From positions 1 through 61,451 of the forward strand of contig CAVEWV010000007.1 in the NCBI GenBank assembly GCA_963619535.1: DNA of 61,451 bases, given 5' to 3'. This DNA comes from Acutalibacteraceae bacterium. GTDB lineage: Bacteria; Actinomycetota; Coriobacteriia; Coriobacteriales; UMGS124. The position numbers and the translations under genes were made by a program. The stretch's first letter is position 1. Every line of letters starts with the position of its first letter. Under the pieces are notes generated by a model. It did not search any database, was not told where the DNA came from, and saw nothing but the letters and a program-made list of their open reading frames with translations. This document shows, piece after piece, positions 1-61,451 of this stretch.

Positions 1-236
1 CCACGGAGCCTTACGCGCGGTGCGCATCTTTGATGTACTCCAGTACGCTGCGCCTCCCGACGCCTTGCCGGCGAGAACCCGCGTTTTAGCGGGCGGAACC
101 TCGTCCGCGGCGTTGCGCAGGGCCTCACGCGCGGTGCGCACCTTTGGTGTACTCCAGTACACTACGGCCCTGCGCGCCTTGCGGACGAGGACCCGCGTTT
201 TAGTGGGCGGAACCTCGCCCGCTGCGTTGTTGGGGG
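1..236 (+). repeat. Partial array (about 2 units, cut by the window edge) of the long-hairpin intergenic repeat family
   Basis: One complete unit reads GCGGAAC-CTCGTCCGC-ggcgtt-GCGCAGGGCC-...GTACTccAGTAC...-GGCCCTGCGC-gcctt-GCGGACGAG-gacCCGCgTTTT. Both stem pairs are exact reverse complements. The conserved flanks match those at 6785, 8788, 11971 and 34683. Confidence 0.8.
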
Positions 237-391
237 CTTTGGGTTTCTGAAAGTGGCTCAGGTATCTGGCGGGTCTTTGTTTCCTGAAGGATTCATGCGC
301 AGTTCAGACGCCACGGGTACAAATATGCTCGTCAAGCAAACGGCCCCGCGGCGATGGATCGAGGGGCCTTCCAAACGGAAGGGATCACACC

Positions 392-1999
392 ATGAGTGCC
401 TTCGACACGAACGAGTCACCTATCGAGTACGCCCCCGCGAGCGCCCGCAAGCGTGCGGGCATGGGCCTTACCGGCAAGATCGCGGCCGGCGCCCTCATCC
501 TGTCGCTGGGCTTCGGCGGCGGCGCCTACCTCACCAACACCATGTCCAACCAGGCCCTGGCCGACGACACGGCCGCCACGGTAGAGGCCACGACCGACCC
601 GACCGCCGACACCACCCTCGCCGAGACGGTCGCCGCAAAGGTCATGCCCTCCGTGGGCCAGGTCTACGCCCTCGTGAACAGCTCGGGCACGCTCGGCGTG
701 TCCACGGGCTCCTGCGTTGTCGTGGACACCGACGGCTACATCGTCACGAACTATCACATCATCGAGGGCTGCGACGAGGTCGCGGGCCAGGAGACGCCTG
801 TCGTCCAGGTCACGCTCGACGACAAGACCTATGACGCCACCGTCGTGGGCACCGACCCCACGAGCGACATCGCGCTGCTCAAGATCGACGCCGGCGACGA
901 CACGCTGACGCCCATCGCCTTCGGCGACTCCGACGAGCTGCAGGCCGGCTCCTGGGTCATGAACGTCGGCCACCCCAAGGGCCAGGAGACCTCCGTATCG
1001 GTGGGCGTCGTCTCGGGCACCGATCGCGCCACGTCCATCTCCCTCGATGAGACGAAGGCCTACTACACCGGTGTCATCCAGTCCGACGCCATGATCAACT
1101 CCGGCTCCTCGGGCGGCGCCATGGTGAACTCCAAGGGCGAGTTCGTGGGCATGACCACCTACAACGCCACCTCCACCGGCGAGTGGGCCGGCATGGGCTA
1201 CGCCATCCCCTCCAACTACATCAAGAGCGCCGTCGAGCAGCTGCGCACCAACGGCGCGGTGGCCCACCCCCAGCTCGGCATCAGCGTGGCCGACATGAGC
1301 ACCTACTACGGCGCCTACTACAGCTATTACGGCTCCTATGACCAGGCGAACTCCACGCTGCAGGGCGCCTACGTCATGGGCGTCGTCGACGGCACGGGCG
1401 CCTCTGAGGCCGGCGTGCAGGAGGGCGACATCGTCACCGCGGTCGACGGCGTCTCGGTCAGCTCTGCCGACGACCTCATCGTCCAGGTGCGCAAGCACTC
1501 CATCGGCGACACCGTCACCCTCACCATCGAGCGCGACGGCCAGGAGCAGGAGCTGCAGGTCACGCTCGGCAGCGACGTGACGAGCGACGACTCCTCCGAC
1601 TCCACTGAGACGGACAGCTCCGACGACTCCGCCGAGGACGGCAAGAGCGTGAAGAGCGTCTTCGACTACCTGTTCGGCGGCGCGAGCTCCGACGACTCCT
1701 CCGACTCGTCTGATTCCGACTCGTCCGACTCCTCGTCTCAGGGCGGCCGTTCCAGCCAGTCGGACTCCTCTGACTATGGCGATTACTACGGGTACTTCGG
1801 CTACGGCAACGGCTACGGTGATGCCTACGGCTATGGCAATGGCTACGGCTACGGCAACGGTTACGGCGACGCCTACGGTTACGGCAATGGCTATGGGTAC
1901 GGTTACGGCGGCTACGGTAACGGCTATGGCTACGGGGCGTACTACGGCATGTCCAGCACTACGAGCCTTGGCCAGCAGGCGAGCGGAACTACCGCTTAA
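392..1999 (+). CDS. HtrA/DegP-family trypsin-like serine protease with PDZ domain and a long low-complexity C-terminal tail
   Basis: RBS ggaaggg lies before the ATG. There is an N-terminal TM segment (AAGALILSLGFGGGAYL). Catalytic triad contexts are VTNYHII (His), TSDIALLKI (Asp) and NSGSSGGAMVN (Ser). The PDZ-like segment is GAYVMGVVDGTGASEAGVQEGDIVTAVDG. The tail has S/D-rich runs followed by GYGNGYG repeats. Confidence 0.9.
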   Translation: MSAFDTNESPIEYAPASARKRAGMGLTGKIAAGALILSLGFGGGAYLTNTMSNQALADDTAATVEATTDPTADTTLAETVAAKVMPSVGQVYALVNSSGTLGVSTGSCVVVDTDGYIVTNYHIIEGCDEVAGQETPVVQVTLDDKTYDATVVGTDPTSDIALLKIDAGDDTLTPIAFGDSDELQAGSWVMNVGHPKGQETSVSVGVVSGTDRATSISLDETKAYYTGVIQSDAMINSGSSGGAMVNSKGEFVGMTTYNATSTGEWAGMGYAIPSNYIKSAVEQLRTNGAVAHPQLGISVADMSTYYGAYYSYYGSYDQANSTLQGAYVMGVVDGTGASEAGVQEGDIVTAVDGVSVSSADDLIVQVRKHSIGDTVTLTIERDGQEQELQVTLGSDVTSDDSSDSTETDSSDDSAEDGKSVKSVFDYLFGGASSDDSSDSSDSDSSDSSSQGGRSSQSDSSDYGDYYGYFGYGNGYGDAYGYGNGYGYGNGYGDAYGYGNGYGYGYGGYGNGYGYGAYYGMSSTTSLGQQASGTTA

Positions 2000-2031
2000 C
2001 CTGGCGTTTCCTTATACCGCATGAGCGCATG

Positions 2032-2066
2032 GGGCCCGTGGGACGCAAGTCCTGCGGGCCCTTTTT
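2032..2066 (+). terminator. Intrinsic terminator after the protease gene
   Basis: GGGCCCG-tgggacgcaagtcctg-CGGGCCC followed by TTTTT, with an inner GGAC/GTCC pairing. Confidence 0.7.
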
Positions 2067-2098
2067 GTGTCCGGCAGGTTTCTCGTCTTTTCAAGTGC

Positions 2099-2142
2099 GA
2101 AACGCCTTTGTTAACGGCAGTTTGCCGAAACTTTTGGGAAAC
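2099..2142 (+). promoter_or_regulatory. Phased GAAAC/TTAAC boxes upstream of amt-glnK (candidate GlnR-type nitrogen regulator site)
   Basis: GAAAC(2099)-n7-TTAAC(2111)-n11-GAAAC(2127)-n6-GAAAC(2138), about 80 bp upstream of the amt ATG. It resembles the actinobacterial GlnR half-site arrangement gTnAC-n6-GaAAC. Confidence 0.3.
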
Positions 2143-2221
2143 AGCCCCTTCCTAAAGTTACCGCCGTTAGGTTAGGTATGGGCGGCTTCGGGTCGCCGCA
2201 GCTTGAAAGGAGGCATCTGCC

Positions 2222-3478
2222 ATGATTGACACCGGCGATACCGCGTTCATTCTGGTAAGTGCGTTCTTGGTCTTCATCATGACCTTGGGAATAGGCTTTT
2301 TCTATGGCGGCATGGTGCGTCGCAAGAACGTGGGCAACACCATGTTCATGTGTCTGGCCGTGGCCGGTGTGGCAAGCGTCATCTGGGTGGCCGTGGGATA
2401 CTCGCTGGCCTTCGGCAGCGGCTTTGCCGCCGAGGACGGCACCGCCAACCCCATCGTCGGCGGCTTTGACAGGTTGTTCCTGTCGGGCATCACGCTCGAT
2501 ACCGCCTGGGGCACCATTCCCGAGTACGTCTGGGCCCTCTTCCAGGGCATGTTCGGCCTCATCACCATCGCCATCATCGCCGGCGGCATCGTCGAGCGCA
2601 TGCGCTTCTCCCGCTTTCTCATCTTCGTGGTGGCGTGGATGCTGCTCGTGTACTGCCCGCTGGCGCACATGATGTGGGGCGGCGGCTTCCTGGGCGAGAC
2701 CCTGGGCGCCTACGACTTCGCCGGCGGCGACGTCGTCCACATCTCCTCGGGCGTCACCGCGCTCACCCTTGCCATCGTCATCGGCGCCCGCCACGGCAAC
2801 GGCAAGCTCACCTATCAGCCCCACAACATCCCCTTCGTGATGCTGGGCACGCTCTTCCTGTGGCTCGGTTGGTTCGGCTTCAACGCCGGTAGCGCCGGCG
2901 CCGCCAACGGCCAGGCCGGCCTTGCGCTTGCCACCACCAACACCGCCGCTGCCATGGGCATGCTCGCCTGGATGGCAGTCGAGCGCATCAAGACCGGCAA
3001 GGTGACCCTGCTGGGCGGCTGCTCCGGCGCCGTTGCGGGCCTGGTCGCCATCACCCCCGGCGCCGGCTATGTCGACATCTGGGCCTCCATCGTGATCGCC
3101 ATCATCGTCGCCGTCGTGTGCTACTTCGCGGTCTCCCGCCTCAAGAAGCGCCTCGGCTATGACGACGCCCTCGACGCCTTCGGCGTGCACGGCGTGGGCG
3201 GCATGTGCGGCACCATCCTCACGGGCATCTTCGCCAACCCCGAGCTGGGCGGCTTCGCCGGACTTCTCTACGGCGACCCCATGCAGGTCGTCCGTCAGCT
3301 CCTCTCCGTCATCTTCGTCGTGGTCTTCGCTTCCGTCATGACCTTCATCATCGCCAAGGTCATGGAGGCACTGGGCGGCAGCCTGCGCGTCTCCGAGCGC
3401 GACGAGGCCCGCGGCCTGGACGTCGCCGAGCACGGCGAGCCCGCGTACCCTGCCTTCTCCGGCATGGACCTCAACTAA
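2222..3478 (+). CDS. amt: Ammonium transporter (Amt family)
   Basis: RBS aaaggagg. Polytopic membrane protein with Amt signatures DFAGGDVVHISSG and VHGVGGMCG. It is followed immediately by a P-II gene. Confidence 0.95.
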   Translation: MIDTGDTAFILVSAFLVFIMTLGIGFFYGGMVRRKNVGNTMFMCLAVAGVASVIWVAVGYSLAFGSGFAAEDGTANPIVGGFDRLFLSGITLDTAWGTIPEYVWALFQGMFGLITIAIIAGGIVERMRFSRFLIFVVAWMLLVYCPLAHMMWGGGFLGETLGAYDFAGGDVVHISSGVTALTLAIVIGARHGNGKLTYQPHNIPFVMLGTLFLWLGWFGFNAGSAGAANGQAGLALATTNTAAAMGMLAWMAVERIKTGKVTLLGGCSGAVAGLVAITPGAGYVDIWASIVIAIIVAVVCYFAVSRLKKRLGYDDALDAFGVHGVGGMCGTILTGIFANPELGGFAGLLYGDPMQVVRQLLSVIFVVVFASVMTFIIAKVMEALGGSLRVSERDEARGLDVAEHGEPAYPAFSGMDLN

Positions 3479-3508
3479 GTCATCTCACGACGCGAAAGGA
3501 AGTGTCAC

Positions 3509-3874
3509 ATGAAGAAGATTGAGGCGATTGTCCGTCCCGAAGTCATCGAGGACATCAAGTCCGCGCTCTTTGCCGCCGACGTCGAGGGAATGACCATCTC
3601 GCAGGTGCAGGGCGCCGGCAACCAGCATGGCTGGACCGAGTACTACCGCGGCACCGAGGTGCTTGTGCAGATGCGCGCCAAGGTGAAGATTGAGATCGTC
3701 CTGCCCGACGAGAAGATCGATCCTGTGGTGGACATCATCCTGAAGTCGGCCCGTACGGGTGAGACCGGCGAGGTGGGCGACGGCAAGATCTTCATCTACC
3801 CCCTGGAAGAGGCCATCCGCATTCACACGGGCGAGCGCGGCGTCGACGCCATCCTCACCAGCAAGAAGGAGTAG
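3509..3874 (+). CDS. glnK: P-II nitrogen regulatory protein
   Basis: MKKIEAIVRPEV N-terminus, T-loop TEYYRGTEV and length of 121 aa. It is linked to amt, as is typical for GlnK. Confidence 0.95.
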   Translation: MKKIEAIVRPEVIEDIKSALFAADVEGMTISQVQGAGNQHGWTEYYRGTEVLVQMRAKVKIEIVLPDEKIDPVVDIILKSARTGETGEVGDGKIFIYPLEEAIRIHTGERGVDAILTSKKE

Positions 3875-3924
3875 CTCGGAGTTCTGTACGTCTTGTGATG
3901 AGCGGGAAGCTGCCTGATTTTTAC

Positions 3925-3953
3925 TTGCCTCTGGCAACGCAGTCTGGCATACT
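3925..3953 (+). promoter_or_regulatory. Candidate sigma-70-type promoter for the tRNA-His/tRNA-Lys pair
   Basis: TTGCCT, a 17-nt spacer, then CATACT. The -10 hexamer ends about 18 nt before the tRNA-His 5' end. Confidence 0.4.
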
Positions 3954-3971
3954 TTCCTAGCTGCAACACGT

Positions 3972-4048
3972 GGTGGGAGTAGCTCAGTTGGCAGAGCGTC
4001 GGATTGTGGCTCCGAAGGTCGAGGGTTCGAGCCCCTTTTCTCACCCCA
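3972..4048 (+). tRNA. tRNA-His (anticodon GTG)
   Basis: Hand-folded cloverleaf: extra G-1 paired to discriminator C (His hallmark), D stem GCTC/GAGC, anticodon stem TCGGA/TCCGA with loop TTGTGGC, T loop TTCGAGC, and encoded CCA. Confidence 0.9.
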
Positions 4049-4052
4049 TTTT

Positions 4053-4129
4053 GCGCCGTTAGCTCAGCTGGCCAGAGCAGGGGACTCTTAATCCCAAGGT
4101 CCAGGGTTCGAATCCCTGACGGCGCACCA
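4053..4129 (+). tRNA. tRNA-Lys (anticodon CTT)
   Basis: Acceptor GCGCCGT/ACGGCGC, D stem GCTC/GAGC, anticodon loop CTCTTAA, T arm CAGGG-TTCGAAT-CCCTG, and encoded CCA. Confidence 0.9.
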
Positions 4130-4141
4130 TTTGCTTATGAG

Positions 4142-4177
4142 ATACCCGGGATGGCGAAAGCCTCCCGGGTATTTTTG
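4142..4177 (+). terminator. Intrinsic terminator after the tRNA pair
   Basis: ATACCCGGGA-tggcgaaagcc-TCCCGGGTAT followed by TTTTGTTTT. Confidence 0.75.
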
Positions 4178-4219
4178 TTTTGCGCGGCCGACGGGGGATG
4201 GCGCCTGCGCATGTCTGTT

Positions 4220-4293
4220 GCTTCGCTGGCAAGGGTCGGATGGGGCCTTGGCCGTGTAGGGGCTTCGCTGGCAAGGGCCCGATGGGGCCTTGG
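4220..4293. repeat. Two tandem copies (period about 42 bp) of GCTTCGCTGGCAAGGGnCnGATGGGGCCTTGG
   Basis: A direct repeat is visible at 4220-4251 and 4262-4293, inside the non-coding tract after tRNA-Lys. Confidence 0.8.
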
Positions 4294-4527
4294 TTGCGCA
4301 GGGATTTCGCCGCCTGTGCGTCATGCCGTCTTGCTTGACAGGCACCCTTTGTTCGATGGGATTTCGGGTCGTGTATGGGCGTCGCTTGTCTCGGTTGGTC
4401 GCGTACGGCCGTGTACGGGCTCCTAGGACGCTTTGGGTGTGTGCGAGCGTCCCTTGCCGGCATATGCGCCTCGCATGCCGCCATGATTGCCCAAGGGGTT
4501 CTACCGGGCGGCTCGGCCGCTTCGGGG

Positions 4528-4645
4528 TATGCCCTGCGGGTTTTGAAGGACAGGCGCGGGAGCGTGCCCCTGCGGGTCTTGAAGGGCAGACGTGGGAGCG
4601 TGCCCTGCGGGTCTTGAAAGACTGACGTGGGGGCGTGCCCCTGCC
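4528..4645. repeat. About three tandem copies (period about 37-38 bp) of GTGCCC(C)TGCGGGTCTTGAAGGnCAGnCGnGGGAGC
   Basis: Consecutive near-identical units can be read directly at 4528-4645. Confidence 0.8.
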
Positions 4646-5098
4646 AGTGTGGGCCCGCGTGAGCGCATGATGGCGGGCGACGACGAGCACGCTCGTGACG
4701 TCATGGGGCCCGCATGAGCGCGCGGGCGATGGCGTGCCAGCGATTGTCAGGCAGCCTCGGACGCGCGGCCCTCGTCTCGGGATGGCGAACGCCTCGTCAT
4801 GTTCCGGGGGATGTCGGGCACCTCGCCGACACCTACGGCCCGCCCGGGCATCATCTTCTTCGATAGGAACGCCTTTGCGGCAAGGCTCACCCGGGGCTTT
4901 CCGCGCCTTACCCACCCAGGGTAATTGCTGTCATTTTCCCAGGTAAAAGCCAATAATCTAAAATTACCCGCCCTGGGCAATGGCCCTTGGGGACTCTCGG
5001 GCACATTATCTGCCGCAGCGACGCGCCAAGTGCACTGGCGCCTCGCACAGATCCGCGTGTGTTCCCACATAAGCTGAATGCATCGAGAGGAATCAACA

Positions 5099-6781
5099 AT
5101 GAGCATGACCCGTCGTTCCTTCGTCGCCGGCGCCTCCATGGCCGCCGCCGCCACGACCGCCCTGGCCGGCGCCTCCGCCGCCCTGGCCCAGGACACCGTC
5201 ACCGAGTCCGGCAACCCCGCCTGGCTGGGCGAGGCCCCCGAGATCGCCGAGGCCGACATCACCGAGACCGTCGAGACCGAGGTCCTCGTCTGCGGCTTCA
5301 ACACCGGTGGCGTGCCCTGCGCCCTGTCCTGCGCCCAGAACGGCTCCAAGACCTACGTCATCGAGCGTGACTCCGAGGAGACCTGCCAGAAGATGCGCGA
5401 GGACATCGGCGCCCTCAACTCCAAGCTGCAGCAGGCTTCCTTCGCCGAGTTCCCCGAGTTCGAGATCTCCGAGAAGGACGCCGTCGAGGACATCGTCCGC
5501 TACGCCAACGGCTTCTGCAACTATGACCTGATCAAGCTGTGGGCCCAGAAGTCCGGCGAGTGCATCGACTGGATCACCGAGACCATCGAGGCCACCGGCA
5601 AGTACGTCATGGAGTTCGAGGGCAGCGTCGGCAACCAGGACGGCGAGGGCCGCGACCGCGCCTACGCCACCGGCCACAGCCCCCAGCCCACCGACGCCGC
5701 CGGTGAGGACGACTCCTACACCAAGGTCATGCGTCAGGCTGCCATCGACGCCGGCGCCGAGGTCCGTTGGAGCTGCCCGCTGCGCAAGCTCGAGCAGGAC
5801 GAGACCGGCCGCGTGACCGGCGCCATCGCCGAGGACACCACCGACGGCCACTTCGTGCGCATCAACGCCTCCAAGGGCGTCGTGCTGGCCACCGGCGGCT
5901 ACTCCACCAACACGGAGATGATGACCGCCCTGCAGCCCGAGATCGTCGACGGCCGCATCCTGTGCACCTCCGGCTCCACCGACGACGGCTCCGGCATCAA
6001 GGCCGGCATGTGGCTCGGCGCCCGCAAGGACCCGATCGGCACCTCCATCCTGTTCAACCGCTGCTGCGTCACCCCTGAGGAGACCGCTGGCAACGGCGTC
6101 GTGGGCCGTTGGTTCTGGTTCGGCGAGCAGCCCTTCCTGAAGGTCAACCTTAACGGCGAGCGCTTCTGCAACGAGTCGGGCCCCTACGACTACATGCTGC
6201 ACAGCACCTGGAGCCAGCCCTACCACACCTACTGCGACATCTGGGACTCCGACGCCAAGGCCAAGGCCGAGCAGCTCAACGAGGTCGGCTGCTGCCGTCT
6301 GTTCCCCTTCGACAACGGCGCCCAGAACAACATCCCCTTCGATGTGGTCTGGAACAACATGAACGCCAAGCTCATCGAGGACGGCTACATCCAGCAGGCC
6401 GACACCATCGAGGAGCTCGCCGAGAAGCTCAACATCCCGGCTGAGAACCTGGTTGCCACCGTCGAGAAGTACAACGGCTTCTGCGACGCCGGCGAGGACA
6501 CCGATTACTACAAGGAGTCCTACCGCCTCACCAAGCTGGACACTCCGCCCTACTACGGCGTGCGCACCGGCTCCTGGCACCTCGCCACGTTCGACGGCCT
6601 GCTCATCAACACCAAGATGCAGGTTCTCGACCAGGACAACAACCCCATCGAGGGCCTCTACGCCATCGGTGACTGCTCGGGCGGCTTCTTCTGCGTGAGC
6701 TACCCCAACCTGTTCACCGGCCTGGCCTGCGGACGTACCTCCACCGAGGGCTACCTCGTCGGCCAGAACTTCGCCCAGTAA
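5099..6781 (+). CDS. Tat-exported FAD-dependent oxidoreductase (fumarate reductase / flavocytochrome-c flavoprotein family)
   Basis: RBS gagagg precedes the ATG at 5099 (the ORF track starts 21 nt earlier). The twin-arginine signal is MSMTRRSFVAGASMAAAATTALAGASAALA. An N-terminal dinucleotide-fold-like segment reads VLVCGFNTGGVPCAL, and the C-terminal GLYAIGDCSGGFF is typical of this flavoprotein family. Confidence 0.85.
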   Translation: MSMTRRSFVAGASMAAAATTALAGASAALAQDTVTESGNPAWLGEAPEIAEADITETVETEVLVCGFNTGGVPCALSCAQNGSKTYVIERDSEETCQKMREDIGALNSKLQQASFAEFPEFEISEKDAVEDIVRYANGFCNYDLIKLWAQKSGECIDWITETIEATGKYVMEFEGSVGNQDGEGRDRAYATGHSPQPTDAAGEDDSYTKVMRQAAIDAGAEVRWSCPLRKLEQDETGRVTGAIAEDTTDGHFVRINASKGVVLATGGYSTNTEMMTALQPEIVDGRILCTSGSTDDGSGIKAGMWLGARKDPIGTSILFNRCCVTPEETAGNGVVGRWFWFGEQPFLKVNLNGERFCNESGPYDYMLHSTWSQPYHTYCDIWDSDAKAKAEQLNEVGCCRLFPFDNGAQNNIPFDVVWNNMNAKLIEDGYIQQADTIEELAEKLNIPAENLVATVEKYNGFCDAGEDTDYYKESYRLTKLDTPPYYGVRTGSWHLATFDGLLINTKMQVLDQDNNPIEGLYAIGDCSGGFFCVSYPNLFTGLACGRTSTEGYLVGQNFAQ

Positions 6782-6784
6782 AGG

Positions 6785-7180
6785 TTGCGGAACCTCGTCC
6801 GCTGCGTTCTCGTGAGGCTCGCGTACATTTAGTACGCGTCGCCTCCCGACGCCTTGCGGACGAGAACCCGCTTTTGTAAGGGCGGAACCTGATGCGCCGC
6901 GTTCCGCGAAGCCTTACGCGCGGTGCGCACCTTTGGTGCACATCTAGTACGCTACGGCTCCGCGCGCCTTGCGCGCCAGAACCCGCTTTTGTGAGGGCGG
7001 AACCTCGCCGGCTGCGTTCCACGGGGCTCGTCGCAAAGACCGCTCCGTGTCGTGAGGCTCGCGTACGTCCAGTACGCTGCGCCTCCCGACGCCTTGCCGG
7101 CGAGAACCCGCTTTTGTAAGGGCGGAACCTCGCCGGCTGCGTTCTACGGGCGCTTGCAGGCTAGAAACCGCTCTTTAGGG
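6785..7180 (+). repeat. Array (about 3.5 units) of the long-hairpin intergenic repeat family
   Basis: It starts 6 nt after the reductase stop. The units carry GCGGAAC...CCGCTTTT flanks with complementary variable stems, e.g. CTCGTCCGC/GCGGACGAG and CTCGCCGGC/GCCGGCGAG. Confidence 0.85.
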
Positions 7181-7233
7181 GGTGGGGCCTTGGCGAGGGC
7201 TGAGGATTTGCGACATACTTTTAACGCATGGGG

Positions 7234-7268
7234 CACCCCGTCGGCACAAATGGCCGGCGGGGTGTTTT
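7234..7268 (+). terminator. Intrinsic terminator downstream of the repeat array
   Basis: CACCCCGtCGGC-acaaatg-GCCGGCGGGGTG followed by TTTT. Confidence 0.6.
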
Positions 7269-7307
7269 AGTATGGGAAAAGTTTGGTAGACGGGCAGGGG
7301 AGGGTCA

Positions 7308-8783
7308 ATGGAGCAGGAGCAGCGAAGCAACCCCTTTGCGGCCTCGCTGACGTTTGCCCGCGGCGTCTTCACCTCGCCGGCATGCTGGCGCGTCATTGCG
7401 GCGGTGGCCCTGGCAAACCTTGTCGTCCTGCTCATGAACCGCTCGTTCTTCCCGCTTTTCGACGACGTCTTCACCTACGCGCGCGACATCTCAATCTCCT
7501 GCAGCGGCGTCTTCTGCATCGCGGTGGGCCTCATCTCGCTCGTGCGTCCCGATTGCCTGCACGGCCGCATGCTCAGCGTGGGAATGCTCGTCGCCCTCGT
7601 CGCGGGTGCGGCCTTGTCGTGCGCCGGCCTTGCGTGGAACCTGCCGTTTCTGCTCGTGGCCGGGGCCTGCCTGTTTGTCACGGCACGCGGCTGGGGCATG
7701 CTCACCGCCAACCTCTCCGCCGTGCGCCTGCCAGCGTCTCAGGCTGTGACCTGCATTGTCTGTGGTATCGGCGTGGGCCAGGTGGCCGAGCTGCCCCTGC
7801 GCCTGCTTGCCCCCCAGCTCGCGTGCGTCGCGGTGATGTTTGTGGCGGCCGCCGGCTCCATCCTGCTATCTATGAGGACGGCCCAGGACATCGTCGACAC
7901 CATCGGGCGCAACGAGGCCGTCGCCGACATCGCGGTGACGCACCCCGCGTCGCTTCTGCCGCTCAACAGCCAGTTCTATGTCTTCCTCATCCTGTCGCAG
8001 GCTATCTTCGGCTTTGCGCTGCGGTTCGGCGAGGTGGGCGGCATGCCGGCCTTCGGCAGCATGTCGGCCTTCTTCGTGCTCGCCGTGGCCCTCATCGTCG
8101 TCGCCATGGGCGGCCGTCTTTTCAGCGACGTCCTGGCAAACGTGGTGGTGCTCGCGCTCATCGCGGGCTTTCTGCTTATCATCGCCGGCGGCGGCGCCAA
8201 CGTGTATTGGGCAAACGGCATCCTCACGGTGGGGACCACGCTGTTCAACGCCCTCATGTATGCCGTGCTCGTGGCCCTGGCCGGGCGCAACCGCCTGGCG
8301 AGCCTGTCCATCATGGGCTGGGGCGTGGGCCTGTCGAGCCTGTCCACCACTTTCGGCGCCCTTGTGGGTACAAGCGCAAACGCCCTGGTGGGGGCAGGCA
8401 ACCATGAGCAGCTTGCCGCCCTGGTGAGCGTCGTGGTGCTGCTCGTGGTGGCCTATATCCTCTTCGGCCTGCGCGGGTTCTCCTTCCAGGCCACCATCGA
8501 GGGCGTGGAGGCCATGCCCACGGGCCCCATCCCCGTGGTCGCCGACGCCCACGTCGGGGCCGAGGAGCTCTTCTGCGCGCGCGTCAGCGAGCTCGCCGCC
8601 AAGTACGGCCTGACGCCGCGCGAGGAGGAGACGTTCGCCATGCTTGCCCGCGGGCGCAACCGCGAGTACATCGAGGAGCGCCTGGGCGTGTCGCGCAACA
8701 CCGTGAAGGCCCACGTCAAGCACATCTACGCGAAGTTGGATATACACTCCCACCAAGAGCTTCTCGACCTCGTCGAAGAATAA
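7308..8783 (+). CDS. Membrane-anchored LuxR-family transcriptional regulator (multi-TM N-terminal domain plus C-terminal HTH)
   Basis: RBS gggagg. About 400 aa of repeated hydrophobic helices are followed by the LuxR-type HTH LTPREEETFAMLARGRNREYIEERLGVSRNTVKAHVKHIYAKLDIHSHQELLDLV. Confidence 0.85.
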   Translation: MEQEQRSNPFAASLTFARGVFTSPACWRVIAAVALANLVVLLMNRSFFPLFDDVFTYARDISISCSGVFCIAVGLISLVRPDCLHGRMLSVGMLVALVAGAALSCAGLAWNLPFLLVAGACLFVTARGWGMLTANLSAVRLPASQAVTCIVCGIGVGQVAELPLRLLAPQLACVAVMFVAAAGSILLSMRTAQDIVDTIGRNEAVADIAVTHPASLLPLNSQFYVFLILSQAIFGFALRFGEVGGMPAFGSMSAFFVLAVALIVVAMGGRLFSDVLANVVVLALIAGFLLIIAGGGANVYWANGILTVGTTLFNALMYAVLVALAGRNRLASLSIMGWGVGLSSLSTTFGALVGTSANALVGAGNHEQLAALVSVVVLLVVAYILFGLRGFSFQATIEGVEAMPTGPIPVVADAHVGAEELFCARVSELAAKYGLTPREEETFAMLARGRNREYIEERLGVSRNTVKAHVKHIYAKLDIHSHQELLDLVEE

Positions 8784-8787
8784 AGTG

Positions 8788-9230
8788 AGTAGCGGAACCT
8801 GGCGCGCCGCGTTCCACGGAGCCTTACGTACTCCAGTACGCTACGGCTCCGTGCGCCTTGCGCGCCAGAACCCGCTTTTAGAGGGATGCGGAACCTCACG
8901 CGCTGCGTTCCACAGGTGCTCATGTACTCCAGTACACATCGCACCTGTGCGCCTTGCGCGTGAGAACCCGCTTTTGGAGGGAGTTGCGGAACCTGGCGCG
9001 CTGCGTTCCTGGGAGGCTAGAGTACTCCAGTACACGTCGCCTCCCAGCGCCTTGCGCGCCAGAATCCGCTTTTAGAGGGAGTAGCGGAACCTGGCCTGCT
9101 GCGTTCTCGGGAGGCTCACGCGCGGTGCGCACCTTTGGTGTACATCTAGTACGCATCGCCTCCCGACGCCTTGCGGGCGAGAACCCGCTTTTGGAGGGAG
9201 TTGCGGAACCTCACGCGCTGCGTTCTGCCG
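8788..9230 (+). repeat. Array (about 4.5 units) of the long-hairpin intergenic repeat family
   Basis: It starts right after the LuxR stop. The units have period about 100 nt (longer when the apical insert is present), and two stem segments per unit co-vary between units (see findings). Confidence 0.9.
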
Positions 9231-9309
9231 GGCTCGCCGAGGGGGCGGCGTTGGGCAGTTTCGAACTTTCTGATGAGATGGTTGGCGTGCGCGTCTGGAA
9301 ACACGGGCG

Positions 9310-9318
9310 TGATAATAT
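9310..9318 (+). promoter_or_regulatory. Candidate extended -10 promoter element upstream of pyrG
   Basis: TGaTAATAT lies about 60 nt upstream of the pyrG ATG in a locally AT-rich patch. No convincing -35 was seen. Confidence 0.3.
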
Positions 9319-9379
9319 AAAATCCCGTAACTAAGCGTACGTTGCCACGAGGCAGAGCGAGAGGAACGGGATTCCACCA

Positions 9380-11011
9380 ATGACAAAACATGTATTCGTG
9401 ACCGGCGGCGTCGTCTCCTCGCTGGGCAAGGGCATCACTGCAGCCTCCCTGGGTCGTCTGCTCAAGAGCCGCGGCTACAAGGTCACGATGCAGAAGATGG
9501 ATCCCTACCTCAACGTCGATCCCGGCACGATGAGCCCCTTCCAGCACGGCGAGGTGTTCGTGACGGTGGACGGCCATGAGGGCGACCTCGACCTGGGCCA
9601 CTACGAGCGCTTCATCGACGAGTCGCTCAACCGCGACTCCAACGTGACGCAGGGCTCGGTGTACCAGACCCTCATCAACCGCGAGCGCCACGGCGACTTC
9701 CTCGGCGGCACCGTGCAGGTCATCCCCCACGTCACCAACGAGATCAAGGCCCGCATGCACCGCGTGGCCGACAAGGCCGGCGCCGACGTCGTCATCACCG
9801 AGATCGGCGGCACCATCGGCGACATCGAGTCGCAGCCCTTCATCGAGGCCATCCGCCAGTTCCGCAAGGACGTGGGCAACGACAACGTCTGCTATATTCA
9901 CGTGAGCCTGCTTCCCTACATCGCCGCCTCGCACGAGGTGAAGACCAAGCCCACCCAGCACTCCGTCAAGGAGCTGCGCGGCCTGGGCGTCTCCCCCGAC
10001 ATCATCGTGCTGCGCGCCGACCACGACGTCGACGAGAAGATCTGCCACAAGATCGCGTCGTTCTGCGACGTCGACCCCGACGCCGTCTTCGTGAACAGCG
10101 ACTGCCCCTCCATCTACGACGTTCCCACGCTCCTGGCTGACCAGGGCTTCGACCTCAAGGTCTGCGAGCGCCTGGGCCTCGACCCCCGCACCTCCGACAT
10201 GGACGAGTGGAACGCCTTCCTCGACGCCAAGTCGGCCGCCGAGGCCACCAGCGCCGAGCTGGGCGAGGTCAAGATCAAGCTTGTGGGCAAGTACACCCAG
10301 CTGCCCGACGCCTACCTCTCCGTCATCGAGGCCCTGCACCATGCCGGCGTCGCCAACGGCCGCGCCGTTGACATCGAGCTCATCGACGGCGAGAACCTCA
10401 ACGACGCCAACGCCGACGAGATCCTGGGCCAGGCCGACGGCATCCTCGTGCCGGGCGGCTTCGGTGTGCGCGCCTTCGAGGGCAAGGTGTGCGCGGCCCG
10501 CTACGCCCGCACCCACAAGATTCCCTACCTGGGTATCTGCCTGGGCATGCAGGTCGCGGTGACCGAGTTCGCCCGCGACGTCCTGGGCTGGGCCGACGCG
10601 CACTCCGCCGAGTTCAGCGAGTCCACGCAGCACCCCGTGATCGCCCTCATGCCCGACCAGGCCGGCATCGTGGACATGGGCGGCACCATGCGCCTCGGCG
10701 CCTACCCCTGCGTCGTCACCCCCGGCACCCTGGGCGCCCAGGCCTACGGCCAGGAGCAGATCTCCGAGCGCCATCGCCACCGCTTCGAGGTCAACAACGA
10801 GTTCCGCGACAAGCTCGTGGAGGCGGGCCTCGTGGTGAGCGGCACTTCGCCCGACGGCCGCCTCGTCGAGATGGTCGAGCTTCCCCGCGAGCAGCATCCG
10901 TGGTTCGTGGCCGGCCAGTTCCACCCAGAGTTCCAGAGCCGTCCCACCAAGCCGCACCCCTTGTTCCGCGACTTCATCAAGGCCTCCTGCGCCCAGGCCG
11001 ACGCCTGCTAG
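9380..11011 (+). CDS. pyrG: CTP synthase
   Basis: N-terminal FVTGGVVSSLGKGI. The glutamine amidotransferase nucleophile context is YLGICLGMQ, and HRHRFEVN lies near the C-terminus. Confidence 0.97.
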   Translation: MTKHVFVTGGVVSSLGKGITAASLGRLLKSRGYKVTMQKMDPYLNVDPGTMSPFQHGEVFVTVDGHEGDLDLGHYERFIDESLNRDSNVTQGSVYQTLINRERHGDFLGGTVQVIPHVTNEIKARMHRVADKAGADVVITEIGGTIGDIESQPFIEAIRQFRKDVGNDNVCYIHVSLLPYIAASHEVKTKPTQHSVKELRGLGVSPDIIVLRADHDVDEKICHKIASFCDVDPDAVFVNSDCPSIYDVPTLLADQGFDLKVCERLGLDPRTSDMDEWNAFLDAKSAAEATSAELGEVKIKLVGKYTQLPDAYLSVIEALHHAGVANGRAVDIELIDGENLNDANADEILGQADGILVPGGFGVRAFEGKVCAARYARTHKIPYLGICLGMQVAVTEFARDVLGWADAHSAEFSESTQHPVIALMPDQAGIVDMGGTMRLGAYPCVVTPGTLGAQAYGQEQISERHRHRFEVNNEFRDKLVEAGLVVSGTSPDGRLVEMVELPREQHPWFVAGQFHPEFQSRPTKPHPLFRDFIKASCAQADAC

Positions 11012-11014
11012 CCG

Positions 11015-11968
11015 GTGGCACCCCAATCTGACATGACGCAGTCGGCCAGGTCTGCCCTCGAGGCGGGCCTGGCCGACTTCATTGACTACCTCGTGGTGGA
11101 GAAGGGCTCGTCTGCCAACACGGTGGCGGCCTACAAGCGCGACTTGAAGGCCTGGATTGCCTGGCTTGACTTTGAGCAGGGCATACGCGAGCCCGACGAG
11201 GTGCAGCGCTGCCTTGTGGAGCAGTACCAGGCACATCTGCACGATCAGGGCAAGGCCGCCTCGTCCATCCAGCGCGCCTTGTCGGCCATAAAGGGCCTGC
11301 ACAAGTTCCTCTACCTCGACGGTGCGTCGCAGAAGCTGCCCACCTCCGAGGTCAAGGCCCCGCGCAAGCCCGAGCGCCTCCCCGAGACCATCTCCATCGA
11401 GAAGGCGTTCGAGCTGCTTGACCAGCCCTTCCCCGACACGGCCGCGGGGCATCGCGACAAGACGATGCTCGAGGTGCTTTACGGCTGCGGCCTGCGCGTC
11501 AGCGAGCTGTGCGGCCTGGATCTGTCGGCATGCTTCCTCGACGACGGGTTCCTGCGCATCTTCGGCAAGGGCAGCAAGGAGCGCCTCGTGCCCATCGTGG
11601 GCAGCGCGCTTCGCTGCCTGCAAGACTATCTCGCCGTGTGGCGAGGGCAGCTGCACCCGTCGGGTGCGGCGCTGCCCGCCGAGACGCACGCGGTGTTCCT
11701 CAACGCGCGCGGTGGGCGCATCTCGCGCCAGAGCGTCTTCAATGTGGTGGAGCGTGCTGGCGTGGCCGTGGGCATCCCGGGCCTGCACCCCCATGTGCTG
11801 CGGCATGCCTTCGCGTCGCACATGCTGGCCGGCGGCGCCGACCTGCGCGTGCTCCAGGAGATTCTGGGGCACGCCGACATCTCCACGACCCAGGTGTACA
11901 CCCATGTGGATAGGGAGCATATACGCGAGGAATACTACTCCTCCCACCCTCGCGCCCACTGTAAATAG
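11015..11968 (+). CDS. xerD: Tyrosine site-specific recombinase XerD (XerC/XerD family)
   Basis: The catalytic region is HPHVLRHAFASHMLAGGADLRVLQEILGHADISTTQVYTHV. The xerD assignment rests on pyrG-xerD synteny, as in other actinobacteria. The start could instead be the internal ATG (MTQSARS). Confidence 0.85.
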   Translation: MAPQSDMTQSARSALEAGLADFIDYLVVEKGSSANTVAAYKRDLKAWIAWLDFEQGIREPDEVQRCLVEQYQAHLHDQGKAASSIQRALSAIKGLHKFLYLDGASQKLPTSEVKAPRKPERLPETISIEKAFELLDQPFPDTAAGHRDKTMLEVLYGCGLRVSELCGLDLSACFLDDGFLRIFGKGSKERLVPIVGSALRCLQDYLAVWRGQLHPSGAALPAETHAVFLNARGGRISRQSVFNVVERAGVAVGIPGLHPHVLRHAFASHMLAGGADLRVLQEILGHADISTTQVYTHVDREHIREEYYSSHPRAHCK

Positions 11969-11970
11969 TT

Positions 11971-12090
11971 GCGGAACCTGGCCTGCTGCGTTCTCGGGAG
12001 GCTTACGTACATTTAGTACGCTGCGCCTCCCGACGCCTTGCAGGCCAGAACCCGCTTTTGGAGGGGCGGAACCTCGGCGGCTGCGTGCGC
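11971..12090 (+). repeat. Single unit plus partial unit of the long-hairpin repeat family
   Basis: It begins 3 nt after the xerD stop. The stems are CTGGCCTGC/GCAGGCCAG and TCGGGAGGC/GCCTCCCGA, followed by CCGCTTTT. Confidence 0.85.
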
Positions 12091-12221
12091 GGGTGGTGTC
12101 ATGGGTGTGCGGGGTGGTGGGGCGATATCGCATGGAATTGCATGGAATGTGGCATCGAGGCGGCTTCATGGTGTATCCTGGCCCCTACGTTGGACGACTC
12201 TCGCCGCCTGGGGAGGTTGCA

Positions 12222-12662
12222 GTGAGCCAAGAGATGCAGCAGACATGCTTCACCGGCGTGGCCGAGCACGTGCTCGACGCGAAGGGTCGCGTGTCCCTGC
12301 CCGCCAAGGCCCGCCGCAACCTGGGCGACACGGTCAAGTGCGTGCTGTCTTTGGACAAGAGGGCGGTCTTGGTCTTCTCGCCCCAGGGCTTCGACGCTTG
12401 GTTCAAGTCGTTCTTCCCCGAGGGCCTCAACCCCCGCTCCGAGCGGGAGACGAGGCTTGCCCAGCGCCTGCTTGCCTTCACCGAGGAGGCCGACATCGAC
12501 TCGGCCGGCCGCATCGGCATCTCGGCAAAGCTGCGCGGGATCGTGGGCCTGGAGAAGGAGGTCGCCATCATCGGTGGCGGCGACCATCTCGAGGTCGTTG
12601 ACAGGGCGTCGTACCAGCGCGTCGAGGACGACCTTCTTTCCTTTGACTTTTTGGAGGCGTAG
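12222..12662 (+). CDS. mraZ: Transcriptional regulator MraZ
   Basis: Two DxxxR-type repeats (LDAKGRVSLP and IDSAGRIGIS) and first position in the dcw cluster. A GTG at 12222 follows RBS ggggagg; an in-frame ATG at 12234 is the alternative start. Confidence 0.9.
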   Translation: MSQEMQQTCFTGVAEHVLDAKGRVSLPAKARRNLGDTVKCVLSLDKRAVLVFSPQGFDAWFKSFFPEGLNPRSERETRLAQRLLAFTEEADIDSAGRIGISAKLRGIVGLEKEVAIIGGGDHLEVVDRASYQRVEDDLLSFDFLEA

Positions 12663-13649
12663 GTGGACTCGACGAACATGCACGACGGCACCCCTGCAGC
12701 AGAATTCCGGCATATCCCCGTCATGCTGGACGAAGTTCTGGACGCCCTGCGTCCAAGTGACGGCGACGTCGTGTGCGATTGCACGCTCGGCGGCGCCGGC
12801 CACTCCCTTGAGCTGGGTAGGCTGTGCAGCCCGTCCGGATTGCTCATCGGCATCGACCAAGACGACCTCGCCTTGGAAAACGCCGGCAAGCGCATCCGGG
12901 CAAACATACCCGAAGTCAAGTCTATCCAGCTCAAGGGCAACTTCTCCGAGCTCGACCGCCTGCTCCAGCAGGCCCAGGTCCCCGGTGTGGACTGCATCCT
13001 GTTCGACCTGGGCGTCAGCTCCCCCCAGCTTGACATCGCCTCAAGGGGCTTCTCGTACCACGAGGACGCCCCGCTCGACATGCGCATGGACACGGGCAAC
13101 AACACCCTAACCGCACTTGAGGTCGTGAACCACTACAACGAAGCCGACCTCGCCCGCATCCTTCGCGTCTATGGCGAGGAGAAGTTCGCCAGCCGCATCG
13201 CCAGCCGCATCGTGGCGCGCCGCGCCAAGGCCCCCATCGAGACCACGCTGCAGCTGGTGGACGTCATCAAGGAGGCCATCCCGGCCGCGCAGCGCCGCCA
13301 GGGCGGCCACCACCCGGCCCGCAAGAGCTTCCAGGCCATCCGCATCGAGGTCAACCACGAGATGGACGCCTTGAAGTCGGGCCTGGACGCGGCGGTGCGC
13401 TGGCTCAACAAGGGCGGGCGCATCTGCGTCATCTCGTACCACTCCCTTGAGGACCGCATCGTGAAGGAGGCGTTCAAGTCCTTCACGCAGACGTGCACCT
13501 GCCCGCCCGACCTTCCGGTGTGCGTGTGCGGGGCCAAGCCGGTGCTGAAGCTGCAGGAGCGCAAGCCTCGGGTGCCCAGCGATGATGAGATTGTACGTAA
13601 TCCGCGTTCTCGCTCCGCCAAGATACGAAGTGCGGTCAAGCTGGTCTAG
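12663..13649 (+). CDS. rsmH: 16S rRNA (cytosine1402-N4)-methyltransferase
   Basis: HIPVML, the SAM-binding DCTLGGAGHS, and the C-terminal NPRSRSAKIR. Confidence 0.95.
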   Translation: MDSTNMHDGTPAAEFRHIPVMLDEVLDALRPSDGDVVCDCTLGGAGHSLELGRLCSPSGLLIGIDQDDLALENAGKRIRANIPEVKSIQLKGNFSELDRLLQQAQVPGVDCILFDLGVSSPQLDIASRGFSYHEDAPLDMRMDTGNNTLTALEVVNHYNEADLARILRVYGEEKFASRIASRIVARRAKAPIETTLQLVDVIKEAIPAAQRRQGGHHPARKSFQAIRIEVNHEMDALKSGLDAAVRWLNKGGRICVISYHSLEDRIVKEAFKSFTQTCTCPPDLPVCVCGAKPVLKLQERKPRVPSDDEIVRNPRSRSAKIRSAVKLV

Positions 13650-13708
13650 AATACACAGCCTTGCACTTGCAGGGCTTGTGACGTAAGCGATGAAGAGGGG
13701 GTGCCGAC

Positions 13709-14155
13709 ATGCCGGAGTATGACGAAGCCGTGGCGTACGAGATGGATTCCTATGCCCGTGCCGGCCAGGCCGCCCCGCAGCGTCGTGAGGAGCTGCGTCG
13801 CGACTGGAGCGTCGTGGAGGGCCGCGCCCTCAGGACCCGCCCGCTTTCCGCCGCCCTCATCACCGCCATCAAGTGCGCCGGCGCCCTCGTGGCCACCCTC
13901 GCCATCGTCTCGGCCGTCAAGGTCGCGCTCATCTCGGTGGCCTACGGGTACCTCATGCAGAATTCCGCCCTCAACACCGAGCTTGAGTCGAGCCGCTACC
14001 AGGCTGCCGAGCTCGAGGTTCAGAACGCCCAGTTCGCCAACCAGGAGCGTATCTACGCCATCGCCACCCAGGTGTACGGCATGGTCGCCCCCGAGCAGAG
14101 CGAGACTGTGGATTTGGCTTCCACCTCGGCTGATACGGCCGTAGAGACAGAGTAG
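13709..14155 (+). CDS. ftsL: FtsL-like cell-division membrane protein
   Basis: A small bitopic protein with one TM (AALITAIKCAGALVATLAIVSAV) followed by a coiled-coil-like segment. It sits between rsmH and ftsI. Confidence 0.65.
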   Translation: MPEYDEAVAYEMDSYARAGQAAPQRREELRRDWSVVEGRALRTRPLSAALITAIKCAGALVATLAIVSAVKVALISVAYGYLMQNSALNTELESSRYQAAELEVQNAQFANQERIYAIATQVYGMVAPEQSETVDLASTSADTAVETE

Positions 14156-14157
14156 CC

Positions 14158-16098
14158 ATGCCCCCGCGCGACGAGGAATCGCGGCGCGGCAGCCAGCCGC
14201 AACGTGACGCGCGTCCCGAGCAGCGCCCGGAGCGTGCCCAGGCGGCGCGCGCGACTGAGCCGCCCGAGGTCGACGAGCCCCCCTCGGCGCAAGACCGCCC
14301 AAGCGCCCGCAAGCAGCGCAAGGCCAAGCCCCACAAAGACCGAAAGCCGAACGGCATAGCCCAGAGGTTCATGACCTGGTACACCGAGCGCCCCTATTCG
14401 CGCCAGGCTGTGCTGGGCGGGGGCCTGGGCCTGTGCTTTTTCGTGGCCACATGCAGGCTGTTCTACTTGCAGGCCATCGCCACCGGCGAGCTGTCCACGG
14501 CGGCGCACAACGAGCGAACCGCCAACACCGTGCTGCCGTATCGCCGCGGCGCCATCTACGACCGCAACGGCAACGTCCTGGCGCGCTCGGTGGACGCCGT
14601 CAACATCGCGGTGCATCCCAACGTGGTGCAGAACCTGGGCACCGTCAACGCCACGGCCAACATCCTGGCCGACGTGCTGGGCGGCAACGCCGCCGATTAT
14701 GCCGAAATCTGCGAGCGCGACACCACGTACGCCTACGTGGTGAAGAACGCCGACCCGGTCCTTGCGACCAACCTCAAGGCGGCGCTCGTGGAGGAGAACA
14801 CCACCCGCAAGAAAAACGACCTCACCGAGCTGTCGGGCTTCGAGTACGAGACGGTGCAGCGCCGCATCTACACCCAGGGCGAGGTCGCCGGCAACATCAT
14901 CGGCATCGTCGGAGGCGACGACGACGAGGGCATCACCGGGTTGGAGCTGCAGTACAACGACGTGCTGTGCGGCACCGACGGCTACCTCGTGCAGGAGCGC
15001 AGCCGCGACGGCATGCCCGTTGTGGGCGGCGACGCGGTGCGCAACGACCCCGTGGACGGCGAGAACATCACCATCTCCATCGACCTGGACATCCAGCGTG
15101 TGGCTCAGGAGCAGGTCACCCAGGCCATTGCCGAGTGGAAGGCAAAGTCGGGCGTGGCCATCGTGATGATGCCCGAGACCGGCGAGATCCTCGCCTGCGT
15201 CTCCACGCCCTACCTCGACCTCTCCGACACCTCCAGCGCCACCACCGAGGCGTTCAACGTGAAGTGCGTGAGCGACTCCTACGAGCCGGGCTCCACCTTC
15301 AAGCCCATCACGGCCGCCGCAGCCATCGACTCGGGCACCGCCACGCCCGACACGCTGTACTACTGCCCCGCCACCATCCAGGTCGGCGACGACACGGTCG
15401 GCGACTCCGACGACCGCGACTACGACATCGACCTCACGCTCACGCAGGTGCTTGAGCGCTCGAGCAACGTCGGCATGGTCAAGTGCGCCGAGGAGCTGGG
15501 CAGCGAGAAGTTCTACGAGTACTCGCAGCGCTTCAAGATCGGCTCCCTGACCGAGATTGACTACCCCGGCGAGGTGCCCGGCCTGGTGAGCGATTACGCG
15601 CACTACACGGGCGCCTGGGCCTCGATGTCGTTCGGCCAGTCCATCGCCGTGCCCCCCATCCAGATGGCCCGCGCCGTGAGCGCCATCGCCAACGACGGCG
15701 TGCTCGTGCAGCCTCACTTCCTGCTGAAGGTGGGCAGCGAGGAGCAGACCTACGACAACGTGGGCCAGGCGGTGAGCGCCCAGACCGCCCGGGAGGTGGC
15801 CGAGATGATGTACAGCGTCATCGAGAACGGCTACGGCAAGACGGGCAAGATAGAGGGCTACCGCTTGAGCGGCAAGACGGGCACCGCAGAGCGCGTCGAC
15901 GACACGACGGGCCTGTACTTCGACAACACCAACACGGTGTCGTTTATCGGCTTCGGCCCCACGGACGACCCGAAAGTGCTTGTATATGTCATGATTGACT
16001 ACGTGACCGGCGCGACGGGCTCCACCGTCGCGGGTCCCGTGTGGGCGACCATCATGCAGGAGGCCCTGGACAAGCTCCAGATTCCCCCCTCGTACTAG
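14158..16098 (+). CDS. ftsI: Class B penicillin-binding protein / septal transpeptidase
   Basis: Motifs STFK (SxxK), SSN (SxN) and KTGT (KTG), an N-terminal TM, and position within the dcw cluster. Confidence 0.92.
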   Translation: MPPRDEESRRGSQPQRDARPEQRPERAQAARATEPPEVDEPPSAQDRPSARKQRKAKPHKDRKPNGIAQRFMTWYTERPYSRQAVLGGGLGLCFFVATCRLFYLQAIATGELSTAAHNERTANTVLPYRRGAIYDRNGNVLARSVDAVNIAVHPNVVQNLGTVNATANILADVLGGNAADYAEICERDTTYAYVVKNADPVLATNLKAALVEENTTRKKNDLTELSGFEYETVQRRIYTQGEVAGNIIGIVGGDDDEGITGLELQYNDVLCGTDGYLVQERSRDGMPVVGGDAVRNDPVDGENITISIDLDIQRVAQEQVTQAIAEWKAKSGVAIVMMPETGEILACVSTPYLDLSDTSSATTEAFNVKCVSDSYEPGSTFKPITAAAAIDSGTATPDTLYYCPATIQVGDDTVGDSDDRDYDIDLTLTQVLERSSNVGMVKCAEELGSEKFYEYSQRFKIGSLTEIDYPGEVPGLVSDYAHYTGAWASMSFGQSIAVPPIQMARAVSAIANDGVLVQPHFLLKVGSEEQTYDNVGQAVSAQTAREVAEMMYSVIENGYGKTGKIEGYRLSGKTGTAERVDDTTGLYFDNTNTVSFIGFGPTDDPKVLVYVMIDYVTGATGSTVAGPVWATIMQEALDKLQIPPSY

Positions 16099-16135
16099 GG
16101 AAGCGCCCAGACGCCGGCACGAAAGGAGAGCCGCG

Positions 16136-17584
16136 ATGTTCCAAGCAACGACGCGCGAGGTGGCCCAAGCCATCGGCGCGCGTGTCATAGAGTGCCCCGA
16201 TGAGCAGCGCGCCGTGCGCGACGTCGCCATCGACTCGCGCCAGGTGGGGGAGTCCAACCTCTTCGTCGCCCTGCGCGGGGAGCGCGTCGATGGAAACGAC
16301 TACGTGCAGCGCGCCCTTGAGGCGGGGGCTGCCGCCTGCGTGATGACCCGCGAGCCCAGCGACGCCGAGCTGGCCTGCGCCCGCGAGCGCGGGGCGGCCC
16401 TGCTTGCATGCGACTCCGGCGAGCGGGCCCTGGCGGCGCTGGCCTCGTGGTGGCGCGACAAGCTCGACTGCGTCGTGGTGGGCGTCACCGGCTCCTCGGG
16501 CAAGACCACGACCAAGGAGATGTGCGCAGCCGTCCTCGCGTGCAAGTTCAAGACCTATGCCACGCGCGGCAACCTCAACTCCACCATCGGCGGCCCCCTC
16601 ACCGTGCTGCGCTGCCCGCTCGACGCCCAGGCCATGGTGGTCGAGATGGGCATGAGCGGCCTGCACGAGATAGAGGCCATCGCCCAGGTCGCCAGGCCCC
16701 ACATCGGCATCGTCACCAACGTGGGCACGGCCCACATTGGCATCCTGGGCAGCCGCGAGAACATCGCGCGCGCAAAGGCCGAGCTCGTGGCCGCCCTGGC
16801 GCACCAGAAGGGGTCCGTCGAGGGCCTGGGGCCGTGCGCTCTGCTCTGGGGCCAGGACGACTACACGGGCTGGATTCGCGACAACGTCGCCGACCCCGCG
16901 GGCGTGCGCGTGCTGACGTTCGGCTGCGCCGACGGCGACGCGGCGCGCTGTGCGGACCCCCAGCTCGACGAGATGGGCTGCGCCTTCGGCGTGGCCGAGC
17001 TGCCCAGCGGCGCCCGGATGGAGTTCCACCTGGGGTTGCCCGGCGTCCACAACGTGGCCGACGCCCTGGCCGCCGCGGCCATGGGAGACATCCTCGGCGT
17101 CGCGGCCGACGACATGGCCGCCGCCCTGGGCTCGCTTCGCCTTGCGGGCAACCGCCAGGAGGTCGTGCGCTGCCAGGGCGCGGGCATCACCCTCGTCAAC
17201 GACTGCTACAACGCCAACGCCGACTCCATGCGCCGCGCGATCGACGTGCTCTGCTCGCTGCAGGCGCGCCGGCGCATCGCCTGCCTGGGCGACATGGGCG
17301 AGCTGGGCAGTGACGCCCAGGCCGTGCACACCGCGGTGGGCGGCTATGCCGCGGGCAAGGGCGTCGAGGTGCTCGTGTGCGTGGGCGAGCTGTCGCGCGA
17401 CATGGCCCAGGCGGCCCAGCTCATGGGCATGTCGGAGAACGACGTCATCGAGGTGGCCGACGCGCAGGCGGCCGCCGAGGTGCTCAAGCAGATAGCAAGG
17501 GAGGGAGACGCCGTGCTCGTGAAGGCGTCGCACTCCACCGGTTTGGAGAAGACTGTCGAGGCGGTGACCCAGGCATGGGCATAA
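16136..17584 (+). CDS. murF: UDP-MurNAc-tripeptide--D-alanyl-D-alanine ligase
   Basis: IDSRQVGESNLFVALRGERVDGNDY, P-loop GVTGSSGKTTTKEM, and the MurF-type NDCYNANADSM. Confidence 0.92.
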   Translation: MFQATTREVAQAIGARVIECPDEQRAVRDVAIDSRQVGESNLFVALRGERVDGNDYVQRALEAGAAACVMTREPSDAELACARERGAALLACDSGERALAALASWWRDKLDCVVVGVTGSSGKTTTKEMCAAVLACKFKTYATRGNLNSTIGGPLTVLRCPLDAQAMVVEMGMSGLHEIEAIAQVARPHIGIVTNVGTAHIGILGSRENIARAKAELVAALAHQKGSVEGLGPCALLWGQDDYTGWIRDNVADPAGVRVLTFGCADGDAARCADPQLDEMGCAFGVAELPSGARMEFHLGLPGVHNVADALAAAAMGDILGVAADDMAAALGSLRLAGNRQEVVRCQGAGITLVNDCYNANADSMRRAIDVLCSLQARRRIACLGDMGELGSDAQAVHTAVGGYAAGKGVEVLVCVGELSRDMAQAAQLMGMSENDVIEVADAQAAAEVLKQIAREGDAVLVKASHSTGLEKTVEAVTQAWA

Positions 17585-18597
17585 CATCGAGCTACCCCAG
17601 CTACACTGTTTTCGTCGCCGCCTTCGTGGCGTGCGCCATCGTGTGCGTGCTCATGCCGCCTTGGATCCGCCTGCTGCGCCGCAACAAGATCGGCCAGCAG
17701 ATCCGCGCCGACGGCCCCCAGCGCCACCTGCAGAAGCAGGGCACGCCCACCATGGGCGGCGTGGTCATCCTCATCGCAGTCGTCGTGACGAGCCTGCTTC
17801 TGGGCGGCACGAACCCGCCGCTGCTCGTGGCCCTGTTCGCCACCGTGCTCACCGGCCTTCTGGGCTTTCTGGACGACTTCGAGTCGGTGGCCAAGAAGCG
17901 CTCGCTGGGCCTCACGCCCATAGCCAAGCTCATCGGCCAGGGCGTCATCGTGGTCGTGTTCATCCTCCTGGCGGTCAACGTCGTGGGGGTGTCGCCCTCC
18001 ATCAGCCTCTTCGGCCTGGTCGACATCGACCTGGGCGTGCTCACCACCACGGTGGCGGGGGTCCAGATCCCCTGGCTCTACCTCGTCTTCGTTTACCTCC
18101 TCATGGCGGGCTTCTCCAATGCCGTCAACCTCAACGACGGCCTGGACGGCCTGTGCGGCGGCTGCTCGGCCGTCACCCTGGGCGTCATGGGCATGGTTGC
18201 CTATGCCTGCGGCGACCTGGGGCTGTCCGTGTTCGCCTTCGCCTGCGTGGGCGCCTGCGTGGGCTTCCTGTGGTTCAACTGCTACCCGGCGTCCATCTTC
18301 ATGGGCGACACCGGCTCGCTTGCCCTGGGCACGGCGCTTGCCGCCATCGCCGTCCTCACCAAGAGCGAGGTCACCTCGCTTGTGATCGGTGGCATCTTCA
18401 TCGTCGAGGCCCTGAGCGTCCTCATCCAGGTGGCGAGCTTCAAGGCCACGGGCAAGCGCGTCTTCCTCATGGCGCCCCTGCACCACCACTTCGAGAAGCT
18501 CGGCTGGGCCGAGACGAAGGTGGTCACGCGCTTCTGGATCATCTCGGCGGGCTGCGCCGCCCTGGGATTCGCGCTGTTCTTCCAGACCATAGGCTAG
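17575..18597 (+). CDS. mraY: Phospho-MurNAc-pentapeptide translocase
   Basis: NLNDGLDGL and MGDTGSLALG motifs in a polytopic protein. The ATG at 17575 overlaps the end of murF by 10 nt. The upstream extension of the ORF track is the R-rich alternative frame of murF. Confidence 0.92.
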   Translation: MGITSSYPSYTVFVAAFVACAIVCVLMPPWIRLLRRNKIGQQIRADGPQRHLQKQGTPTMGGVVILIAVVVTSLLLGGTNPPLLVALFATVLTGLLGFLDDFESVAKKRSLGLTPIAKLIGQGVIVVVFILLAVNVVGVSPSISLFGLVDIDLGVLTTTVAGVQIPWLYLVFVYLLMAGFSNAVNLNDGLDGLCGGCSAVTLGVMGMVAYACGDLGLSVFAFACVGACVGFLWFNCYPASIFMGDTGSLALGTALAAIAVLTKSEVTSLVIGGIFIVEALSVLIQVASFKATGKRVFLMAPLHHHFEKLGWAETKVVTRFWIISAGCAALGFALFFQTIG

Positions 18598-18600
18598 GGA

Positions 18601-20019
18601 TTGGGGCCTTCCATCATGTTCGAACCCAGCGGAAACATCGCCCTGCTCGGCCTGGGCGCCTCCACGAAGGCCGCGGCCCGCTACCTTTTGGGCGGGTCCT
18701 GCCCGGCCGTGACGTCGGTCACCCTCGTGGTGCCCCAGGTGGGGCAGTCCCAGCAGGAGGCGCTCGACGAGCTTGTGGCTCTGGGCGCGCGCGTGGCGCC
18801 CGACTTCGAGGGCGACTACGACCTGGGGGTCGTGAGCCCGGGCATCCCCTGCACGGGTGACTTCTACCGCGAGGGCCAGAGGCGCTGCGCCCAGCTCATC
18901 GGCGAGCCGGAGCTTGCCTGGCGCGTGAGCCCGCAGGACTGGGTGGGCATCACCGGCACGAACGGCAAGACCACCACGACCACGCTTGCCTGCGAGCTCA
19001 TCTGCGCGGCCGGCATCCCGGCGCGCACCGTGGGCAACATCGGGCTTCCGCCCATCGCCTGCGTGGAGGGGCGCGCCTCCGACGAGGTGTTCGTGGCCGA
19101 GCTGTCGAGCTTCCAGCTGCAGAGCTCCTTCGAGCTGCACCCCCACGTGGGCGTGCTGCTCAACGTCACGCCCGACCACGTGGAGTGGCACGGCAGCCTG
19201 GAGGCCTACTCCCAGGCCAAGGAGCGGCTCTTCGCCAACATGGATGCGGATGACCTCGCGGTCCTGGGCGACGACGCCGACTGCCTGGCCGTCGCCGACA
19301 GGCTGCGTGCCCGCGGCGTGCGCGTCTGCGTGCTGGGCGCCGTGCCCGGCCCGTCTGTGCCCGACGCTGCCTGGGTCGACGACCAGGGCCGCCTTGTCGT
19401 GCGCCTGCGCGGGGCCGACCAGGTGCTCTGCCCTGTGGACGACATGCTCATCAAGGGCCCGCACAACGTGCAGAACGCCCTGGCCGCATCGGCGTGCGCC
19501 CTGGAGATGGGCGCGGGCCGTCAGGCCGTCGAGCAGGGCCTGCGTGCCTTCAAGCCCCTCGCGCACCGCATCGAGCCCGCGGGGCAGGTGGCCGGCGTGC
19601 GCTTCTACGACGACTCCAAGGGCACCAACACCGACGCCACCGTCAAGGCCATCCTGGCCTTCCCCGCGGGCGGCACCGTCGTGATGCTCGGCGGTCACGA
19701 CAAGGGCACCGACCTGGCCGACCTGGCGCGCACCGTGGCCTGCAACTGCAAGGCGGCCGTGTGCTACGGGCAGGCCGGCGAGCGCATCGCCGCCGCCGTG
19801 GAGCAGGCCGTGGCGGCACACCCGGGCTGCACGGTCGTGCGCGCCCCCAAGATGCGCGAGGCCTTCGAGGCCGCCGTCGACGCGGCCCAGCCCGGCGACG
19901 TGGTGCTGCTGAGCCCGGCGTGCTCGTCGTTTGACGAGTTCACGGGGTACGCCCAGCGCGGTCAGACCTTCCAGGCCTGGGTGGGCGAGCTCGCAGGCGC
20001 CTGCACGGCCGGCGAGTAG
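18601..20019 (+). CDS. murD: UDP-MurNAc-L-alanine--D-glutamate ligase
   Basis: ITGTNGKTTTTTL P-loop and dcw position. The start is uncertain (TTG at 18601 or ATG at 18616). Confidence 0.9.
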   Translation: MGPSIMFEPSGNIALLGLGASTKAAARYLLGGSCPAVTSVTLVVPQVGQSQQEALDELVALGARVAPDFEGDYDLGVVSPGIPCTGDFYREGQRRCAQLIGEPELAWRVSPQDWVGITGTNGKTTTTTLACELICAAGIPARTVGNIGLPPIACVEGRASDEVFVAELSSFQLQSSFELHPHVGVLLNVTPDHVEWHGSLEAYSQAKERLFANMDADDLAVLGDDADCLAVADRLRARGVRVCVLGAVPGPSVPDAAWVDDQGRLVVRLRGADQVLCPVDDMLIKGPHNVQNALAASACALEMGAGRQAVEQGLRAFKPLAHRIEPAGQVAGVRFYDDSKGTNTDATVKAILAFPAGGTVVMLGGHDKGTDLADLARTVACNCKAAVCYGQAGERIAAAVEQAVAAHPGCTVVRAPKMREAFEAAVDAAQPGDVVLLSPACSSFDEFTGYAQRGQTFQAWVGELAGACTAGE

Positions 20020-20024
20020 CGCCC

Positions 20025-21536
20025 ATGGCCGCCAAGCAGGGAAAGGTCTCGCGCAGGGTAAACGCGGGCTCGTTCTGGACGGTCGAGCACCTCACCTCGC
20101 CGGGGTTCCTCCTCCTCGTCGCCACGGTCGCGCTGTGCGCCTTCGGCCTGGTCATGGTGTTCTCCGCCTCGTCCATCGAGCTGGTGGACGCGGGCTCGTC
20201 CTCCTGGCACACGGTGCTCAACCAGTTCATATACATGGCCTTGGGCTGGGGTGCCTTCCTGCTTATCTCCCACGCGCTGTGCGCCCATCGCCTGATGGGC
20301 TGGGGATGGATCGTGGGGCTGACCGCCCTTGCGTGCGTGCTGCTGCTGCTCGTGACCCTCGTGGGCACCGAGGTCAACGGCGCGAAGCGCTGGCTGCGCT
20401 TCGGCTCCTCTGCCAGCGCGCCCTCCATCCAGCCCTCGGAGTTCGCCAAGATCGTCGTCGTCATGGCCGCCGCCTACTACGCGGCCCTCTGGAACAAGGG
20501 CGAGCTGAGCGGGGGGAATGCCCTGTTACAGCTCTTGCCGTTCGTCCTCATCCCGGTCGTGTTCATCTACACAGAGCACGACCTGGGCACCCTGCTCATC
20601 ATCTTCGCGGGCCTATTCGCCCTGGCCTATCTGGCTAAGGTCCCGAAGGGCTTCTTCATCGCCATCCTGATAATCGCGGCCATCGGCGCGTTCTACGCCG
20701 TCTTCGGCGTGAGCTATCGAAGCGAGCGCTTCAGCACCTGGCTCAACCCTGAGGCCGACTACTACGGCAACGGCTGGCAGTCGATCCACGGTTTTCGTGG
20801 CATCGCCTCGGGCGGCTTCTTCGGCCTGGGGTTGGGCGAGTCGCGCCAGAAGTACAGCTACCTGCCCGAGGCCGAGAACGACTACATCTTCGCCATCATC
20901 GCCGAGGAGCTGGGCTTCTTCGGCGTGCTGGTGATGCTGGCGCTGTTCGCGCTCTTCGGCTACTGCGGACTGCGCATCTCCGTCGAGGCCAGGGAACGCA
21001 GCCTGAAGTCGAGCTTTCTGGCCGGCGGCCTCACGGTCCTCATCGAGTTCCAGGCCTTCCTCAACATGGCAGGCGTCACCGGCCTGCTCCCCATGACGGG
21101 CCGCCCCCTGCCCTTCATCACGGCGGGCGGCTCCTCGGTCATAGCCTGCCTCATCATGGCGGGCCTCATCTACAGCGTCGCGCGTGAGAACGCCATTGGC
21201 CTGAGGGAGGAGCGCGAGCGAAGGCGCGTGCGGGCAAAGGACTCGCTTTCGGTGGTGGAGGGCGGCCCGGCTGAGACGGCCGCCGAGCAGGGGCGCCCCT
21301 CCGGGGCGCTGCTTCCCGGCGAGCTCACTTCCATACCGGGCGGCCGCGTGGGCGAGGAGCGTGCCGAGGGCAGGCAGCGCCCGCCTCGCCCCCGAAGGGC
21401 CGCCGAACCCGGCCAGCGCGACCCCGGCCGCGCCTCGTCGGGCCGCGCGCGCCCCTCGGAGGCGGGCGACGACGGCCGCACGAGCGGCTCGTCACGCAGG
21501 CCCGACGGCCCCGGCGCCGGCCCGGGCCGACAGTAG
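20025..21536 (+). CDS. ftsW: SEDS-family peptidoglycan glycosyltransferase FtsW with an R/P/G-rich C-terminal tail
   Basis: IQPSEFAKIVVV, NDYIFAIIAEELGFFG and PLPFITAGGSS motifs. The last roughly 110 aa are low-complexity. Confidence 0.92.
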   Translation: MAAKQGKVSRRVNAGSFWTVEHLTSPGFLLLVATVALCAFGLVMVFSASSIELVDAGSSSWHTVLNQFIYMALGWGAFLLISHALCAHRLMGWGWIVGLTALACVLLLLVTLVGTEVNGAKRWLRFGSSASAPSIQPSEFAKIVVVMAAAYYAALWNKGELSGGNALLQLLPFVLIPVVFIYTEHDLGTLLIIFAGLFALAYLAKVPKGFFIAILIIAAIGAFYAVFGVSYRSERFSTWLNPEADYYGNGWQSIHGFRGIASGGFFGLGLGESRQKYSYLPEAENDYIFAIIAEELGFFGVLVMLALFALFGYCGLRISVEARERSLKSSFLAGGLTVLIEFQAFLNMAGVTGLLPMTGRPLPFITAGGSSVIACLIMAGLIYSVARENAIGLREERERRRVRAKDSLSVVEGGPAETAAEQGRPSGALLPGELTSIPGGRVGEERAEGRQRPPRPRRAAEPGQRDPGRASSGRARPSEAGDDGRTSGSSRRPDGPGAGPGRQ

Positions 21537-21582
21537 CGATGCGCGCGGGGACGGGCCCCGCGCCGTCTGAAAGGACATCACG

Positions 21583-22698
21583 ATGAGCACATTTGCCCTG
21601 GCGGCGGGCGGCACCGCTGGTCACATCAACCCCGCGCTCGCCTTGGCCAACGAGCTGCGCGCCCGCGGGCACGAGGTGCGCTTCTATGGGACGAAGAGGG
21701 GCATGGAGGCCACACTGGTGCCCCAGGACGGCTTCGCGTTCGAGGGGCTCGACGTCAGCGGCTTCGACCGCAGCCGTCCCTGGACCGCCCTCACTGCCGT
21801 GCTCAAGATGCGCCGGGCCAAGAAGGCCCTGCTGGAGGAGTTCGCCCGCGAGGGCAAGCCTGCCGCAGCCGTGGGCTTCGGCGCCTACGTGTGCTTCCCC
21901 TTGGCCGCCGCCGCCGCCAAGGCGGGCGTGCCGCTCGTGCTGCACGAGCAGAACTCCGTGCCCGGCATGGCCAACAAGGCCCTGGCCAAGGACGCGACGC
22001 TGCTTGCGCTCACCTATCCCGTGAGCCAGGAAAAGTTCGCCGGCAAGCTTGGGGCGGGCACGCGCGTGCAGGTGGTGGGCAACCCGGTGCGCGCGAGCGT
22101 TCTCGCCCCCACGCGCGAGCAGGGCCGCGACGCCCTGGGCATCCCGCGCGACGCCAAGGTGCTGCTCGTCTTCGGGGGAAGCCTGGGGGCCGCCCACCTC
22201 AACAAGGCCGTGTGCGCCCTGCGTGACCAGCTGCTTTCCCGGCCCGACCTCTACGTGGTGCACGCCTCGGGCAAGAAGGACTTCGACGCGACCCGCGAGG
22301 CCCTCGCCCTTACCGACGAGGCCGCGCGCCGCTGGCGGCTGAGCCCCTACATCGACGACATGGGGTCGTGCCTGGCCGCCGCCGACCTGGTGCTGTCGCG
22401 CGCCGGCGCCTCCTCCATCGCCGAGATCGCCGCCCGCGGCGTGCCCTCGGTGCTCGTGCCCTACCCCTACGCCACCGAGAACCACCAGGCGGTCAACGCG
22501 CTGCTGCTCAAGGACGTGGGCGGCGCGGTGGTGGTGGACGACGCCGCGCTCGACGGGCAGGACTTCGGGCGCGACTTCCTCGCCCTGCTCGACGACGACG
22601 CGCGCCTGGCCGACATGCGCTTACGCGTGGAGTCGCTGGGCTACTCGGGCGCCACGGCCGCTCTGGCAGATGCTGTGGAAGCTGTTGCCACGCGCTAA
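21583..22698 (+). CDS. murG: UDP-GlcNAc:lipid I GlcNAc transferase
   Basis: The GGTAGHINPALALA G-loop and RAGASSIAEIAARGVPSVLVPYP. Confidence 0.95.
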   Translation: MSTFALAAGGTAGHINPALALANELRARGHEVRFYGTKRGMEATLVPQDGFAFEGLDVSGFDRSRPWTALTAVLKMRRAKKALLEEFAREGKPAAAVGFGAYVCFPLAAAAAKAGVPLVLHEQNSVPGMANKALAKDATLLALTYPVSQEKFAGKLGAGTRVQVVGNPVRASVLAPTREQGRDALGIPRDAKVLLVFGGSLGAAHLNKAVCALRDQLLSRPDLYVVHASGKKDFDATREALALTDEAARRWRLSPYIDDMGSCLAAADLVLSRAGASSIAEIAARGVPSVLVPYPYATENHQAVNALLLKDVGGAVVVDDAALDGQDFGRDFLALLDDDARLADMRLRVESLGYSGATAALADAVEAVATR

Positions 22699-22787
22699 CG
22701 CGACGTCGCCGCGTGTCGCGTGCGGCTAGAATGAGTCGGATTGACGCAGCCCCGAAGGCCGGGGCCCAACAGGAAGGTCTTGTGAGG

Positions 22788-24197
22788 ATGGCTAGCAACG
22801 ACAACCCGCGCCCCTTCGAGCGCGTTCACTTCATCGGCATCGGCGGCGCGGGCATGTCGGGCATCGCCTTGGTCCTGCACCAGCGGGGCTACTGCGTCAC
22901 CGGCAGCGACCTCAAGGCCTCCAAGTACACGCGCGCCCTGGTGAAGGAGGGCGTGCAGATCTTCGTGGGCCACAACGCCCGCACGATCGACGAGGTGAAG
23001 CCCCAGGTCGTGGTCATCTCCACGGCCATCCCCGAGACGAACCCCGAGCTCGTGGCGGCACGTGAGCAGGGCATCGAGGTCTGGCACCGCTCGCAGATGC
23101 TGTCGTTCCTCTCGCACGGGGCGGTCACCATCGCCTGCGCCGGCACCCACGGCAAGACCACGACCTCCTCGCTTGCCGCCACGATGCTCGAGCACATGGG
23201 CGAGCAGCCCACCTTCCTCATCGGCGGCATCATCGACGGCTACGAGACCAACGGCCACTCCGGGCAGGGCCCCTACTTCGTGGCCGAGGCCGACGAGAGC
23301 GACGGGTCGTTCCTCAACCTCGACCCCAACGTGGTCATCGTCACGAACATCGAGGCCGACCACCTCGACCACTACGGCAGCCTCGAGGAGATCGAGAAGA
23401 CGTTCTGCAAGTTCATGGCCTCGGTGCCCCAGGACGGCCACGTCATCGTGTGCGGCGAGGACCCGCACCTGCCCGAGCTTGCCCGCACGTGCGGCAGGCC
23501 CGTGCTGACCTACGGCTTCGGCGCTGACAACGACGTGGTCTGCACGCCCCTGGACGTGCCGGGCACGAACGCCTTCAGCGTGAGGCTGCCCGACGGCACC
23601 TGCGAGCAGGTCCACCTCGACCACAACCCCGGCCTGCACAACTGCCTGAACGCCTCGGCGGTCCTGACGCTTGCCTATGTGCTGGGCCTGCCCTGCGACA
23701 AGGCCGCGCAGGCCATCTCGAGCTTCGCGGGCGTGCATCGCCGCTTCGAGCTGGTGGGCGAGGTCGAGGGCGTCCGCGTCATCGACGACTACGGCCACCA
23801 CCCCACCGAGATCGCGGCCACGCTCAGGGCCGCCAAGACCCAGGGCTTCGAGCGCGTGCGCGTCGTGTTCCAGCCCCACCGCTATTCCCGCACGCAGGCC
23901 CTCGCCGACGAGTTCGGCCCGGCCTTCGACGACGCCGACGAGCTCGTGGTGCTCGACGTCTTCTCCGCCGGCGAGACCCCCATCCCGGGCATCTCGGGCA
24001 AGACGGTCGTAAAGGCCGTCCAGGCACGCCGCCCGGGCGCCCAGGCGAGCTTCATCCCCGACCGCCATCAGGCCGTCGAGCACATGGTGCGCACCGCCCG
24101 CCCCGGCGACCTCATCGTCACGATGGGTGCCGGCGACGTGACCGTGCTCGGCCCGGCCCTCATCGAGGCGCTCAAGGAGAAGGCCGCCCACGCCTAA
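22788..24197 (+). CDS. murC: UDP-MurNAc--L-alanine ligase
   Basis: HFIGIGGAGMSGIA and GTHGKTTTSS. The start is the ATG at 22788 (or the GTG at 22782). The 140-aa R-rich extension in the ORF track overlaps murG and was rejected. Confidence 0.93.
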   Translation: MASNDNPRPFERVHFIGIGGAGMSGIALVLHQRGYCVTGSDLKASKYTRALVKEGVQIFVGHNARTIDEVKPQVVVISTAIPETNPELVAAREQGIEVWHRSQMLSFLSHGAVTIACAGTHGKTTTSSLAATMLEHMGEQPTFLIGGIIDGYETNGHSGQGPYFVAEADESDGSFLNLDPNVVIVTNIEADHLDHYGSLEEIEKTFCKFMASVPQDGHVIVCGEDPHLPELARTCGRPVLTYGFGADNDVVCTPLDVPGTNAFSVRLPDGTCEQVHLDHNPGLHNCLNASAVLTLAYVLGLPCDKAAQAISSFAGVHRRFELVGEVEGVRVIDDYGHHPTEIAATLRAAKTQGFERVRVVFQPHRYSRTQALADEFGPAFDDADELVVLDVFSAGETPIPGISGKTVVKAVQARRPGAQASFIPDRHQAVEHMVRTARPGDLIVTMGAGDVTVLGPALIEALKEKAAHA

Positions 24198-24253
24198 GGC
24201 GCGCCCCCAAACCACGATAGAACCCCGGCCCCGCAGCGAAAGGTAGGTGTGAC

Positions 24254-25168
24254 ATGGGCCTCATCGAAGCAAAGGAGCGCCTTGCCACCTGCCTGCACGG
24301 CACCGTGGCGGCGCAGGAGCGCATGAGCCGGCACACGAGCTACCGCATAGGCGGGCCGGCGTCCCTGTTCGTGACCTGCGACGACTACGTCGACGTGCGC
24401 AACACGGTGGACATCCTCGCTCAGGAGGAGGTGCCGTGGGTCATCATGGGCCGCGGCTCCAACGTGCTCGTGAGCGACAAGGGCTACGAGGGCGCCGTCA
24501 TCGTGCTGGGTCGCGACTTTCGCCGCTTCACGATGGACGAGACGGGCCGCATGCACGTCGGTGCCGGCGCGGTGCTGCAGCGCGTGGTGACCGAGGCCTT
24601 CGACAAGGGCTTCTCGGGGCTCGAGTTCGCCGTGGGCATACCGGGCACCGTGGGCGGCGCGGTCTCCATGAACGCCGGGACCGCCAGCATCTGGATGGAC
24701 TCGGTCATCTCCGAGGTCGTGTCGTATCGCCCGGGCACGGGCCTTGTGCGCTATGCGCGTTCCGACATCGGCTGGTACTACCGCGCCACCGACCTGCCCG
24801 GCCGCGAGATCATCCTCGAGGCCACGCTCGAGCTGCAGCCCGGCGAGCCCGCCCTGGTGAAGGACACCATGGAGAAGGTCCTGCAGCGCCGCCGCGCGGC
24901 CCAGCCGCTCAACCTGCCGTCGTGCGGCAGCGTCTTTCGCAACAGCCCCGAGGCAAAGGCCGGCCCGCTCATCGAGTCGTGCGGCCTCAAGGGTTATCGC
25001 GTGGGCGGCGCCATGGTGTCGGACATGCACGCGAACTTTATCGTCAACCTGGGAGGCGCAAGCGCATCCGACGTCACCCGGGTCATCGTCCATGTGATGG
25101 AGGAGGTCAGGAGGCGCCATGGTGTCGAACTCAGGCCGGAGGTCAAGTTCCTCGGCTTCCCCGCGTGA
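24254..25168 (+). CDS. murB: UDP-N-acetylenolpyruvoylglucosamine reductase
   Basis: TSYRIGGPA, GRGSNVLV and PSCGSVFRN motifs; RBS aaaggtagg. Confidence 0.95.
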   Translation: MGLIEAKERLATCLHGTVAAQERMSRHTSYRIGGPASLFVTCDDYVDVRNTVDILAQEEVPWVIMGRGSNVLVSDKGYEGAVIVLGRDFRRFTMDETGRMHVGAGAVLQRVVTEAFDKGFSGLEFAVGIPGTVGGAVSMNAGTASIWMDSVISEVVSYRPGTGLVRYARSDIGWYYRATDLPGREIILEATLELQPGEPALVKDTMEKVLQRRRAAQPLNLPSCGSVFRNSPEAKAGPLIESCGLKGYRVGGAMVSDMHANFIVNLGGASASDVTRVIVHVMEEVRRRHGVELRPEVKFLGFPA

Positions 25169-26480
25169 GGCCGGCGGCGCCGCTTCCCGCAGGCCCGCGC
25201 CTCGTCGCGCCACGCCGCGCGACGACCAGCCGAGCCGTCCCTCCATCTCTCGCCCCGCGCCCGCCCCGCGCCGCGCCACGCAGCGCCCGGAGGGTTCCGG
25301 ACGCACGTCGCGGCCCACGCGCCGTGCCACGCAGCGTGACGACGCCTCCGGCAGGTCTGAAGCGCGCGGTCGCACGAGCGACCCGCGCTGGAGCTCATTC
25401 GACAGGCGCATGCGCCTGTTCCTGCTCAGCGTCGTTGTGGTCGGACTCGCGGCCATCATCTTGGTCCTGTGCGTGTGGTCGCCCCTCTTCCAGATTCGCT
25501 CCATCTCGGTGGAGGGGTCCTGCGAGCACGTGAGCGCCGAGCGCATCACGCAGCTGGCGGCGGTGCCGGCCGGGGCGACGCTCTTCGGCTACGACGAGGC
25601 CGGCGTGGCCCAGCGCCTGCTGTCGGACCCCTGGGTGGCCGACGTCACGCTGACGCGCTCGCTGCCCGACACCCTGAGCATCCATATCGAGGAGCGCACC
25701 TTGGGGGCCATCGTCATGCTCTCCAACGGCACGCAGGCCTGGAGGCTCTCCACCGACGGCGTGTGGCTCGAGCAGGTGGCGCTCACCGAGATAACCTCCG
25801 ACAACGGTGCCGACGCCTACGACGTGCAGGCAAAGAACGCCGCGGCATCCGAGGGCGTCGTGTTCGTGAGCGAGGCCTCCGCCGCGCTTGCGCCCGTGGC
25901 GGGCGAGTCGTGCCAGGACGAGGGCCTCTTGGGGCTGCTCCAGTACATGAGCTCCTTCAGCTCTCAGCTGCGCGACCAGATCGTGAGCGCGACCGCCACG
26001 AACAAGGAGTCGATAGCCGTTGTGCTCTCAAACGGCATCAAGGTGTCTCTGGGCGCCGTCGACGACATCTCCCTCAAGGAGCAGGCGGTGCTGGGCATCC
26101 TGAGCGCCTACCAGGGCACCGTGAGCTACATCAACGTCCGCGTCCCCTCCAAGCCGACCTACCGGGCCGTCTCGCAGGACGCCGCGGCGGCCGAGGGCGA
26201 CGGCTCCGAGGTCGACTCGCTGCCGTATCAGGCCCAGGACGACACTGCGCAGGACAGCGCGACGCAGGCGGACACCGCGCAGGCCGACGCCGCCCAGGCC
26301 GAGCAGGACGCCGCACAGTCCGACCAGCAGACGTCCCAGACCGAGGTGCCCAGCGACGCGGCCTATAACGGCGGCTACTACCTCGACGACGGCACCTGGG
26401 TCAACTACTTCTGGGATACCGATGGCAATCTGGTGCACGGATACTACGACTCCCAGGACGAGTGGGTAGACTTGGGTTAG
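25119..26480 (+). CDS. ftsQ: FtsQ/DivIB-like division protein (POTRA domain) with a basic N-terminal region and an acidic Q/D/A-rich C-terminal region
   Basis: A TM (LFLLSVVVVGLAAIILVLCV) is followed by the POTRA-like IRSISVEGSCEHVSAERI...DPWVADVTLTRSLPDTLSIHIEER. The start is uncertain, because the longest ORF overlaps murB by 50 nt. Confidence 0.8.
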   Translation: MVSNSGRRSSSSASPREAGGAASRRPAPRRATPRDDQPSRPSISRPAPAPRRATQRPEGSGRTSRPTRRATQRDDASGRSEARGRTSDPRWSSFDRRMRLFLLSVVVVGLAAIILVLCVWSPLFQIRSISVEGSCEHVSAERITQLAAVPAGATLFGYDEAGVAQRLLSDPWVADVTLTRSLPDTLSIHIEERTLGAIVMLSNGTQAWRLSTDGVWLEQVALTEITSDNGADAYDVQAKNAAASEGVVFVSEASAALAPVAGESCQDEGLLGLLQYMSSFSSQLRDQIVSATATNKESIAVVLSNGIKVSLGAVDDISLKEQAVLGILSAYQGTVSYINVRVPSKPTYRAVSQDAAAAEGDGSEVDSLPYQAQDDTAQDSATQADTAQADAAQAEQDAAQSDQQTSQTEVPSDAAYNGGYYLDDGTWVNYFWDTDGNLVHGYYDSQDEWVDLG

Positions 26481-26630
26481 TGTGTTTCTCTCGTGCGCCA
26501 CCTGCTACGTTGCAGTGAAGCCCTCGGGCCTACATTGACACTGGTTATCATGCGTGCGAAGATAAAATGATGTGAGAGCTATCTAACTGTAAAGTTTAAC
26601 TTTATGGTTTTACAGACTACGGAGGTCAGG

Positions 26631-27755
26631 ATGTACGGACAGGGCGACGCCACGAACAACTACATGGCCGTAATAAAAGTCGTTGGCGTGGGCGGCGGCG
26701 GATCCAACGCAGTGAACCGCATGATTGCCTCGGGCGTCCAGGGCGTTGAGTTCGTGACCGTCAACACCGATGCCCAGGCCCTGCTGAACTCCGACGCCGA
26801 GACCAAGGTCCACATCGGCACCGACCTCACCAAGGGTCTGGGCGCCGGCGCCAAGCCCGAGGTGGGCCGCTCCGCCGCCGAGGAGTCCCGCGACCAGATC
26901 AAGGCTGCCCTCGAGGGCGCCGACATGGTCTTCGTCACCGCCGGCGAGGGCGGCGGCACCGGCACCGGCGCCGCTCCCGTGGTCGCCGACATCGCCCGCA
27001 ACGACGTGGGCGCCCTCACCGTGGGCGTCGTCACCAAGCCCTTCACCTTCGAGGGCGCCGTGCGTCGTCGCAACGCCGTGAGCGGCATCGAGGACCTCTC
27101 CGCCAACGTCGACACCCTGATCACCATCCCCAACGACCGCCTGCTCGACGTCGCCGACAAGAAGGTCTCCTTCCTCGACGCCTTCAACATGGCCGACGAG
27201 GTGCTGCGCCAGGGCATCCAGGGCATCACCGACCTCATCACCGTCCCCGGCCTCATCAACCTCGACTTCGCCGACGTGCGCACCATCATGAGCGACGCCG
27301 GCACGGCCATGATGGGCATCGGCGTGGGCACGGGCGACAACCGCGCCGTCGACGCCGCCAACCAGGCCATCTCCAGCCCGCTGCTCGAGAGCGCCATCGA
27401 CGGCGCCGACCGCGTGCTGCTCTCCATCGCGGGCGGCTCCAACCTGGGCCTGTTCGAGGTCAACGAGGCCGCCGGTATCGTGAGCGACGCCGTGAGCCAG
27501 GACGTCAACCTCATCTTCGGCACCGTCATCGATGAGAACCTGGGCGACACCGTGCGCGTCACCGTCATCGCCACCGGTTTCGGCGACTCCAAGGCCTCTT
27601 CGCAGTCCAAGCTCGACCTGGGCGCCGAGCGTCGTCCGAGCTTCCTGAACAACGTTCCCGCCTCCAGCCCCGCTCCCCGTCCCGCGGCTCCGAGCAGCCA
27701 GAGCACCTCGTCTGAGTTCGACATCCCGGACTTCCTGAAGCGCAGCAGGTTCTAA
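26631..27755 (+). CDS. ftsZ: Cell-division GTPase FtsZ
   Basis: RBS ggagg is 5 nt before the ATG at 26631. Motifs are [10 protein letters not shown] and [13 protein letters not shown]. The conserved C-terminal peptide is DIPDFLKR. Confidence 0.97.
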
Positions 27756-27766
27756 GGCGACGGGCT

Positions 27767-28573
27767 GTGGCTTTGACCACCGAGAAGCGCATTGAGCTCA
27801 AGCGTTTCACGCAAGACGGCGTGACCCTGATCGGAGGCGGCACCGCGGCCTCCGGCGGGGTCACGTTTTGTTTCACCGAGCGTACGGGCGGCGTCTCCCA
27901 GCCGCCGTTCGCCAGCCTCAACCTGGGGCTGAAGGGCGGCGACGACGCTGCCTGCGTGCTCGAGAACCGCAGGCGCGTGCTGTGCGCGATGGGCGCGCCC
28001 GACCTCGTGGACACGCTCGCCCTGCCCAACCAGACGCACGGCAGCGAGGTTGCCGTCATCACGCGGGCAGGGGAGCTTCCCGCAAGCCTCGCCCAGGATG
28101 CCGATGCCGTCGTGTGTACGGCCCCCGACCAGGCCGTCATGCTGCTTGTCGCCGACTGCACGCCCGTCGTGCTCACGTGCCCGGGGGGATTCGCGCTCGT
28201 GCACTCCGGCTGGCGCGGTACCTTGGCGGGCATCTCCGGCAAGGCGGCGCGCATTTTGGCCCAGACCGCCGGCGTGGCCACCTCGCAGGTGCAGGCCTTC
28301 ATCGGCCCGCACATATCCGGGGGGTCCTACGAGGTGTCCCAGGAGCTGCTCGACCGTTTCATCGAGGTCTTCGGCCAGACGGCCGTCTTCGGCCCGCGCC
28401 ACCTCGACCTGGGGGCGTGCGTGCGCGCGAGCCTTCAGGCCGCCGGCGTTTCGGATGCCTCGATTCTCGACACGCACCTGTGCACGGCCCAGCTCACCGA
28501 CCGGTTCTTCTCGCATCGCGCCGAGATGGGCAAGACGGGCCGGCATGCCGCCGTTGCCTTCATGCGACCCTAA
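27767..28573 (+). CDS. pgeF: PgeF/YfiH (DUF152) purine nucleoside phosphorylase / laccase-domain protein
   Basis: NQTHG, ADCTPV and HSGWRG motifs, and the typical position after ftsZ. Confidence 0.85.
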   Translation: MALTTEKRIELKRFTQDGVTLIGGGTAASGGVTFCFTERTGGVSQPPFASLNLGLKGGDDAACVLENRRRVLCAMGAPDLVDTLALPNQTHGSEVAVITRAGELPASLAQDADAVVCTAPDQAVMLLVADCTPVVLTCPGGFALVHSGWRGTLAGISGKAARILAQTAGVATSQVQAFIGPHISGGSYEVSQELLDRFIEVFGQTAVFGPRHLDLGACVRASLQAAGVSDASILDTHLCTAQLTDRFFSHRAEMGKTGRHAAVAFMRP

Positions 28574-28584
28574 GGAGGTCAGCC

Positions 28585-29334
28585 ATGCTGTGTGACCAGA
28601 TCGACGCCGACTACGCGCGCAAGATGGAGCAGCGCCGCGCGCAGATCCTCGAGAGGGTCCAGCGGGCGGCCCGTGAGTCGGGGCGCGACCCCGAGCAGGT
28701 CTGCGTCTGCGCGGTGAGCAAGACGGTCGACGTGCCCCAGGTGGCAGCTGCGTGCGCCGCCGGCTACACCGACTTCGGCGAGAACCGCCCCCAGGAGCTG
28801 GCCCGCAAGCTCGAGGTCATCGGCGACGACGAGGCCTTCCGCGACGTGCGCTGGCACATGATCGGCAACCTGCAGGAGAACAAGATTAACCACGTGCTGG
28901 CCGCTCGGCCGTGCCTCATCCACTCCGTCGCCTCGGCAAAGCTCGCCGCGGCCATCTCCAAGCGTGCGGCCGCCCAGGGCCTTGTGCAGCCGGTGCTGCT
29001 CGAGGCCAACGTGTCGGGGGAGGACTCCAAGCAGGGCATGGCGCCCGAGGAGCTCAGGCGCGCCTTCGAGGACATCGCCGCCCTTGAGGGCATCTCGGTG
29101 CACGGCCTCATGACCATGGCGCCGCAGGGCGACGAGACGGTCGCCGAGCGCACCTTCGAGGGCCTGCGCACGCTGCGCGACGAGCTGGCGCAGGCGTATC
29201 CCGAGGTGGGGCTGAACGTCCTTTCTATGGGCATGAGCGAGGATTTTGAGGCGGGCATCCGCCAGGGTGCTACGATTGTGCGGTTGGGCAGGGTTGCCTT
29301 CGACCCGACGTTTCCCATCGTAGAGAGGTTGTAA
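28585..29334 (+). CDS. yggS: YggS/YlmE PLP-binding homeostasis protein
   Basis: The PLP-lysine context is CAVSKTV, with WHMIGNLQENK and SMGMSEDFEAGI. RBS aaggagg precedes the ATG at 28585. Confidence 0.9.
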   Translation: MLCDQIDADYARKMEQRRAQILERVQRAARESGRDPEQVCVCAVSKTVDVPQVAAACAAGYTDFGENRPQELARKLEVIGDDEAFRDVRWHMIGNLQENKINHVLAARPCLIHSVASAKLAAAISKRAAAQGLVQPVLLEANVSGEDSKQGMAPEELRRAFEDIAALEGISVHGLMTMAPQGDETVAERTFEGLRTLRDELAQAYPEVGLNVLSMGMSEDFEAGIRQGATIVRLGRVAFDPTFPIVERL

Positions 29335-29336
29335 CG

Positions 29337-30251
29337 ATGAGTTTTCTCGATAACATCAAGTCGCGCATGAAGGGCGATACCAGCGCCGAGGAGCAGTTCC
29401 AGCGCGGGCTGCGCGAGGGAAGCTGGCCCGAGGGCGTCGAGGATTTCGAGCTCATGGGCAACACGGGCACGTTCCTTCCCGCCACGCCCGACACCGACCC
29501 GCACCAGGAGGCCGACGCCTTCGCGTCCAAGACCTCCACGACGGAGGACGACCGCGCCGACTGGTCTGTCGTGCGCGCGGCCGGCAGCTCTCGGGCCGAG
29601 GGCCGCTTCACGGTGATCGAGGGGGCCGCCGGCATGCGCCCCCTGGCCTCTTCCGCCCAGGCCCAGCGCCCCGCCGACGAGGACATGCGCGTGACGCCCC
29701 GCTCCGAGGGCCAGGCGCGCGAGCGCTCCCAGGCCGCCGGTGCCCAGAAGTCCTACGCCGAGCGCCTGCGCGAGCGCGTGGCAAGCGCTGACGTCGCCCC
29801 CAAGGAAGAGCCCAAGATGCAGGTCAAGAACGCGTCTCGCCCCACCGGCGCAAAGCCTGCCGACCCTGTGAAGCCCGAGAAGCCCGCAAGCGCCGCCCCC
29901 GCGCCGTCTGCCCCCGCCGCCCCGGCAAAGCCCGCTGCGGCACGCCCCGCCTCGCACGACGAGGCCCCCACGTTCTCCAGCGACGCCGTCATCGTGCGCA
30001 CGCGCACCTATGACGACGTGCGCAAGATCGCCTCGGGCCTGCTGAGCGACCATCGCCCCGTGGTGCTCGCGATGCGCGGAACCTCCGACGCGGCCTGCCA
30101 GCGCATCCTGGACTTCTCCTTCGGCATGTGCTGCGCCTCGGGCGCCACGATGCGCGAGCTGGGGCAGAAGCTCTACGCCATCTGCCCCAAGGGCGTCACC
30201 GTCAGCGACGCCACCATGGCCGAGCTCAAGCGCCAGGGCATCTTGAGGTAG
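29337..30251 (+). CDS. sepF: Cell-division protein SepF with a long disordered linker
   Basis: The N-terminal amphipathic MSFLDNIKSRMKG and a conserved C-terminal domain (VIVRTRTYDDVRKIASGLLSDHRPVVLAM...ILDFSFGM). Confidence 0.9.
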   Translation: MSFLDNIKSRMKGDTSAEEQFQRGLREGSWPEGVEDFELMGNTGTFLPATPDTDPHQEADAFASKTSTTEDDRADWSVVRAAGSSRAEGRFTVIEGAAGMRPLASSAQAQRPADEDMRVTPRSEGQARERSQAAGAQKSYAERLRERVASADVAPKEEPKMQVKNASRPTGAKPADPVKPEKPASAAPAPSAPAAPAKPAAARPASHDEAPTFSSDAVIVRTRTYDDVRKIASGLLSDHRPVVLAMRGTSDAACQRILDFSFGMCCASGATMRELGQKLYAICPKGVTVSDATMAELKRQGILR

Positions 30252-30254
30252 CCG

Positions 30255-30509
30255 ATGCTGTCCATCGCCATCTACCAGGTCTTCCGCATCTACTCGATCA
30301 TCTTGGTCATCTACGTGCTCATGAGCTGGATACCCTACGGCGCCTCGAAGTGGGTCGAGGACATCCGTGCGGTCCTGGCGTCGATCAGCGAGCCGTATCT
30401 GGGGCTTTTCCGCCGCATCATCCCGCCTGTCGGCATGGTTGATTTCTCGCCGGTGGTGGCAATCATCGTTCTTCAGTTCGTAGAGCGGCTGGTTCTGTAT
30501 ATACTTTAG
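30255..30509 (+). CDS. yggT: YggT-family small membrane protein
   Basis: 84 aa with two TM segments and SEPYLGLFRRIIPPVGMVDFSP, located after sepF. Confidence 0.9.
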   Translation: MLSIAIYQVFRIYSIILVIYVLMSWIPYGASKWVEDIRAVLASISEPYLGLFRRIIPPVGMVDFSPVVAIIVLQFVERLVLYIL

Positions 30510-30574
30510 CGCATCCGTGTACTCACCCTTTGGCGGCCGCCGGGGGAGCAAGATTGAAGGAAAGGTTTAAGACA

Positions 30575-31258
30575 ATGCCTATCACGCCCGCCGAGATTCA
30601 GCAGAAGACGTTCTCTGAGGCCAAGCGCCGTGGCTACGAGCCCACCGAGGTCGACGCCTTCCTTGAGGAGATCAGCGCCGACATCGACGCGATGCTGCGC
30701 AAGATCGCCGACCTCAAGAACCGCCTGACCGCCGCCGAGGCCAAGAACTCCGAGCTGCAGGGCGAGATTGAGAAGGTCCGCGCCGAGGCCGACAAGGCCG
30801 TGGCCGACGCCCGCGCCGCCGCCCCCGCCCAGCAGGCACCTGCGGCCAACGCCGGCAAGCCCAACATCTACAGCGCCACGGAGGAGCAGCTCTCCGCCGC
30901 CCTCATCGTGGCCCAGCAGACGGCCGACCGCATCGTCGCCGAGGCCAAGACCAACGCCGACAAGATCCGCGCCGACGCCGACGCCCAGGCCCGCAAGGTC
31001 ATCCGCCAGGCCCTCGACGAGAAGCAGGCCGAGCTCGACGAGGTCGAGCGCCTGAAGGTCTCCCGCGAGAACTTCCGCACCGAGTACCTCGCCCTCATCC
31101 AGAAGTTCAGCGAGGCCGCCTCTGCCAACTTCCCGCTCATCTCCTCGGCGCCCTCCGGCTCCGACGTGACCGCCGTGGCATCCCCCGTGATGCAGCTCCA
31201 GGCCTCGTCCAACCCCTACGGCACGCAGGTTGCGGCCGCCATGGACGACCTCGACTAA
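30575..31258 (+). CDS. divIVA: DivIVA-family coiled-coil protein
   Basis: MPITPAEIQQKTFSEAKRRGYEPTEVDAFLEEI is followed by heptad-rich sequence. The ATG at 30575 was chosen over the longer ORF. Confidence 0.9.
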   Translation: MPITPAEIQQKTFSEAKRRGYEPTEVDAFLEEISADIDAMLRKIADLKNRLTAAEAKNSELQGEIEKVRAEADKAVADARAAAPAQQAPAANAGKPNIYSATEEQLSAALIVAQQTADRIVAEAKTNADKIRADADAQARKVIRQALDEKQAELDEVERLKVSRENFRTEYLALIQKFSEAASANFPLISSAPSGSDVTAVASPVMQLQASSNPYGTQVAAAMDDLD

Positions 31259-32144
31259 CCGACCTGCCTTGGCCAGCCTGCATCCCGACCGCAACTTTGC
31301 CACGCTGGCATGCGTGTGCGAGGACGCTGTCGATGCGTTTGCGCGCCTCGAGTTTGCCAAAGCCGGCACCCTGCTCGCTGCACAAGCGGCCCGCAGGGTG
31401 CTTTTTTGTGACGCCCAGCCCCGTGAGGGCATCGAGGTGCGCCGCACGCTGTCCATCGACGAGCAAGCGGGGCGCGTCGAGGCGGCTTGTGTGCGCCCGT
31501 GGCTGCGCGAGCAGCCGAGCCCCGGCGTCTTGCGCGTCGTGATCAACGAGGGGGCCGGGCCCTTCCTGTGCCGTCCCGTCCAGATGGGTGCCGACGTGGT
31601 GGTGGAGGACCTTGGGGAGATGCTCGGCCTCGAGTTCTCGGGCGTGGCCTGCGTGTGCGCACGTGCCGACGAGGTGCTCGAGCGTTTCCTGGCATGCGTC
31701 GAGGCCGAGCCCGACGACCGGCCCGGCCCGGCTTGCGTGGCCGAGCTGGCCCTACTGCTGCCACAGCTCTCCCTTATCACTCAGGCGCGTTGCGACCGGG
31801 CCCTCGTGGCCGCGCAGTACCTGGCGCATCACCCGGGCGTGTGCGAGGTGTCCTACCCGGGGTTGGGGCAGGACGCGGCCAACCCCGAGGCGCGCCGTAG
31901 CCTGGAGCACGGCTTTGGCTGGCGCGTCGCCTTCAGGCTCTCGGACGAGGGACGCTGCTTCGAAGAGGGGCTCTGGGAAGAGCCGCACCGCGGTCTGAGC
32001 AGCGGGATCGAGCGGCTCGCGAGCGGCGCATACGTCCTGCATGCGGGCCTGGAGGAGCCCCTCGATGTGGTGGGGGCGTTGGAAAGGGGCATCTCCGGCA
32101 TGCAAGTCCCGACTGAAACGCATAATGTGGCACAGAGTCGCTAG
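31230..32144 (+). CDS. Divergent, N-terminally short Cys/Met-metabolism PLP-enzyme homolog (cystathionine gamma-synthase/lyase family) lacking the PLP lysine; pseudoenzyme or decaying gene
   Basis: By eye it aligns to the family core. VQMGADVVVEDLGEMLG stands where ...GADIVVHSxTKYLGGH is expected. AAQYLAHHPGVCEVSYPGLG stands where ...FLEAHPKVEKVYYPGL is expected. GFGWRVAFRL stands where GFGGMVSFEL is expected. The start is uncertain, since the ORF overlaps the end of divIVA. Confidence 0.45.
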   Translation: MRPPWTTSTNRPALASLHPDRNFATLACVCEDAVDAFARLEFAKAGTLLAAQAARRVLFCDAQPREGIEVRRTLSIDEQAGRVEAACVRPWLREQPSPGVLRVVINEGAGPFLCRPVQMGADVVVEDLGEMLGLEFSGVACVCARADEVLERFLACVEAEPDDRPGPACVAELALLLPQLSLITQARCDRALVAAQYLAHHPGVCEVSYPGLGQDAANPEARRSLEHGFGWRVAFRLSDEGRCFEEGLWEEPHRGLSSGIERLASGAYVLHAGLEEPLDVVGALERGISGMQVPTETHNVAQSR

Positions 32145-32175
32145 CCCACACGCGCCTTTGTCGAAAGGAGCGCCC

Positions 32176-32994
32176 ATGTTTGCCCGCACTTCCAAAGCAC
32201 CGCACGCCATGCCGGCCATCTTTGCCTGCTGCGCGCTTGCCTGCGCACTGCTCGGCGGCTGCTCGCAGAGCTTCAGCAGCGCCGCCCAGGCGCTGAACGA
32301 CGGCGTGAGCGCCGACATCGCCCAGCTCACCGACCTGGACACCCAGAGCGCGCAGACCCTCTTCGCGTCGGACTACACGAGCGCCCTCGTGGCGGCCGGC
32401 ATAGACCCGGTCGACGTCTACGGGCCCATGTTCTCCAGCCTCACCTACGAGGTGAGCGCCATATCGGTCCAGGACAACACGGCCACGGTGACGGTCTCCA
32501 TCTCGAACAAGGACCTCAACCAGGTGTTCCAGAGCTATACCGCCGCCGTGACCAACGAGCTGGCCTCCTCCGCGAGCCGCGAGGCCCTCGCCGCCATGGA
32601 CGACAACGCCCTCAACGCCCACCTGGCGCAGATCCTCATCAACTGCCTGTCCGATGCGACCGTGCCCCTCGTGCAGGCCACGGTGGACCTCACCTATGTC
32701 AAGAGCGGCTCCACCTGGCAGCTCCAGGACTCCCAGGAGCTGGTGAGCGCGCTTCTGGGCGGGCTGGACGCCGCCGACGCCTCCCAACCCGCGGCCGACG
32801 AGCTGGTGGCGACGACCGACTCCGCCGTCGCCGACACGGCGACCCAGGAGGCGACGGACGCCGCCGAGGGCGAGCAGCCTGCGGCGGGCGACGAGGCCAC
32901 TGGCGAGGCCGATCAGGCCGACATGACGCAGGAGTCAGGCGCCGAGGGCGAGCAGGCCCAGGACGCCGGCGACGCGTCCGAGCAGGCCTGGTAG
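32176..32994 (+). CDS. Hypothetical lipoprotein with an acidic C-terminal tail
   Basis: The signal peptide with lipobox is MPAIFACCALACALLGGCSQS. No recognisable catalytic motif was seen. The C-terminus is D/E/A/Q-rich. Confidence 0.7.
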   Translation: MFARTSKAPHAMPAIFACCALACALLGGCSQSFSSAAQALNDGVSADIAQLTDLDTQSAQTLFASDYTSALVAAGIDPVDVYGPMFSSLTYEVSAISVQDNTATVTVSISNKDLNQVFQSYTAAVTNELASSASREALAAMDDNALNAHLAQILINCLSDATVPLVQATVDLTYVKSGSTWQLQDSQELVSALLGGLDAADASQPAADELVATTDSAVADTATQEATDAAEGEQPAAGDEATGEADQADMTQESGAEGEQAQDAGDASEQAW

Positions 32995-33014
32995 GGCCGG
33001 CGGGCAACGAAGGC

Positions 33015-33623
33015 ATGACCGCACCCATTACGCCGCAGGCCAGCTCCCTTGCCGTGCGGCACTCGATGCAGGGCAACCGCAGCCGCGACACCAAGCCCGA
33101 GATAGCCGTGCGCACCTACCTGCGCCAGAAGGGCCTCACCGGGTATCGGCTGCAGTGGAAGAAGGCCCCCGGCAGGCCCGACGTGGCCTATCCCGGCAGG
33201 CGCGTCGCCATCTTCGTGCACGGCTGCTTCTGGCATCGCTGCCCCTTCTGCCATCCCAGTTCGCCTTCGACCAACGTCGAGTTCTGGTCGGCCAAGTTCG
33301 AGCGCAACCAGGCCCGTGACGCCCGCGACACGCAGGCCCTGGTGCAGGACGGCTGGACAGTTGTTGTTGTCTGGGAATGCCGGCTGAAAAAGCGCCATCT
33401 GCGTCGTACCATGTGCGAGGTGGCCGCCCTGGTGGAGCAGGCGGGCACCGTCAAGACCAAGGCCGACGTCCGGCCCGGCCGCAAGGTCGTGCTCGGCCGC
33501 ACCTGCGTGCACGGCCCGCGCGGCTTGGCCGCGCAGAGAATCCGCAAGCGAAGGGCCGCCCCACACGGCATGCGCCCGTCTATGTCAAACGAAGGTTCAG
33601 CAAAGAGAAGGGGACGTCCATGA
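33015..33623 (+). CDS. vsr: Very-short-patch repair endonuclease (Vsr family) with a basic C-terminal extension
   Basis: NRSRDTKPEIAVR, GRPDVAYPGRRVAIFVHGCFWH, NVEFWSAKFERN and GWTVVVVWEC. Confidence 0.88.
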   Translation: MTAPITPQASSLAVRHSMQGNRSRDTKPEIAVRTYLRQKGLTGYRLQWKKAPGRPDVAYPGRRVAIFVHGCFWHRCPFCHPSSPSTNVEFWSAKFERNQARDARDTQALVQDGWTVVVVWECRLKKRHLRRTMCEVAALVEQAGTVKTKADVRPGRKVVLGRTCVHGPRGLAAQRIRKRRAAPHGMRPSMSNEGSAKRRGRP

Positions 33624-34675
33624 CCGACCAGACCCAGACCGACAAGCCCTGCATCCTCGTCACGGGCGGCGCGGGCTTCATCGGCAGCCACACCTGCGTG
33701 GAGCTGCTCGACTCAGGCTACGACGTCGTGGTGATCGACGACCTCTCCAATGCCAGCGAGGTCGCCCTGAAGCGCGTCGAGCGCATCACGGGCAAGAAGA
33801 TCCGCGCCTTCTACGAGGGCGACGTGAAGGACGGCGCGCTTCTCGACCGCATCTTCGAGGAGCATCCCATCGCCGGCGCCATCCACTTCGCGGCGTTCAA
33901 GGCCGTCGGTGAGAGCGTCCACAAGCCTATCGAGTACTACCAGAACAACCTGGGCGGCACGCTCGAGCTGGCCCGCGCGCTTCGCGACCACGGCGTGTAC
34001 GACATCGTGTTCTCCTCCTCGGCCACCGTCTACGGCCAGCCCGACGAGGTGCCCGTGCGCGAGGACGCCCAGCTCAAGCCCGCCACGAACCCCTACGGTC
34101 GCACGAAGGTCATGAACGAGCAGATGCTCGCCGACCTCTACACCGCAGACGAGCGCTGGAACGTCATGCTGCTTCGCTACTTCAACCCCATCGGCGCCCA
34201 TGAGTCGGGCCTCATCGGCGAGGACCCCAAGGGCATCCCGAACAACCTGGTGCCCTACGTGGCCAAGGTCGCGGTGGGCCAGCTCGACCACATCAACGTC
34301 TTCGGCGGCGACTATCCCACGCCCGACGGCACCGGCGTGCGCGACTACATCCACGTGGTCGATCTTGCCCGCGGCCATGTGAGCGCCCTGAACTACATGC
34401 GCGGCAAGCACGGCGTGCACGTGTTCAACCTGGGCACCGGCCACGGCTACAGCGTGCTCGACGTCATCCACGCTTTCGAGCGCGCCTGCGGCAAGGAGCT
34501 TCCCTACGAGATGTGCCCGCGCCGCGACGGCGACATCGCGCAGACCTACTGCGACGCCAGCAAGGCCAAGGAGCTCATGGGCTGGGAGGCACAGTACGAC
34601 ATCGACGACATGTGCGCCCACTCCTGGAAGTGGCAGAGCACTAACCCCAACGGCTACGTTGGAGCTACGGAGTAA
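33620..34675 (+). CDS. galE: UDP-glucose 4-epimerase
   Basis: ILVTGGAGFIGSH Rossmann motif, SSSATVYG, and the catalytic YGRTK. The ATG at 33620 overlaps the vsr stop (ATGA). Confidence 0.95.
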   Translation: MTDQTQTDKPCILVTGGAGFIGSHTCVELLDSGYDVVVIDDLSNASEVALKRVERITGKKIRAFYEGDVKDGALLDRIFEEHPIAGAIHFAAFKAVGESVHKPIEYYQNNLGGTLELARALRDHGVYDIVFSSSATVYGQPDEVPVREDAQLKPATNPYGRTKVMNEQMLADLYTADERWNVMLLRYFNPIGAHESGLIGEDPKGIPNNLVPYVAKVAVGQLDHINVFGGDYPTPDGTGVRDYIHVVDLARGHVSALNYMRGKHGVHVFNLGTGHGYSVLDVIHAFERACGKELPYEMCPRRDGDIAQTYCDASKAKELMGWEAQYDIDDMCAHSWKWQSTNPNGYVGATE

Positions 34676-34682
34676 GAAGGTT

Positions 34683-34870
34683 GCGGATGCGCCGTGGCGG
34701 CGTTGCGCAGGGGCTCACGTACCGCCGTACGCAGCGCCCCTGCGCGCCTTGCCACGACGCATCCGCTTTGTGCGGACGTTGCGAATCCGCCGTGGCCGCG
34801 TTGCGCAGAGCCTCATGTACGCCCAGTACACATCGGCCCTGCGCGCCTTGCCACGACGCATTCGCTTTGT
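34683..34870 (+). repeat. Two units of a variant of the long-hairpin repeat family
   Basis: GCGGATGCGCCGTGGC...GCGCAGGGGC...GTACcgccGTAC...GCCCCTGCGC...GCCACGaCGCATCCGC-TTTG. It starts 8 nt after the galE stop. Confidence 0.85.
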
Positions 34871-34917
34871 ATGGTTGTGAGTCCATGGTGGCTGCATAAA
34901 AGAGAGGCTGTTCCTGA

Positions 34918-36588
34918 ATGGACATGCGCATCGAGATTAACGACGAGGTGGGCCAGAACATCCTGGCAAACGAGGAGATCGAGCGCCTCGTGGCGTGCGT
35001 GCTGGAGGGGGAGGGCTGCCCCGAGCCGTGCGAGGTGTCGGTGAGCTTCGTCGACGCCGACGAGATCCACCGCCTCAACCTGGAGTACCGCGGCATCGAC
35101 AAGCCCACCGACGTGCTGTCGTTCAACATCGACGACCCCGACGAGGTGGAGGAGGGCGAGCCGTTCATGGTGGGCGACCTCATCATCTGCCCGGCCGTGG
35201 TGGAGAGGCAGGCCCCCGAGTTCGGCAACGACCCGGCCGACGAGATGCGCCTGCTGCTGTCGCACGGCTGCCTCCATCTCATGGGCTACGACCACGAGGA
35301 CGCCCGCGAGGCCGAGGAGATGGAGAACCTCGAGCGTGCCTACCTGGCCGACTTCACGGGCGTGCCCCCCGAGCAGATCAACATCGGCCCCACGGTCGAT
35401 CACGCCGCCGAGGGCACGCAGGCCCACCCTGCCGCCAAGCCCGCCTCCACCCAGCCCGCCCAGTGGCAGGACCTTCCCGCCGAGGGCGACGACTCCGACG
35501 ACGAGGATTTCGACGACGATGAGGACTGGGACGACGAGGACGTCGTCGGGTTCGACAACCCCGACGGCCTGTCGGGCACCGCGCTCATCGACGCCTTCTT
35601 CGCCTCGCAGGGCGGCAACGTCGCGGGCGGCGCCGACGAGGAGGCTGGCCATGAGGACGCCTCGCGTTACATGCACCCCGCAACGTATGAGGGCCCCTTC
35701 AAGAGCGGCTTCGTGAGCCTGGTGGGCCGCCCCAACGCCGGCAAGTCCACCCTCATCAACGCCATCGTGGGCGACAAGCTGCTCATCACCTCGCCCACCG
35801 CGCAGACCACGCGCCACCGCATCTCGGCCGTGTACAACGAGCCCAACATGCAGGTCGTGCTCGTAGACACCCCCGGCCTGCACAAGCCGGTGGACGCCCT
35901 GGGCGAGGAGCTCAACATCTCGGCGCTCAACGCCCTCAAGGACGTCGACGTCGTGGCCATGGTGCTCGACGGCTCCCAGCCTGCGGGGCGCGGCGACGAG
36001 TGGGTGGCCCAGCACGTGGCCCAGAGCCGCGCCTACAAGGTGCTCGTGGTGACCAAGGCCGACATCATCGCGCAGGACCAGGCCCGCGAGCAGGTCATGC
36101 GCATGAGGGAGTTCTGCCCCTTCGACGAGGCCATCGTGGTGAGCGCCCAGGAGAACTTCAACGTCGACGGCTTTTTGCAGGTCGTGGCCGCGCACCTGCC
36201 CCAGGGCCCGCGGTGGTTCCCGGTGGACATGCAGACCGACATGTCGCCCGAGGTCGTGGTAGCCGAGTTCATCCGCGAGAAGGTGCTGCTCAACACGCGT
36301 GACGAGGTGCCGCACTCCGTGGGTGTGGCGGTGGACTCCACCCGCTACGACGAGAAGGCCAACATCTCGCACATCAACGCCACGGTCTACGTGGAGCGCG
36401 AGGGCCAGAAGGGCATCATCATCGGCGCCGGCGGCAAGATGATCAAGCGCATCGGCGTGCAGGCCCGCCGCGACCTGGAGCGCCTGCTCGGCAACCAGGT
36501 CATGCTCAAGCTCAACGTCAAGGTGAAGCCCGGCTGGCGTTCCGACGCCGCCCAGATCAAGCGCTTCGGCTACGGCGAGGGCGCGTAA
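34918..36588 (+). CDS. ybeY/era: Single ORF fusing rRNA-maturation endoribonuclease YbeY (N-terminal) to GTPase Era (C-terminal) through an acidic linker
   Basis: The YbeY zinc motif is HGCLHLMGYDH (around aa 115). A D/E-rich linker (DDSDDEDFDDDEDWDDED) follows. Era then shows G1 GRPNAGKST, G3 DTPG, G4 TKAD and the KH region VEREGQKGIIIGAGGKMIKRIG. No stop codon separates the two halves in the given sequence. Confidence 0.85.
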   Translation: MDMRIEINDEVGQNILANEEIERLVACVLEGEGCPEPCEVSVSFVDADEIHRLNLEYRGIDKPTDVLSFNIDDPDEVEEGEPFMVGDLIICPAVVERQAPEFGNDPADEMRLLLSHGCLHLMGYDHEDAREAEEMENLERAYLADFTGVPPEQINIGPTVDHAAEGTQAHPAAKPASTQPAQWQDLPAEGDDSDDEDFDDDEDWDDEDVVGFDNPDGLSGTALIDAFFASQGGNVAGGADEEAGHEDASRYMHPATYEGPFKSGFVSLVGRPNAGKSTLINAIVGDKLLITSPTAQTTRHRISAVYNEPNMQVVLVDTPGLHKPVDALGEELNISALNALKDVDVVAMVLDGSQPAGRGDEWVAQHVAQSRAYKVLVVTKADIIAQDQAREQVMRMREFCPFDEAIVVSAQENFNVDGFLQVVAAHLPQGPRWFPVDMQTDMSPEVVVAEFIREKVLLNTRDEVPHSVGVAVDSTRYDEKANISHINATVYVEREGQKGIIIGAGGKMIKRIGVQARRDLERLLGNQVMLKLNVKVKPGWRSDAAQIKRFGYGEGA

Positions 36589-36602
36589 GGGCTGGTAAAT
36601 AA

Positions 36603-36642
36603 GGGCGCCTCGCGGCTCAGAGCGGCTGCGGGGCGCCTTTTT
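36603..36642 (+). terminator. Intrinsic terminator after ybeY-era
   Basis: GGCGCCTCGC...GCGGGGCGCC followed by TTTTT. Confidence 0.65.
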
Positions 36643-36723
36643 GTATGAAGAAGGTCGTGCGCGCTGCGCCCATAGGCCGTGCGCGCCGCTGTGAGCGCAT
36701 CAGCGCGGAAAGAGGGGTTTGCC

Positions 36724-37644
36724 ATGTCGCAGGACGCCCAGTTGATGGATCGCCTTGCCGCCCAGCTCTGTGAGGGCGACGAGGTCGGCGTCGAGGAGCT
36801 GCGCGCAGCGCTGCTCGACAGGATCCTGCCCATGCTCGCCGACCCTGCCATGGGTCCCGTGGCCACCCTCGAGACGGCCGCGCGCTGCGTCGCCGCCGGG
36901 CACACCGGCCTCGTGGCGTTTCCCAGCGACGCCCCCCGCATTGCCTGGACGCTCGAGGAGAACGGCCTGCCGACGGATGTGTGCGCCCTGCTCGGCGCGC
37001 CGTTCGGCAAGGTCCTGGGCGACCCTCTGTGCTTCGAGTGCGCGATGCTCGCCTCGGCCGGCGTGGGCGAGGTGTGCCTCGTCGCCAACACGGCAGCCAT
37101 CCGCGAGGGTGAGTTCGACGAGGTCATGGACCCGGTGATGAGCGCCCTGCGCACCGCTCGCGCCGACGAGTGCGAGGATGACGAGTCCTGCGAGGACGGT
37201 TGCTCCTGCGGGCACGACCACGAGGACGGTCACACCTGCGGGTGCGAGGGCGGCTCTCCCGCCGACGGGCATGCCCCCGACTGCACGTGCCCGGAGTGCG
37301 AGGGCCACGGCGACGAGGAGCCCGAGCTTGCCGTGAGCGTGGCGCTTGAGTGCTGCGAGCTCACCGACGAGCAGCTCTGCCGCGCCTGCGACGTCGTGAC
37401 GAGCGTGCTGCCTGACTGCGTGGTGGCCTCCACGGGCCTGGGCGCGCGCTGCGCAAGCCCCGCGCAGGTGCGCCTCATCGCCGCCACCGTCGAGCCCGGG
37501 GTCGCGGTGCGCGCCACCACCGACGCCCGCACGCTGGCAGACGCCCTCGCCCTGCTCGAGGCCGGGGCCAGCGAGCTGGCATGCCTGTATGCCGGCGACG
37601 TCGTGGCCGATTTCGACCGCATCGCGGGCGAGCTGGGCGCGTAG
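36724..37644 (+). CDS. DeoC (deoxyribose-phosphate aldolase)-fold homolog lacking the catalytic lysines and carrying a Cys/His/Asp/Glu-rich insertion
   Basis: It aligns by eye to class I DeoC. VCALLGAPFG stands where VCTVIGFPLG is expected, and ECCELTDEQLCRACDVV where ETCLLTDEEKVKACELA is expected. DCVVASTG replaces DFVKTSTG, AVRATTD replaces GVKASGG, and LADALALLEAGASEL corresponds to LEDALAMIEAGATRI. The insert reads ECEDDESCEDGCSCGHDHEDGHTCGCEGGSPADGHAPDCTCPECEGHGDEEPE. Confidence 0.6.
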   Translation: MSQDAQLMDRLAAQLCEGDEVGVEELRAALLDRILPMLADPAMGPVATLETAARCVAAGHTGLVAFPSDAPRIAWTLEENGLPTDVCALLGAPFGKVLGDPLCFECAMLASAGVGEVCLVANTAAIREGEFDEVMDPVMSALRTARADECEDDESCEDGCSCGHDHEDGHTCGCEGGSPADGHAPDCTCPECEGHGDEEPELAVSVALECCELTDEQLCRACDVVTSVLPDCVVASTGLGARCASPAQVRLIAATVEPGVAVRATTDARTLADALALLEAGASELACLYAGDVVADFDRIAGELGA

Positions 37645-37654
37645 GGACCCTGCG

Positions 37655-38440
37655 GTGCCGGGTAAGTTCAAGGCGCGCGGCGTCGTCGTGCGACGCACGA
37701 AGCTCGCCGAGAGCGACCTCATCGTGACGCTGCTGGCCGACCGGCCCTCCCAGCTGCGCGTCGTGGCGAAAGGCGCCCGCAAGCCTGCCTCGAGGCTCGC
37801 CGGGACCATGAACCTGGGCAACGAGGTGGAGCTGCTCGTGAGCGAGGGCAGGAGCCTGGGCGTGGTGAGCGAGGCCCGCCTAATGCGCTCCCACGCCGGC
37901 CTCGCCGCCGACTACGACCGGGCCGTCCTCATGGACGCCGTGCTCGACTGCGCCTGCGAGCTCACCGCCGAGGGCGACCACGACCCCCGGGTGCTGCCCC
38001 TGTTGAGCGCCACCCTCGACGCCTTCGATGCGGCCGAGCCTGCGTGCCTGCCGCTTCTGGCGGCCGCCTTCGCGCTCAAGGCCGCGGCCATGCAGGGCTT
38101 TCGTCCCAGCCTCGACGCGTGCGTTCGCTGCGGCGCCCCCGTGGAGCTCGCCGCCGCCGCCCCGGCCACATCGGCGTTCGACATAGCCGAGGGCGGCGTT
38201 GTGTGTCCCGAGTGCGCCGGGAGCGCCACCTGCACCCATGTGCCTACGCCGACGCTCGCCTGGGCGCAGGCCCTCATCTCCCTGCGCCTGGCCGACATCT
38301 GCGCCTGCGAGTTTCCCGACGAGTCCCGCAAGCTCGCATGCGGCTTCGACGAGCTGCGCTTCGCCCAGGTCTGGCTCGGCCACTACCCCGGCATCCGTCC
38401 CCGCGCCTTGGACTTCGCTTTAACGACCGGGCTGTACTAG
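37655..38440 (+). CDS. recO: DNA repair protein RecO
   Basis: The N-terminal OB-fold-like segment is KARGVVVRRTKLAESDLIVTLL, with zinc-finger cysteines CVRCG...CPEC. It lies downstream of era. The proposed start is the GTG at 37655. Confidence 0.85.
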   Translation: MPGKFKARGVVVRRTKLAESDLIVTLLADRPSQLRVVAKGARKPASRLAGTMNLGNEVELLVSEGRSLGVVSEARLMRSHAGLAADYDRAVLMDAVLDCACELTAEGDHDPRVLPLLSATLDAFDAAEPACLPLLAAAFALKAAAMQGFRPSLDACVRCGAPVELAAAAPATSAFDIAEGGVVCPECAGSATCTHVPTPTLAWAQALISLRLADICACEFPDESRKLACGFDELRFAQVWLGHYPGIRPRALDFALTTGLY

Positions 38441-38544
38441 ATTGCTTCCCTTTTCTGCTTCTTTACTAAATCCAATTCGTGCCTTGTTTGCGATATGGGC
38501 GCAGATAAAGAGCGACAGACAAGAATAAGTAAAATAATTATGTC

Positions 38545-38576
38545 TTGACAATTATACAATTATGTAAGCATAACTA
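38545..38576 (+). promoter_or_regulatory. Candidate promoter with a tandem ACAATTAT repeat upstream of the islet gene
   Basis: TTGACA is followed by ATTATACAATTATGTAAGCATAAC. The direct repeat ACAATTAT-ACAATTAT overlaps the spacer. The -10 assignment is ambiguous. Confidence 0.4.
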
Positions 38577-38618
38577 TTGTATTAGCCAAGGTCATCCCTG
38601 ACAAGAAAGGTGGTTGTT

Positions 38619-39212
38619 ATGGTCATCTCACGCAGGGAAATGATCAAGGCGGCTGGCGCGGTAGCGTTGGCAAGCGTTGGTTTGCTTGGAGCCAACATTG
38701 CAAGAGCAAACGTCGTAGATGAGGATTCAATCAACGCACGGTTCAACCAAATATTCCAGGCATATGAGCTTGGTGACATCCTCTCTCCAGAGGACACTGC
38801 ATTTGTTAAGGAGTACGGGCGCGCATCCATTAACAGCATGGCTCGTGATTCGGGTGTCGTAGATGAAAGCCGGACCTTTAATGGGACAACTTACTACGTC
38901 CGCGGCAATTGGTACGATGACGATGATAACGAAACATTGGCGTGGCACAACTACGGTGCAACTTTACAAGGAGGCACTCCGGCGTGTGTCTCACAGCAGA
39001 TTACAGTTGTCATGTGCTATATGGCATATGGATTTGTTGGTAGTGCCTATCAGGTGATTCATAAAGACGAGCAGTCAAACTCCGACAATGATGTCAAATG
39101 GAACGCGGCAGACTTCTCTGGTTCATACTGGGGCGTTTTCGTTAACTCGAGCATGTCCTGCTATACACAAATCAAGCCCTATTCGGGCTCTACATTCAAG
39201 GTGCCCAAATAG
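38619..39212 (+). CDS. Hypothetical Tat-signal secreted protein (no recognisable domain)
   Basis: RBS aaagg is 8 nt before the ATG. The twin-arginine signal is SRREMIKAAGAVALASVGLLGANIARA. The mature part is rich in Y/W/N/D and its codon usage is atypical for the window. Confidence 0.7.
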   Translation: MVISRREMIKAAGAVALASVGLLGANIARANVVDEDSINARFNQIFQAYELGDILSPEDTAFVKEYGRASINSMARDSGVVDESRTFNGTTYYVRGNWYDDDDNETLAWHNYGATLQGGTPACVSQQITVVMCYMAYGFVGSAYQVIHKDEQSNSDNDVKWNAADFSGSYWGVFVNSSMSCYTQIKPYSGSTFKVPK

Positions 39213-39373
39213 CGCGGCAAGCCCCCGGTTTTAACGGAGCCACTATCTCGGGAGATATAAAGTTGGCGACGCGCCGTCTTCTGAGGACGCAGCTTTTGTT
39301 GAGTGCAATCCAAGGCAAGATGGATGGGCATACCAAGGGCGGAGTACTCTATGGAGATTGGAGTTGATGGAAT

Positions 39374-39733
39374 ATGAGTTTCCATACGGGCCATGGATAC
39401 TTTTCAATCGGCATTATCGAGATAGTGATGATCGCTGTGCCGCTGATCCTGTTCGTTCTTTTCATTGTTGCGTACTTCATGTCTATCAAGTGCCTGGTGG
39501 ATGCGGCGCAGGCGAAGACGGAGAGGCCGAGCCGGGGCAAACTTTGGTTTATCGGCCTGTTCACGACGCCTATCGTGCTGGGCCTCATCGTGTGCTCCCT
39601 CAGGGATGAAAAGGTTCCGAGGCCGGCAGTGCAGGCCCCTCAGGTTTCGCATGCGCCGCAGGTGAGCCCCGTTGTATCAGACGTAGCGCCGACTGCCGTA
39701 ATGCCGAAAGTGGAGACGGACGCGACGGAGTAG
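39374..39733 (+). CDS. Hypothetical small two-TM membrane protein
   Basis: Two hydrophobic helices (IGIIEIVMIAVPLILFVLFIVAYF and LWFIGLFTTPIVLGLIVC) and a P/Q/V-rich tail. No motif was recognised. Confidence 0.5.
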   Translation: MSFHTGHGYFSIGIIEIVMIAVPLILFVLFIVAYFMSIKCLVDAAQAKTERPSRGKLWFIGLFTTPIVLGLIVCSLRDEKVPRPAVQAPQVSHAPQVSPVVSDVAPTAVMPKVETDATE

Positions 39734-39766
39734 TGCTCTCGTCGCATGACAAACGTTTGAAAAGGG

Positions 39767-39799
39767 GAGGGCCGCCGGGTTATGCATCCGGCGGCCCTC
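39767..39799. terminator. Bidirectional hairpin between the islet and convergent rsmI
   Basis: A perfect 12-bp stem, GAGGGCCGCCGG-gttatgcat-CCGGCGGCCCTC. Confidence 0.65.
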
Positions 39800-39813
39800 T
39801 GCGTGTCTTGTAC

Positions 39814-40761
39814 CTATTCCCTGCCCAGCTCACAAATCCGCTCGTAAATCTCGGGGCGCGGGGTGTCGCAGCAGCGGGCGAGCTCCTTGGCCAGGGCGGT
39901 CGCCTTCTTTCCGGCGGCAAGGCCGGCCCGGATGGCGCGGTCCAAGTCGAACGGGGGCACGTCGTCGCAGCTCGCCTCCTCGCCGCCGACCGGGCCCCCC
40001 GCCACGCCCAGCTCCAGCGCGGCCATCCGGCGCTCCCAGGCGGCGATCTCGTCGGCCTTGGGCGCGTCTATGAGCAGCACGCACTCGCCCTTGGGCTCGC
40101 CGCGCTCGGCCAGCAGCTCGCACAGCTCCTGGGCGCTGCCGCGCAGCACCTCCTGGAACACCTTCGTGAGCTCGCGGGCCAGGGCCACGCGACGCGCAGG
40201 GAACGCCGCCGCGATGCTTGCCAGCGAGTCGGCCACGCGGTGGGGCGACTCATAGAACACGAGCACCGCGGGCAGCCCCGCCAGCCTCTTGAGCACGCGC
40301 GCCTGCTCGCCTGCCTTGCGCGGGAGGAACCCCCCGAAGTAGAACGCCTCGCAGGCAAAGCCCGACTGGGCAAGGGCGCAGGTCACGGCCGAGGGCCCTG
40401 GGACGACGTCCACCGGCACGCCCGCGTCGCGACAGGCGTCCACCAGCCGCGCGCCGGGGTCGGCCACGGCCGGCATGCCCGCGTCGCTCACGAACGCCAT
40501 GCGCTCGCCGGCGGCCATGCGGGCCACGAGCTGGGGGGCGCGCCCGGCGATGACGTTCTCGTCGCAGCGCTCCAGGTGCGCCTCGATGCCGAATGACTGC
40601 AGCAGCTTGCCCGAGACGCGCGTGTCCTCCGCCAGCACCGTGTCGGCGCCGCGCAGGGCCTCCAGGGCGCGCCCCGACAGGTCGGCGCGGTTGCCGATGG
40701 GGGTGCCCACGAGCGTGAGCGAACCAGTGGCTGCGTGCTTGGACATGGCATCCTTGGGCAT
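39814..40761 (-). CDS. rsmI: 16S rRNA (cytidine1402-2'-O)-methyltransferase
   Basis: LTLVGTPIGNRADLSGRALEALRGADTVLAEDTR, VSDAGMPAVADPG and FYESPHR motifs. Confidence 0.92.
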   Translation of the reverse strand: MPKDAMSKHAATGSLTLVGTPIGNRADLSGRALEALRGADTVLAEDTRVSGKLLQSFGIEAHLERCDENVIAGRAPQLVARMAAGERMAFVSDAGMPAVADPGARLVDACRDAGVPVDVVPGPSAVTCALAQSGFACEAFYFGGFLPRKAGEQARVLKRLAGLPAVLVFYESPHRVADSLASIAAAFPARRVALARELTKVFQEVLRGSAQELCELLAERGEPKGECVLLIDAPKADEIAAWERRMAALELGVAGGPVGGEEASCDDVPPFDLDRAIRAGLAAGKKATALAKELARCCDTPRPEIYERICELGRE

Positions 40762-40957
40762 GGCGCCCCTCCTTGGCCCTCGCGGGCGTCGTCGCCTCGT
40801 TTCCTTTCAACCCCCGCATTCTACCGTCGGGCACGGCCGCACACGGCCCGCATCGCCCGCCTGCCGACAAATTGCGGCAACGTCGGGAGAGCCACAGGGC
40901 GCACACATTCTCACGCAAGTTACCGTGCTATTAAGAACTCCCGAGCCATCGGCCCGG

Positions 40958-42982
40958 ATGAGTTCGTTGTACGAGGAGAGTGGAGGCATCGTGGGTAACA
41001 TCGGAATGCTCATCCTCATCCCGCTTGTGGCGGCAGTTCTCTGCCTGCTCTCGCCGGGGCGCAGGATGCGCGAGGCGGTCGTCTGCGTGGCGGCTGCCTT
41101 CATAGTCATCGGCAGCATCATGCTCGGCAGCTCCCACCTCACGGTCGGCGCCACCTACTACCGCACGCAGCTGCCCTGGCTCGACTGGGTGTTTTTCGCC
41201 GTGGACCTGGCGCTGTGCGCCTACGTCGCCTGGCGAGCCGCCCGTGCCAAGCGCGTCGGCATCCTGGTGCTCGCCTGCGTCCAGGCGGTGCTCGTGTGCG
41301 TGCTCGAGCTGGGCGTGGCCCATGGCGTGCACGTGGTTCGCCCCGTCTACATCGACCAGCTCAGCGCCATCATGGTGCTGGTCGTGGGCATCATCGGCAG
41401 CGGCATCATCGTCTATGCCTGCGGCTACATGCGCGACTTCCAGCATCATCAAGACGAGCTGGCCGAGCAGGGCCTGGAGCATGCGCCCGACCGCCAGCCG
41501 CTCTTCTTCGCGGTGATGTTCGCCTTCCTGGCGGCCATGTTCGGCCTGGTCATGTTCAACAACCTCTCCTGGATGCTCACCATGTGGGAGGTCACCACGG
41601 TCTGCTCGTTCTTCCTCATCGGCTACACCAAGACCCAGGAGGCCACGAACAACTCCTTCCGCCAGATCTGGATGAACCTTCTGGGCGGCATCGCCTTCAC
41701 CTGCGCCCTCATCTACATGGGCTCGCAGATGAACATCCTCGAGCTCGACCGCTTCGTGGCCCGCGGCGGGTCGGCACCCGCGCTTGCCATGCTGCCGCTG
41801 GCGCTTCTGGCCTTCGCGGCGCTCACCAAGGCCGCCCAGATGCCCTTCCACACCTGGCTGCTCGGCGCCATGGTCGCCCCCACCCCCACGAGCGCCCTGC
41901 TGCACTCCTCCACCATGGTCAAGGCCGGCGTCTTCCTGCTTATCCGCCTGTCGCCCCTCATGGGCACCTTCGTGCCCGCCACCACCTCCTCGGCGCTCAA
42001 CCCGGTGGGCATCTCGGTGATGCTCGTGGGCGGCACCACGTTCCTCATGTGCTCGCTGATCGCCATCAGCCAGTCCAACGCCAAGCGCGTCCTGGCCTAC
42101 TCCACCGTCGCCAACCTGGGTCTCATCGTGTGCTGCGCGGGCATCGGCACCGCGGCGGCCGTGTGGGCCGGCATCTTCCTGCTCGTGTTCCATGCCGTGG
42201 CCAAGTCGCTGCTCTTCCTGTGCGTGGGCACCGCCGAGCACCATATCGGCAGCCGCGACATCGAGTGCATGGACGCGCTGGTCTCGCGCATGCCCAAGCT
42301 CGCCTGCCTCATGGCCCTGGGCATCTGCGGCATGTTCGTCGCCCCCTTCGGCATGCTCGTCTCCAAGTGGGCAGCCCTGGGCGCCTTCATCGACTCGGGC
42401 GTCATGCTGCTCATCGTCATGATGGGCTTCGGCAGCGCCGCCACGTTCTTCTTCTGGGCCAAGTGGCTCGGCAAGATCCTCTGCAACGTCTCCGGCGCCG
42501 ACTCCCTTGAGCGCGACGTGCACGTCAGCGAGTGGGTCGCCCTGGGCATCATGGCCGCCGGCACCGTGCTGCTCGCGCTGTTCCTGCCCCTCATCTCCGC
42601 CGAGGTCGTGGCCCCCTACGTCAAGACGCTCGTGGGCGGGGCGATGCTGGCCCCCAGCGCCTCCGACCTGGCCGTGATGGCCGCTTGCGTGCTCGTGGTC
42701 GTGCTTGTGCCGCTGCTCGTGGCCCTGCGCGCCCGCAAGTCGACCCGCCCGGTGGAGACGCCCTACCTGGGCGGCGTGGCCCTCAGCCAGACGAGCTTCG
42801 CCGGCTCCCTGGGCGGCGAGGTCGCCGCGACCCAGCGCGCCTGGTACATGGAGCCGATCTTCGGCGAGGAGAAGCTCGGCCGCGTGGGCTCCATCGTGTG
42901 CATCCTCATCGCCCTGGCGGGCATCGCCTGCGCCCTGGGCGTGAGCTACGTGTTCGCCACCATCCCCGGGAGCGTGATGTAA
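40958..42982 (+). CDS. echA: Ech-type hydrogenase membrane subunit (NuoL/HyfB-like antiporter module)
   Basis: A polytopic protein with WEVTTVCSFFLIGY and KAAQMPFHTWLLGAM (NuoL/M/N signature). The start is uncertain: ATG 40958, GTG 40991 or ATG 41006. The upstream part of the ORF track is antisense to rsmI. Confidence 0.85.
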   Translation: MSSLYEESGGIVGNIGMLILIPLVAAVLCLLSPGRRMREAVVCVAAAFIVIGSIMLGSSHLTVGATYYRTQLPWLDWVFFAVDLALCAYVAWRAARAKRVGILVLACVQAVLVCVLELGVAHGVHVVRPVYIDQLSAIMVLVVGIIGSGIIVYACGYMRDFQHHQDELAEQGLEHAPDRQPLFFAVMFAFLAAMFGLVMFNNLSWMLTMWEVTTVCSFFLIGYTKTQEATNNSFRQIWMNLLGGIAFTCALIYMGSQMNILELDRFVARGGSAPALAMLPLALLAFAALTKAAQMPFHTWLLGAMVAPTPTSALLHSSTMVKAGVFLLIRLSPLMGTFVPATTSSALNPVGISVMLVGGTTFLMCSLIAISQSNAKRVLAYSTVANLGLIVCCAGIGTAAAVWAGIFLLVFHAVAKSLLFLCVGTAEHHIGSRDIECMDALVSRMPKLACLMALGICGMFVAPFGMLVSKWAALGAFIDSGVMLLIVMMGFGSAATFFFWAKWLGKILCNVSGADSLERDVHVSEWVALGIMAAGTVLLALFLPLISAEVVAPYVKTLVGGAMLAPSASDLAVMAACVLVVVLVPLLVALRARKSTRPVETPYLGGVALSQTSFAGSLGGEVAATQRAWYMEPIFGEEKLGRVGSIVCILIALAGIACALGVSYVFATIPGSVM

Positions 42983-43885
42983 ATGGCCCTTACCGTCGTG
43001 GCCGTCGTCGCCTTCGTCGTCCTCGCCCCCGTCCTGGGGTGCCTGCTGGCCGGCGCCGACCGCATCGTCACCGCGCGCATGCAGGGCCGCCGCGGCCCGA
43101 GCGTGCTGCAGCCCTACTACGACGTCCGCAAGCTCCTCGAGAAGGACGCCGGGCGCTGCGACCCCATGGTCACCTGCCTGGTGGCGCTGTCGCTTCTCAT
43201 GGCGGTGGTGGCCGGCGCCGTCTTCTTCTCGGGCGGCAACTTCCTGCTGTGCGTCTTCATCATCACGCTGTCGAGCCTGTTCTTCATCCTGGCGTGCCAC
43301 CTCACCCCCTCGCCCATGGCCCAGATTGGCGCCCAGCGCGAGATCCTGCAGGTGATGTGCTACGAGCCCATGGTGCTCTTCGTGGGCGTGGCGCTCTACC
43401 TCACCACCGCCGCCGTGGGCGGCCAGGGCTCGTTCCAGGTGAGCTCGCTGCTGTCCGGCGACGCCACGCTTGCCGTGTGCATGCCGCTCATCTTCCTGGG
43501 GCTGCTCTTCGTCCTCACCATCAAGCTGCGCAAGTCGCCCTTCGACCTGTCGATGGCCCACCACGCCCACCAGGAGCTCGTGCGCGGCACCACCACCGAG
43601 ATGAGCGGCCGCACCCTGGCCATCGTCGAGGTCACGCACTGGTACGAGACCATCCTGTTCCTGGGCTGGGTCGGCATGTTCTTCATCAACGCCAACCCGC
43701 TGTCGGTGCTGCTCGCGCTCGTGGTGGTGGCCATCGTGTGGTTCGCCGAGATCTGGATCGACAACAACTTCGCGCGCGTCAAGTGGCAGGTCATGCTCAA
43801 GGGCTCCTGGGGCGTCGCGCTCGTGGCCAGTATCGTCAACTTCTCGCTGTTCTATTACCTGAGCAGCGGCGTCATCTTCTTCTAG
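42983..43885 (+). CDS. echB: Ech-type hydrogenase membrane subunit (NuoH/HycD-like)
   Basis: RMQGRRGPSVLQPYYDVRKL, typical of the NuoH/HycD N-terminus, and about 8 TM segments. Confidence 0.88.
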   Translation: MALTVVAVVAFVVLAPVLGCLLAGADRIVTARMQGRRGPSVLQPYYDVRKLLEKDAGRCDPMVTCLVALSLLMAVVAGAVFFSGGNFLLCVFIITLSSLFFILACHLTPSPMAQIGAQREILQVMCYEPMVLFVGVALYLTTAAVGGQGSFQVSSLLSGDATLAVCMPLIFLGLLFVLTIKLRKSPFDLSMAHHAHQELVRGTTTEMSGRTLAIVEVTHWYETILFLGWVGMFFINANPLSVLLALVVVAIVWFAEIWIDNNFARVKWQVMLKGSWGVALVASIVNFSLFYYLSSGVIFF

Positions 43886-43897
43886 GAGGGGGCACGC

Positions 43898-44461
43898 ATG
43901 TCTTTCGTGAGCAAGTCCCCGTGGCTCATCCACTACGACGGTGCCAGCTGCAATGGCTGCGACATCGAGGTCCTGGCGTGCCTGACGCCTCTCTACGACG
44001 TGGAGCGCTTCGGGGTCATCAACACCGGCAACCCCAAGCACGCCGACATCTTCGTGGTCACCGGCTCGGTCAACGAGCAGGCCGAGCCCGTCATCAAGCA
44101 GATCTACGAGCAGATGGTGGAGCCCAAGGTGGTCGTGGCCGTGGGCATCTGCGCCTGCACGGGCGGCATCTTCCACGACTGCTACAACATCAAGGGAGGC
44201 GTTGACAAGGTCATCCCGGTGGACGTGTACGTGCCGGGCTGCGCGGCGCGCCCCCAGGCCATCATCGACGGCGTGGTGAAGGGGCTGGCCGTGCTCGAGG
44301 AGAAGCGCGCCGCCCTGGCCGCCGGCACCCCCGTCCCCCAGGGCCGCATGGCGGCGGCCGACGACTCCGACGAGTCGCTGCGCCGCGTCGTCATGGGCCC
44401 CGACGGCACCCCCGCCGACCAGCCCGGCTCGCCCGACCAAGACGCACCCCAGGAGGCATAG
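43898..44461 (+). CDS. echC: Ech-type hydrogenase small subunit (NuoB-like, [4Fe-4S])
   Basis: The cysteine pattern is SCNGCDIE ... GICACTGG ... PGCAARP. Confidence 0.9.
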   Translation: MSFVSKSPWLIHYDGASCNGCDIEVLACLTPLYDVERFGVINTGNPKHADIFVVTGSVNEQAEPVIKQIYEQMVEPKVVVAVGICACTGGIFHDCYNIKGGVDKVIPVDVYVPGCAARPQAIIDGVVKGLAVLEEKRAALAAGTPVPQGRMAAADDSDESLRRVVMGPDGTPADQPGSPDQDAPQEA

Positions 44462-44464
44462 GCC

Positions 44465-44863
44465 ATGGCACAGGAAGTATTCGTTGAGACGCTGCTGGGG
44501 GGCCTGGTGGGCCGCACCCAGGAGTTCAAGGACAAGGGCTGGCGCTTCGCCCAGTGCTGCGCGTCGCGCGACGGCGAGGCGACCTTCGAGCTTGTGTACT
44601 CGTTCGTCGACGACGCCACGAGCGAGGTGGCCAACCTGCGCCTTTCCGTGAGCGCCAACGACGAGATCCCCAGCGTGGGGGCCATCTACCCGGCTGCCTT
44701 CATGTTCGAGAACGAGATGCACGACCTGTACGGCCTCACGGTCACGAACATGAACCTCGACTATCGCGGCGGCTTCTACCACCTGCATATCCCCGCGCCC
44801 ATGGCCCAGGCCCCGCAGGCCATGGCCAAGCCGGCCGCCAAGCCCGCACAGAACAAGGAATAG
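44465..44863 (+). CDS. echD: Ech-type hydrogenase subunit (NuoC-like)
   Basis: A NuoC signature-like FENEMHDLYGLTV, 132 aa, located between the small and large subunits. Confidence 0.8.
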   Translation: MAQEVFVETLLGGLVGRTQEFKDKGWRFAQCCASRDGEATFELVYSFVDDATSEVANLRLSVSANDEIPSVGAIYPAAFMFENEMHDLYGLTVTNMNLDYRGGFYHLHIPAPMAQAPQAMAKPAAKPAQNKE

Positions 44864-44872
44864 GAGGCGGCT

Positions 44873-45961
44873 GTGGCTACCAGGACCGTCATTCCCTTCG
44901 GCCCCCAGCACCCCGTGCTGCCCGAGCCCGTCCACCTCGACCTCGTGCTCGAGGACGAGCGCGTCGTCGAGGCCATCCCCCAGATCGGCTTCGTGCACCG
45001 CGGCCTGGAGAAGCTCGTGGAGAAGCGCGACTACAAGCACTTCGTCCACGTGGCCGAGCGCATCTGCGGCATCTGCAGCTTCGGGCACTCCATGGGCTAC
45101 AGCATGGCCGTGGAGCGCCTCATGGGCGTCGAGGTGCCCGAGCGCGCCGAGTACCTGCGCGTCATCTGGCACGAGCTGTCGCGCATCCACTCGCACCTGC
45201 TGTGGCTGGGCCTCGCCGCCGACGGCATGGGCTTCGAGAGCCTCTTCATGCACTCCTGGCGCCTGCGCGAGAAGGTGCTCGACATCTTCGAGAAGACGGC
45301 CGGCGGGCGCGTCATCCTGTCGGTCTGCACGCCCGGCGGCGTGTTCAAGGACATCGAGAACACCGAGCTCAACGCCATCTGCGGCGTGCTCGCGAGCCTG
45401 CGCCAGGACTACGACCAGATCGCGAACACCTTCCTCATGGACGACTCCGTGAGGAGCCGCATGTGCGGCGTGGGCCATCTCAGCCGCGAGGACGCCTTGG
45501 CCTACGGCTGCGTGGGCCCCTTCATGCGTGCCAGCGGCGTGGAGGCCGACGTGCGCATGGCCGGCATCGGCGCCTACTCCAAGCTCTACGACTTCCAGCC
45601 CGTCGTGTCGCAGGAGGGCGACTGCTACGCGCGTTGCAAGGTGCGCATCGAGGAGGTGCGCCAGTCCATCGACATCATCAACGAGATGGTGGGGCGCATC
45701 CCTGCAGGCGAGGTCCTGACCGAGGTCAAGGGCAACCCCGAGGCGGGCTCCAGCGCCGTCATGCGCGTCGAGCAGCCCCGCGGCGAGGCCTTCTACTACG
45801 TGCGCGGCAACGGCACCAAGTTCCTCGACCGCTTCCGCGTGCGCACGCCCACATCGGCCAACATCCCCGGCATGGTGGGCGCCATGGCCGGCTGCGACCT
45901 GGCGGACGTGCCCAACATCATCCTGACCATCGACCCGTGCATCAGCTGCACTGAGCGCTAG
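44873..45961 (+). CDS. echE: Group 4 [NiFe]-hydrogenase large subunit (NuoD-like)
   Basis: The N-terminal Ni-Fe ligand motif is RICGICSFGHS and the C-terminal motif is DPCISCTER, ending at the stop codon. Confidence 0.92.
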   Translation: MATRTVIPFGPQHPVLPEPVHLDLVLEDERVVEAIPQIGFVHRGLEKLVEKRDYKHFVHVAERICGICSFGHSMGYSMAVERLMGVEVPERAEYLRVIWHELSRIHSHLLWLGLAADGMGFESLFMHSWRLREKVLDIFEKTAGGRVILSVCTPGGVFKDIENTELNAICGVLASLRQDYDQIANTFLMDDSVRSRMCGVGHLSREDALAYGCVGPFMRASGVEADVRMAGIGAYSKLYDFQPVVSQEGDCYARCKVRIEEVRQSIDIINEMVGRIPAGEVLTEVKGNPEAGSSAVMRVEQPRGEAFYYVRGNGTKFLDRFRVRTPTSANIPGMVGAMAGCDLADVPNIILTIDPCISCTER

Positions 45962-45974
45962 GGAGGCATCGCGC

Positions 45975-46457
45975 ATGGGAGATTTCAAGCTGGGCCGCAT
46001 GACCCTCAAGAGCCTGTTCTCAAAGCCGGCGACCAAGCTCTACCCCACGGAGAAGCCGCGCTTCTTCGAGCAGACCAAGGGCCGCATCCACATCGAGGTC
46101 GACACTTGCAAGTACTGCGGCCTGTGCGCCAACGTGTGCCCCACGGGCGCCCTCGCCGTGGACCGCAAGGCCATGACCTGGCAGATCGACCGCTTCCGCT
46201 GCATCCAGTGCCGCAGCTGCATCGAGGCCTGCCGCGAGGAGGCCCTCTCGATGCACAACCACTACACCGACCCGTCCGACGAGCGTGTGGTGGAGGTGTA
46301 CCAGGCCACGCCCGAGGAGCGTGCCCGCCGCGAGAAGGCCGCCGCCGAGAAGGCCGAGCGCGCCGCCCGCCTCAAGGCCGAGATGGCCGCCAAGAAGAAG
46401 GCCGAGGCCGAGGCGCAGGCCAAGGCCGACGCTCAGGGCAGCGCCGAGAACCAGTAG
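45975..46457 (+). CDS. echF: Ech-type hydrogenase 2x[4Fe-4S] ferredoxin subunit (NuoI-like) with a K/A/E-rich tail
   Basis: CKYCGLCANVCP and CIQCRSCIEACR; the tail reads AAEKAERAARLKAEMAAKKKAEAEAQAKA. Confidence 0.9.
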   Translation: MGDFKLGRMTLKSLFSKPATKLYPTEKPRFFEQTKGRIHIEVDTCKYCGLCANVCPTGALAVDRKAMTWQIDRFRCIQCRSCIEACREEALSMHNHYTDPSDERVVEVYQATPEERARREKAAAEKAERAARLKAEMAAKKKAEAEAQAKADAQGSAENQ

Positions 46458-46509
46458 GGATGCGCAAGGCCCCGTCGCACGCTCGACGCACGGGGCTCAA
46501 GTGCGCTTC

Positions 46510-46553
46510 GAGAAGGCCCGCCGGGTGGGAAACCTGGTGGGCCTTCTCCTTTT
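46510..46553 (+). terminator. Intrinsic terminator after the ech operon
   Basis: GAGAAGGCCC-(19-nt loop)-GGGCCTTCTC followed by CTTTTG. Confidence 0.65.
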
Positions 46554-46646
46554 GCACGGTCTTCCAGGTGGGGCGATGCTAGGATGACTCCATCTGTCTA
46601 GAAAGCGCCGGGGCACCCCGGCATCACGTGCGAAAGGCTGTCCAAC

Positions 46647-48302
46647 ATGTGCGATTGCGGTTGCGCCGAGCATAAGCCCCAGGACAAGGGCTCCTACTAC
46701 ATCACCACGCCCATCTACTACGTCAACGCCGCCCCGCACCTGGGCACGGCCTACTCCACCATCGTGGCCGACGTCCAGGCGCGCTTCCGCCGCATGGACG
46801 GCTACGACACGTTCTTCCTCACCGGCGTCGACGAGCACGGCCAGAAGGTCGCCGACTCCGCCGCTGCCCACGACATGACCCCCCAGCAGTGGTGCGACTC
46901 CCAGGCCCCTGCCTTCCAGGAGCTCTGGCGCGAGCTCGAGATCACCAACGACGACTTCATCCGCACCACCCAGGACCGCCACGTCAAGGCCGTCCAGCAC
47001 TTCTGGGAGGTCCTGCGCGAGAAGGGCTACATCTACAAGGGCACCTACGAGGGCTGGTACTGCGTGCCCGAGGAGACGTTCTTCACCGAGACCGACGTGC
47101 GCCACGCCAACACCGACGAGCAGGGCAACTACGACGAGACCGCCATCCCGCTGTGCCCCGACTGCAAGCGCCCGCTCGAGCGCATCCAGGAGCAGAGCTG
47201 GTTCTTCAAGCTCTCCGAGTTCCAGCAGCCGCTGCTCGACTTCTACGCCGCCCACCCCGACTTCATCCAGCCCGAGATCCGTCGCAACGAGGTCGTGAGC
47301 TTCGTGGAGGGCGGTCTGAAGGACCTCTCCGTCACCCGCACCACCTTCGACTGGGGCATCCCGCTGCCCTTCGACCCCGAGCACGTGACCTACGTGTGGT
47401 TCGACGCCCTGCTCAACTACATCACGGCCGTCGGCTACGGCGACGACAGCCCCGAGGCTGCGCAGCGCCTGCAGCGCTTCTGGCCCGCCCAGCAGCACAT
47501 CGTGGGCAAGGACATCATCCGCTTCCACTGCGTCATCTGGCCGGCCATGCTCATGGCGGCGGGCCTGCCCGTGCCCGAGAAGGTCCTCGCCCACGGCTTC
47601 CTGCTCGTGAAGAACCCCGAGACGGGCAAGGGCGAGAAGATGTCGAAGAGCCGCGGCAACTCCATCTTCCCCCGCCAGGTCATCGACTTTCTGGGCGTGG
47701 AGGGCTACCGCTACTACTTCATGTGCGACGTGGCCCACGGCTCGGACGGCGCCATCTCCTTCGAGCGCATGGCGCAGGTCTACAACGCCGACCTGGCCAA
47801 CAGCTGGGGCAACCTCGTGAGCCGCTCGCTCAACATGAGCGCCAAGTACTTCGAGGGCGCAAGCCCCGTGCGCGCCGCCGACTGGGCCGGCCGCACGAGC
47901 CCGCTTTCCGAGGCGGCCGAGGGCCTCTATGCCCGCTACGCCGCCAAGATGGCCGCCTTCGACTACCAGGGTGCCGCCAAGGACACGATGGAGTTCGTGG
48001 CCGCGGCCAACCACTACATCGAGGACATGGCCCCCTGGGCGCTTGCCAAGGACCCGGCCAAGGCCGACGAGCTCGGTTTTGTGATCTGGGGCCTCATCGA
48101 GGCCATCCGCATCGCGGCCACGCTGCTCGAGCCCTTCACGCCCGCCACGTCGGCCGAGGTCATGCGCCGTATCGGCGAGCCTGTCGAGCCCTGCTGCAAC
48201 CTTGAGGCCGCCTGCGCCTGGGGCCAGTTCGAGGGCGGCAAGCCCGTCGAGAAGGGCGAGGCGCTCTTCCCGCGCCTCGACATGGACAACCTGCCGTGCT
48301 AG
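46647..48302 (+). CDS. metG: Methionyl-tRNA synthetase (short form, without the C-terminal tRNA-binding domain)
   Basis: PIYYVNAAPHLGTAYS (HIGH region), KMSKSRGN (KMSKS), and the zinc knuckle CVPEE...CPDCKRP. The protein ends shortly after the anticodon-binding domain. Confidence 0.95.
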   Translation: MCDCGCAEHKPQDKGSYYITTPIYYVNAAPHLGTAYSTIVADVQARFRRMDGYDTFFLTGVDEHGQKVADSAAAHDMTPQQWCDSQAPAFQELWRELEITNDDFIRTTQDRHVKAVQHFWEVLREKGYIYKGTYEGWYCVPEETFFTETDVRHANTDEQGNYDETAIPLCPDCKRPLERIQEQSWFFKLSEFQQPLLDFYAAHPDFIQPEIRRNEVVSFVEGGLKDLSVTRTTFDWGIPLPFDPEHVTYVWFDALLNYITAVGYGDDSPEAAQRLQRFWPAQQHIVGKDIIRFHCVIWPAMLMAAGLPVPEKVLAHGFLLVKNPETGKGEKMSKSRGNSIFPRQVIDFLGVEGYRYYFMCDVAHGSDGAISFERMAQVYNADLANSWGNLVSRSLNMSAKYFEGASPVRAADWAGRTSPLSEAAEGLYARYAAKMAAFDYQGAAKDTMEFVAAANHYIEDMAPWALAKDPAKADELGFVIWGLIEAIRIAATLLEPFTPATSAEVMRRIGEPVEPCCNLEAACAWGQFEGGKPVEKGEALFPRLDMDNLPC

Positions 48303-49294
48303 AAGCGCCTTCCTGCCCGGTCGGCTGGGCGTGCCCCGAGCGCGACGCCTTCTTCACCACGAAGAAGGGCGCGCCCGTGGCGCTGCCCCGGTCGGCCGGC
48401 CCCATCGCCGAGAGCCACACGCACCTCACGAGCCTGCGCCACGTCGACGCGGGCCTGGCCCTGGCGCGCGCGGCCTTGGCGGGGGTGCGCTTCCTCGTGA
48501 CGGTGGTGGACCCGGCCGACGACGCGCGCGACCCGCAGGGCCTGCTCGCGAGCCTGCAGGGCTGGCAGCGCGCCTGCGACGAGACGCTCGCCGCCTGGGC
48601 GGCCCAGGGCGTGCTCGACGCGCTGGGCCAGGAGCCGCGCGCCCCGCAGGTGCGCCTGCTCGTGGGGTGCCACCCGCACAACGCGAAGGACTTCGACGAC
48701 GAGGCCCGTGCGGCGATGCACCGGCTTCTGGCCGAGCCCATTTGCTGCGGCATCGGCGAGATCGGCCTGGACTACCACTACGACCTGTCGCCGCGCGACG
48801 TGCAGCGCGAGGTCTTCCGCGCCCAGCTTGAGCTGGCCTGCGAGCTCGACGCGTCGCTTTCGCTACATGTGCGCGAGGCCCACGATGAGGCCGCGCAGAT
48901 CATGGGCGAGGTGGGCCTGCCGCGCACGGGCGGGGCGGTGCTGCACTGCTTCGATTTGGGGTATGACGACGCCGCGCCCTTCCTTGAGATGGGATGCGTG
49001 CTGGGCATCGGCGGCGCGGTGAGCTTCAAGAAGAACGACGCCACCCGCGACGCCCTGGCCCGCGTGCCGCGCGCGAGCTTCGTGTTCGAGACCGACGCGC
49101 CCTACATGGCCCCCGAGCCCCTGCGCGGCACCCAGTGCGAGCCGGCCTACATCGCTCGCACGGCCGAGTTCGCCTCTGAGCTGCGCGCCGAGCGCTGCGG
49201 CGACGACCCCGCCGACACGTACCGCGACGCCTACGGGCTGTGCCTGCGCATCTTCGACCGGCCGGCCCCGCTGGGCCGCGCCGGCGAGGCGTAA
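48296..49294 (+). CDS. tatD: TatD-family metal-dependent hydrolase/DNase
   Basis: ESHTHL, GEIGLDYHYD, LHVREAHDE and FETDAPYM motifs. It overlaps the metG stop, and the start is uncertain. Confidence 0.85.
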   Translation: MLEAPSCPVGWACPERDAFFTTKKGAPVALPRSAGPIAESHTHLTSLRHVDAGLALARAALAGVRFLVTVVDPADDARDPQGLLASLQGWQRACDETLAAWAAQGVLDALGQEPRAPQVRLLVGCHPHNAKDFDDEARAAMHRLLAEPICCGIGEIGLDYHYDLSPRDVQREVFRAQLELACELDASLSLHVREAHDEAAQIMGEVGLPRTGGAVLHCFDLGYDDAAPFLEMGCVLGIGGAVSFKKNDATRDALARVPRASFVFETDAPYMAPEPLRGTQCEPAYIARTAEFASELRAERCGDDPADTYRDAYGLCLRIFDRPAPLGRAGEA

Positions 49295-49299
49295 GGGCC

Positions 49300-49977
49300 A
49301 TGGAAGGCATGGCGGCCCCGGTGCGCGCGGGCGTCTTGGTGGGCAGCCCCCGTCGGCACGGCTGCTCGGCCCGCCTGGCGCAGGCGCTGTGCGAGTCGCT
49401 TGAACGCGCGGGGGCCGCGCCGCGCCCCCTGCACATCGCCGACTACTCGGTTATGCCCTGCGTGGGCTGCGGGGCCTGCGAGGCCAGCGGGGCGTGCGTG
49501 CTCGACGCCCGCGAGGCCGCCTGCGACGCCCCGGGCCATGCCGCCCTGCGCGAGGCGCTCCTGGGCTGCGACGCCCTCGCCCTGGTGGCCCCCGTGTACT
49601 TCTCGGGGCCGCCCTCCCAGCTCAAGGCCGTGCTCGACCGCATGCAGCCCTTCTGGTGCCAGCGCTATCTGCTGCGCACGCGCCCCACGCTTCCCCTGGG
49701 GGCGCGCCGCCCGCTCGGCCTGCTTGTCCTGGGCGGCGGGGGCGACCCCTTCGGCTTCGACGCCCTGCGCAGCTGCGCCCACTCGGCCCTGCGCATGCTC
49801 GACTTCGAGCTCGTCTCCACGCTCGACGCCGTGGGCTTTGGGCAGCAGCCCCGCCCCGGCATGCCCTTCGGCCCCGAGTTCGACGAGCGCATCCTGGCCC
49901 AGCTCGACGGCTGGGCGCTCGACCTGGCGCGCGAAGCCGCCCAGCGTACACGACCCCACGACCCCGACGAGGTGTAG
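49300..49977 (+). CDS. Flavodoxin-fold iron-sulfur flavoprotein (Isf-like NAD(P)H-dependent FMN reductase family)
   Basis: GVLVGSPRRHGCS, a compact cluster motif CVGCGACEASGAC (C-x2-C-x2-C-x5-C), and LVAPVYFSGPPSQLKAVLDR. Confidence 0.7.
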   Translation: MEGMAAPVRAGVLVGSPRRHGCSARLAQALCESLERAGAAPRPLHIADYSVMPCVGCGACEASGACVLDAREAACDAPGHAALREALLGCDALALVAPVYFSGPPSQLKAVLDRMQPFWCQRYLLRTRPTLPLGARRPLGLLVLGGGGDPFGFDALRSCAHSALRMLDFELVSTLDAVGFGQQPRPGMPFGPEFDERILAQLDGWALDLAREAAQRTRPHDPDEV

Positions 49978-49980
49978 ACC

Positions 49981-50979
49981 ATGCCCGTTTCAAAAATGGC
50001 GAGCCGTCAGGCCATCCGCTCCATGCTCGATGCCTATGGCTTGCAGGCAAAGTATGAGTTGGGCCAGAACTTCCTGGTAGACGACACCGTCGTTGCGCAC
50101 ATCGTGGAGCTTGCCGACATCGCGCCCGACGAGGTGGTGCTCGAGGTGGGCCCGGGCTGCGGCACGCTCACCTGCGCCCTTCTGCCGCGCGCCGCCGCCG
50201 TGGTGGCCGTCGAGGCCGACGCCGACATGCAGGGGCCGCTCTCCGAGGTGACGAGCGACTACTCCGAGCGATTCGCCCTGGTAATGGGCGACGCCACGAA
50301 GGTCGCCCCCGCGCAGGTGGCCGAGGCCCTGGCGGGACTTCGCGCCAAGAACGCCGCGCTCGCGGGGATTCCCGAGCTGCCGAGCCGCTGGGTCGCCAAC
50401 CTGCCCTACGCGGTGGCCGCCACGCTCATCCTGCAGTACTTCCAGGACTGGCCCTTCATCCAAGACGCCACAGTCATGGTGCAAAGCGAGGTGGCCGACC
50501 GCATCTGCGCCGAGCCCGGCTCGAAGATCTACGGCGCCTACACGGTGAAGCTCCAGCTCTTCGCCCAGGTGACGGGGCGTTTCCAGGTGCCCGCGCGCAG
50601 CTTCTTCCCCGAGCCGCACGTGGAGAGCGCCGTGGTGCGCCTGCATCGCCTGCCCGCCGAGGACCGCCTGGCAGACGAGGACGCCGCCTATGCCGCCGAG
50701 GTGGTGGACGCCGCCTTCGCCCAGCGCCGCAAGACCCTGCTCAACTCCATGGCCGCCTGTGAGCGCTGGGGCCGCCCCGAGCTGGAGCGCGCACTTGCCC
50801 TCATGGGCATCGACGGCGGCACCCGCGCCGAGACCCTCTCGAAGGACCAGTTCGTGGGCCTGGCCTTCGCCCTGCGCGACGGACACGTGCCCCCGGCCTT
50901 CCGCCCGAGCGCCGAGCATGCGGCCCGTGCCCCCAAGAAGCCCAAGAAGCGCGCGGCCTTCGACCCCGACCTGGTGTAG
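49981..50979 (+). CDS. rsmA: 16S rRNA (adenine1518/1519-N6)-dimethyltransferase
   Basis: LGQNFL, EVGPGCGTLT and ANLPY motifs, plus a basic C-terminal extension. Confidence 0.93.
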   Translation: MPVSKMASRQAIRSMLDAYGLQAKYELGQNFLVDDTVVAHIVELADIAPDEVVLEVGPGCGTLTCALLPRAAAVVAVEADADMQGPLSEVTSDYSERFALVMGDATKVAPAQVAEALAGLRAKNAALAGIPELPSRWVANLPYAVAATLILQYFQDWPFIQDATVMVQSEVADRICAEPGSKIYGAYTVKLQLFAQVTGRFQVPARSFFPEPHVESAVVRLHRLPAEDRLADEDAAYAAEVVDAAFAQRRKTLLNSMAACERWGRPELERALALMGIDGGTRAETLSKDQFVGLAFALRDGHVPPAFRPSAEHAARAPKKPKKRAAFDPDLV

Positions 50980-50985
50980 CGGGCC

Positions 50986-53484
50986 ATGAACGTCTTCGTC
51001 TCGCAGACGTGCTACCGGCAGGTCTGGGGCAGCGTCAAGGGGTCGAGCACGCGGCGCGTCGAGGACTTCAACCGGCTCGTGGAGCGGCTGCGCGAGGCCC
51101 GCACCCGCGAGGACCTGCAGGTCAAGGGCCTAGGCACCAAGAAATACCGCTCCGTGGGCGGCGACGTCTACGGGGTGGACCTCAACAACGGGCTCACCGC
51201 CGAGCGCGTCATCTTCACCTTCCTGGACGAGTCGGACGAGCGGGGCCGCGAGGCGTTCGGACGCTACATGCAGCCCGGCCAGGCGCAGACGGTGCTTCTG
51301 TGCTATTGCTCCGAGCACGACTCCCAGCACCGCCACGCCGCCCAGGTCGCCCGCGGCCTGGCTGCGGGGGCGCCGGCGCGCATCGCCGATGTCCTGGGCG
51401 ACGCCCAGGCCGCCGAGCTCGCCCGCGTCCAGGCCTTCGAGGTCCCCTGGCGCACATTCGGCGAGGGCGACCTGGAGCGCTACGGCACTCCGCGCACCCC
51501 CGTGCTCACGCAGGACAAGTTCCGCATCGTGGGCGACTTCATGGCCTTCGGCGGCCCCATGCTCGTGACGGGCGCCGCCGGCAGCGGCAAGACCGAGCTG
51601 GGCCTGCGCATCATCGAGGAGGTCGCCGCGGCCCGTCCCTCGTCAGGCCCGGCCCGTATCCTCTACACCACCGTCTCGCAGCGCCTGCTCGCCGAGGTGG
51701 AGAGCCGCCTGAGCCATGCGGCCCGTGCGAGCTGCGACCTTCTGACCTACGACGCGCTCCTGCGCAGCCTGGCGTGCGACGACGCCGTGCGCTTCGCGGG
51801 CCGCAGGGCCTTTCTGGCCTTCGTGTCGGCGCTGCGGGCGCGCCCCGCCATGTGCGGCAAGGACCGCGTGTCCATCCTGCGCCTGGTGGACGGCCACGGC
51901 GAGGGCTGTATGTACGCCGAGCTCTACGGCGTCGTCTTCGGCGGCATGGGCGCCCAGTGGGGCCGTCTTGGGGGCGGCGGGCAGCCCGGCTCGCATGACA
52001 TGCTCGGTGAGGCCGACTACCTGGGGCTTCCCGGCGACATTGGCTATCTGAGCGGTCTGGAGGAGCGCAGGGCCGCCCATGCGACCGCCCGTCACTACGT
52101 CAAATGGCTCCAGGTGGCGAACCTGCGCTCGCGCAACGCCCTCGCCGCGCAGCTCGCGGTGCGGGGCCGCCTGCGGCCCTACGACCTGGTGGTGGCCGAC
52201 GAGGTGCAGGACCTCTCGGAGGTGCAGGTGGAGCTGCTCGCGCGCCTGGCGCGCCCCCAAGGGCAAGCCCATGCGCGCCTCTTCATGACCGGCGACGTCA
52301 ACCAGGTGCTAGCCCCCACGGCCTTCTCGGCCCGGCGCTACCTGCGCATGGACCCGGCGCTTGTCTGCGAGCGGCTCGAGGGCAACTTCCGCAACCCCAA
52401 GGCGGTGTGCGAGGTGGCAAACGGCGTGGCCCGTCTGCGCGCCGCCTCGCCGCGCCTGCCCCAGCGCCGCCGCCCCGAGATGGCCCAGGAGCGCTCGCAC
52501 AACCGCGTGGCGGGCCGCACGAGCTGGTGCGTCTGCGCCGACGAGGGGCTGCTCGTGCAGATGGCCGACGAGGCGGCCAACGTGGCCCTCGTGTGCGACG
52601 GCGCCACCTACGCGCGCCTCGCGCCCCAGTCTGCCAGCGTCTTCACGGTGGAGCAGATAAAGGGCATGGAGTTTGCCAACGTCATCCTCTACGGCCTGTT
52701 CGACACCCAGGCCCCGGCGCTTCAGGCGCTCTTCGCGGCCGGCCCCAAGGACGCGAGCCTGCATCGCTGCCTCAACCTGCTCTATGTGGGCGTCACGCGC
52801 GCCAGCGCGAACCTGCTTGTGGTGGAGGCCTCGCAGACGGCCTCGTTCGAGCGCTTCGTGCAGGCGTGCCCGGGCCTTGAGCGCATCGGCCACCCCAGGG
52901 AGGCGGGCTTCGACCTGGACGCCTCGGCGCTGGGGTACTTCCGGGTCGCCTGCGAGCTCAAGGAGCAGGGCGCCTACGCTGCCGCCCGCGTCAACTTCAA
53001 CCGCGCGCTCGGGGTGGGGGAGGACCTCGCGGGCGGCGCCCTGGAGCCCGAGCCGCGTGTCCGTGCGCGGCGCCTGGCCCGCGCCTGCGACATCTACCTG
53101 GGCCTGGGCGAGGACTTCGACGACCGTTCGGCCATGCTCGCCTTCGAGGCGGCGGGCCTCTACGAGCAGGCCGCCCCGCATGCCCGGGCGGCTCTCGACG
53201 ACGCCCACTGCGCGCTCATCGCCCTGGCGTCCGAGCGCGACCTGGACGGCGCCTGCTTCGGCCCCGAGGCCCGCGCTGAGAACTTCCGCGAGGCGCTTGG
53301 GCGCACCGGCCTGGACGTGGGGGACCTCTTCGGCGTGGCGCCCGCCTTCGACCGCCTGCTTGAGGAATACCTCCAGGCGCTTGTGGACGAGATGGATATA
53401 CTTGCGCTTGAGACGCAGGAGCACGCGGGCAACGCGTTGGCGGCGCTGGGCCGCATCTTTGCCCCGGGGAGGGACGAGGCGTGA
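50986..53484 (+). CDS. SF1 (UvrD/Rep-like) helicase-family ATPase with an extra N-terminal domain and a helical-repeat C-terminal domain
   Basis: Walker A is VTGAAGSGKT and motif II is VVADEVQDLSE. Also present are TGDVNQ, EGNFRNP, EQIKGMEFANVILYG and LLYVGVTRASANLLVVE. The N-terminal roughly 110 aa (KKYRSVGGDVYGVDLNNGLTAERVIFTF...TVLLCY) read like a RelE/HigB/Gp49-type fold. Confidence 0.8.
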   Translation: MNVFVSQTCYRQVWGSVKGSSTRRVEDFNRLVERLREARTREDLQVKGLGTKKYRSVGGDVYGVDLNNGLTAERVIFTFLDESDERGREAFGRYMQPGQAQTVLLCYCSEHDSQHRHAAQVARGLAAGAPARIADVLGDAQAAELARVQAFEVPWRTFGEGDLERYGTPRTPVLTQDKFRIVGDFMAFGGPMLVTGAAGSGKTELGLRIIEEVAAARPSSGPARILYTTVSQRLLAEVESRLSHAARASCDLLTYDALLRSLACDDAVRFAGRRAFLAFVSALRARPAMCGKDRVSILRLVDGHGEGCMYAELYGVVFGGMGAQWGRLGGGGQPGSHDMLGEADYLGLPGDIGYLSGLEERRAAHATARHYVKWLQVANLRSRNALAAQLAVRGRLRPYDLVVADEVQDLSEVQVELLARLARPQGQAHARLFMTGDVNQVLAPTAFSARRYLRMDPALVCERLEGNFRNPKAVCEVANGVARLRAASPRLPQRRRPEMAQERSHNRVAGRTSWCVCADEGLLVQMADEAANVALVCDGATYARLAPQSASVFTVEQIKGMEFANVILYGLFDTQAPALQALFAAGPKDASLHRCLNLLYVGVTRASANLLVVEASQTASFERFVQACPGLERIGHPREAGFDLDASALGYFRVACELKEQGAYAAARVNFNRALGVGEDLAGGALEPEPRVRARRLARACDIYLGLGEDFDDRSAMLAFEAAGLYEQAAPHARAALDDAHCALIALASERDLDGACFGPEARAENFREALGRTGLDVGDLFGVAPAFDRLLEEYLQALVDEMDILALETQEHAGNALAALGRIFAPGRDEA

Positions 53485-54149
53485 TGGAGCGACAGGATAT
53501 GGCGGGGTCGGTGGCGCCCGGCGCGGCACGGCCCGCGGGTGGCTTCTCTCAGCAGGCGGCGCGCCTTCTGGAGTCGGCCCGCGCAAACGAGCGGGCCGTG
53601 CGCGACCTCGAGGAGGCCGTGGGGCTGCTCGCCGAGGGCGTAGGCGAGCTTGCCGCGTGCGAGGGGCTCGCCGAGGCGCTGGGCGAGCTTGCCGGCCAGG
53701 CCCAGCAGGTGATGGACAGCGCCGAGCATGTGCGCGCGTGCTGTGACGCCGCCGGAGACTTCTCGCGTGTGGCCCAGGCAAGCGAGCAGGCCCTGGAGGC
53801 CATCGACGCCACGGCCGGGCAAGTGGAGGCCCTGGCGGGGCGTGCCGAGGCGCTCGCCCGGGGGCTGGCTGCGCTCGACGAGCGCTACGCGCAGGTGTTG
53901 GACGCCTTGGGACGCCTCGACGCCGACGCGCTCATGGTGCGCCTCGACGCCCTTGAGAGGCGCGTGGAGGCCGTGGTCACAAGCCTTGAGGAGCGCCAGG
54001 ACGCATACGATGCGGCCCTCGATTCGCGCCTTGCACGCCTGGAGGAGCTGGCGGCCCGGCTCGACGCGCCCTCCGTGGCAAACCAGCTCGCGGCAATCCT
54101 GGCCACCAACCAGCGCATTCTCGAGCATGTAGACTCCGGCGTGAGATGA
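53481..54149 (+). CDS. Hypothetical all-alpha coiled-coil protein, translationally coupled to the helicase
   Basis: The start overlaps the helicase stop (GTGATG). The sequence is A/L/E/R-rich with heptad-like periodicity, e.g. LDALERRVEAVVTSLEERQDAYDAALDSRLARLEELAARL. No catalytic motif was seen. Confidence 0.6.
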   Translation: MMERQDMAGSVAPGAARPAGGFSQQAARLLESARANERAVRDLEEAVGLLAEGVGELAACEGLAEALGELAGQAQQVMDSAEHVRACCDAAGDFSRVAQASEQALEAIDATAGQVEALAGRAEALARGLAALDERYAQVLDALGRLDADALMVRLDALERRVEAVVTSLEERQDAYDAALDSRLARLEELAARLDAPSVANQLAAILATNQRILEHVDSGVR

Positions 54150-54315
54150 GCCGGGGCGGCGCACGTGCGGCCTCCTATCCCACGTGCATGTCCGCTATCG
54201 TATATTTCCGGTGAATCCACACTATCTACGCCAAGGGCTGATACCATCCGCATCCCCCAAATTTTCCCCTGATGGTGGGAGGCACGCCCCCGTGCCCCCC
54301 GGAAGGTCATGGCGC

Positions 54316-54606
54316 ATGGAACTCGAAGAGCATCAGAGTAAGATCAACGAAATCCACGACAAGCTCGCCTCCATGACGGGCACGCACTTCAAGGTGCGTG
54401 CCAACATGGGGCGTTCCCGCGTGGTGGAGCGCGACGGCGTGCTCCTGCAGACCCACGACTCCCTCTTCATCGTCGAGGTGGAGGAGCGTCGCGGCCGTCG
54501 TGCCCGTCAGTCCTACCAGTACGTCGACGTGCTCACGGGCACCGTCGAGCTGAGCGACCCGGCTTCCGGCGAGCTCATTTTCGAGGCTGTGGGCGACCAG
54601 CAGTAA
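54316..54606 (+). CDS. veg: Veg (DUF1021) family protein
   Basis: IHDKLASMTGTHFKVRANMGRSRVVERDGVLLQTHDSLFIVEV...YQYVDVLTGTVEL matches the Veg pattern, and its position before ispE is the same as in Bacillus. Confidence 0.8.
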   Translation: MELEEHQSKINEIHDKLASMTGTHFKVRANMGRSRVVERDGVLLQTHDSLFIVEVEERRGRRARQSYQYVDVLTGTVELSDPASGELIFEAVGDQQ

Positions 54607-54633
54607 GTCGCCTGCGGGTTTTCTTCGGTGATC

Positions 54634-54658
54634 GGCGGGCCGCGTGCCCGCCTTTTTT
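54634..54658 (+). terminator. Intrinsic terminator after veg
   Basis: GGCGGGC-cgcgt-GCCCGCC followed by TTTTTT. Confidence 0.7.
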
Positions 54659-54672
54659 GTGGGAGGTCCCCG

Positions 54673-55536
54673 GTGCTTCTGTACGCCCATGCCAAGGTCA
54701 ACCTAATCCTTGCCGTGACGCCCGGCCCCCAGGAGTCGGGCTATCACGAGGTCCGCACGGTCATGTGCGCGCTTGACGTGCACGATGACGTCGAGGTCGA
54801 GCCTCTCGATCCGGGATGCGGCCTGGTGTTCTCCTGCAACCCCGACCCGCTGCCGGCCGGGGCCGACCCCGCTTCGAACCTCGCGGCGCGCGCGGCGTAT
54901 GCCATGGCGCAGGAGTTCGGTCACGCGCTCGACGTGCGCATCCACGTGGAGAAGCGCGTCCCCTCCCAGGCGGGCCTGGGCGGCGGCTCCTCCGACGCCG
55001 CGGCCGTTGTCAGGGGACTGGCACGCATATGGGGCGTCGAGGGCGACCCCAGGCTTGCGCAGGTCGCCCGCGGCCTGGGGGCCGACGTGGCGTTCTTCCT
55101 GCATGAGGTGCCGTCCTACCTCGACGGCAGGGGGGACGTGCTGCGCGAGACGTTCGCGCCCTTCCGGGTGCCCGTCGTGCTCGTGAAGCCCGCGCAGGGC
55201 GTCTCCACGGGGGCGTGCTACCGCCTGCTCGACGAGCTCGCCACGCCGCCCGCGCCCCTGGACGCCGCCCTCGAGGCGCTCCGTGCGGGGCAGACGTCCC
55301 AGGTCCTGTCCCTGTGCGCCAACAACATGCAACCGGCGGCGCGCCTGCTTGCCTGCGAGCTCGACGAGGTGCTCGCCTTCCTCGATGCGCAGGAGGGGCT
55401 GCGTGCGCCGGCGCTTCTGTGCGGCAGCGGCTCGTGCGTGTGCGCCTTCGTGCGCGACGCCCAGGACGCCCAGCGCATCGCGTGCCTTGCCTGCGAGCGC
55501 GGCTGGTGGGCGTGCGCGACTGAGACCCTGGGCTAG
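54673..55536 (+). CDS. ispE: 4-diphosphocytidyl-2-C-methyl-D-erythritol kinase
   Basis: RBS gggagg is 6 nt before the GTG at 54673. Motifs are AKVNLILAV, GYHEVRTVM and the GHMP motif PSQAGLGGGSSDAAA. Confidence 0.9.
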   Translation: MLLYAHAKVNLILAVTPGPQESGYHEVRTVMCALDVHDDVEVEPLDPGCGLVFSCNPDPLPAGADPASNLAARAAYAMAQEFGHALDVRIHVEKRVPSQAGLGGGSSDAAAVVRGLARIWGVEGDPRLAQVARGLGADVAFFLHEVPSYLDGRGDVLRETFAPFRVPVVLVKPAQGVSTGACYRLLDELATPPAPLDAALEALRAGQTSQVLSLCANNMQPAARLLACELDEVLAFLDAQEGLRAPALLCGSGSCVCAFVRDAQDAQRIACLACERGWWACATETLG

Positions 55537-56327
55537 CCCCGCGCGAGCGTCCTCGTTGCGAGCACGGCCGCGGCCAGCAGGAAGGGCAGGCTCGCCAGCA
55601 TGCCGGGCACGCTCGTCTCCGCGGCTGCGAGGGTCGTCGCCGACATCTCCCACACGGCGCCTGCCTGCCAGGCGAGGGCCGCGGGGCAAAAGCAGACGAG
55701 GTCGTAGACGGCGTGCACGCCGATTGCCCAGCCCAGCGTGCCCGTCTGGGCGCGAAGGCCGCTCATCGCAAGCCCGAACAGGAACACCTGCGCAAAGCGC
55801 AGCGCCTCCTGCGCGCCATTGGCCTGCCCCATGTGCAGCAGGGCGAACACCGCCGCGCAGGCGCATGCGGACTTCAGCGCGCGATGGCCTGTGGGCGCAA
55901 GCGCCCCGCGCACGGCGTCGACCGCGAGGCCCCGGAAGAACGCCTCCTCCCAGACGGCCGTGCCCAGGCACGACAGGACCAGCGGCCACAGCGCCGCCAA
56001 GACGCCCGCCGCGTCGGCCCTGGCCTGCAAGCCGTCCGCGCCCAGCGCGGCAAGTGTGCCTGCCAGGGCCGCGAGAGCGCACAACGCCCCCAGCGCGAAG
56101 GCCCCGCCTGTGCCCTGCCTCCTGGACGTCGGCGTGGTGTCACCGCCGCCAAGCCAGGCGCACCCCAGGGCGACGACGGCCGCCCCGAGCGCATGGAGGG
56201 CGTCGGCCGCCAGCGTGTCGCCCAGGGGAATGTGGTACAAGAGCACGACGGCCGCCAGGCACAGGCCTGCCGCCTGGGCGCTGCTGAGCCTGCATGTTTG
56301 CCGCCGTGTCGTCATCGTCTGCCCCAA
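55533..56327 (-). CDS. CPBP-family intramembrane glutamic endopeptidase (CAAX protease/Abi family)
   Basis: WEEAFFRGL and FALLHMG motifs in a polytopic protein. The start is uncertain, because the longest ORF overlaps the divergent TraX ORF. Confidence 0.8.
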   Translation of the reverse strand: MGQTMTTRRQTCRLSSAQAAGLCLAAVVLLYHIPLGDTLAADALHALGAAVVALGCAWLGGGDTTPTSRRQGTGGAFALGALCALAALAGTLAALGADGLQARADAAGVLAALWPLVLSCLGTAVWEEAFFRGLAVDAVRGALAPTGHRALKSACACAAVFALLHMGQANGAQEALRFAQVFLFGLAMSGLRAQTGTLGWAIGVHAVYDLVCFCPAALAWQAGAVWEMSATTLAAAETSVPGMLASLPFLLAAAVLATRTLARG

Positions 56328-56347
56328 CTGGTCGAGAGGAGTCTGGC

Positions 56348-57091
56348 TTGAGCACCGACCGCGCCCCGCACATCTCGTCGTTTGCGCTCAAGGTGGCCGC
56401 TATTGTAGGCATGACGCTGTGCCATGTGGGCGTCGTCTTCCAATCGGCGCTGCCCCTCTGGGCCTATTGCGTCCTGGAGGCGGGCGGTGGGCTCACCTTC
56501 CCCATCATGGCCTTCCTGGTGAGCGAGGGCTATCGCCACACGCACGACCTGCGCCGCTACGCGGCCCGGCTCGCGGCCTTCGCCCTCATGGCGCAGGTGC
56601 CTTACAGCCTCGCTTTCGAACCCGTGCCCATCGAGCTGGGCGAGGTCGCGCTGTGCCCGCCGATCACAGGCAACGTGCTGTTCACGCTGCTTTTGGGCCT
56701 GGGCCTTCTCGCGGCATACGACCGCATGCGCTGCCGGCCGGCGTTCTGGGCGCTCTTCTGCCTGTCCAGCCTCGCGAGCTGCGTGCTCGACTGGGGCCTC
56801 ATCGGCCCGGTCATGATCCTCATGTGCCATATCCTGCCCGAAGGCCAGCGTCGCGTGGTGCCGGCGGGCCTGGCGGTGCTCGCTTTGGGGCTGCCTGCCG
56901 CCCAGGCGGTGCTGGCCGGCGACGCTTGGGCCTCAGGGACGCTCTGCTACGAGCTCGTGGGGGGCGTCGGGGCCGTCGCGCTGCTGCGCGCCTACGACGG
57001 CACGCGGGGCAGGCCCCTCAAGTGGTTCTTCTACCTGTACTATCCGGCCCACCTCGCCGTCTTGGCGGCCCTGGCCGCCTGCCTGCTCTAG
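56348..57091 (+). CDS. TraX-family membrane protein
   Basis: SSFALKVAAIVGMTLCHVG, FPIMAFLVSEGYRHT and KWFFYLYYPAHLAVL. A TTG at 56348 follows RBS aggag; the ORF track starts at 56294. Confidence 0.8.
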   Translation: MSTDRAPHISSFALKVAAIVGMTLCHVGVVFQSALPLWAYCVLEAGGGLTFPIMAFLVSEGYRHTHDLRRYAARLAAFALMAQVPYSLAFEPVPIELGEVALCPPITGNVLFTLLLGLGLLAAYDRMRCRPAFWALFCLSSLASCVLDWGLIGPVMILMCHILPEGQRRVVPAGLAVLALGLPAAQAVLAGDAWASGTLCYELVGGVGAVALLRAYDGTRGRPLKWFFYLYYPAHLAVLAALAACLL

Positions 57092-57220
57092 CGCCGCCGG
57101 CCCCGTGCTCGCCTGCGTGGCCGCGCGATTCGACGCAAACAGGGGCAATCAAGGAGACTTCTCCACAAGATTCAAAAAGTCGGCTTGACCTTTCTGGAAA
57201 TCTGTTACTATGCCTAAGTC

Positions 57221-57297
57221 CGGGTTGTGGCTCAGCTTGGTAGAGCGCTGCGTTCGGGACGCAGAGGTCGCTGGTTCAAATCCAGTCAACCCGACCA
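57221..57297 (+). tRNA. tRNA-Pro (anticodon CGG)
   Basis: Acceptor CGGGTTG/CAACCCG, D stem GCTC/GAGC, anticodon stem CTGCG/CGCAG with loop TTCGGGA, T arm GCTGG-TTCAAAT-CCAGT, and encoded CCA. Confidence 0.9.
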
Positions 57298-57308
57298 GTC
57301 GAGTATTT

Positions 57309-57344
57309 AGAGGATCGTCGCTCTTGCAGTGGCGGTCCTCTTTT
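57309..57344 (+). terminator. Probable terminator after tRNA-Pro
   Basis: AGAGGAtCG...CGgTCCTCT followed by TTTT (imperfect stem). Confidence 0.45.
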
Positions 57345-57511
57345 ACTATCTGTTCGTCGCTTTGCCCTGCGGTGTCCAAAAAATGCCGCAAGCGAAGCAA
57401 AAGTGCGTGTATGTGCGTGGGTTGGTGGGGTACTATACCCCCGTACCGAAAACCGGCGGGTTCTTGCGAAACCAAAGCTCAAGTCCGCCACCGTTTATGG
57501 AGGATTGTGGT

Positions 57512-57820
57512 ATGAAGATTCTGGGTATGGGCGTTCCTGAGCTCCTCATCATTCTTGTGGTCGTTCTTCTGATCTTCGGGCCCAAGAACCTCCCGAAGCT
57601 CGGCGCCTCCCTGGGCAAGACCGTCAAGAACCTGCGTAAGGGCATGGCCGACGAGGACGAGGAGACGACTTCTTCCAAGAAGACCGCCGAGGACGTCGTC
57701 GAGGTCGTTGACGAGGATGACGCCGACGTCGAGGAGGAGCCTGCTCCCAAGAAGACCACCGCTGCCAAGAAGCGCAGCGCTGCCTCTTCTAAGAAGGCCG
57801 CAGCCGACGACGACGAGTAA
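57512..57820 (+). CDS. tatA: Twin-arginine translocase subunit TatA/E with an acidic/basic tail
   Basis: RBS ggagg; the sequence begins MKILGMGVPELLIILVVVLLIFGPKNLPKLGASLGKTVKNLRKG. Confidence 0.92.
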   Translation: MKILGMGVPELLIILVVVLLIFGPKNLPKLGASLGKTVKNLRKGMADEDEETTSSKKTAEDVVEVVDEDDADVEEEPAPKKTTAAKKRSAASSKKAAADDDE

Positions 57821-57850
57821 GTCGCCCCAGCTTCACAAGCGCAAACGAGC

Positions 57851-57884
57851 GCAGCGCACGTCTTCAAACGAGGACGTGCGCTGC
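57851..57884 (+). terminator. Hairpin after tatA
   Basis: A perfect 12-bp stem GCAGCGCACGTC-ttcaaacgag-GACGTGCGCTGC; the T-tract is weak (gtcgcgTTT). Confidence 0.5.
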
Positions 57885-58012
57885 GTCGCGTTTACTGCGA
57901 CTGCACGCGCATATGCTCCAAACCGGTGCCCGCTCTCGCGACGGGCACTTGTCGTGAAAGGCACGCCCCGACCGCCGCAGGCGGACGGGCCCAAACAAGG
58001 AGAAGTATCACC

Positions 58013-58492
58013 ATGGATGTAAACAAGGCTATCGTGCTGTCCGCCGAGGGCAAGCTCAAGCTCGAGGAGGAGCTGGCATGGCGTGAGGGCGCCGAGCGCG
58101 AGCGCATCACCGAGGCGATCGCCGTGGCCCGCGACTTCGGCGACCTTTCCGAGAACTCCGAGTACGACGACGCCAAGGACGAGCAGGCTGCCAACGAGAA
58201 CCGTATCCAGGTGCTCAAGCAGCAGCTCGCCAACTGCGTCGTGGTCGCCGCCCCCACCAAGGGCGGCCGCATCACCATCGGCCACGTCGTGCACCTGCAG
58301 GACGCCGCCGGCAAGGAGCGCGTCTACACGCTCGTGGGCACCGCCGAGGCCAGCCCGCGCGAGGGCAAGATCTCCAACGAGTCGCCCCTGGGCAAGGCCC
58401 TGCTTGACCACAAGGCCGGCGACACCGTGTCGTTCGTGAGTCCCGCGGGCAAGACCCTCTCCTACACCGTCACGGCTGTCGAGGCCCGCTAA
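58013..58492 (+). CDS. greA: Transcription elongation factor GreA
   Basis: RBS aaggag; the protein carries FGDLSENSEYDDAKDEQA and ISNESPLGKALLDHKAGD. Confidence 0.95.
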   Translation: MDVNKAIVLSAEGKLKLEEELAWREGAERERITEAIAVARDFGDLSENSEYDDAKDEQAANENRIQVLKQQLANCVVVAAPTKGGRITIGHVVHLQDAAGKERVYTLVGTAEASPREGKISNESPLGKALLDHKAGDTVSFVSPAGKTLSYTVTAVEAR

Positions 58493-60468
58493 TGGCCGAC
58501 GAGCAGAACGTCCAGCAGGACAGCGCCGCCCTCGACGAGCGCAGCGTGCGCCTGGGCCGCCGCCAGGCCCTCATCGATGCAGGCGTGAACCCCTATCCCG
58601 AGACCAGCGAGGTCACCGACCACGTGGCCCAGCTCGTTGAGCGCTATGCGGGCCTCGAGCCCGGCGCCGACACGACCGACGTCGTGAGCATCGCGGGCCG
58701 CGTGCGCGCCAAGCGCGGCCAGGGCAAGGTCGTCTTCATCGAACTGCAGGACCCCACCGGCACCATCCAGCTCTTCTGCCGCGTCGACGACCTGGGCGAG
58801 GAGGCGCTTGCCAGCATCAAGTCCTACGACCTGGGCGACATCGTCGAGGCCAAGGGCGTCGTGGTGCGCACCCGCCGCGGCGAGCTCTCCGTGGCCCCCA
58901 CCGCCACGCGCCTGCTCTCCAAGTCGGTCCGCCCCCTGCCCGAGAAGTTCCACGGCCTGTCCGACAAGGAGACGCGCTACCGCCAGCGCTACGTGGACCT
59001 CATCGTGAACGACGACGTGCGCGAGACGTTCCGCAAGCGCTCGCTCATCCTGTCCACCTTCCGCCGCTACATGGAGGCCGACGGCTACATCGAGGTGGAG
59101 ACGCCCATCCTGCAGACCATCCAGGGCGGCGCCACCGCGAAGCCGTTCATCACGCACTTCAACGCGCTCAACCAGGAGTGCTACCTGCGCATCGCCACCG
59201 AGCTGCACCTGAAGCGCTGCCTGGTGGGCGGCTTCGAGGCCGTGTTCGAGGTGGGCCGCATCTTCCGCAACGAGGGCATGGACCTCACGCACAACCCCGA
59301 GTTCACCACGATGGAGGCCTACCGCGCCTACTCCGACCTGGAGGGCATGAAGGCGCTCGCGCAGGGCGTCATCAAGGCCGCCAACGCCGCTGTGGGCAAC
59401 CCCGAGGTCATCGAGTACCAGGGCCGCACCATCGACCTGTCGGGCGAGTGGGCCTGCCGCCCCATGACCGACATCGTCTCCGACGTGCTCGGCAAGAAGG
59501 TCACGCTCGACACACCCGTCGAGGAGCTCGCCGCCGACGCGCGCGCCAAGGGCATCGAGGTCAAGCCCGAGTGGACCGCCGGCAAGATCATCGCCGAGAT
59601 CTACGACGAGCTGGGCGAGGACACCATCGTCAACCCCACCTTCGTGTGCGACTACCCGATCGAGGTCAGCCCGCTGGCCAAGCGCTTCGAGGACGACCCG
59701 CGCCTGACGCACCGCTTCGAGCTGGTCATCGCCGGCCACGAGTACGCCAACGCCTTCTCCGAGCTCAACGACCCCGTCGACCAGGCCGAGCGCTTCCGCA
59801 AGCAGGTCGAGGAGAAGTTCGCCGGCGACGACGAGGCCATGGAGTACGACGAGGACTACGTGCGCGCCCTCGAGTACGGCATGCCTCCCGCCGGCGGCAT
59901 CGGCATCGGCATCGACCGCGTGGTCATGCTGCTCACCGACTCCGCGAGCATCCGCGACGTGCTGCTGTTCCCGCACATGAAGCCCGAGGCCGGTACCAAG
60001 AGCGGTGCCGCCGCAGCGCGCAAGGCCGACGAGGCCGCTGCTGCCGAGGCTCGCGCCGCTGCGTCGTACGCCGAGAACAAGCAGCCGACGCTTGATCTTT
60101 CCAAGGTCGCCGTGGAGCCGCTGTTCGAGGAGTTCGTCGACTTCGAGACGTTCAGCAAGTCCGATTTCCGCGCCGTGAAGGTCAAGGCTTGCGAAGCCGT
60201 CAAGAAGAGCAAGAAGCTCCTCAACTTTACGCTTGACGACGGCACCGGCACCGACCGCACGATCCTCTCTGGCGTGCATGCGTTCTACGAGCCCGAGTCC
60301 CTGGTGGGCAAGACGCTTGTGGCTATCGTCAACCTGCCGCCGCGTGCCATGATGGGCATCGACTCCTGCGGCATGCTGCTCTCCGCCATCCACAAGGAGG
60401 GCGACGAAGAGCGCCTCAACCTGCTGCAGCTCGACGATGCTGTGCCGGCTGGTGCAAAGCTGTACTAA
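58492..60468 (+). CDS. lysS: Class II lysyl-tRNA synthetase fused to a C-terminal Trbp111/CsaA/MetRS-C-type OB-fold tRNA-binding domain
   Basis: The LysRS core shows FRNEGMDLTHNPEFTTME and GGIGIGIDRVVMLL. After an A/E/K linker, the last roughly 110 aa (FSKSDFRAVKVKACEAVKKSKKLLNFTLDDGTGTDRTILSGVHAFYEPESLVGKTLVAIVNLPPRAMMGIDSCGMLL) align to the E. coli MetRS C-terminal domain. Confidence 0.92.
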   Translation: MADEQNVQQDSAALDERSVRLGRRQALIDAGVNPYPETSEVTDHVAQLVERYAGLEPGADTTDVVSIAGRVRAKRGQGKVVFIELQDPTGTIQLFCRVDDLGEEALASIKSYDLGDIVEAKGVVVRTRRGELSVAPTATRLLSKSVRPLPEKFHGLSDKETRYRQRYVDLIVNDDVRETFRKRSLILSTFRRYMEADGYIEVETPILQTIQGGATAKPFITHFNALNQECYLRIATELHLKRCLVGGFEAVFEVGRIFRNEGMDLTHNPEFTTMEAYRAYSDLEGMKALAQGVIKAANAAVGNPEVIEYQGRTIDLSGEWACRPMTDIVSDVLGKKVTLDTPVEELAADARAKGIEVKPEWTAGKIIAEIYDELGEDTIVNPTFVCDYPIEVSPLAKRFEDDPRLTHRFELVIAGHEYANAFSELNDPVDQAERFRKQVEEKFAGDDEAMEYDEDYVRALEYGMPPAGGIGIGIDRVVMLLTDSASIRDVLLFPHMKPEAGTKSGAAAARKADEAAAAEARAAASYAENKQPTLDLSKVAVEPLFEEFVDFETFSKSDFRAVKVKACEAVKKSKKLLNFTLDDGTGTDRTILSGVHAFYEPESLVGKTLVAIVNLPPRAMMGIDSCGMLLSAIHKEGDEERLNLLQLDDAVPAGAKLY

Positions 60469-60571
60469 TTCGGCTCGAGTCTGATCTGAGCGCCTGCCGG
60501 GGTTCCGGTTGAAGCGCACACATACCTGACGCCTGCCGGGGGCTTTCCCTCAGAAATGTCCTCGGCAGATG

Positions 60572-60621
60572 AAAGCGCCCGTCCGCCTTGCCCCGTTGGG
60601 GCATTGGCGGGCGGGCGCTTT
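60572..60621. terminator. Bidirectional terminator between lysS and the convergent DUF218 gene
   Basis: AAAGCGCCCGtCCGCC...GGCGGgCGGGCGCTTT with the inner hairpin GCCCCgttGGGGC. Confidence 0.7.
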
Positions 60622-60626
60622 GCTCG

Positions 60627-61400
60627 CTATTTGATGTGCAGCAGGGTGGCGGCGTAGGCGTAGATCTCGCGGATGCGGGCCCGGGGATAGCGGAGCGGGG
60701 ACGTGCTCGCCCCGATGCCGATGGGGGCAAGGCCGAAGCGCTTTGCCAGGAGCAGGCAACGGGGGATGTGGAAGTCGGTGCTCACGAGCGCGATTGAGGG
60801 ACGTTCCTTTCTGTTGGCTGAGTGCACGAGTTCGTAGCTCATGGCGAGATTTTCTTCTGTGGTGGTCGAGCGGTCTTCGCAGAGGATTTTGGCTGTGGAC
60901 ACGCCGTGGACCAGAAGATAGTCGCGCATGACCTCGGCTTCGGAGGCGACTTCGTCTGAGCCTTGGCCTCCCGAGACGATGATTGTTGGGGCGCCCTCAC
61001 GTTGCTGCCACGCGTTGATGGCGCAGTCGAGGCGCTCGGCCAAGAAGGGGGAGGGGTAGCGCCCTTTGAGTGCGGCGCCATGAACGACGATGAAGTCCAC
61101 AGGTGAGCCTGGGTCCTTGCGGGCGCGTTGCGTAGCAACCTCGAGCGCGAGGCAGATGAGGGAGAAGATGCTGCCGAGCATGCAACTGAGCGCGAAGGCC
61201 GCACGAACGAGGGGCTCCTCGACGTTGGGTACGAGAATGCCGAGCGCACTGCAGCCTGCCAATACAAGGCCGGTAGCGATTCCGAGCAGTCCTACCGGCG
61301 TAATCCTGCTTCGTGCGAGTGAGGCCGTGGCGTTTGCAAAGAGCCAAAGGGCTCCGCAAGCGCAGGTAAAAGAGCCGATGTGAACGATGACGGTGAGCAA
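60627..61400 (-). CDS. DUF218 (YdcF/ElyC/SanA-like) membrane-anchored protein
   Basis: N-terminal TM helices are followed by DFIVVHGAAL...IIVSGGQGSDE...SEAEVMRDYL...EDRSTTTEENL...LVSTDFHIPR. The TTG start is preceded by aggag. Confidence 0.85.
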   Translation of the reverse strand: MLTVIVHIGSFTCACGALWLFANATASLARSRITPVGLLGIATGLVLAGCSALGILVPNVEEPLVRAAFALSCMLGSIFSLICLALEVATQRARKDPGSPVDFIVVHGAALKGRYPSPFLAERLDCAINAWQQREGAPTIIVSGGQGSDEVASEAEVMRDYLLVHGVSTAKILCEDRSTTTEENLAMSYELVHSANRKERPSIALVSTDFHIPRCLLLAKRFGLAPIGIGASTSPLRYPRARIREIYAYAATLLHIK

Positions 61401-61451
61401 GGCGTCTCCTGGTTTGAGAGCGTTTGTCGCTAATAGGCCTCAACTATAGAC

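Follow-up and report, generated by a model that had tools for sequence, protein, structure and literature searches.

What is the tandem array of long hairpins, each ending in a T-tract, that begins a few nucleotides behind the stop codon of a LuxR/GerE-family regulator gene? Is it the folded structure of these repeats that is being kept by selection, or does their regularity have another origin? The array belongs to a stretch of 61,451 nt of a Coriobacteriia contig (the whole of the DNA analysed here, referred to as the window), and the initial annotation, made from the letters alone, described it as consisting of units whose flanks are conserved and whose two variable stem segments (S1 and S2) differ between neighbours while remaining exact reverse complements. 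The coordinates of the array and the S1 and S2 strings quoted in that description are exact (Table 1). The exact complementarity holds for units 1-3 but not for unit 4, whose S1 arms (CTGGCCTGC vs CTCGCCCGC, given as complement) are of two different types, so that this unit is slightly chimeric.

Table 1. Repeat arrays, their units and neighbouring features in the window (positions counted from its first nucleotide).
Feature	Position	Strand	Description	Basis
Array 1	1..235	+	cut unit 1-86; full unit 93-200 with apical insert; lone 5' arm 207-234	
Array 2	6787..7175	+	behind FAD_binding_2 reductase gene 5078-6781, stop 5 nt upstream; units 6787-6875, 6882-6990, 6997-7115; internally deleted unit 7122-7175	
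Canonical intrinsic terminator	7228..7268	+	directly after array 2; 17-bp stem + TTTT; -31.2 kcal/mol, z = -5.5	fold
LuxR/GerE-family regulator gene	7308..8783	+	491 aa; stop TAA at 8781-8783, first hairpin 8 nt beyond	Pfam GerE E = 9e-12, ORF list
Leader of array 3	8784..8791	+	AGTGAGTA	profile of leaders and linkers
Array 3	8792..9225	+	units 1-4 and closing lone 5' arm	
Unit 1	8792..8879	+	88 nt; S1 (P2) CTGGCGCGC; S2 (P4) CACGGAGCC	fold and covariance model, 111 bits
Unit 2	8888..8975	+	S1 CTCACGCGC; S2 CACAGGTGC	covariance model
Unit 3	8986..9073	+	S1 CTGGCGCGC; S2 CTGGGAGGC	covariance model
Unit 4	9084..9192	+	109 nt; 20-nt apical insert at 9120-9139	
Lone 5' arm closing array 3	9203..9225	+	GCGGAACCTCACGCGCTGCGTTC; without 3' partner	
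sigma-70-like promoter match	9296..9323	+	between array 3 and pyrG	consensus scan only
pyrG	9380..11011		downstream of array 3	
Array 4	11971..12093	+	behind xerC/D-like gene 11015-11968, stop 2 nt upstream; one unit 11971-12059; lone 5' arm 12066-12093	
Array 5, divergent subfamily	34683..34869	+	behind epimerase gene 33377-34675, stop 7 nt upstream; units 34683-34770, 34781-34869; degenerate 5' arm after	covariance model, 75-76 bits

In general terms, a unit of the family is an interrupted hairpin of 84-137 nt, with a stem of ~30 bp and ~65% GC, that is followed by T3-5. It is made by two inverted arms of ~23 nt, which differ from each other by conserved asymmetric bulges. In unit 1, the closing helix P1 (GCGG/CCGC) is followed by an AAC/AAC internal loop, P3 (GCG/CGC) carries TTC and CTT bulges on its flanks, the apex reads GTAC-TCCA-GTAC and TTTT comes after the unit; none of 200 shuffles equalled its predicted fold (-54.3 kcal/mol, z = -7.1), and the whole of array 3 gave z = -6.5. 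The basal helix of the units is just 4 bp, under a 3x3 loop, and the stems are far longer than those of ordinary terminators. The asymmetric bulges TTC, CTT and AAC are strictly conserved, and the unpaired motifs are kept across divergent subfamilies while the stems vary. Sequence patterns with the right spacing are GCGGAACCT-N8-GCGTT-N{36,66}-CGCCTTGC and CGCCTTGC-N6-GAACCCGC. The T-tract claimed for the end of each unit is also general, since a run of at least three T lies within 6 nt of the closing pair in 119 of 132 units, and one of at least four in 97. Ahead of GCGG, the leader of an array is homologous to the linkers between units, with the consensus T-A-G-n-R-n-G-T-T (as profiled over 53 leaders ahead of first units and 65 linkers inside arrays). 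TRF described array 3 with a period of 98 and 3.4 copies. Read on the sense strand, P4 has mismatches of the A.C type instead of G.U, and the predicted fold of the antisense strand is slightly the better one; overall, no consistent tolerance of G.U appears on the sense strand. As a discriminator between RNA and DNA this asymmetry is inconsistent, P4 pointing to the antisense strand and P1 to the sense strand. The idea that the lone 5' arms are self-folding transposase hairpins of the type GGAAC...GTTCC found no support (z = 0.2 to 1.7), the one that closes array 3 having z = 0.16.

Within the window, all of the five loci previously counted in 61 kb were recovered, every one of them on the + strand and starting 2-8 nt past a stop codon, and a 22-nt pattern of the 5' arm matched 13 times, always on the + strand, where 0.06 matches were expected. 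The estimate of roughly 14 units has to be corrected: the window has 11 full units and, besides them, one with an internal deletion, another that the window edge cuts and 4-5 lone 5' arms. The most divergent array, number 5, has its outer stem swapped for GCGGATGCG.../...CGCATCCGC, without the AAC loop, and retains the inner core GCGTTG...CGCCTTGC and the GTAC apex. The genes hosting arrays (a protease, a reductase, a regulator, a recombinase and an epimerase) have no function in common, and an exact-protein look-up of the product of the LuxR-type gene returned no record. Downstream of array 3, the promoter-like site suggests that pyrG is a separate transcription unit. The placement of the host comes from the product of this gene, which is 72% identical to those of Collinsella and Thermophilibacter. 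The low-GC region at 37.6-40.6 kb was considered as a possible IS or transposase, for which Pfam gave no supporting match.

How far does the family extend? Related contigs contain about 130 units in 62 arrays, and at orthologous sites in sister species arrays are either present or absent. The syntenic loci of Collinsella (L079) and Thermophilibacter (L080) have no repeats, even with the filters off, and the plasmids, phages and viral contigs searched gave no match to the family. A scan of reference genomes used the pattern CGCCTTGC-N7-GAACCCGCTTT, the true spacing being N6, and its 10 hits, in unrelated phyla, are chance ones that are uninformative on distribution. That the consensus had not been recognised agrees with Rfam, of which no family matched: in the window only three tRNAs pass the gathering threshold, and at E <= 10 the best overlap in 6600-12400 is a chance sX9 hit of 20.9 bits (gathering score 44). 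A literature search found no REP family for Actinobacteria or Coriobacteriia and no structured repeat family for gut Coriobacteriia, to which the present one is an addition.

The position of the arrays relative to genes follows a strict rule. In the window itself the same-strand rule is uninformative, because almost all of the ~49 genes are on the + strand; on independent contigs, the claimed co-orientation with the upstream gene, a few nucleotides past its stop, was borne out in all 54 evaluable arrays, which lie downstream of an ORF and point in its direction, including those between convergent genes. Most of them (44/54) begin <=20 nt after the stop of a clearly coding ORF on the same strand, with a mode of 6 nt and a stop-to-stem distance of 1-11 nt in 40 of these 44, and in the remaining 10 the stop of a co-oriented ORF is also found upstream by inspection, at <=32 nt. 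In convergent gene pairs each gene has its own array, pointing inwards (L057, L063), and a convergent gene lies ahead of 20 of the 57 arrays. The distance to the downstream gene varies from 10 to >2000 nt. In at least 11 of the 57 arrays, and in more when inspected by eye, a normal, gene-specific terminator follows; one example is that after array 2, which L012, a related species, conserves. Termination at those sites therefore does not need the repeats. Together with the fold and the non-coding character of the units, this placement supports the earlier proposal of a dispersed palindromic 3'-UTR repeat family of the REP/ERIC/BIME kind.

The covariation on which the case for a selected fold was built is strong. 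With 15 units aligned, pairing is kept in 96.4% of the pair cells, and both partners vary in 14 of the 30 pairs; over 118 distinct units from related metagenome contigs, the values are 95.5% and 22 of 30. None of 500 shuffles reached them, and shifting the partner columns lowered the pairing to 25-51%. The double compensatory changes are thus real, but the conclusion that the fold is under selection does not follow from them, since copying whole palindromic modules at the DNA level would give the same covariation. The variable stems are a few alleles reused across loci and species, with CTGATGCGC and CTCGTCCGC accounting for 64% of units; S1 and S2 assort independently; and 38 of 132 distinct units (~29%) are chimeras with non-matching S1 arms. 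Among ten strains with identical PyrG protein, the same sites carry 1-5 units, and chimeric units can be seen to arise there by deletion between neighbouring units, marking the place of the deletion. The "compensatory" stems are discrete alleles moved as blocks and do not evolve in place, and the arrays change by unequal recombination or slippage between units, as VNTRs do.

The last unit is truncated at its 3' side, 5-32 nt in, in 46 of 47 arrays, and the spread of the end points gives no support to a truncation at a fixed GTTC or GAAC. Between L058 and L063 the difference amounts to exactly one unit, with repeated GCGGAACCT on its flanks; the boundaries of this unit are not placeable, the empty allele of the pair retains a lone 5' arm, and more distant empty sites are too diverged for comparison. 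In one gene, L021 and L042 draw the final residues and the stop codon from different leader variants. Two further ideas found no support: that adjacent units avoid carrying the same stem allele (16/103 observed vs 19% expected), and that multi-unit segments are copied between loci, since the arrays behind the FAD and LuxR genes of L065 share the order of S1 and not S2 or the apex.

With chances that we put slightly above even, the explanation that best accommodates these data is that of a non-coding repeat family, specific to an uncultured gut lineage of Coriobacteriia, whose units work in the 3' UTR as hairpins that terminate or stabilise the transcript and are altered by DNA recombination. 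Each unit would be transcribed as the 3' UTR of the preceding gene and would form a hairpin of ~30 bp closed by GCGG/CCGC and followed by U3-5, which could end the upstream transcript and/or block 3' exonucleases, the tandem copies providing redundancy. The arrays themselves are rarely seeded at new gene ends, and then expand, contract and reshuffle. Judged purely by shape and position, a role as terminator and/or 3'-exonuclease barrier for the upstream transcript is the most likely one. The units have the shape seen in the lineage's native terminators, where TTTT(A/G) comes after a stem (2031-2062 and 7228-7268 in the window), and there are precedents for their position, given that SPRITE is a terminator-like repeat enriched near CDS 3' ends (PMC3049150) and that REPs are mostly found downstream of ORFs (PMC3733652). 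Since the stem begins ~6 nt past the stop codon, a terminating ribosome would have to melt its base, and an effect on the translation termination of the upstream gene is plausible. The disruption of P2 in about one quarter of the units argues against a strong selection on each of them, the great length of the stems, the 4-bp basal helix and the A.C mismatches of P4 also count against a terminator, and the conserved asymmetric bulges and the truncated last unit, which a terminator role leaves unexplained, hint at recognition by a protein.

A protein of this sort is central to a possible, though doubtful, alternative, in which the repeats are purely selfish, non-autonomous elements moved in trans by an HUH transposase (RAYT/IS200-type Y1 or IS91-type Y2 rolling-circle), and in which the terminator shape and the location at gene ends would reflect only target choice and tolerance. 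Constant unpaired motifs with varying stems are typical of a protein that recognises folded ssDNA, the motifs concerned (GAAC, GTTC and CTTG) are target/cleavage tetranucleotides of the IS91 family (PMC13181058), and the truncation of the last unit is as expected from a left-to-right copying that is aborted at the next hairpin. The presence or absence of arrays between species, the confinement of the family to one clade, the discreteness of the stem subfamilies and the frequent location of the stop codon inside the conserved leader fit this alternative as well. However, host recombination explains all the array changes observed, the truncation points are scattered instead of falling at a fixed tetranucleotide, and no recent identical copies were found at different loci, the two arrays that share an S1 order having different S2 and apex. 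Nor was any target-site duplication or terminal inverted repeat identified, and the known REP and MITE families lack a strict co-orientation with genes. No transposase was matched in the window or among related contigs (~0.7 Mb), which is a weak test, the query sequences being approximate: IS200 TnpA and E. coli RAYT, compared by tblastn with the 708 kb of window and related loci, gave nothing below E = 0.1. As for the units being substrates of a hairpin-reading HUH enzyme, possibly IS91-like, that would recognise the conserved unpaired GAAC/GTTC/CTTG bases and install sense copies at stop codons, the proposal taken as a whole is improbable; if true, the units would be mobile, self-propagating transcription terminators, and the n units plus a truncated one would result from a synthesis that aborts while climbing the next hairpin.

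The short distance between stop and stem also brings up a regulator of translation or mRNA decay, in which a hairpin within the ribosome footprint would stall termination at the upstream gene and trigger cleavage or rescue. E. coli offers the precedent of REPs that stall ribosomes when they lie <=15 nt from the stop codon, as reported in PMC12306157, and the supply of a stop codon by different leader variants points in the same direction, but this regulation would leave the T-tracts, the tandem copies and the truncated terminal unit unexplained and would act on genes that share no function; we regard it as rather unlikely. A function in the DNA of the host, similar to that proposed for BIMEs, in which a chromosomal protein (gyrase, a nucleoid protein or a recombinase) would bind a cruciform or ssDNA hairpin, has in its favour an antisense-strand palindrome that is equally good or better, the lack of a G.U signature on the sense strand and the conserved, asymmetric sequence motifs. 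The strict co-orientation with transcription and the one-sided T-tract would be unexpected for it, the number of units is highly variable between strains, and the convergent pairs suggest that the orientation tracks transcription even against replication, all of which makes it very unlikely. Finally, arrays are found upstream of pyrG and mraZ, among others, and their units are highly structured, as would suit small RNA genes or the 5'-UTR leader of a downstream gene such as pyrG; nonetheless, the anchor of the arrays is the upstream stop and not the downstream start, the downstream genes are unrelated, arrays are missing at the same sites in sister species, and the arrays that face a convergent gene largely refute such a role, which we consider hardly credible.

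Several consequences reach beyond this locus. The arrays break short-read assemblies of this lineage, as seen in L011, a contig of 3.3 kb with an array at each end, and in L065, with an N-gap inside one of them, and they could serve well as VNTR markers to type strains in primate gut metagenomes. For methods based on covariation they are a caution, as a very strong signal comes here largely from recombining palindromic alleles, not from compensation at the RNA level. Moreover, by lying strictly next to stop codons, always in sense orientation, and by closing with a truncated unit, the arrays obey rules that are cleaner than is usual in REP-like families, and this gives a handle on an old question: are such repeats selfish DNA, terminators, or both?

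Compared with the systems already described, the family resembles known bacterial repeat families (REP, SPRITE, MIRU) and does not appear as a new kind of system. It is short, non-coding, multi-copy, dispersed and insertion-polymorphic, like MITEs and interspersed repeats in general. Some other systems were considered and rejected. An integron attC or cassette array does not agree with GCGGAAC and GTTGCGG, which do not fit RYYYAAC and GTTRRRY, with the absence of ORFs between units or with arrays scattered behind unrelated genes, and the sole nearby tyrosine recombinase is a syntenic housekeeping xer that is also present in Collinsella, there without repeats. CRISPR, type III ToxI-like repeats and retron msd were discarded because there are no nearby ORFs or cas, toxin or reverse transcriptase genes. 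A lead towards IS91/Helitron-type elements (PMC13181058) is the GTTC/CTTG beside subterminal hairpins, a resemblance at the level of motifs and not a classification; such elements leave their target site unduplicated, end imprecisely at a hairpin and act in a strand-specific way (PMC13181058). The known ori/ter pairs are all far larger than a unit. Like intrinsic terminators, the units are co-oriented with a gene and lie past its stop codon, with a GC-rich stem that runs directly into a T-tract of the sense strand. Ordinary terminators, in contrast, are unique and have stems of 5-17 bp (as those at 2031-2062 and 7228-7268), whereas the units are repeated, three times longer, in tandem and sometimes ahead of a real terminator.

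MIRUs are also elements of Actinobacteria, with units of 40-100 nt in head-to-tail intergenic arrays whose number varies between strains (PMC3184786), and in both families the ends touch the neighbouring gene's stop codon or overlap it. The arrays described here are likewise head-to-tail, intergenic, co-oriented with genes and variable in unit number between strains. Unlike them, MIRUs lie within operons, have small ORFs that overlap the flanking stop and start codons and are not long perfect hairpins with T-tracts. Reportedly, on the word of Supply et al. from 1997, MIRUs are also co-oriented with their flanking genes. A coupling ORF of the MIRU type was rejected for array 3, as its periods of about 96, 98, 98 and 119 nt break the reading frame, and so was a coding nature of the units, given that the longest frame through units 1-3 stops at the linker TAG and that GC3 is ~65%, against 85-95% in genes.

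With REPs, BIMEs and REPINs (PMC3733652, PMC3116915) the family shares the condition of GC-rich extragenic palindromes that lie mostly downstream of ORFs, are clustered and vary in copy number between strains, and for which roles in termination, mRNA stabilisation and ribosome stalling have been proposed. A REPIN consists of two inverted REPs of ~25 nt in a hairpin of ~100 nt (PMC3733652, PMC3116915). The arms of our units, however, do not appear to be palindromic themselves, and the units have 84-137 nt, compared with the 20-40-bp palindrome of a REP. The GTAG/CGTC tag is not conserved either, being mostly GTTG here and GTAG in a minority (e.g., 8789-8792), and T occupies position -2 in 66% of the first-unit leaders and position -1 in 69%. 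Furthermore, the units are head-to-tail and strictly co-oriented with genes, whereas BIMEs alternate their orientation. SPRITE, from 2011 (PMC3049150), offers a further parallel: both families are non-coding interspersed repeats of ~100 nt with a long stem and a U-rich tract, are longer than ordinary terminators, are found near CDS 3' ends and between convergent genes, and are restricted to a narrow clade, neither having an identified transposase or target-site duplication. Their sequences are unrelated, SPRITE being AT-rich and the present family ~65% GC. What sets the latter apart is its ~30-bp stem with conserved bulges, its tandem arrays of 1-5 units with a truncated last one, its start at a set place just behind the stop codon (mode 6 nt) and its discrete, covarying stem alleles.

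The hairpin units behind the LuxR/GerE-family gene belong to a dispersed, non-coding palindromic repeat whose units are strictly sense-oriented behind stop codons, each shaped, with its stem and T-tract, like the terminators native to the lineage. The initial annotation had described this array accurately, including the stem strings it quoted and the apical insert of the fourth unit, and had placed the family at five loci of the window; this array and four others were indeed found. The 13 window matches to a 22-nt 5'-arm pattern all lie on the forward strand (0.06 expected), and TRF resolves the array behind the LuxR/GerE-family gene into 3.4 copies with a period of 98.

Hairpin arrays and other features of the window (positions in nt)
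Feature	Position	Strand	Remark
Hairpin array	1-235	+	Cut by window edge
HtrA-like protease gene	392-1999		
Hexamer CGGCTA (~23 copies) and 48-nt repeat	1798-1935		In 3' part of protease gene; encodes its low-complexity Gly/Tyr-rich tail
Two tRNA genes	3973-4045, 4053-4126		Upstream of the 35-36-nt tandem repeat
35-36-nt tandem repeat, 3.2 copies	4530-4644		Consensus CCCTGCGGGTCTTGAAGGACAGACGTGGGAGCGTGC; non-coding; no relation to hairpin family
Hairpin array (array 2)	6787-7175	+	Behind FAD-binding reductase gene
Canonical terminator, 17-bp stem	7228-7268		Right after array 2; -31 kcal/mol, z = -5.5
LuxR/GerE-family stop codon (TAA)	8781-8783	+	Directly precedes array stretch 8784-9225
Leader, 8 nt			Between stop codon and first unit
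Four head-to-tail units	8792-8879, 8888-8975, 8986-9073, 9084-9192	+	Behind LuxR/GerE-family gene
Apical insert	9120-9139	+	In fourth unit
Lone 5' arm	9203-9225	+	Closes array
pyrG leader	9240-9379		Conserved block GTGATAAWATRAAAYCCCGTAAC ... GAGAGGAACGGGA
Hairpin array	11971-12093	+	Behind xerC/D-like gene
Hairpin array (array 5)	34683-34869	+	Divergent subfamily; behind epimerase gene

Nearly all units share one MFE fold. From P1 (GCGG/CCGC), a 3x3 internal loop (AAC over AAC) leads to the 9-bp P2, which corresponds to the variable S1 of the initial annotation and is bordered by invariant CT...GC; after a single unpaired pyrimidine come P3 (GCG/CGC), with a TTC bulge above it on the 5' strand and a CTT bulge below it on the 3' strand, the 9-bp P4 (the variable S2) and an apex of the form GTAC-N4-5-GTAC. 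Three to five T directly follow the closing pair, and a T run of at least three is present in 119 of 132 units. The fold energy of one unit is -54.3 kcal/mol (z = -7.1), while the whole array reaches z = -6.5. Unit sizes fall into discrete classes (84-85, 104-105, 115-116, 124 and 134-137 nt) because of three optional modules, namely an apical insert on either side of the apex and an extra branch that some units carry between P3 and P4. The 20-nt insert appears on the two sides as its own reverse complement, which suggests that the ancestral palindrome was longer.

Since nearly every gene of the window lies on the forward strand, the proposal that arrays are co-oriented with the upstream gene and start a few nucleotides past its stop was tested on independent contigs, where all 54 arrays that lie clear of contig ends obey it. 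Of these, 44 start at most 20 nt past the stop of a same-strand ORF that is long and has coding-type GC3 (40 of them within 11 nt, with a mode of 6 nt), and the other ten, missed at first because of lower GC3 or short contigs, have on inspection a same-strand stop within about 32 nt. Convergent genes have one array each, facing each other (contig L057, 9021-9350 forward and 9424-9605 reverse; also contig L063), so orientation tracks the gene and not the replication fork; 37 of the downstream neighbours run in the same direction and 20 are convergent. The leader consensus (T-A-G-n-R-n-G-T-T-GCGG) is homologous to the inter-unit linkers (TTT-TAG-TGG-GTT-GCGG), and therefore the stop codon often lies within conserved repeat sequence: the protein of one gene ends in ...GTLV* in one strain (contig L021) and in ...GTLLG* in another (L042) because the same coding sequence is joined to different leader variants. 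An ordinary gene-specific terminator follows within 220 nt of at least 11 of the 57 arrays (more when judged by eye), and the one after array 2 is kept in the sister species (L012, 8281-8318); where a gene has a terminator of its own, the array thus lies between it and the stop codon. Similar native terminators stand behind arrays in L035, L038, L039, L043, L058 and L063.

Several other properties of the window were recorded. About 45 of its 49 called genes are on the forward strand, and GC skew is negative throughout (C > G on the coding strand) despite this bias. Directly downstream of array 5, a single ORF of 556 aa (34918-36588) with YbeY endoribonuclease, Era-type GTPase and KH domains looks like a ybeY-era gene fusion. 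A low-GC stretch (38000-40600; GC 0.57 vs about 0.68), with no Pfam match for its ORFs 38610-39212, 39374-39733 and 39733-40596 and no transposase detected in it, may have been horizontally acquired. The block of the pyrG leader, conserved across species (L012 9880-10000; L015 9900-10000), sits downstream of a promoter-like site and may be a pyrG regulatory leader.

The compensatory stem changes first noted are borne out. A hand-picked set of 15 units has 96.4% of its pair cells paired, and 14 of its 30 pairs vary in both partners; a larger set of 134 units (118 distinct), which the covariance model R1 picked out of the window and of syntenic and metagenome contigs, gives 95.5% and 22 of 30, in an alignment fitted to R1 itself, which bears on these figures. 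None of 500 shuffles reaches any covariation measure of this set, and pairing falls to 25-51% once the partner columns are shifted by 1-3 positions. S1 consists of few discrete alleles, CTGATGCGC and CTCGTCCGC occupying 42 units each of 132, followed by CTCACGCGC, CTGGCCTGC, CTCGCCGGC and CTGGCGCGC; these alleles, like those of S2, are common to different loci and species, and S1 alleles combine with S2 alleles independently. Arms from differing S1 alleles face each other in 38 of 132 distinct units, whose P2 then has at least two mismatches. Most of ten strains with identical PyrG carry CGTCC, GATGC and CGCCG units in this order behind the xerC/D-like gene, while L067 and L072 have a unit with a CGTCC 5' arm and a GATGC 3' arm followed by CGCCG, a chimera produced by a deletion fusing neighbouring units. 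Shared alleles and chimeric units therefore imply that the covariation, though real, reflects copied and recombined whole palindromic modules; alone it does not show RNA-level selection, and the case for a selected fold is less strong than it first seemed. Read on the sense strand, the single mismatches of P4 are A.C (18 types vs 3 G.U), and on the antisense strand the AAC/AAC loop becomes pairable GUU/GUU (-58.9 vs -54.3 kcal/mol); P1 variants point the opposite way in this wobble comparison.

Arrays evolve by unequal recombination, with 1 to 5 units per site across the ten strains. Almost every array is closed by a 3'-truncated unit. For 46 of 47 distinct array ends, homology to the next unit runs for 5-32 nt and breaks off at scattered, not fixed, points that never pass the ascending half of its hairpin, and in the single exception it breaks off at 57 nt. 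The closest "empty" allele (L058) retains the leader and a lone 5' arm, and the filled L063, with flanks 92-98% identical, has exactly one unit more.

The host belongs to the Coriobacteriia and is uncultured; its nearest named relatives, Collinsella and Thermophilibacter, share 72% PyrG identity with it, and all closer matches are metagenome proteins. One gapped-pattern metagenome scan returned 49 contigs, about 39 with real units; the ten contigs encoding identical PyrG are ENA gut-metagenome assemblies, two records being labelled chimpanzee. Species differ in having or lacking arrays: among relatives the family extends as far as 82% PyrG identity, where it takes the form of a diverged subfamily (L075), and no unit was found in the roughly 20 kb surrounding pyrG in relatives at 84% and 79%, nor at the pyrG locus of Collinsella or Thermophilibacter. 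The xer-mraZ spacer of Collinsella (L079, 12707-13692, 987 nt) has neither the family nor any tandem repeat. Short-read assemblies of the host break or leave N-gaps inside arrays (L065, 12900-13000), a 3.3-kb contig (L011) has arrays at both ends, and 61 of 84 collection blocks with the host PyrG hold no contig longer than 2-5 kb.

Divergent subfamilies (array 5; L075, 9508-9730) have replaced the outer stems and keep an inner, partly unpaired core, YGCGTT(C/G) ... CGCCTTGC, with a GTAC/GTAT apex. Conservation of unpaired bases while helices covary is what would be expected of a protein-recognised fold. A further subfamily (L018, 8252-8458; L055, 2194-2440; 55-77 bits with R1) has the leader TCTCACCCGATC and an outer stem GCGGAG..., and starts 19-20 nt past the stop codon.

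What would such units do? We lean towards transcribed units acting as terminators and/or 3'-exonuclease barriers for the upstream transcript, and the 6-nt spacing would make an effect on translation termination possible too, of the kind reported for REPs of E. coli that lie at most 15 nt from a stop codon (PMC12306157). This reading does not account for the conservation of the bulges, the truncation of the last unit or the seeding of new sites. The main rival, under which the units are purely selfish DNA mobilised by a single-strand transposase, seems less likely. No such enzyme was found in the window or 708 kb of related sequence, which is a weak test. The conserved unpaired motifs GAAC, GTTC, CTTG and GAAC match tetranucleotides that are target and cleavage sites of IS91-family rolling-circle transposases (PMC13181058), a match to be taken as a lead only. 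A stop-codon-targeting, HUH-mobilised "mobile terminator" appears more doubtful still. The family is real, well defined and uncatalogued as far as the searched libraries show: its consensus, not recognised in the initial annotation, matches no Rfam family, and the units have no match in plasmids, phages or IMG/VR viral contigs.

According to Supply et al. in 1997, MIRUs are reportedly co-oriented with flanking genes. The family resembles them in genomic behaviour, being actinobacterial, tandem, strain-variable and abutting stop codons (PMC3184786), but lacks their coupling ORF. Its architecture is that of REPINs, in which two inverted arms form a ~100-nt hairpin (PMC3116915, PMC3733652); unlike them, it has neither a conserved GTAG tag nor alternating orientation, and no RAYT was identified for it in the window and related sequence searched. 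By shape and position its closest analogue is the S. pneumoniae repeat SPRITE, which is terminator-like and MITE-like, lies at CDS 3' ends and has no known transposase (PMC3049150). The family does not belong to the SPRITE, REPIN or MIRU sequence families. The initial REP-type 3'-UTR reading was broadly right, and these are 3'-UTR repeats of the REP/SPRITE/MIRU kind whose positional rules are unusually strict.
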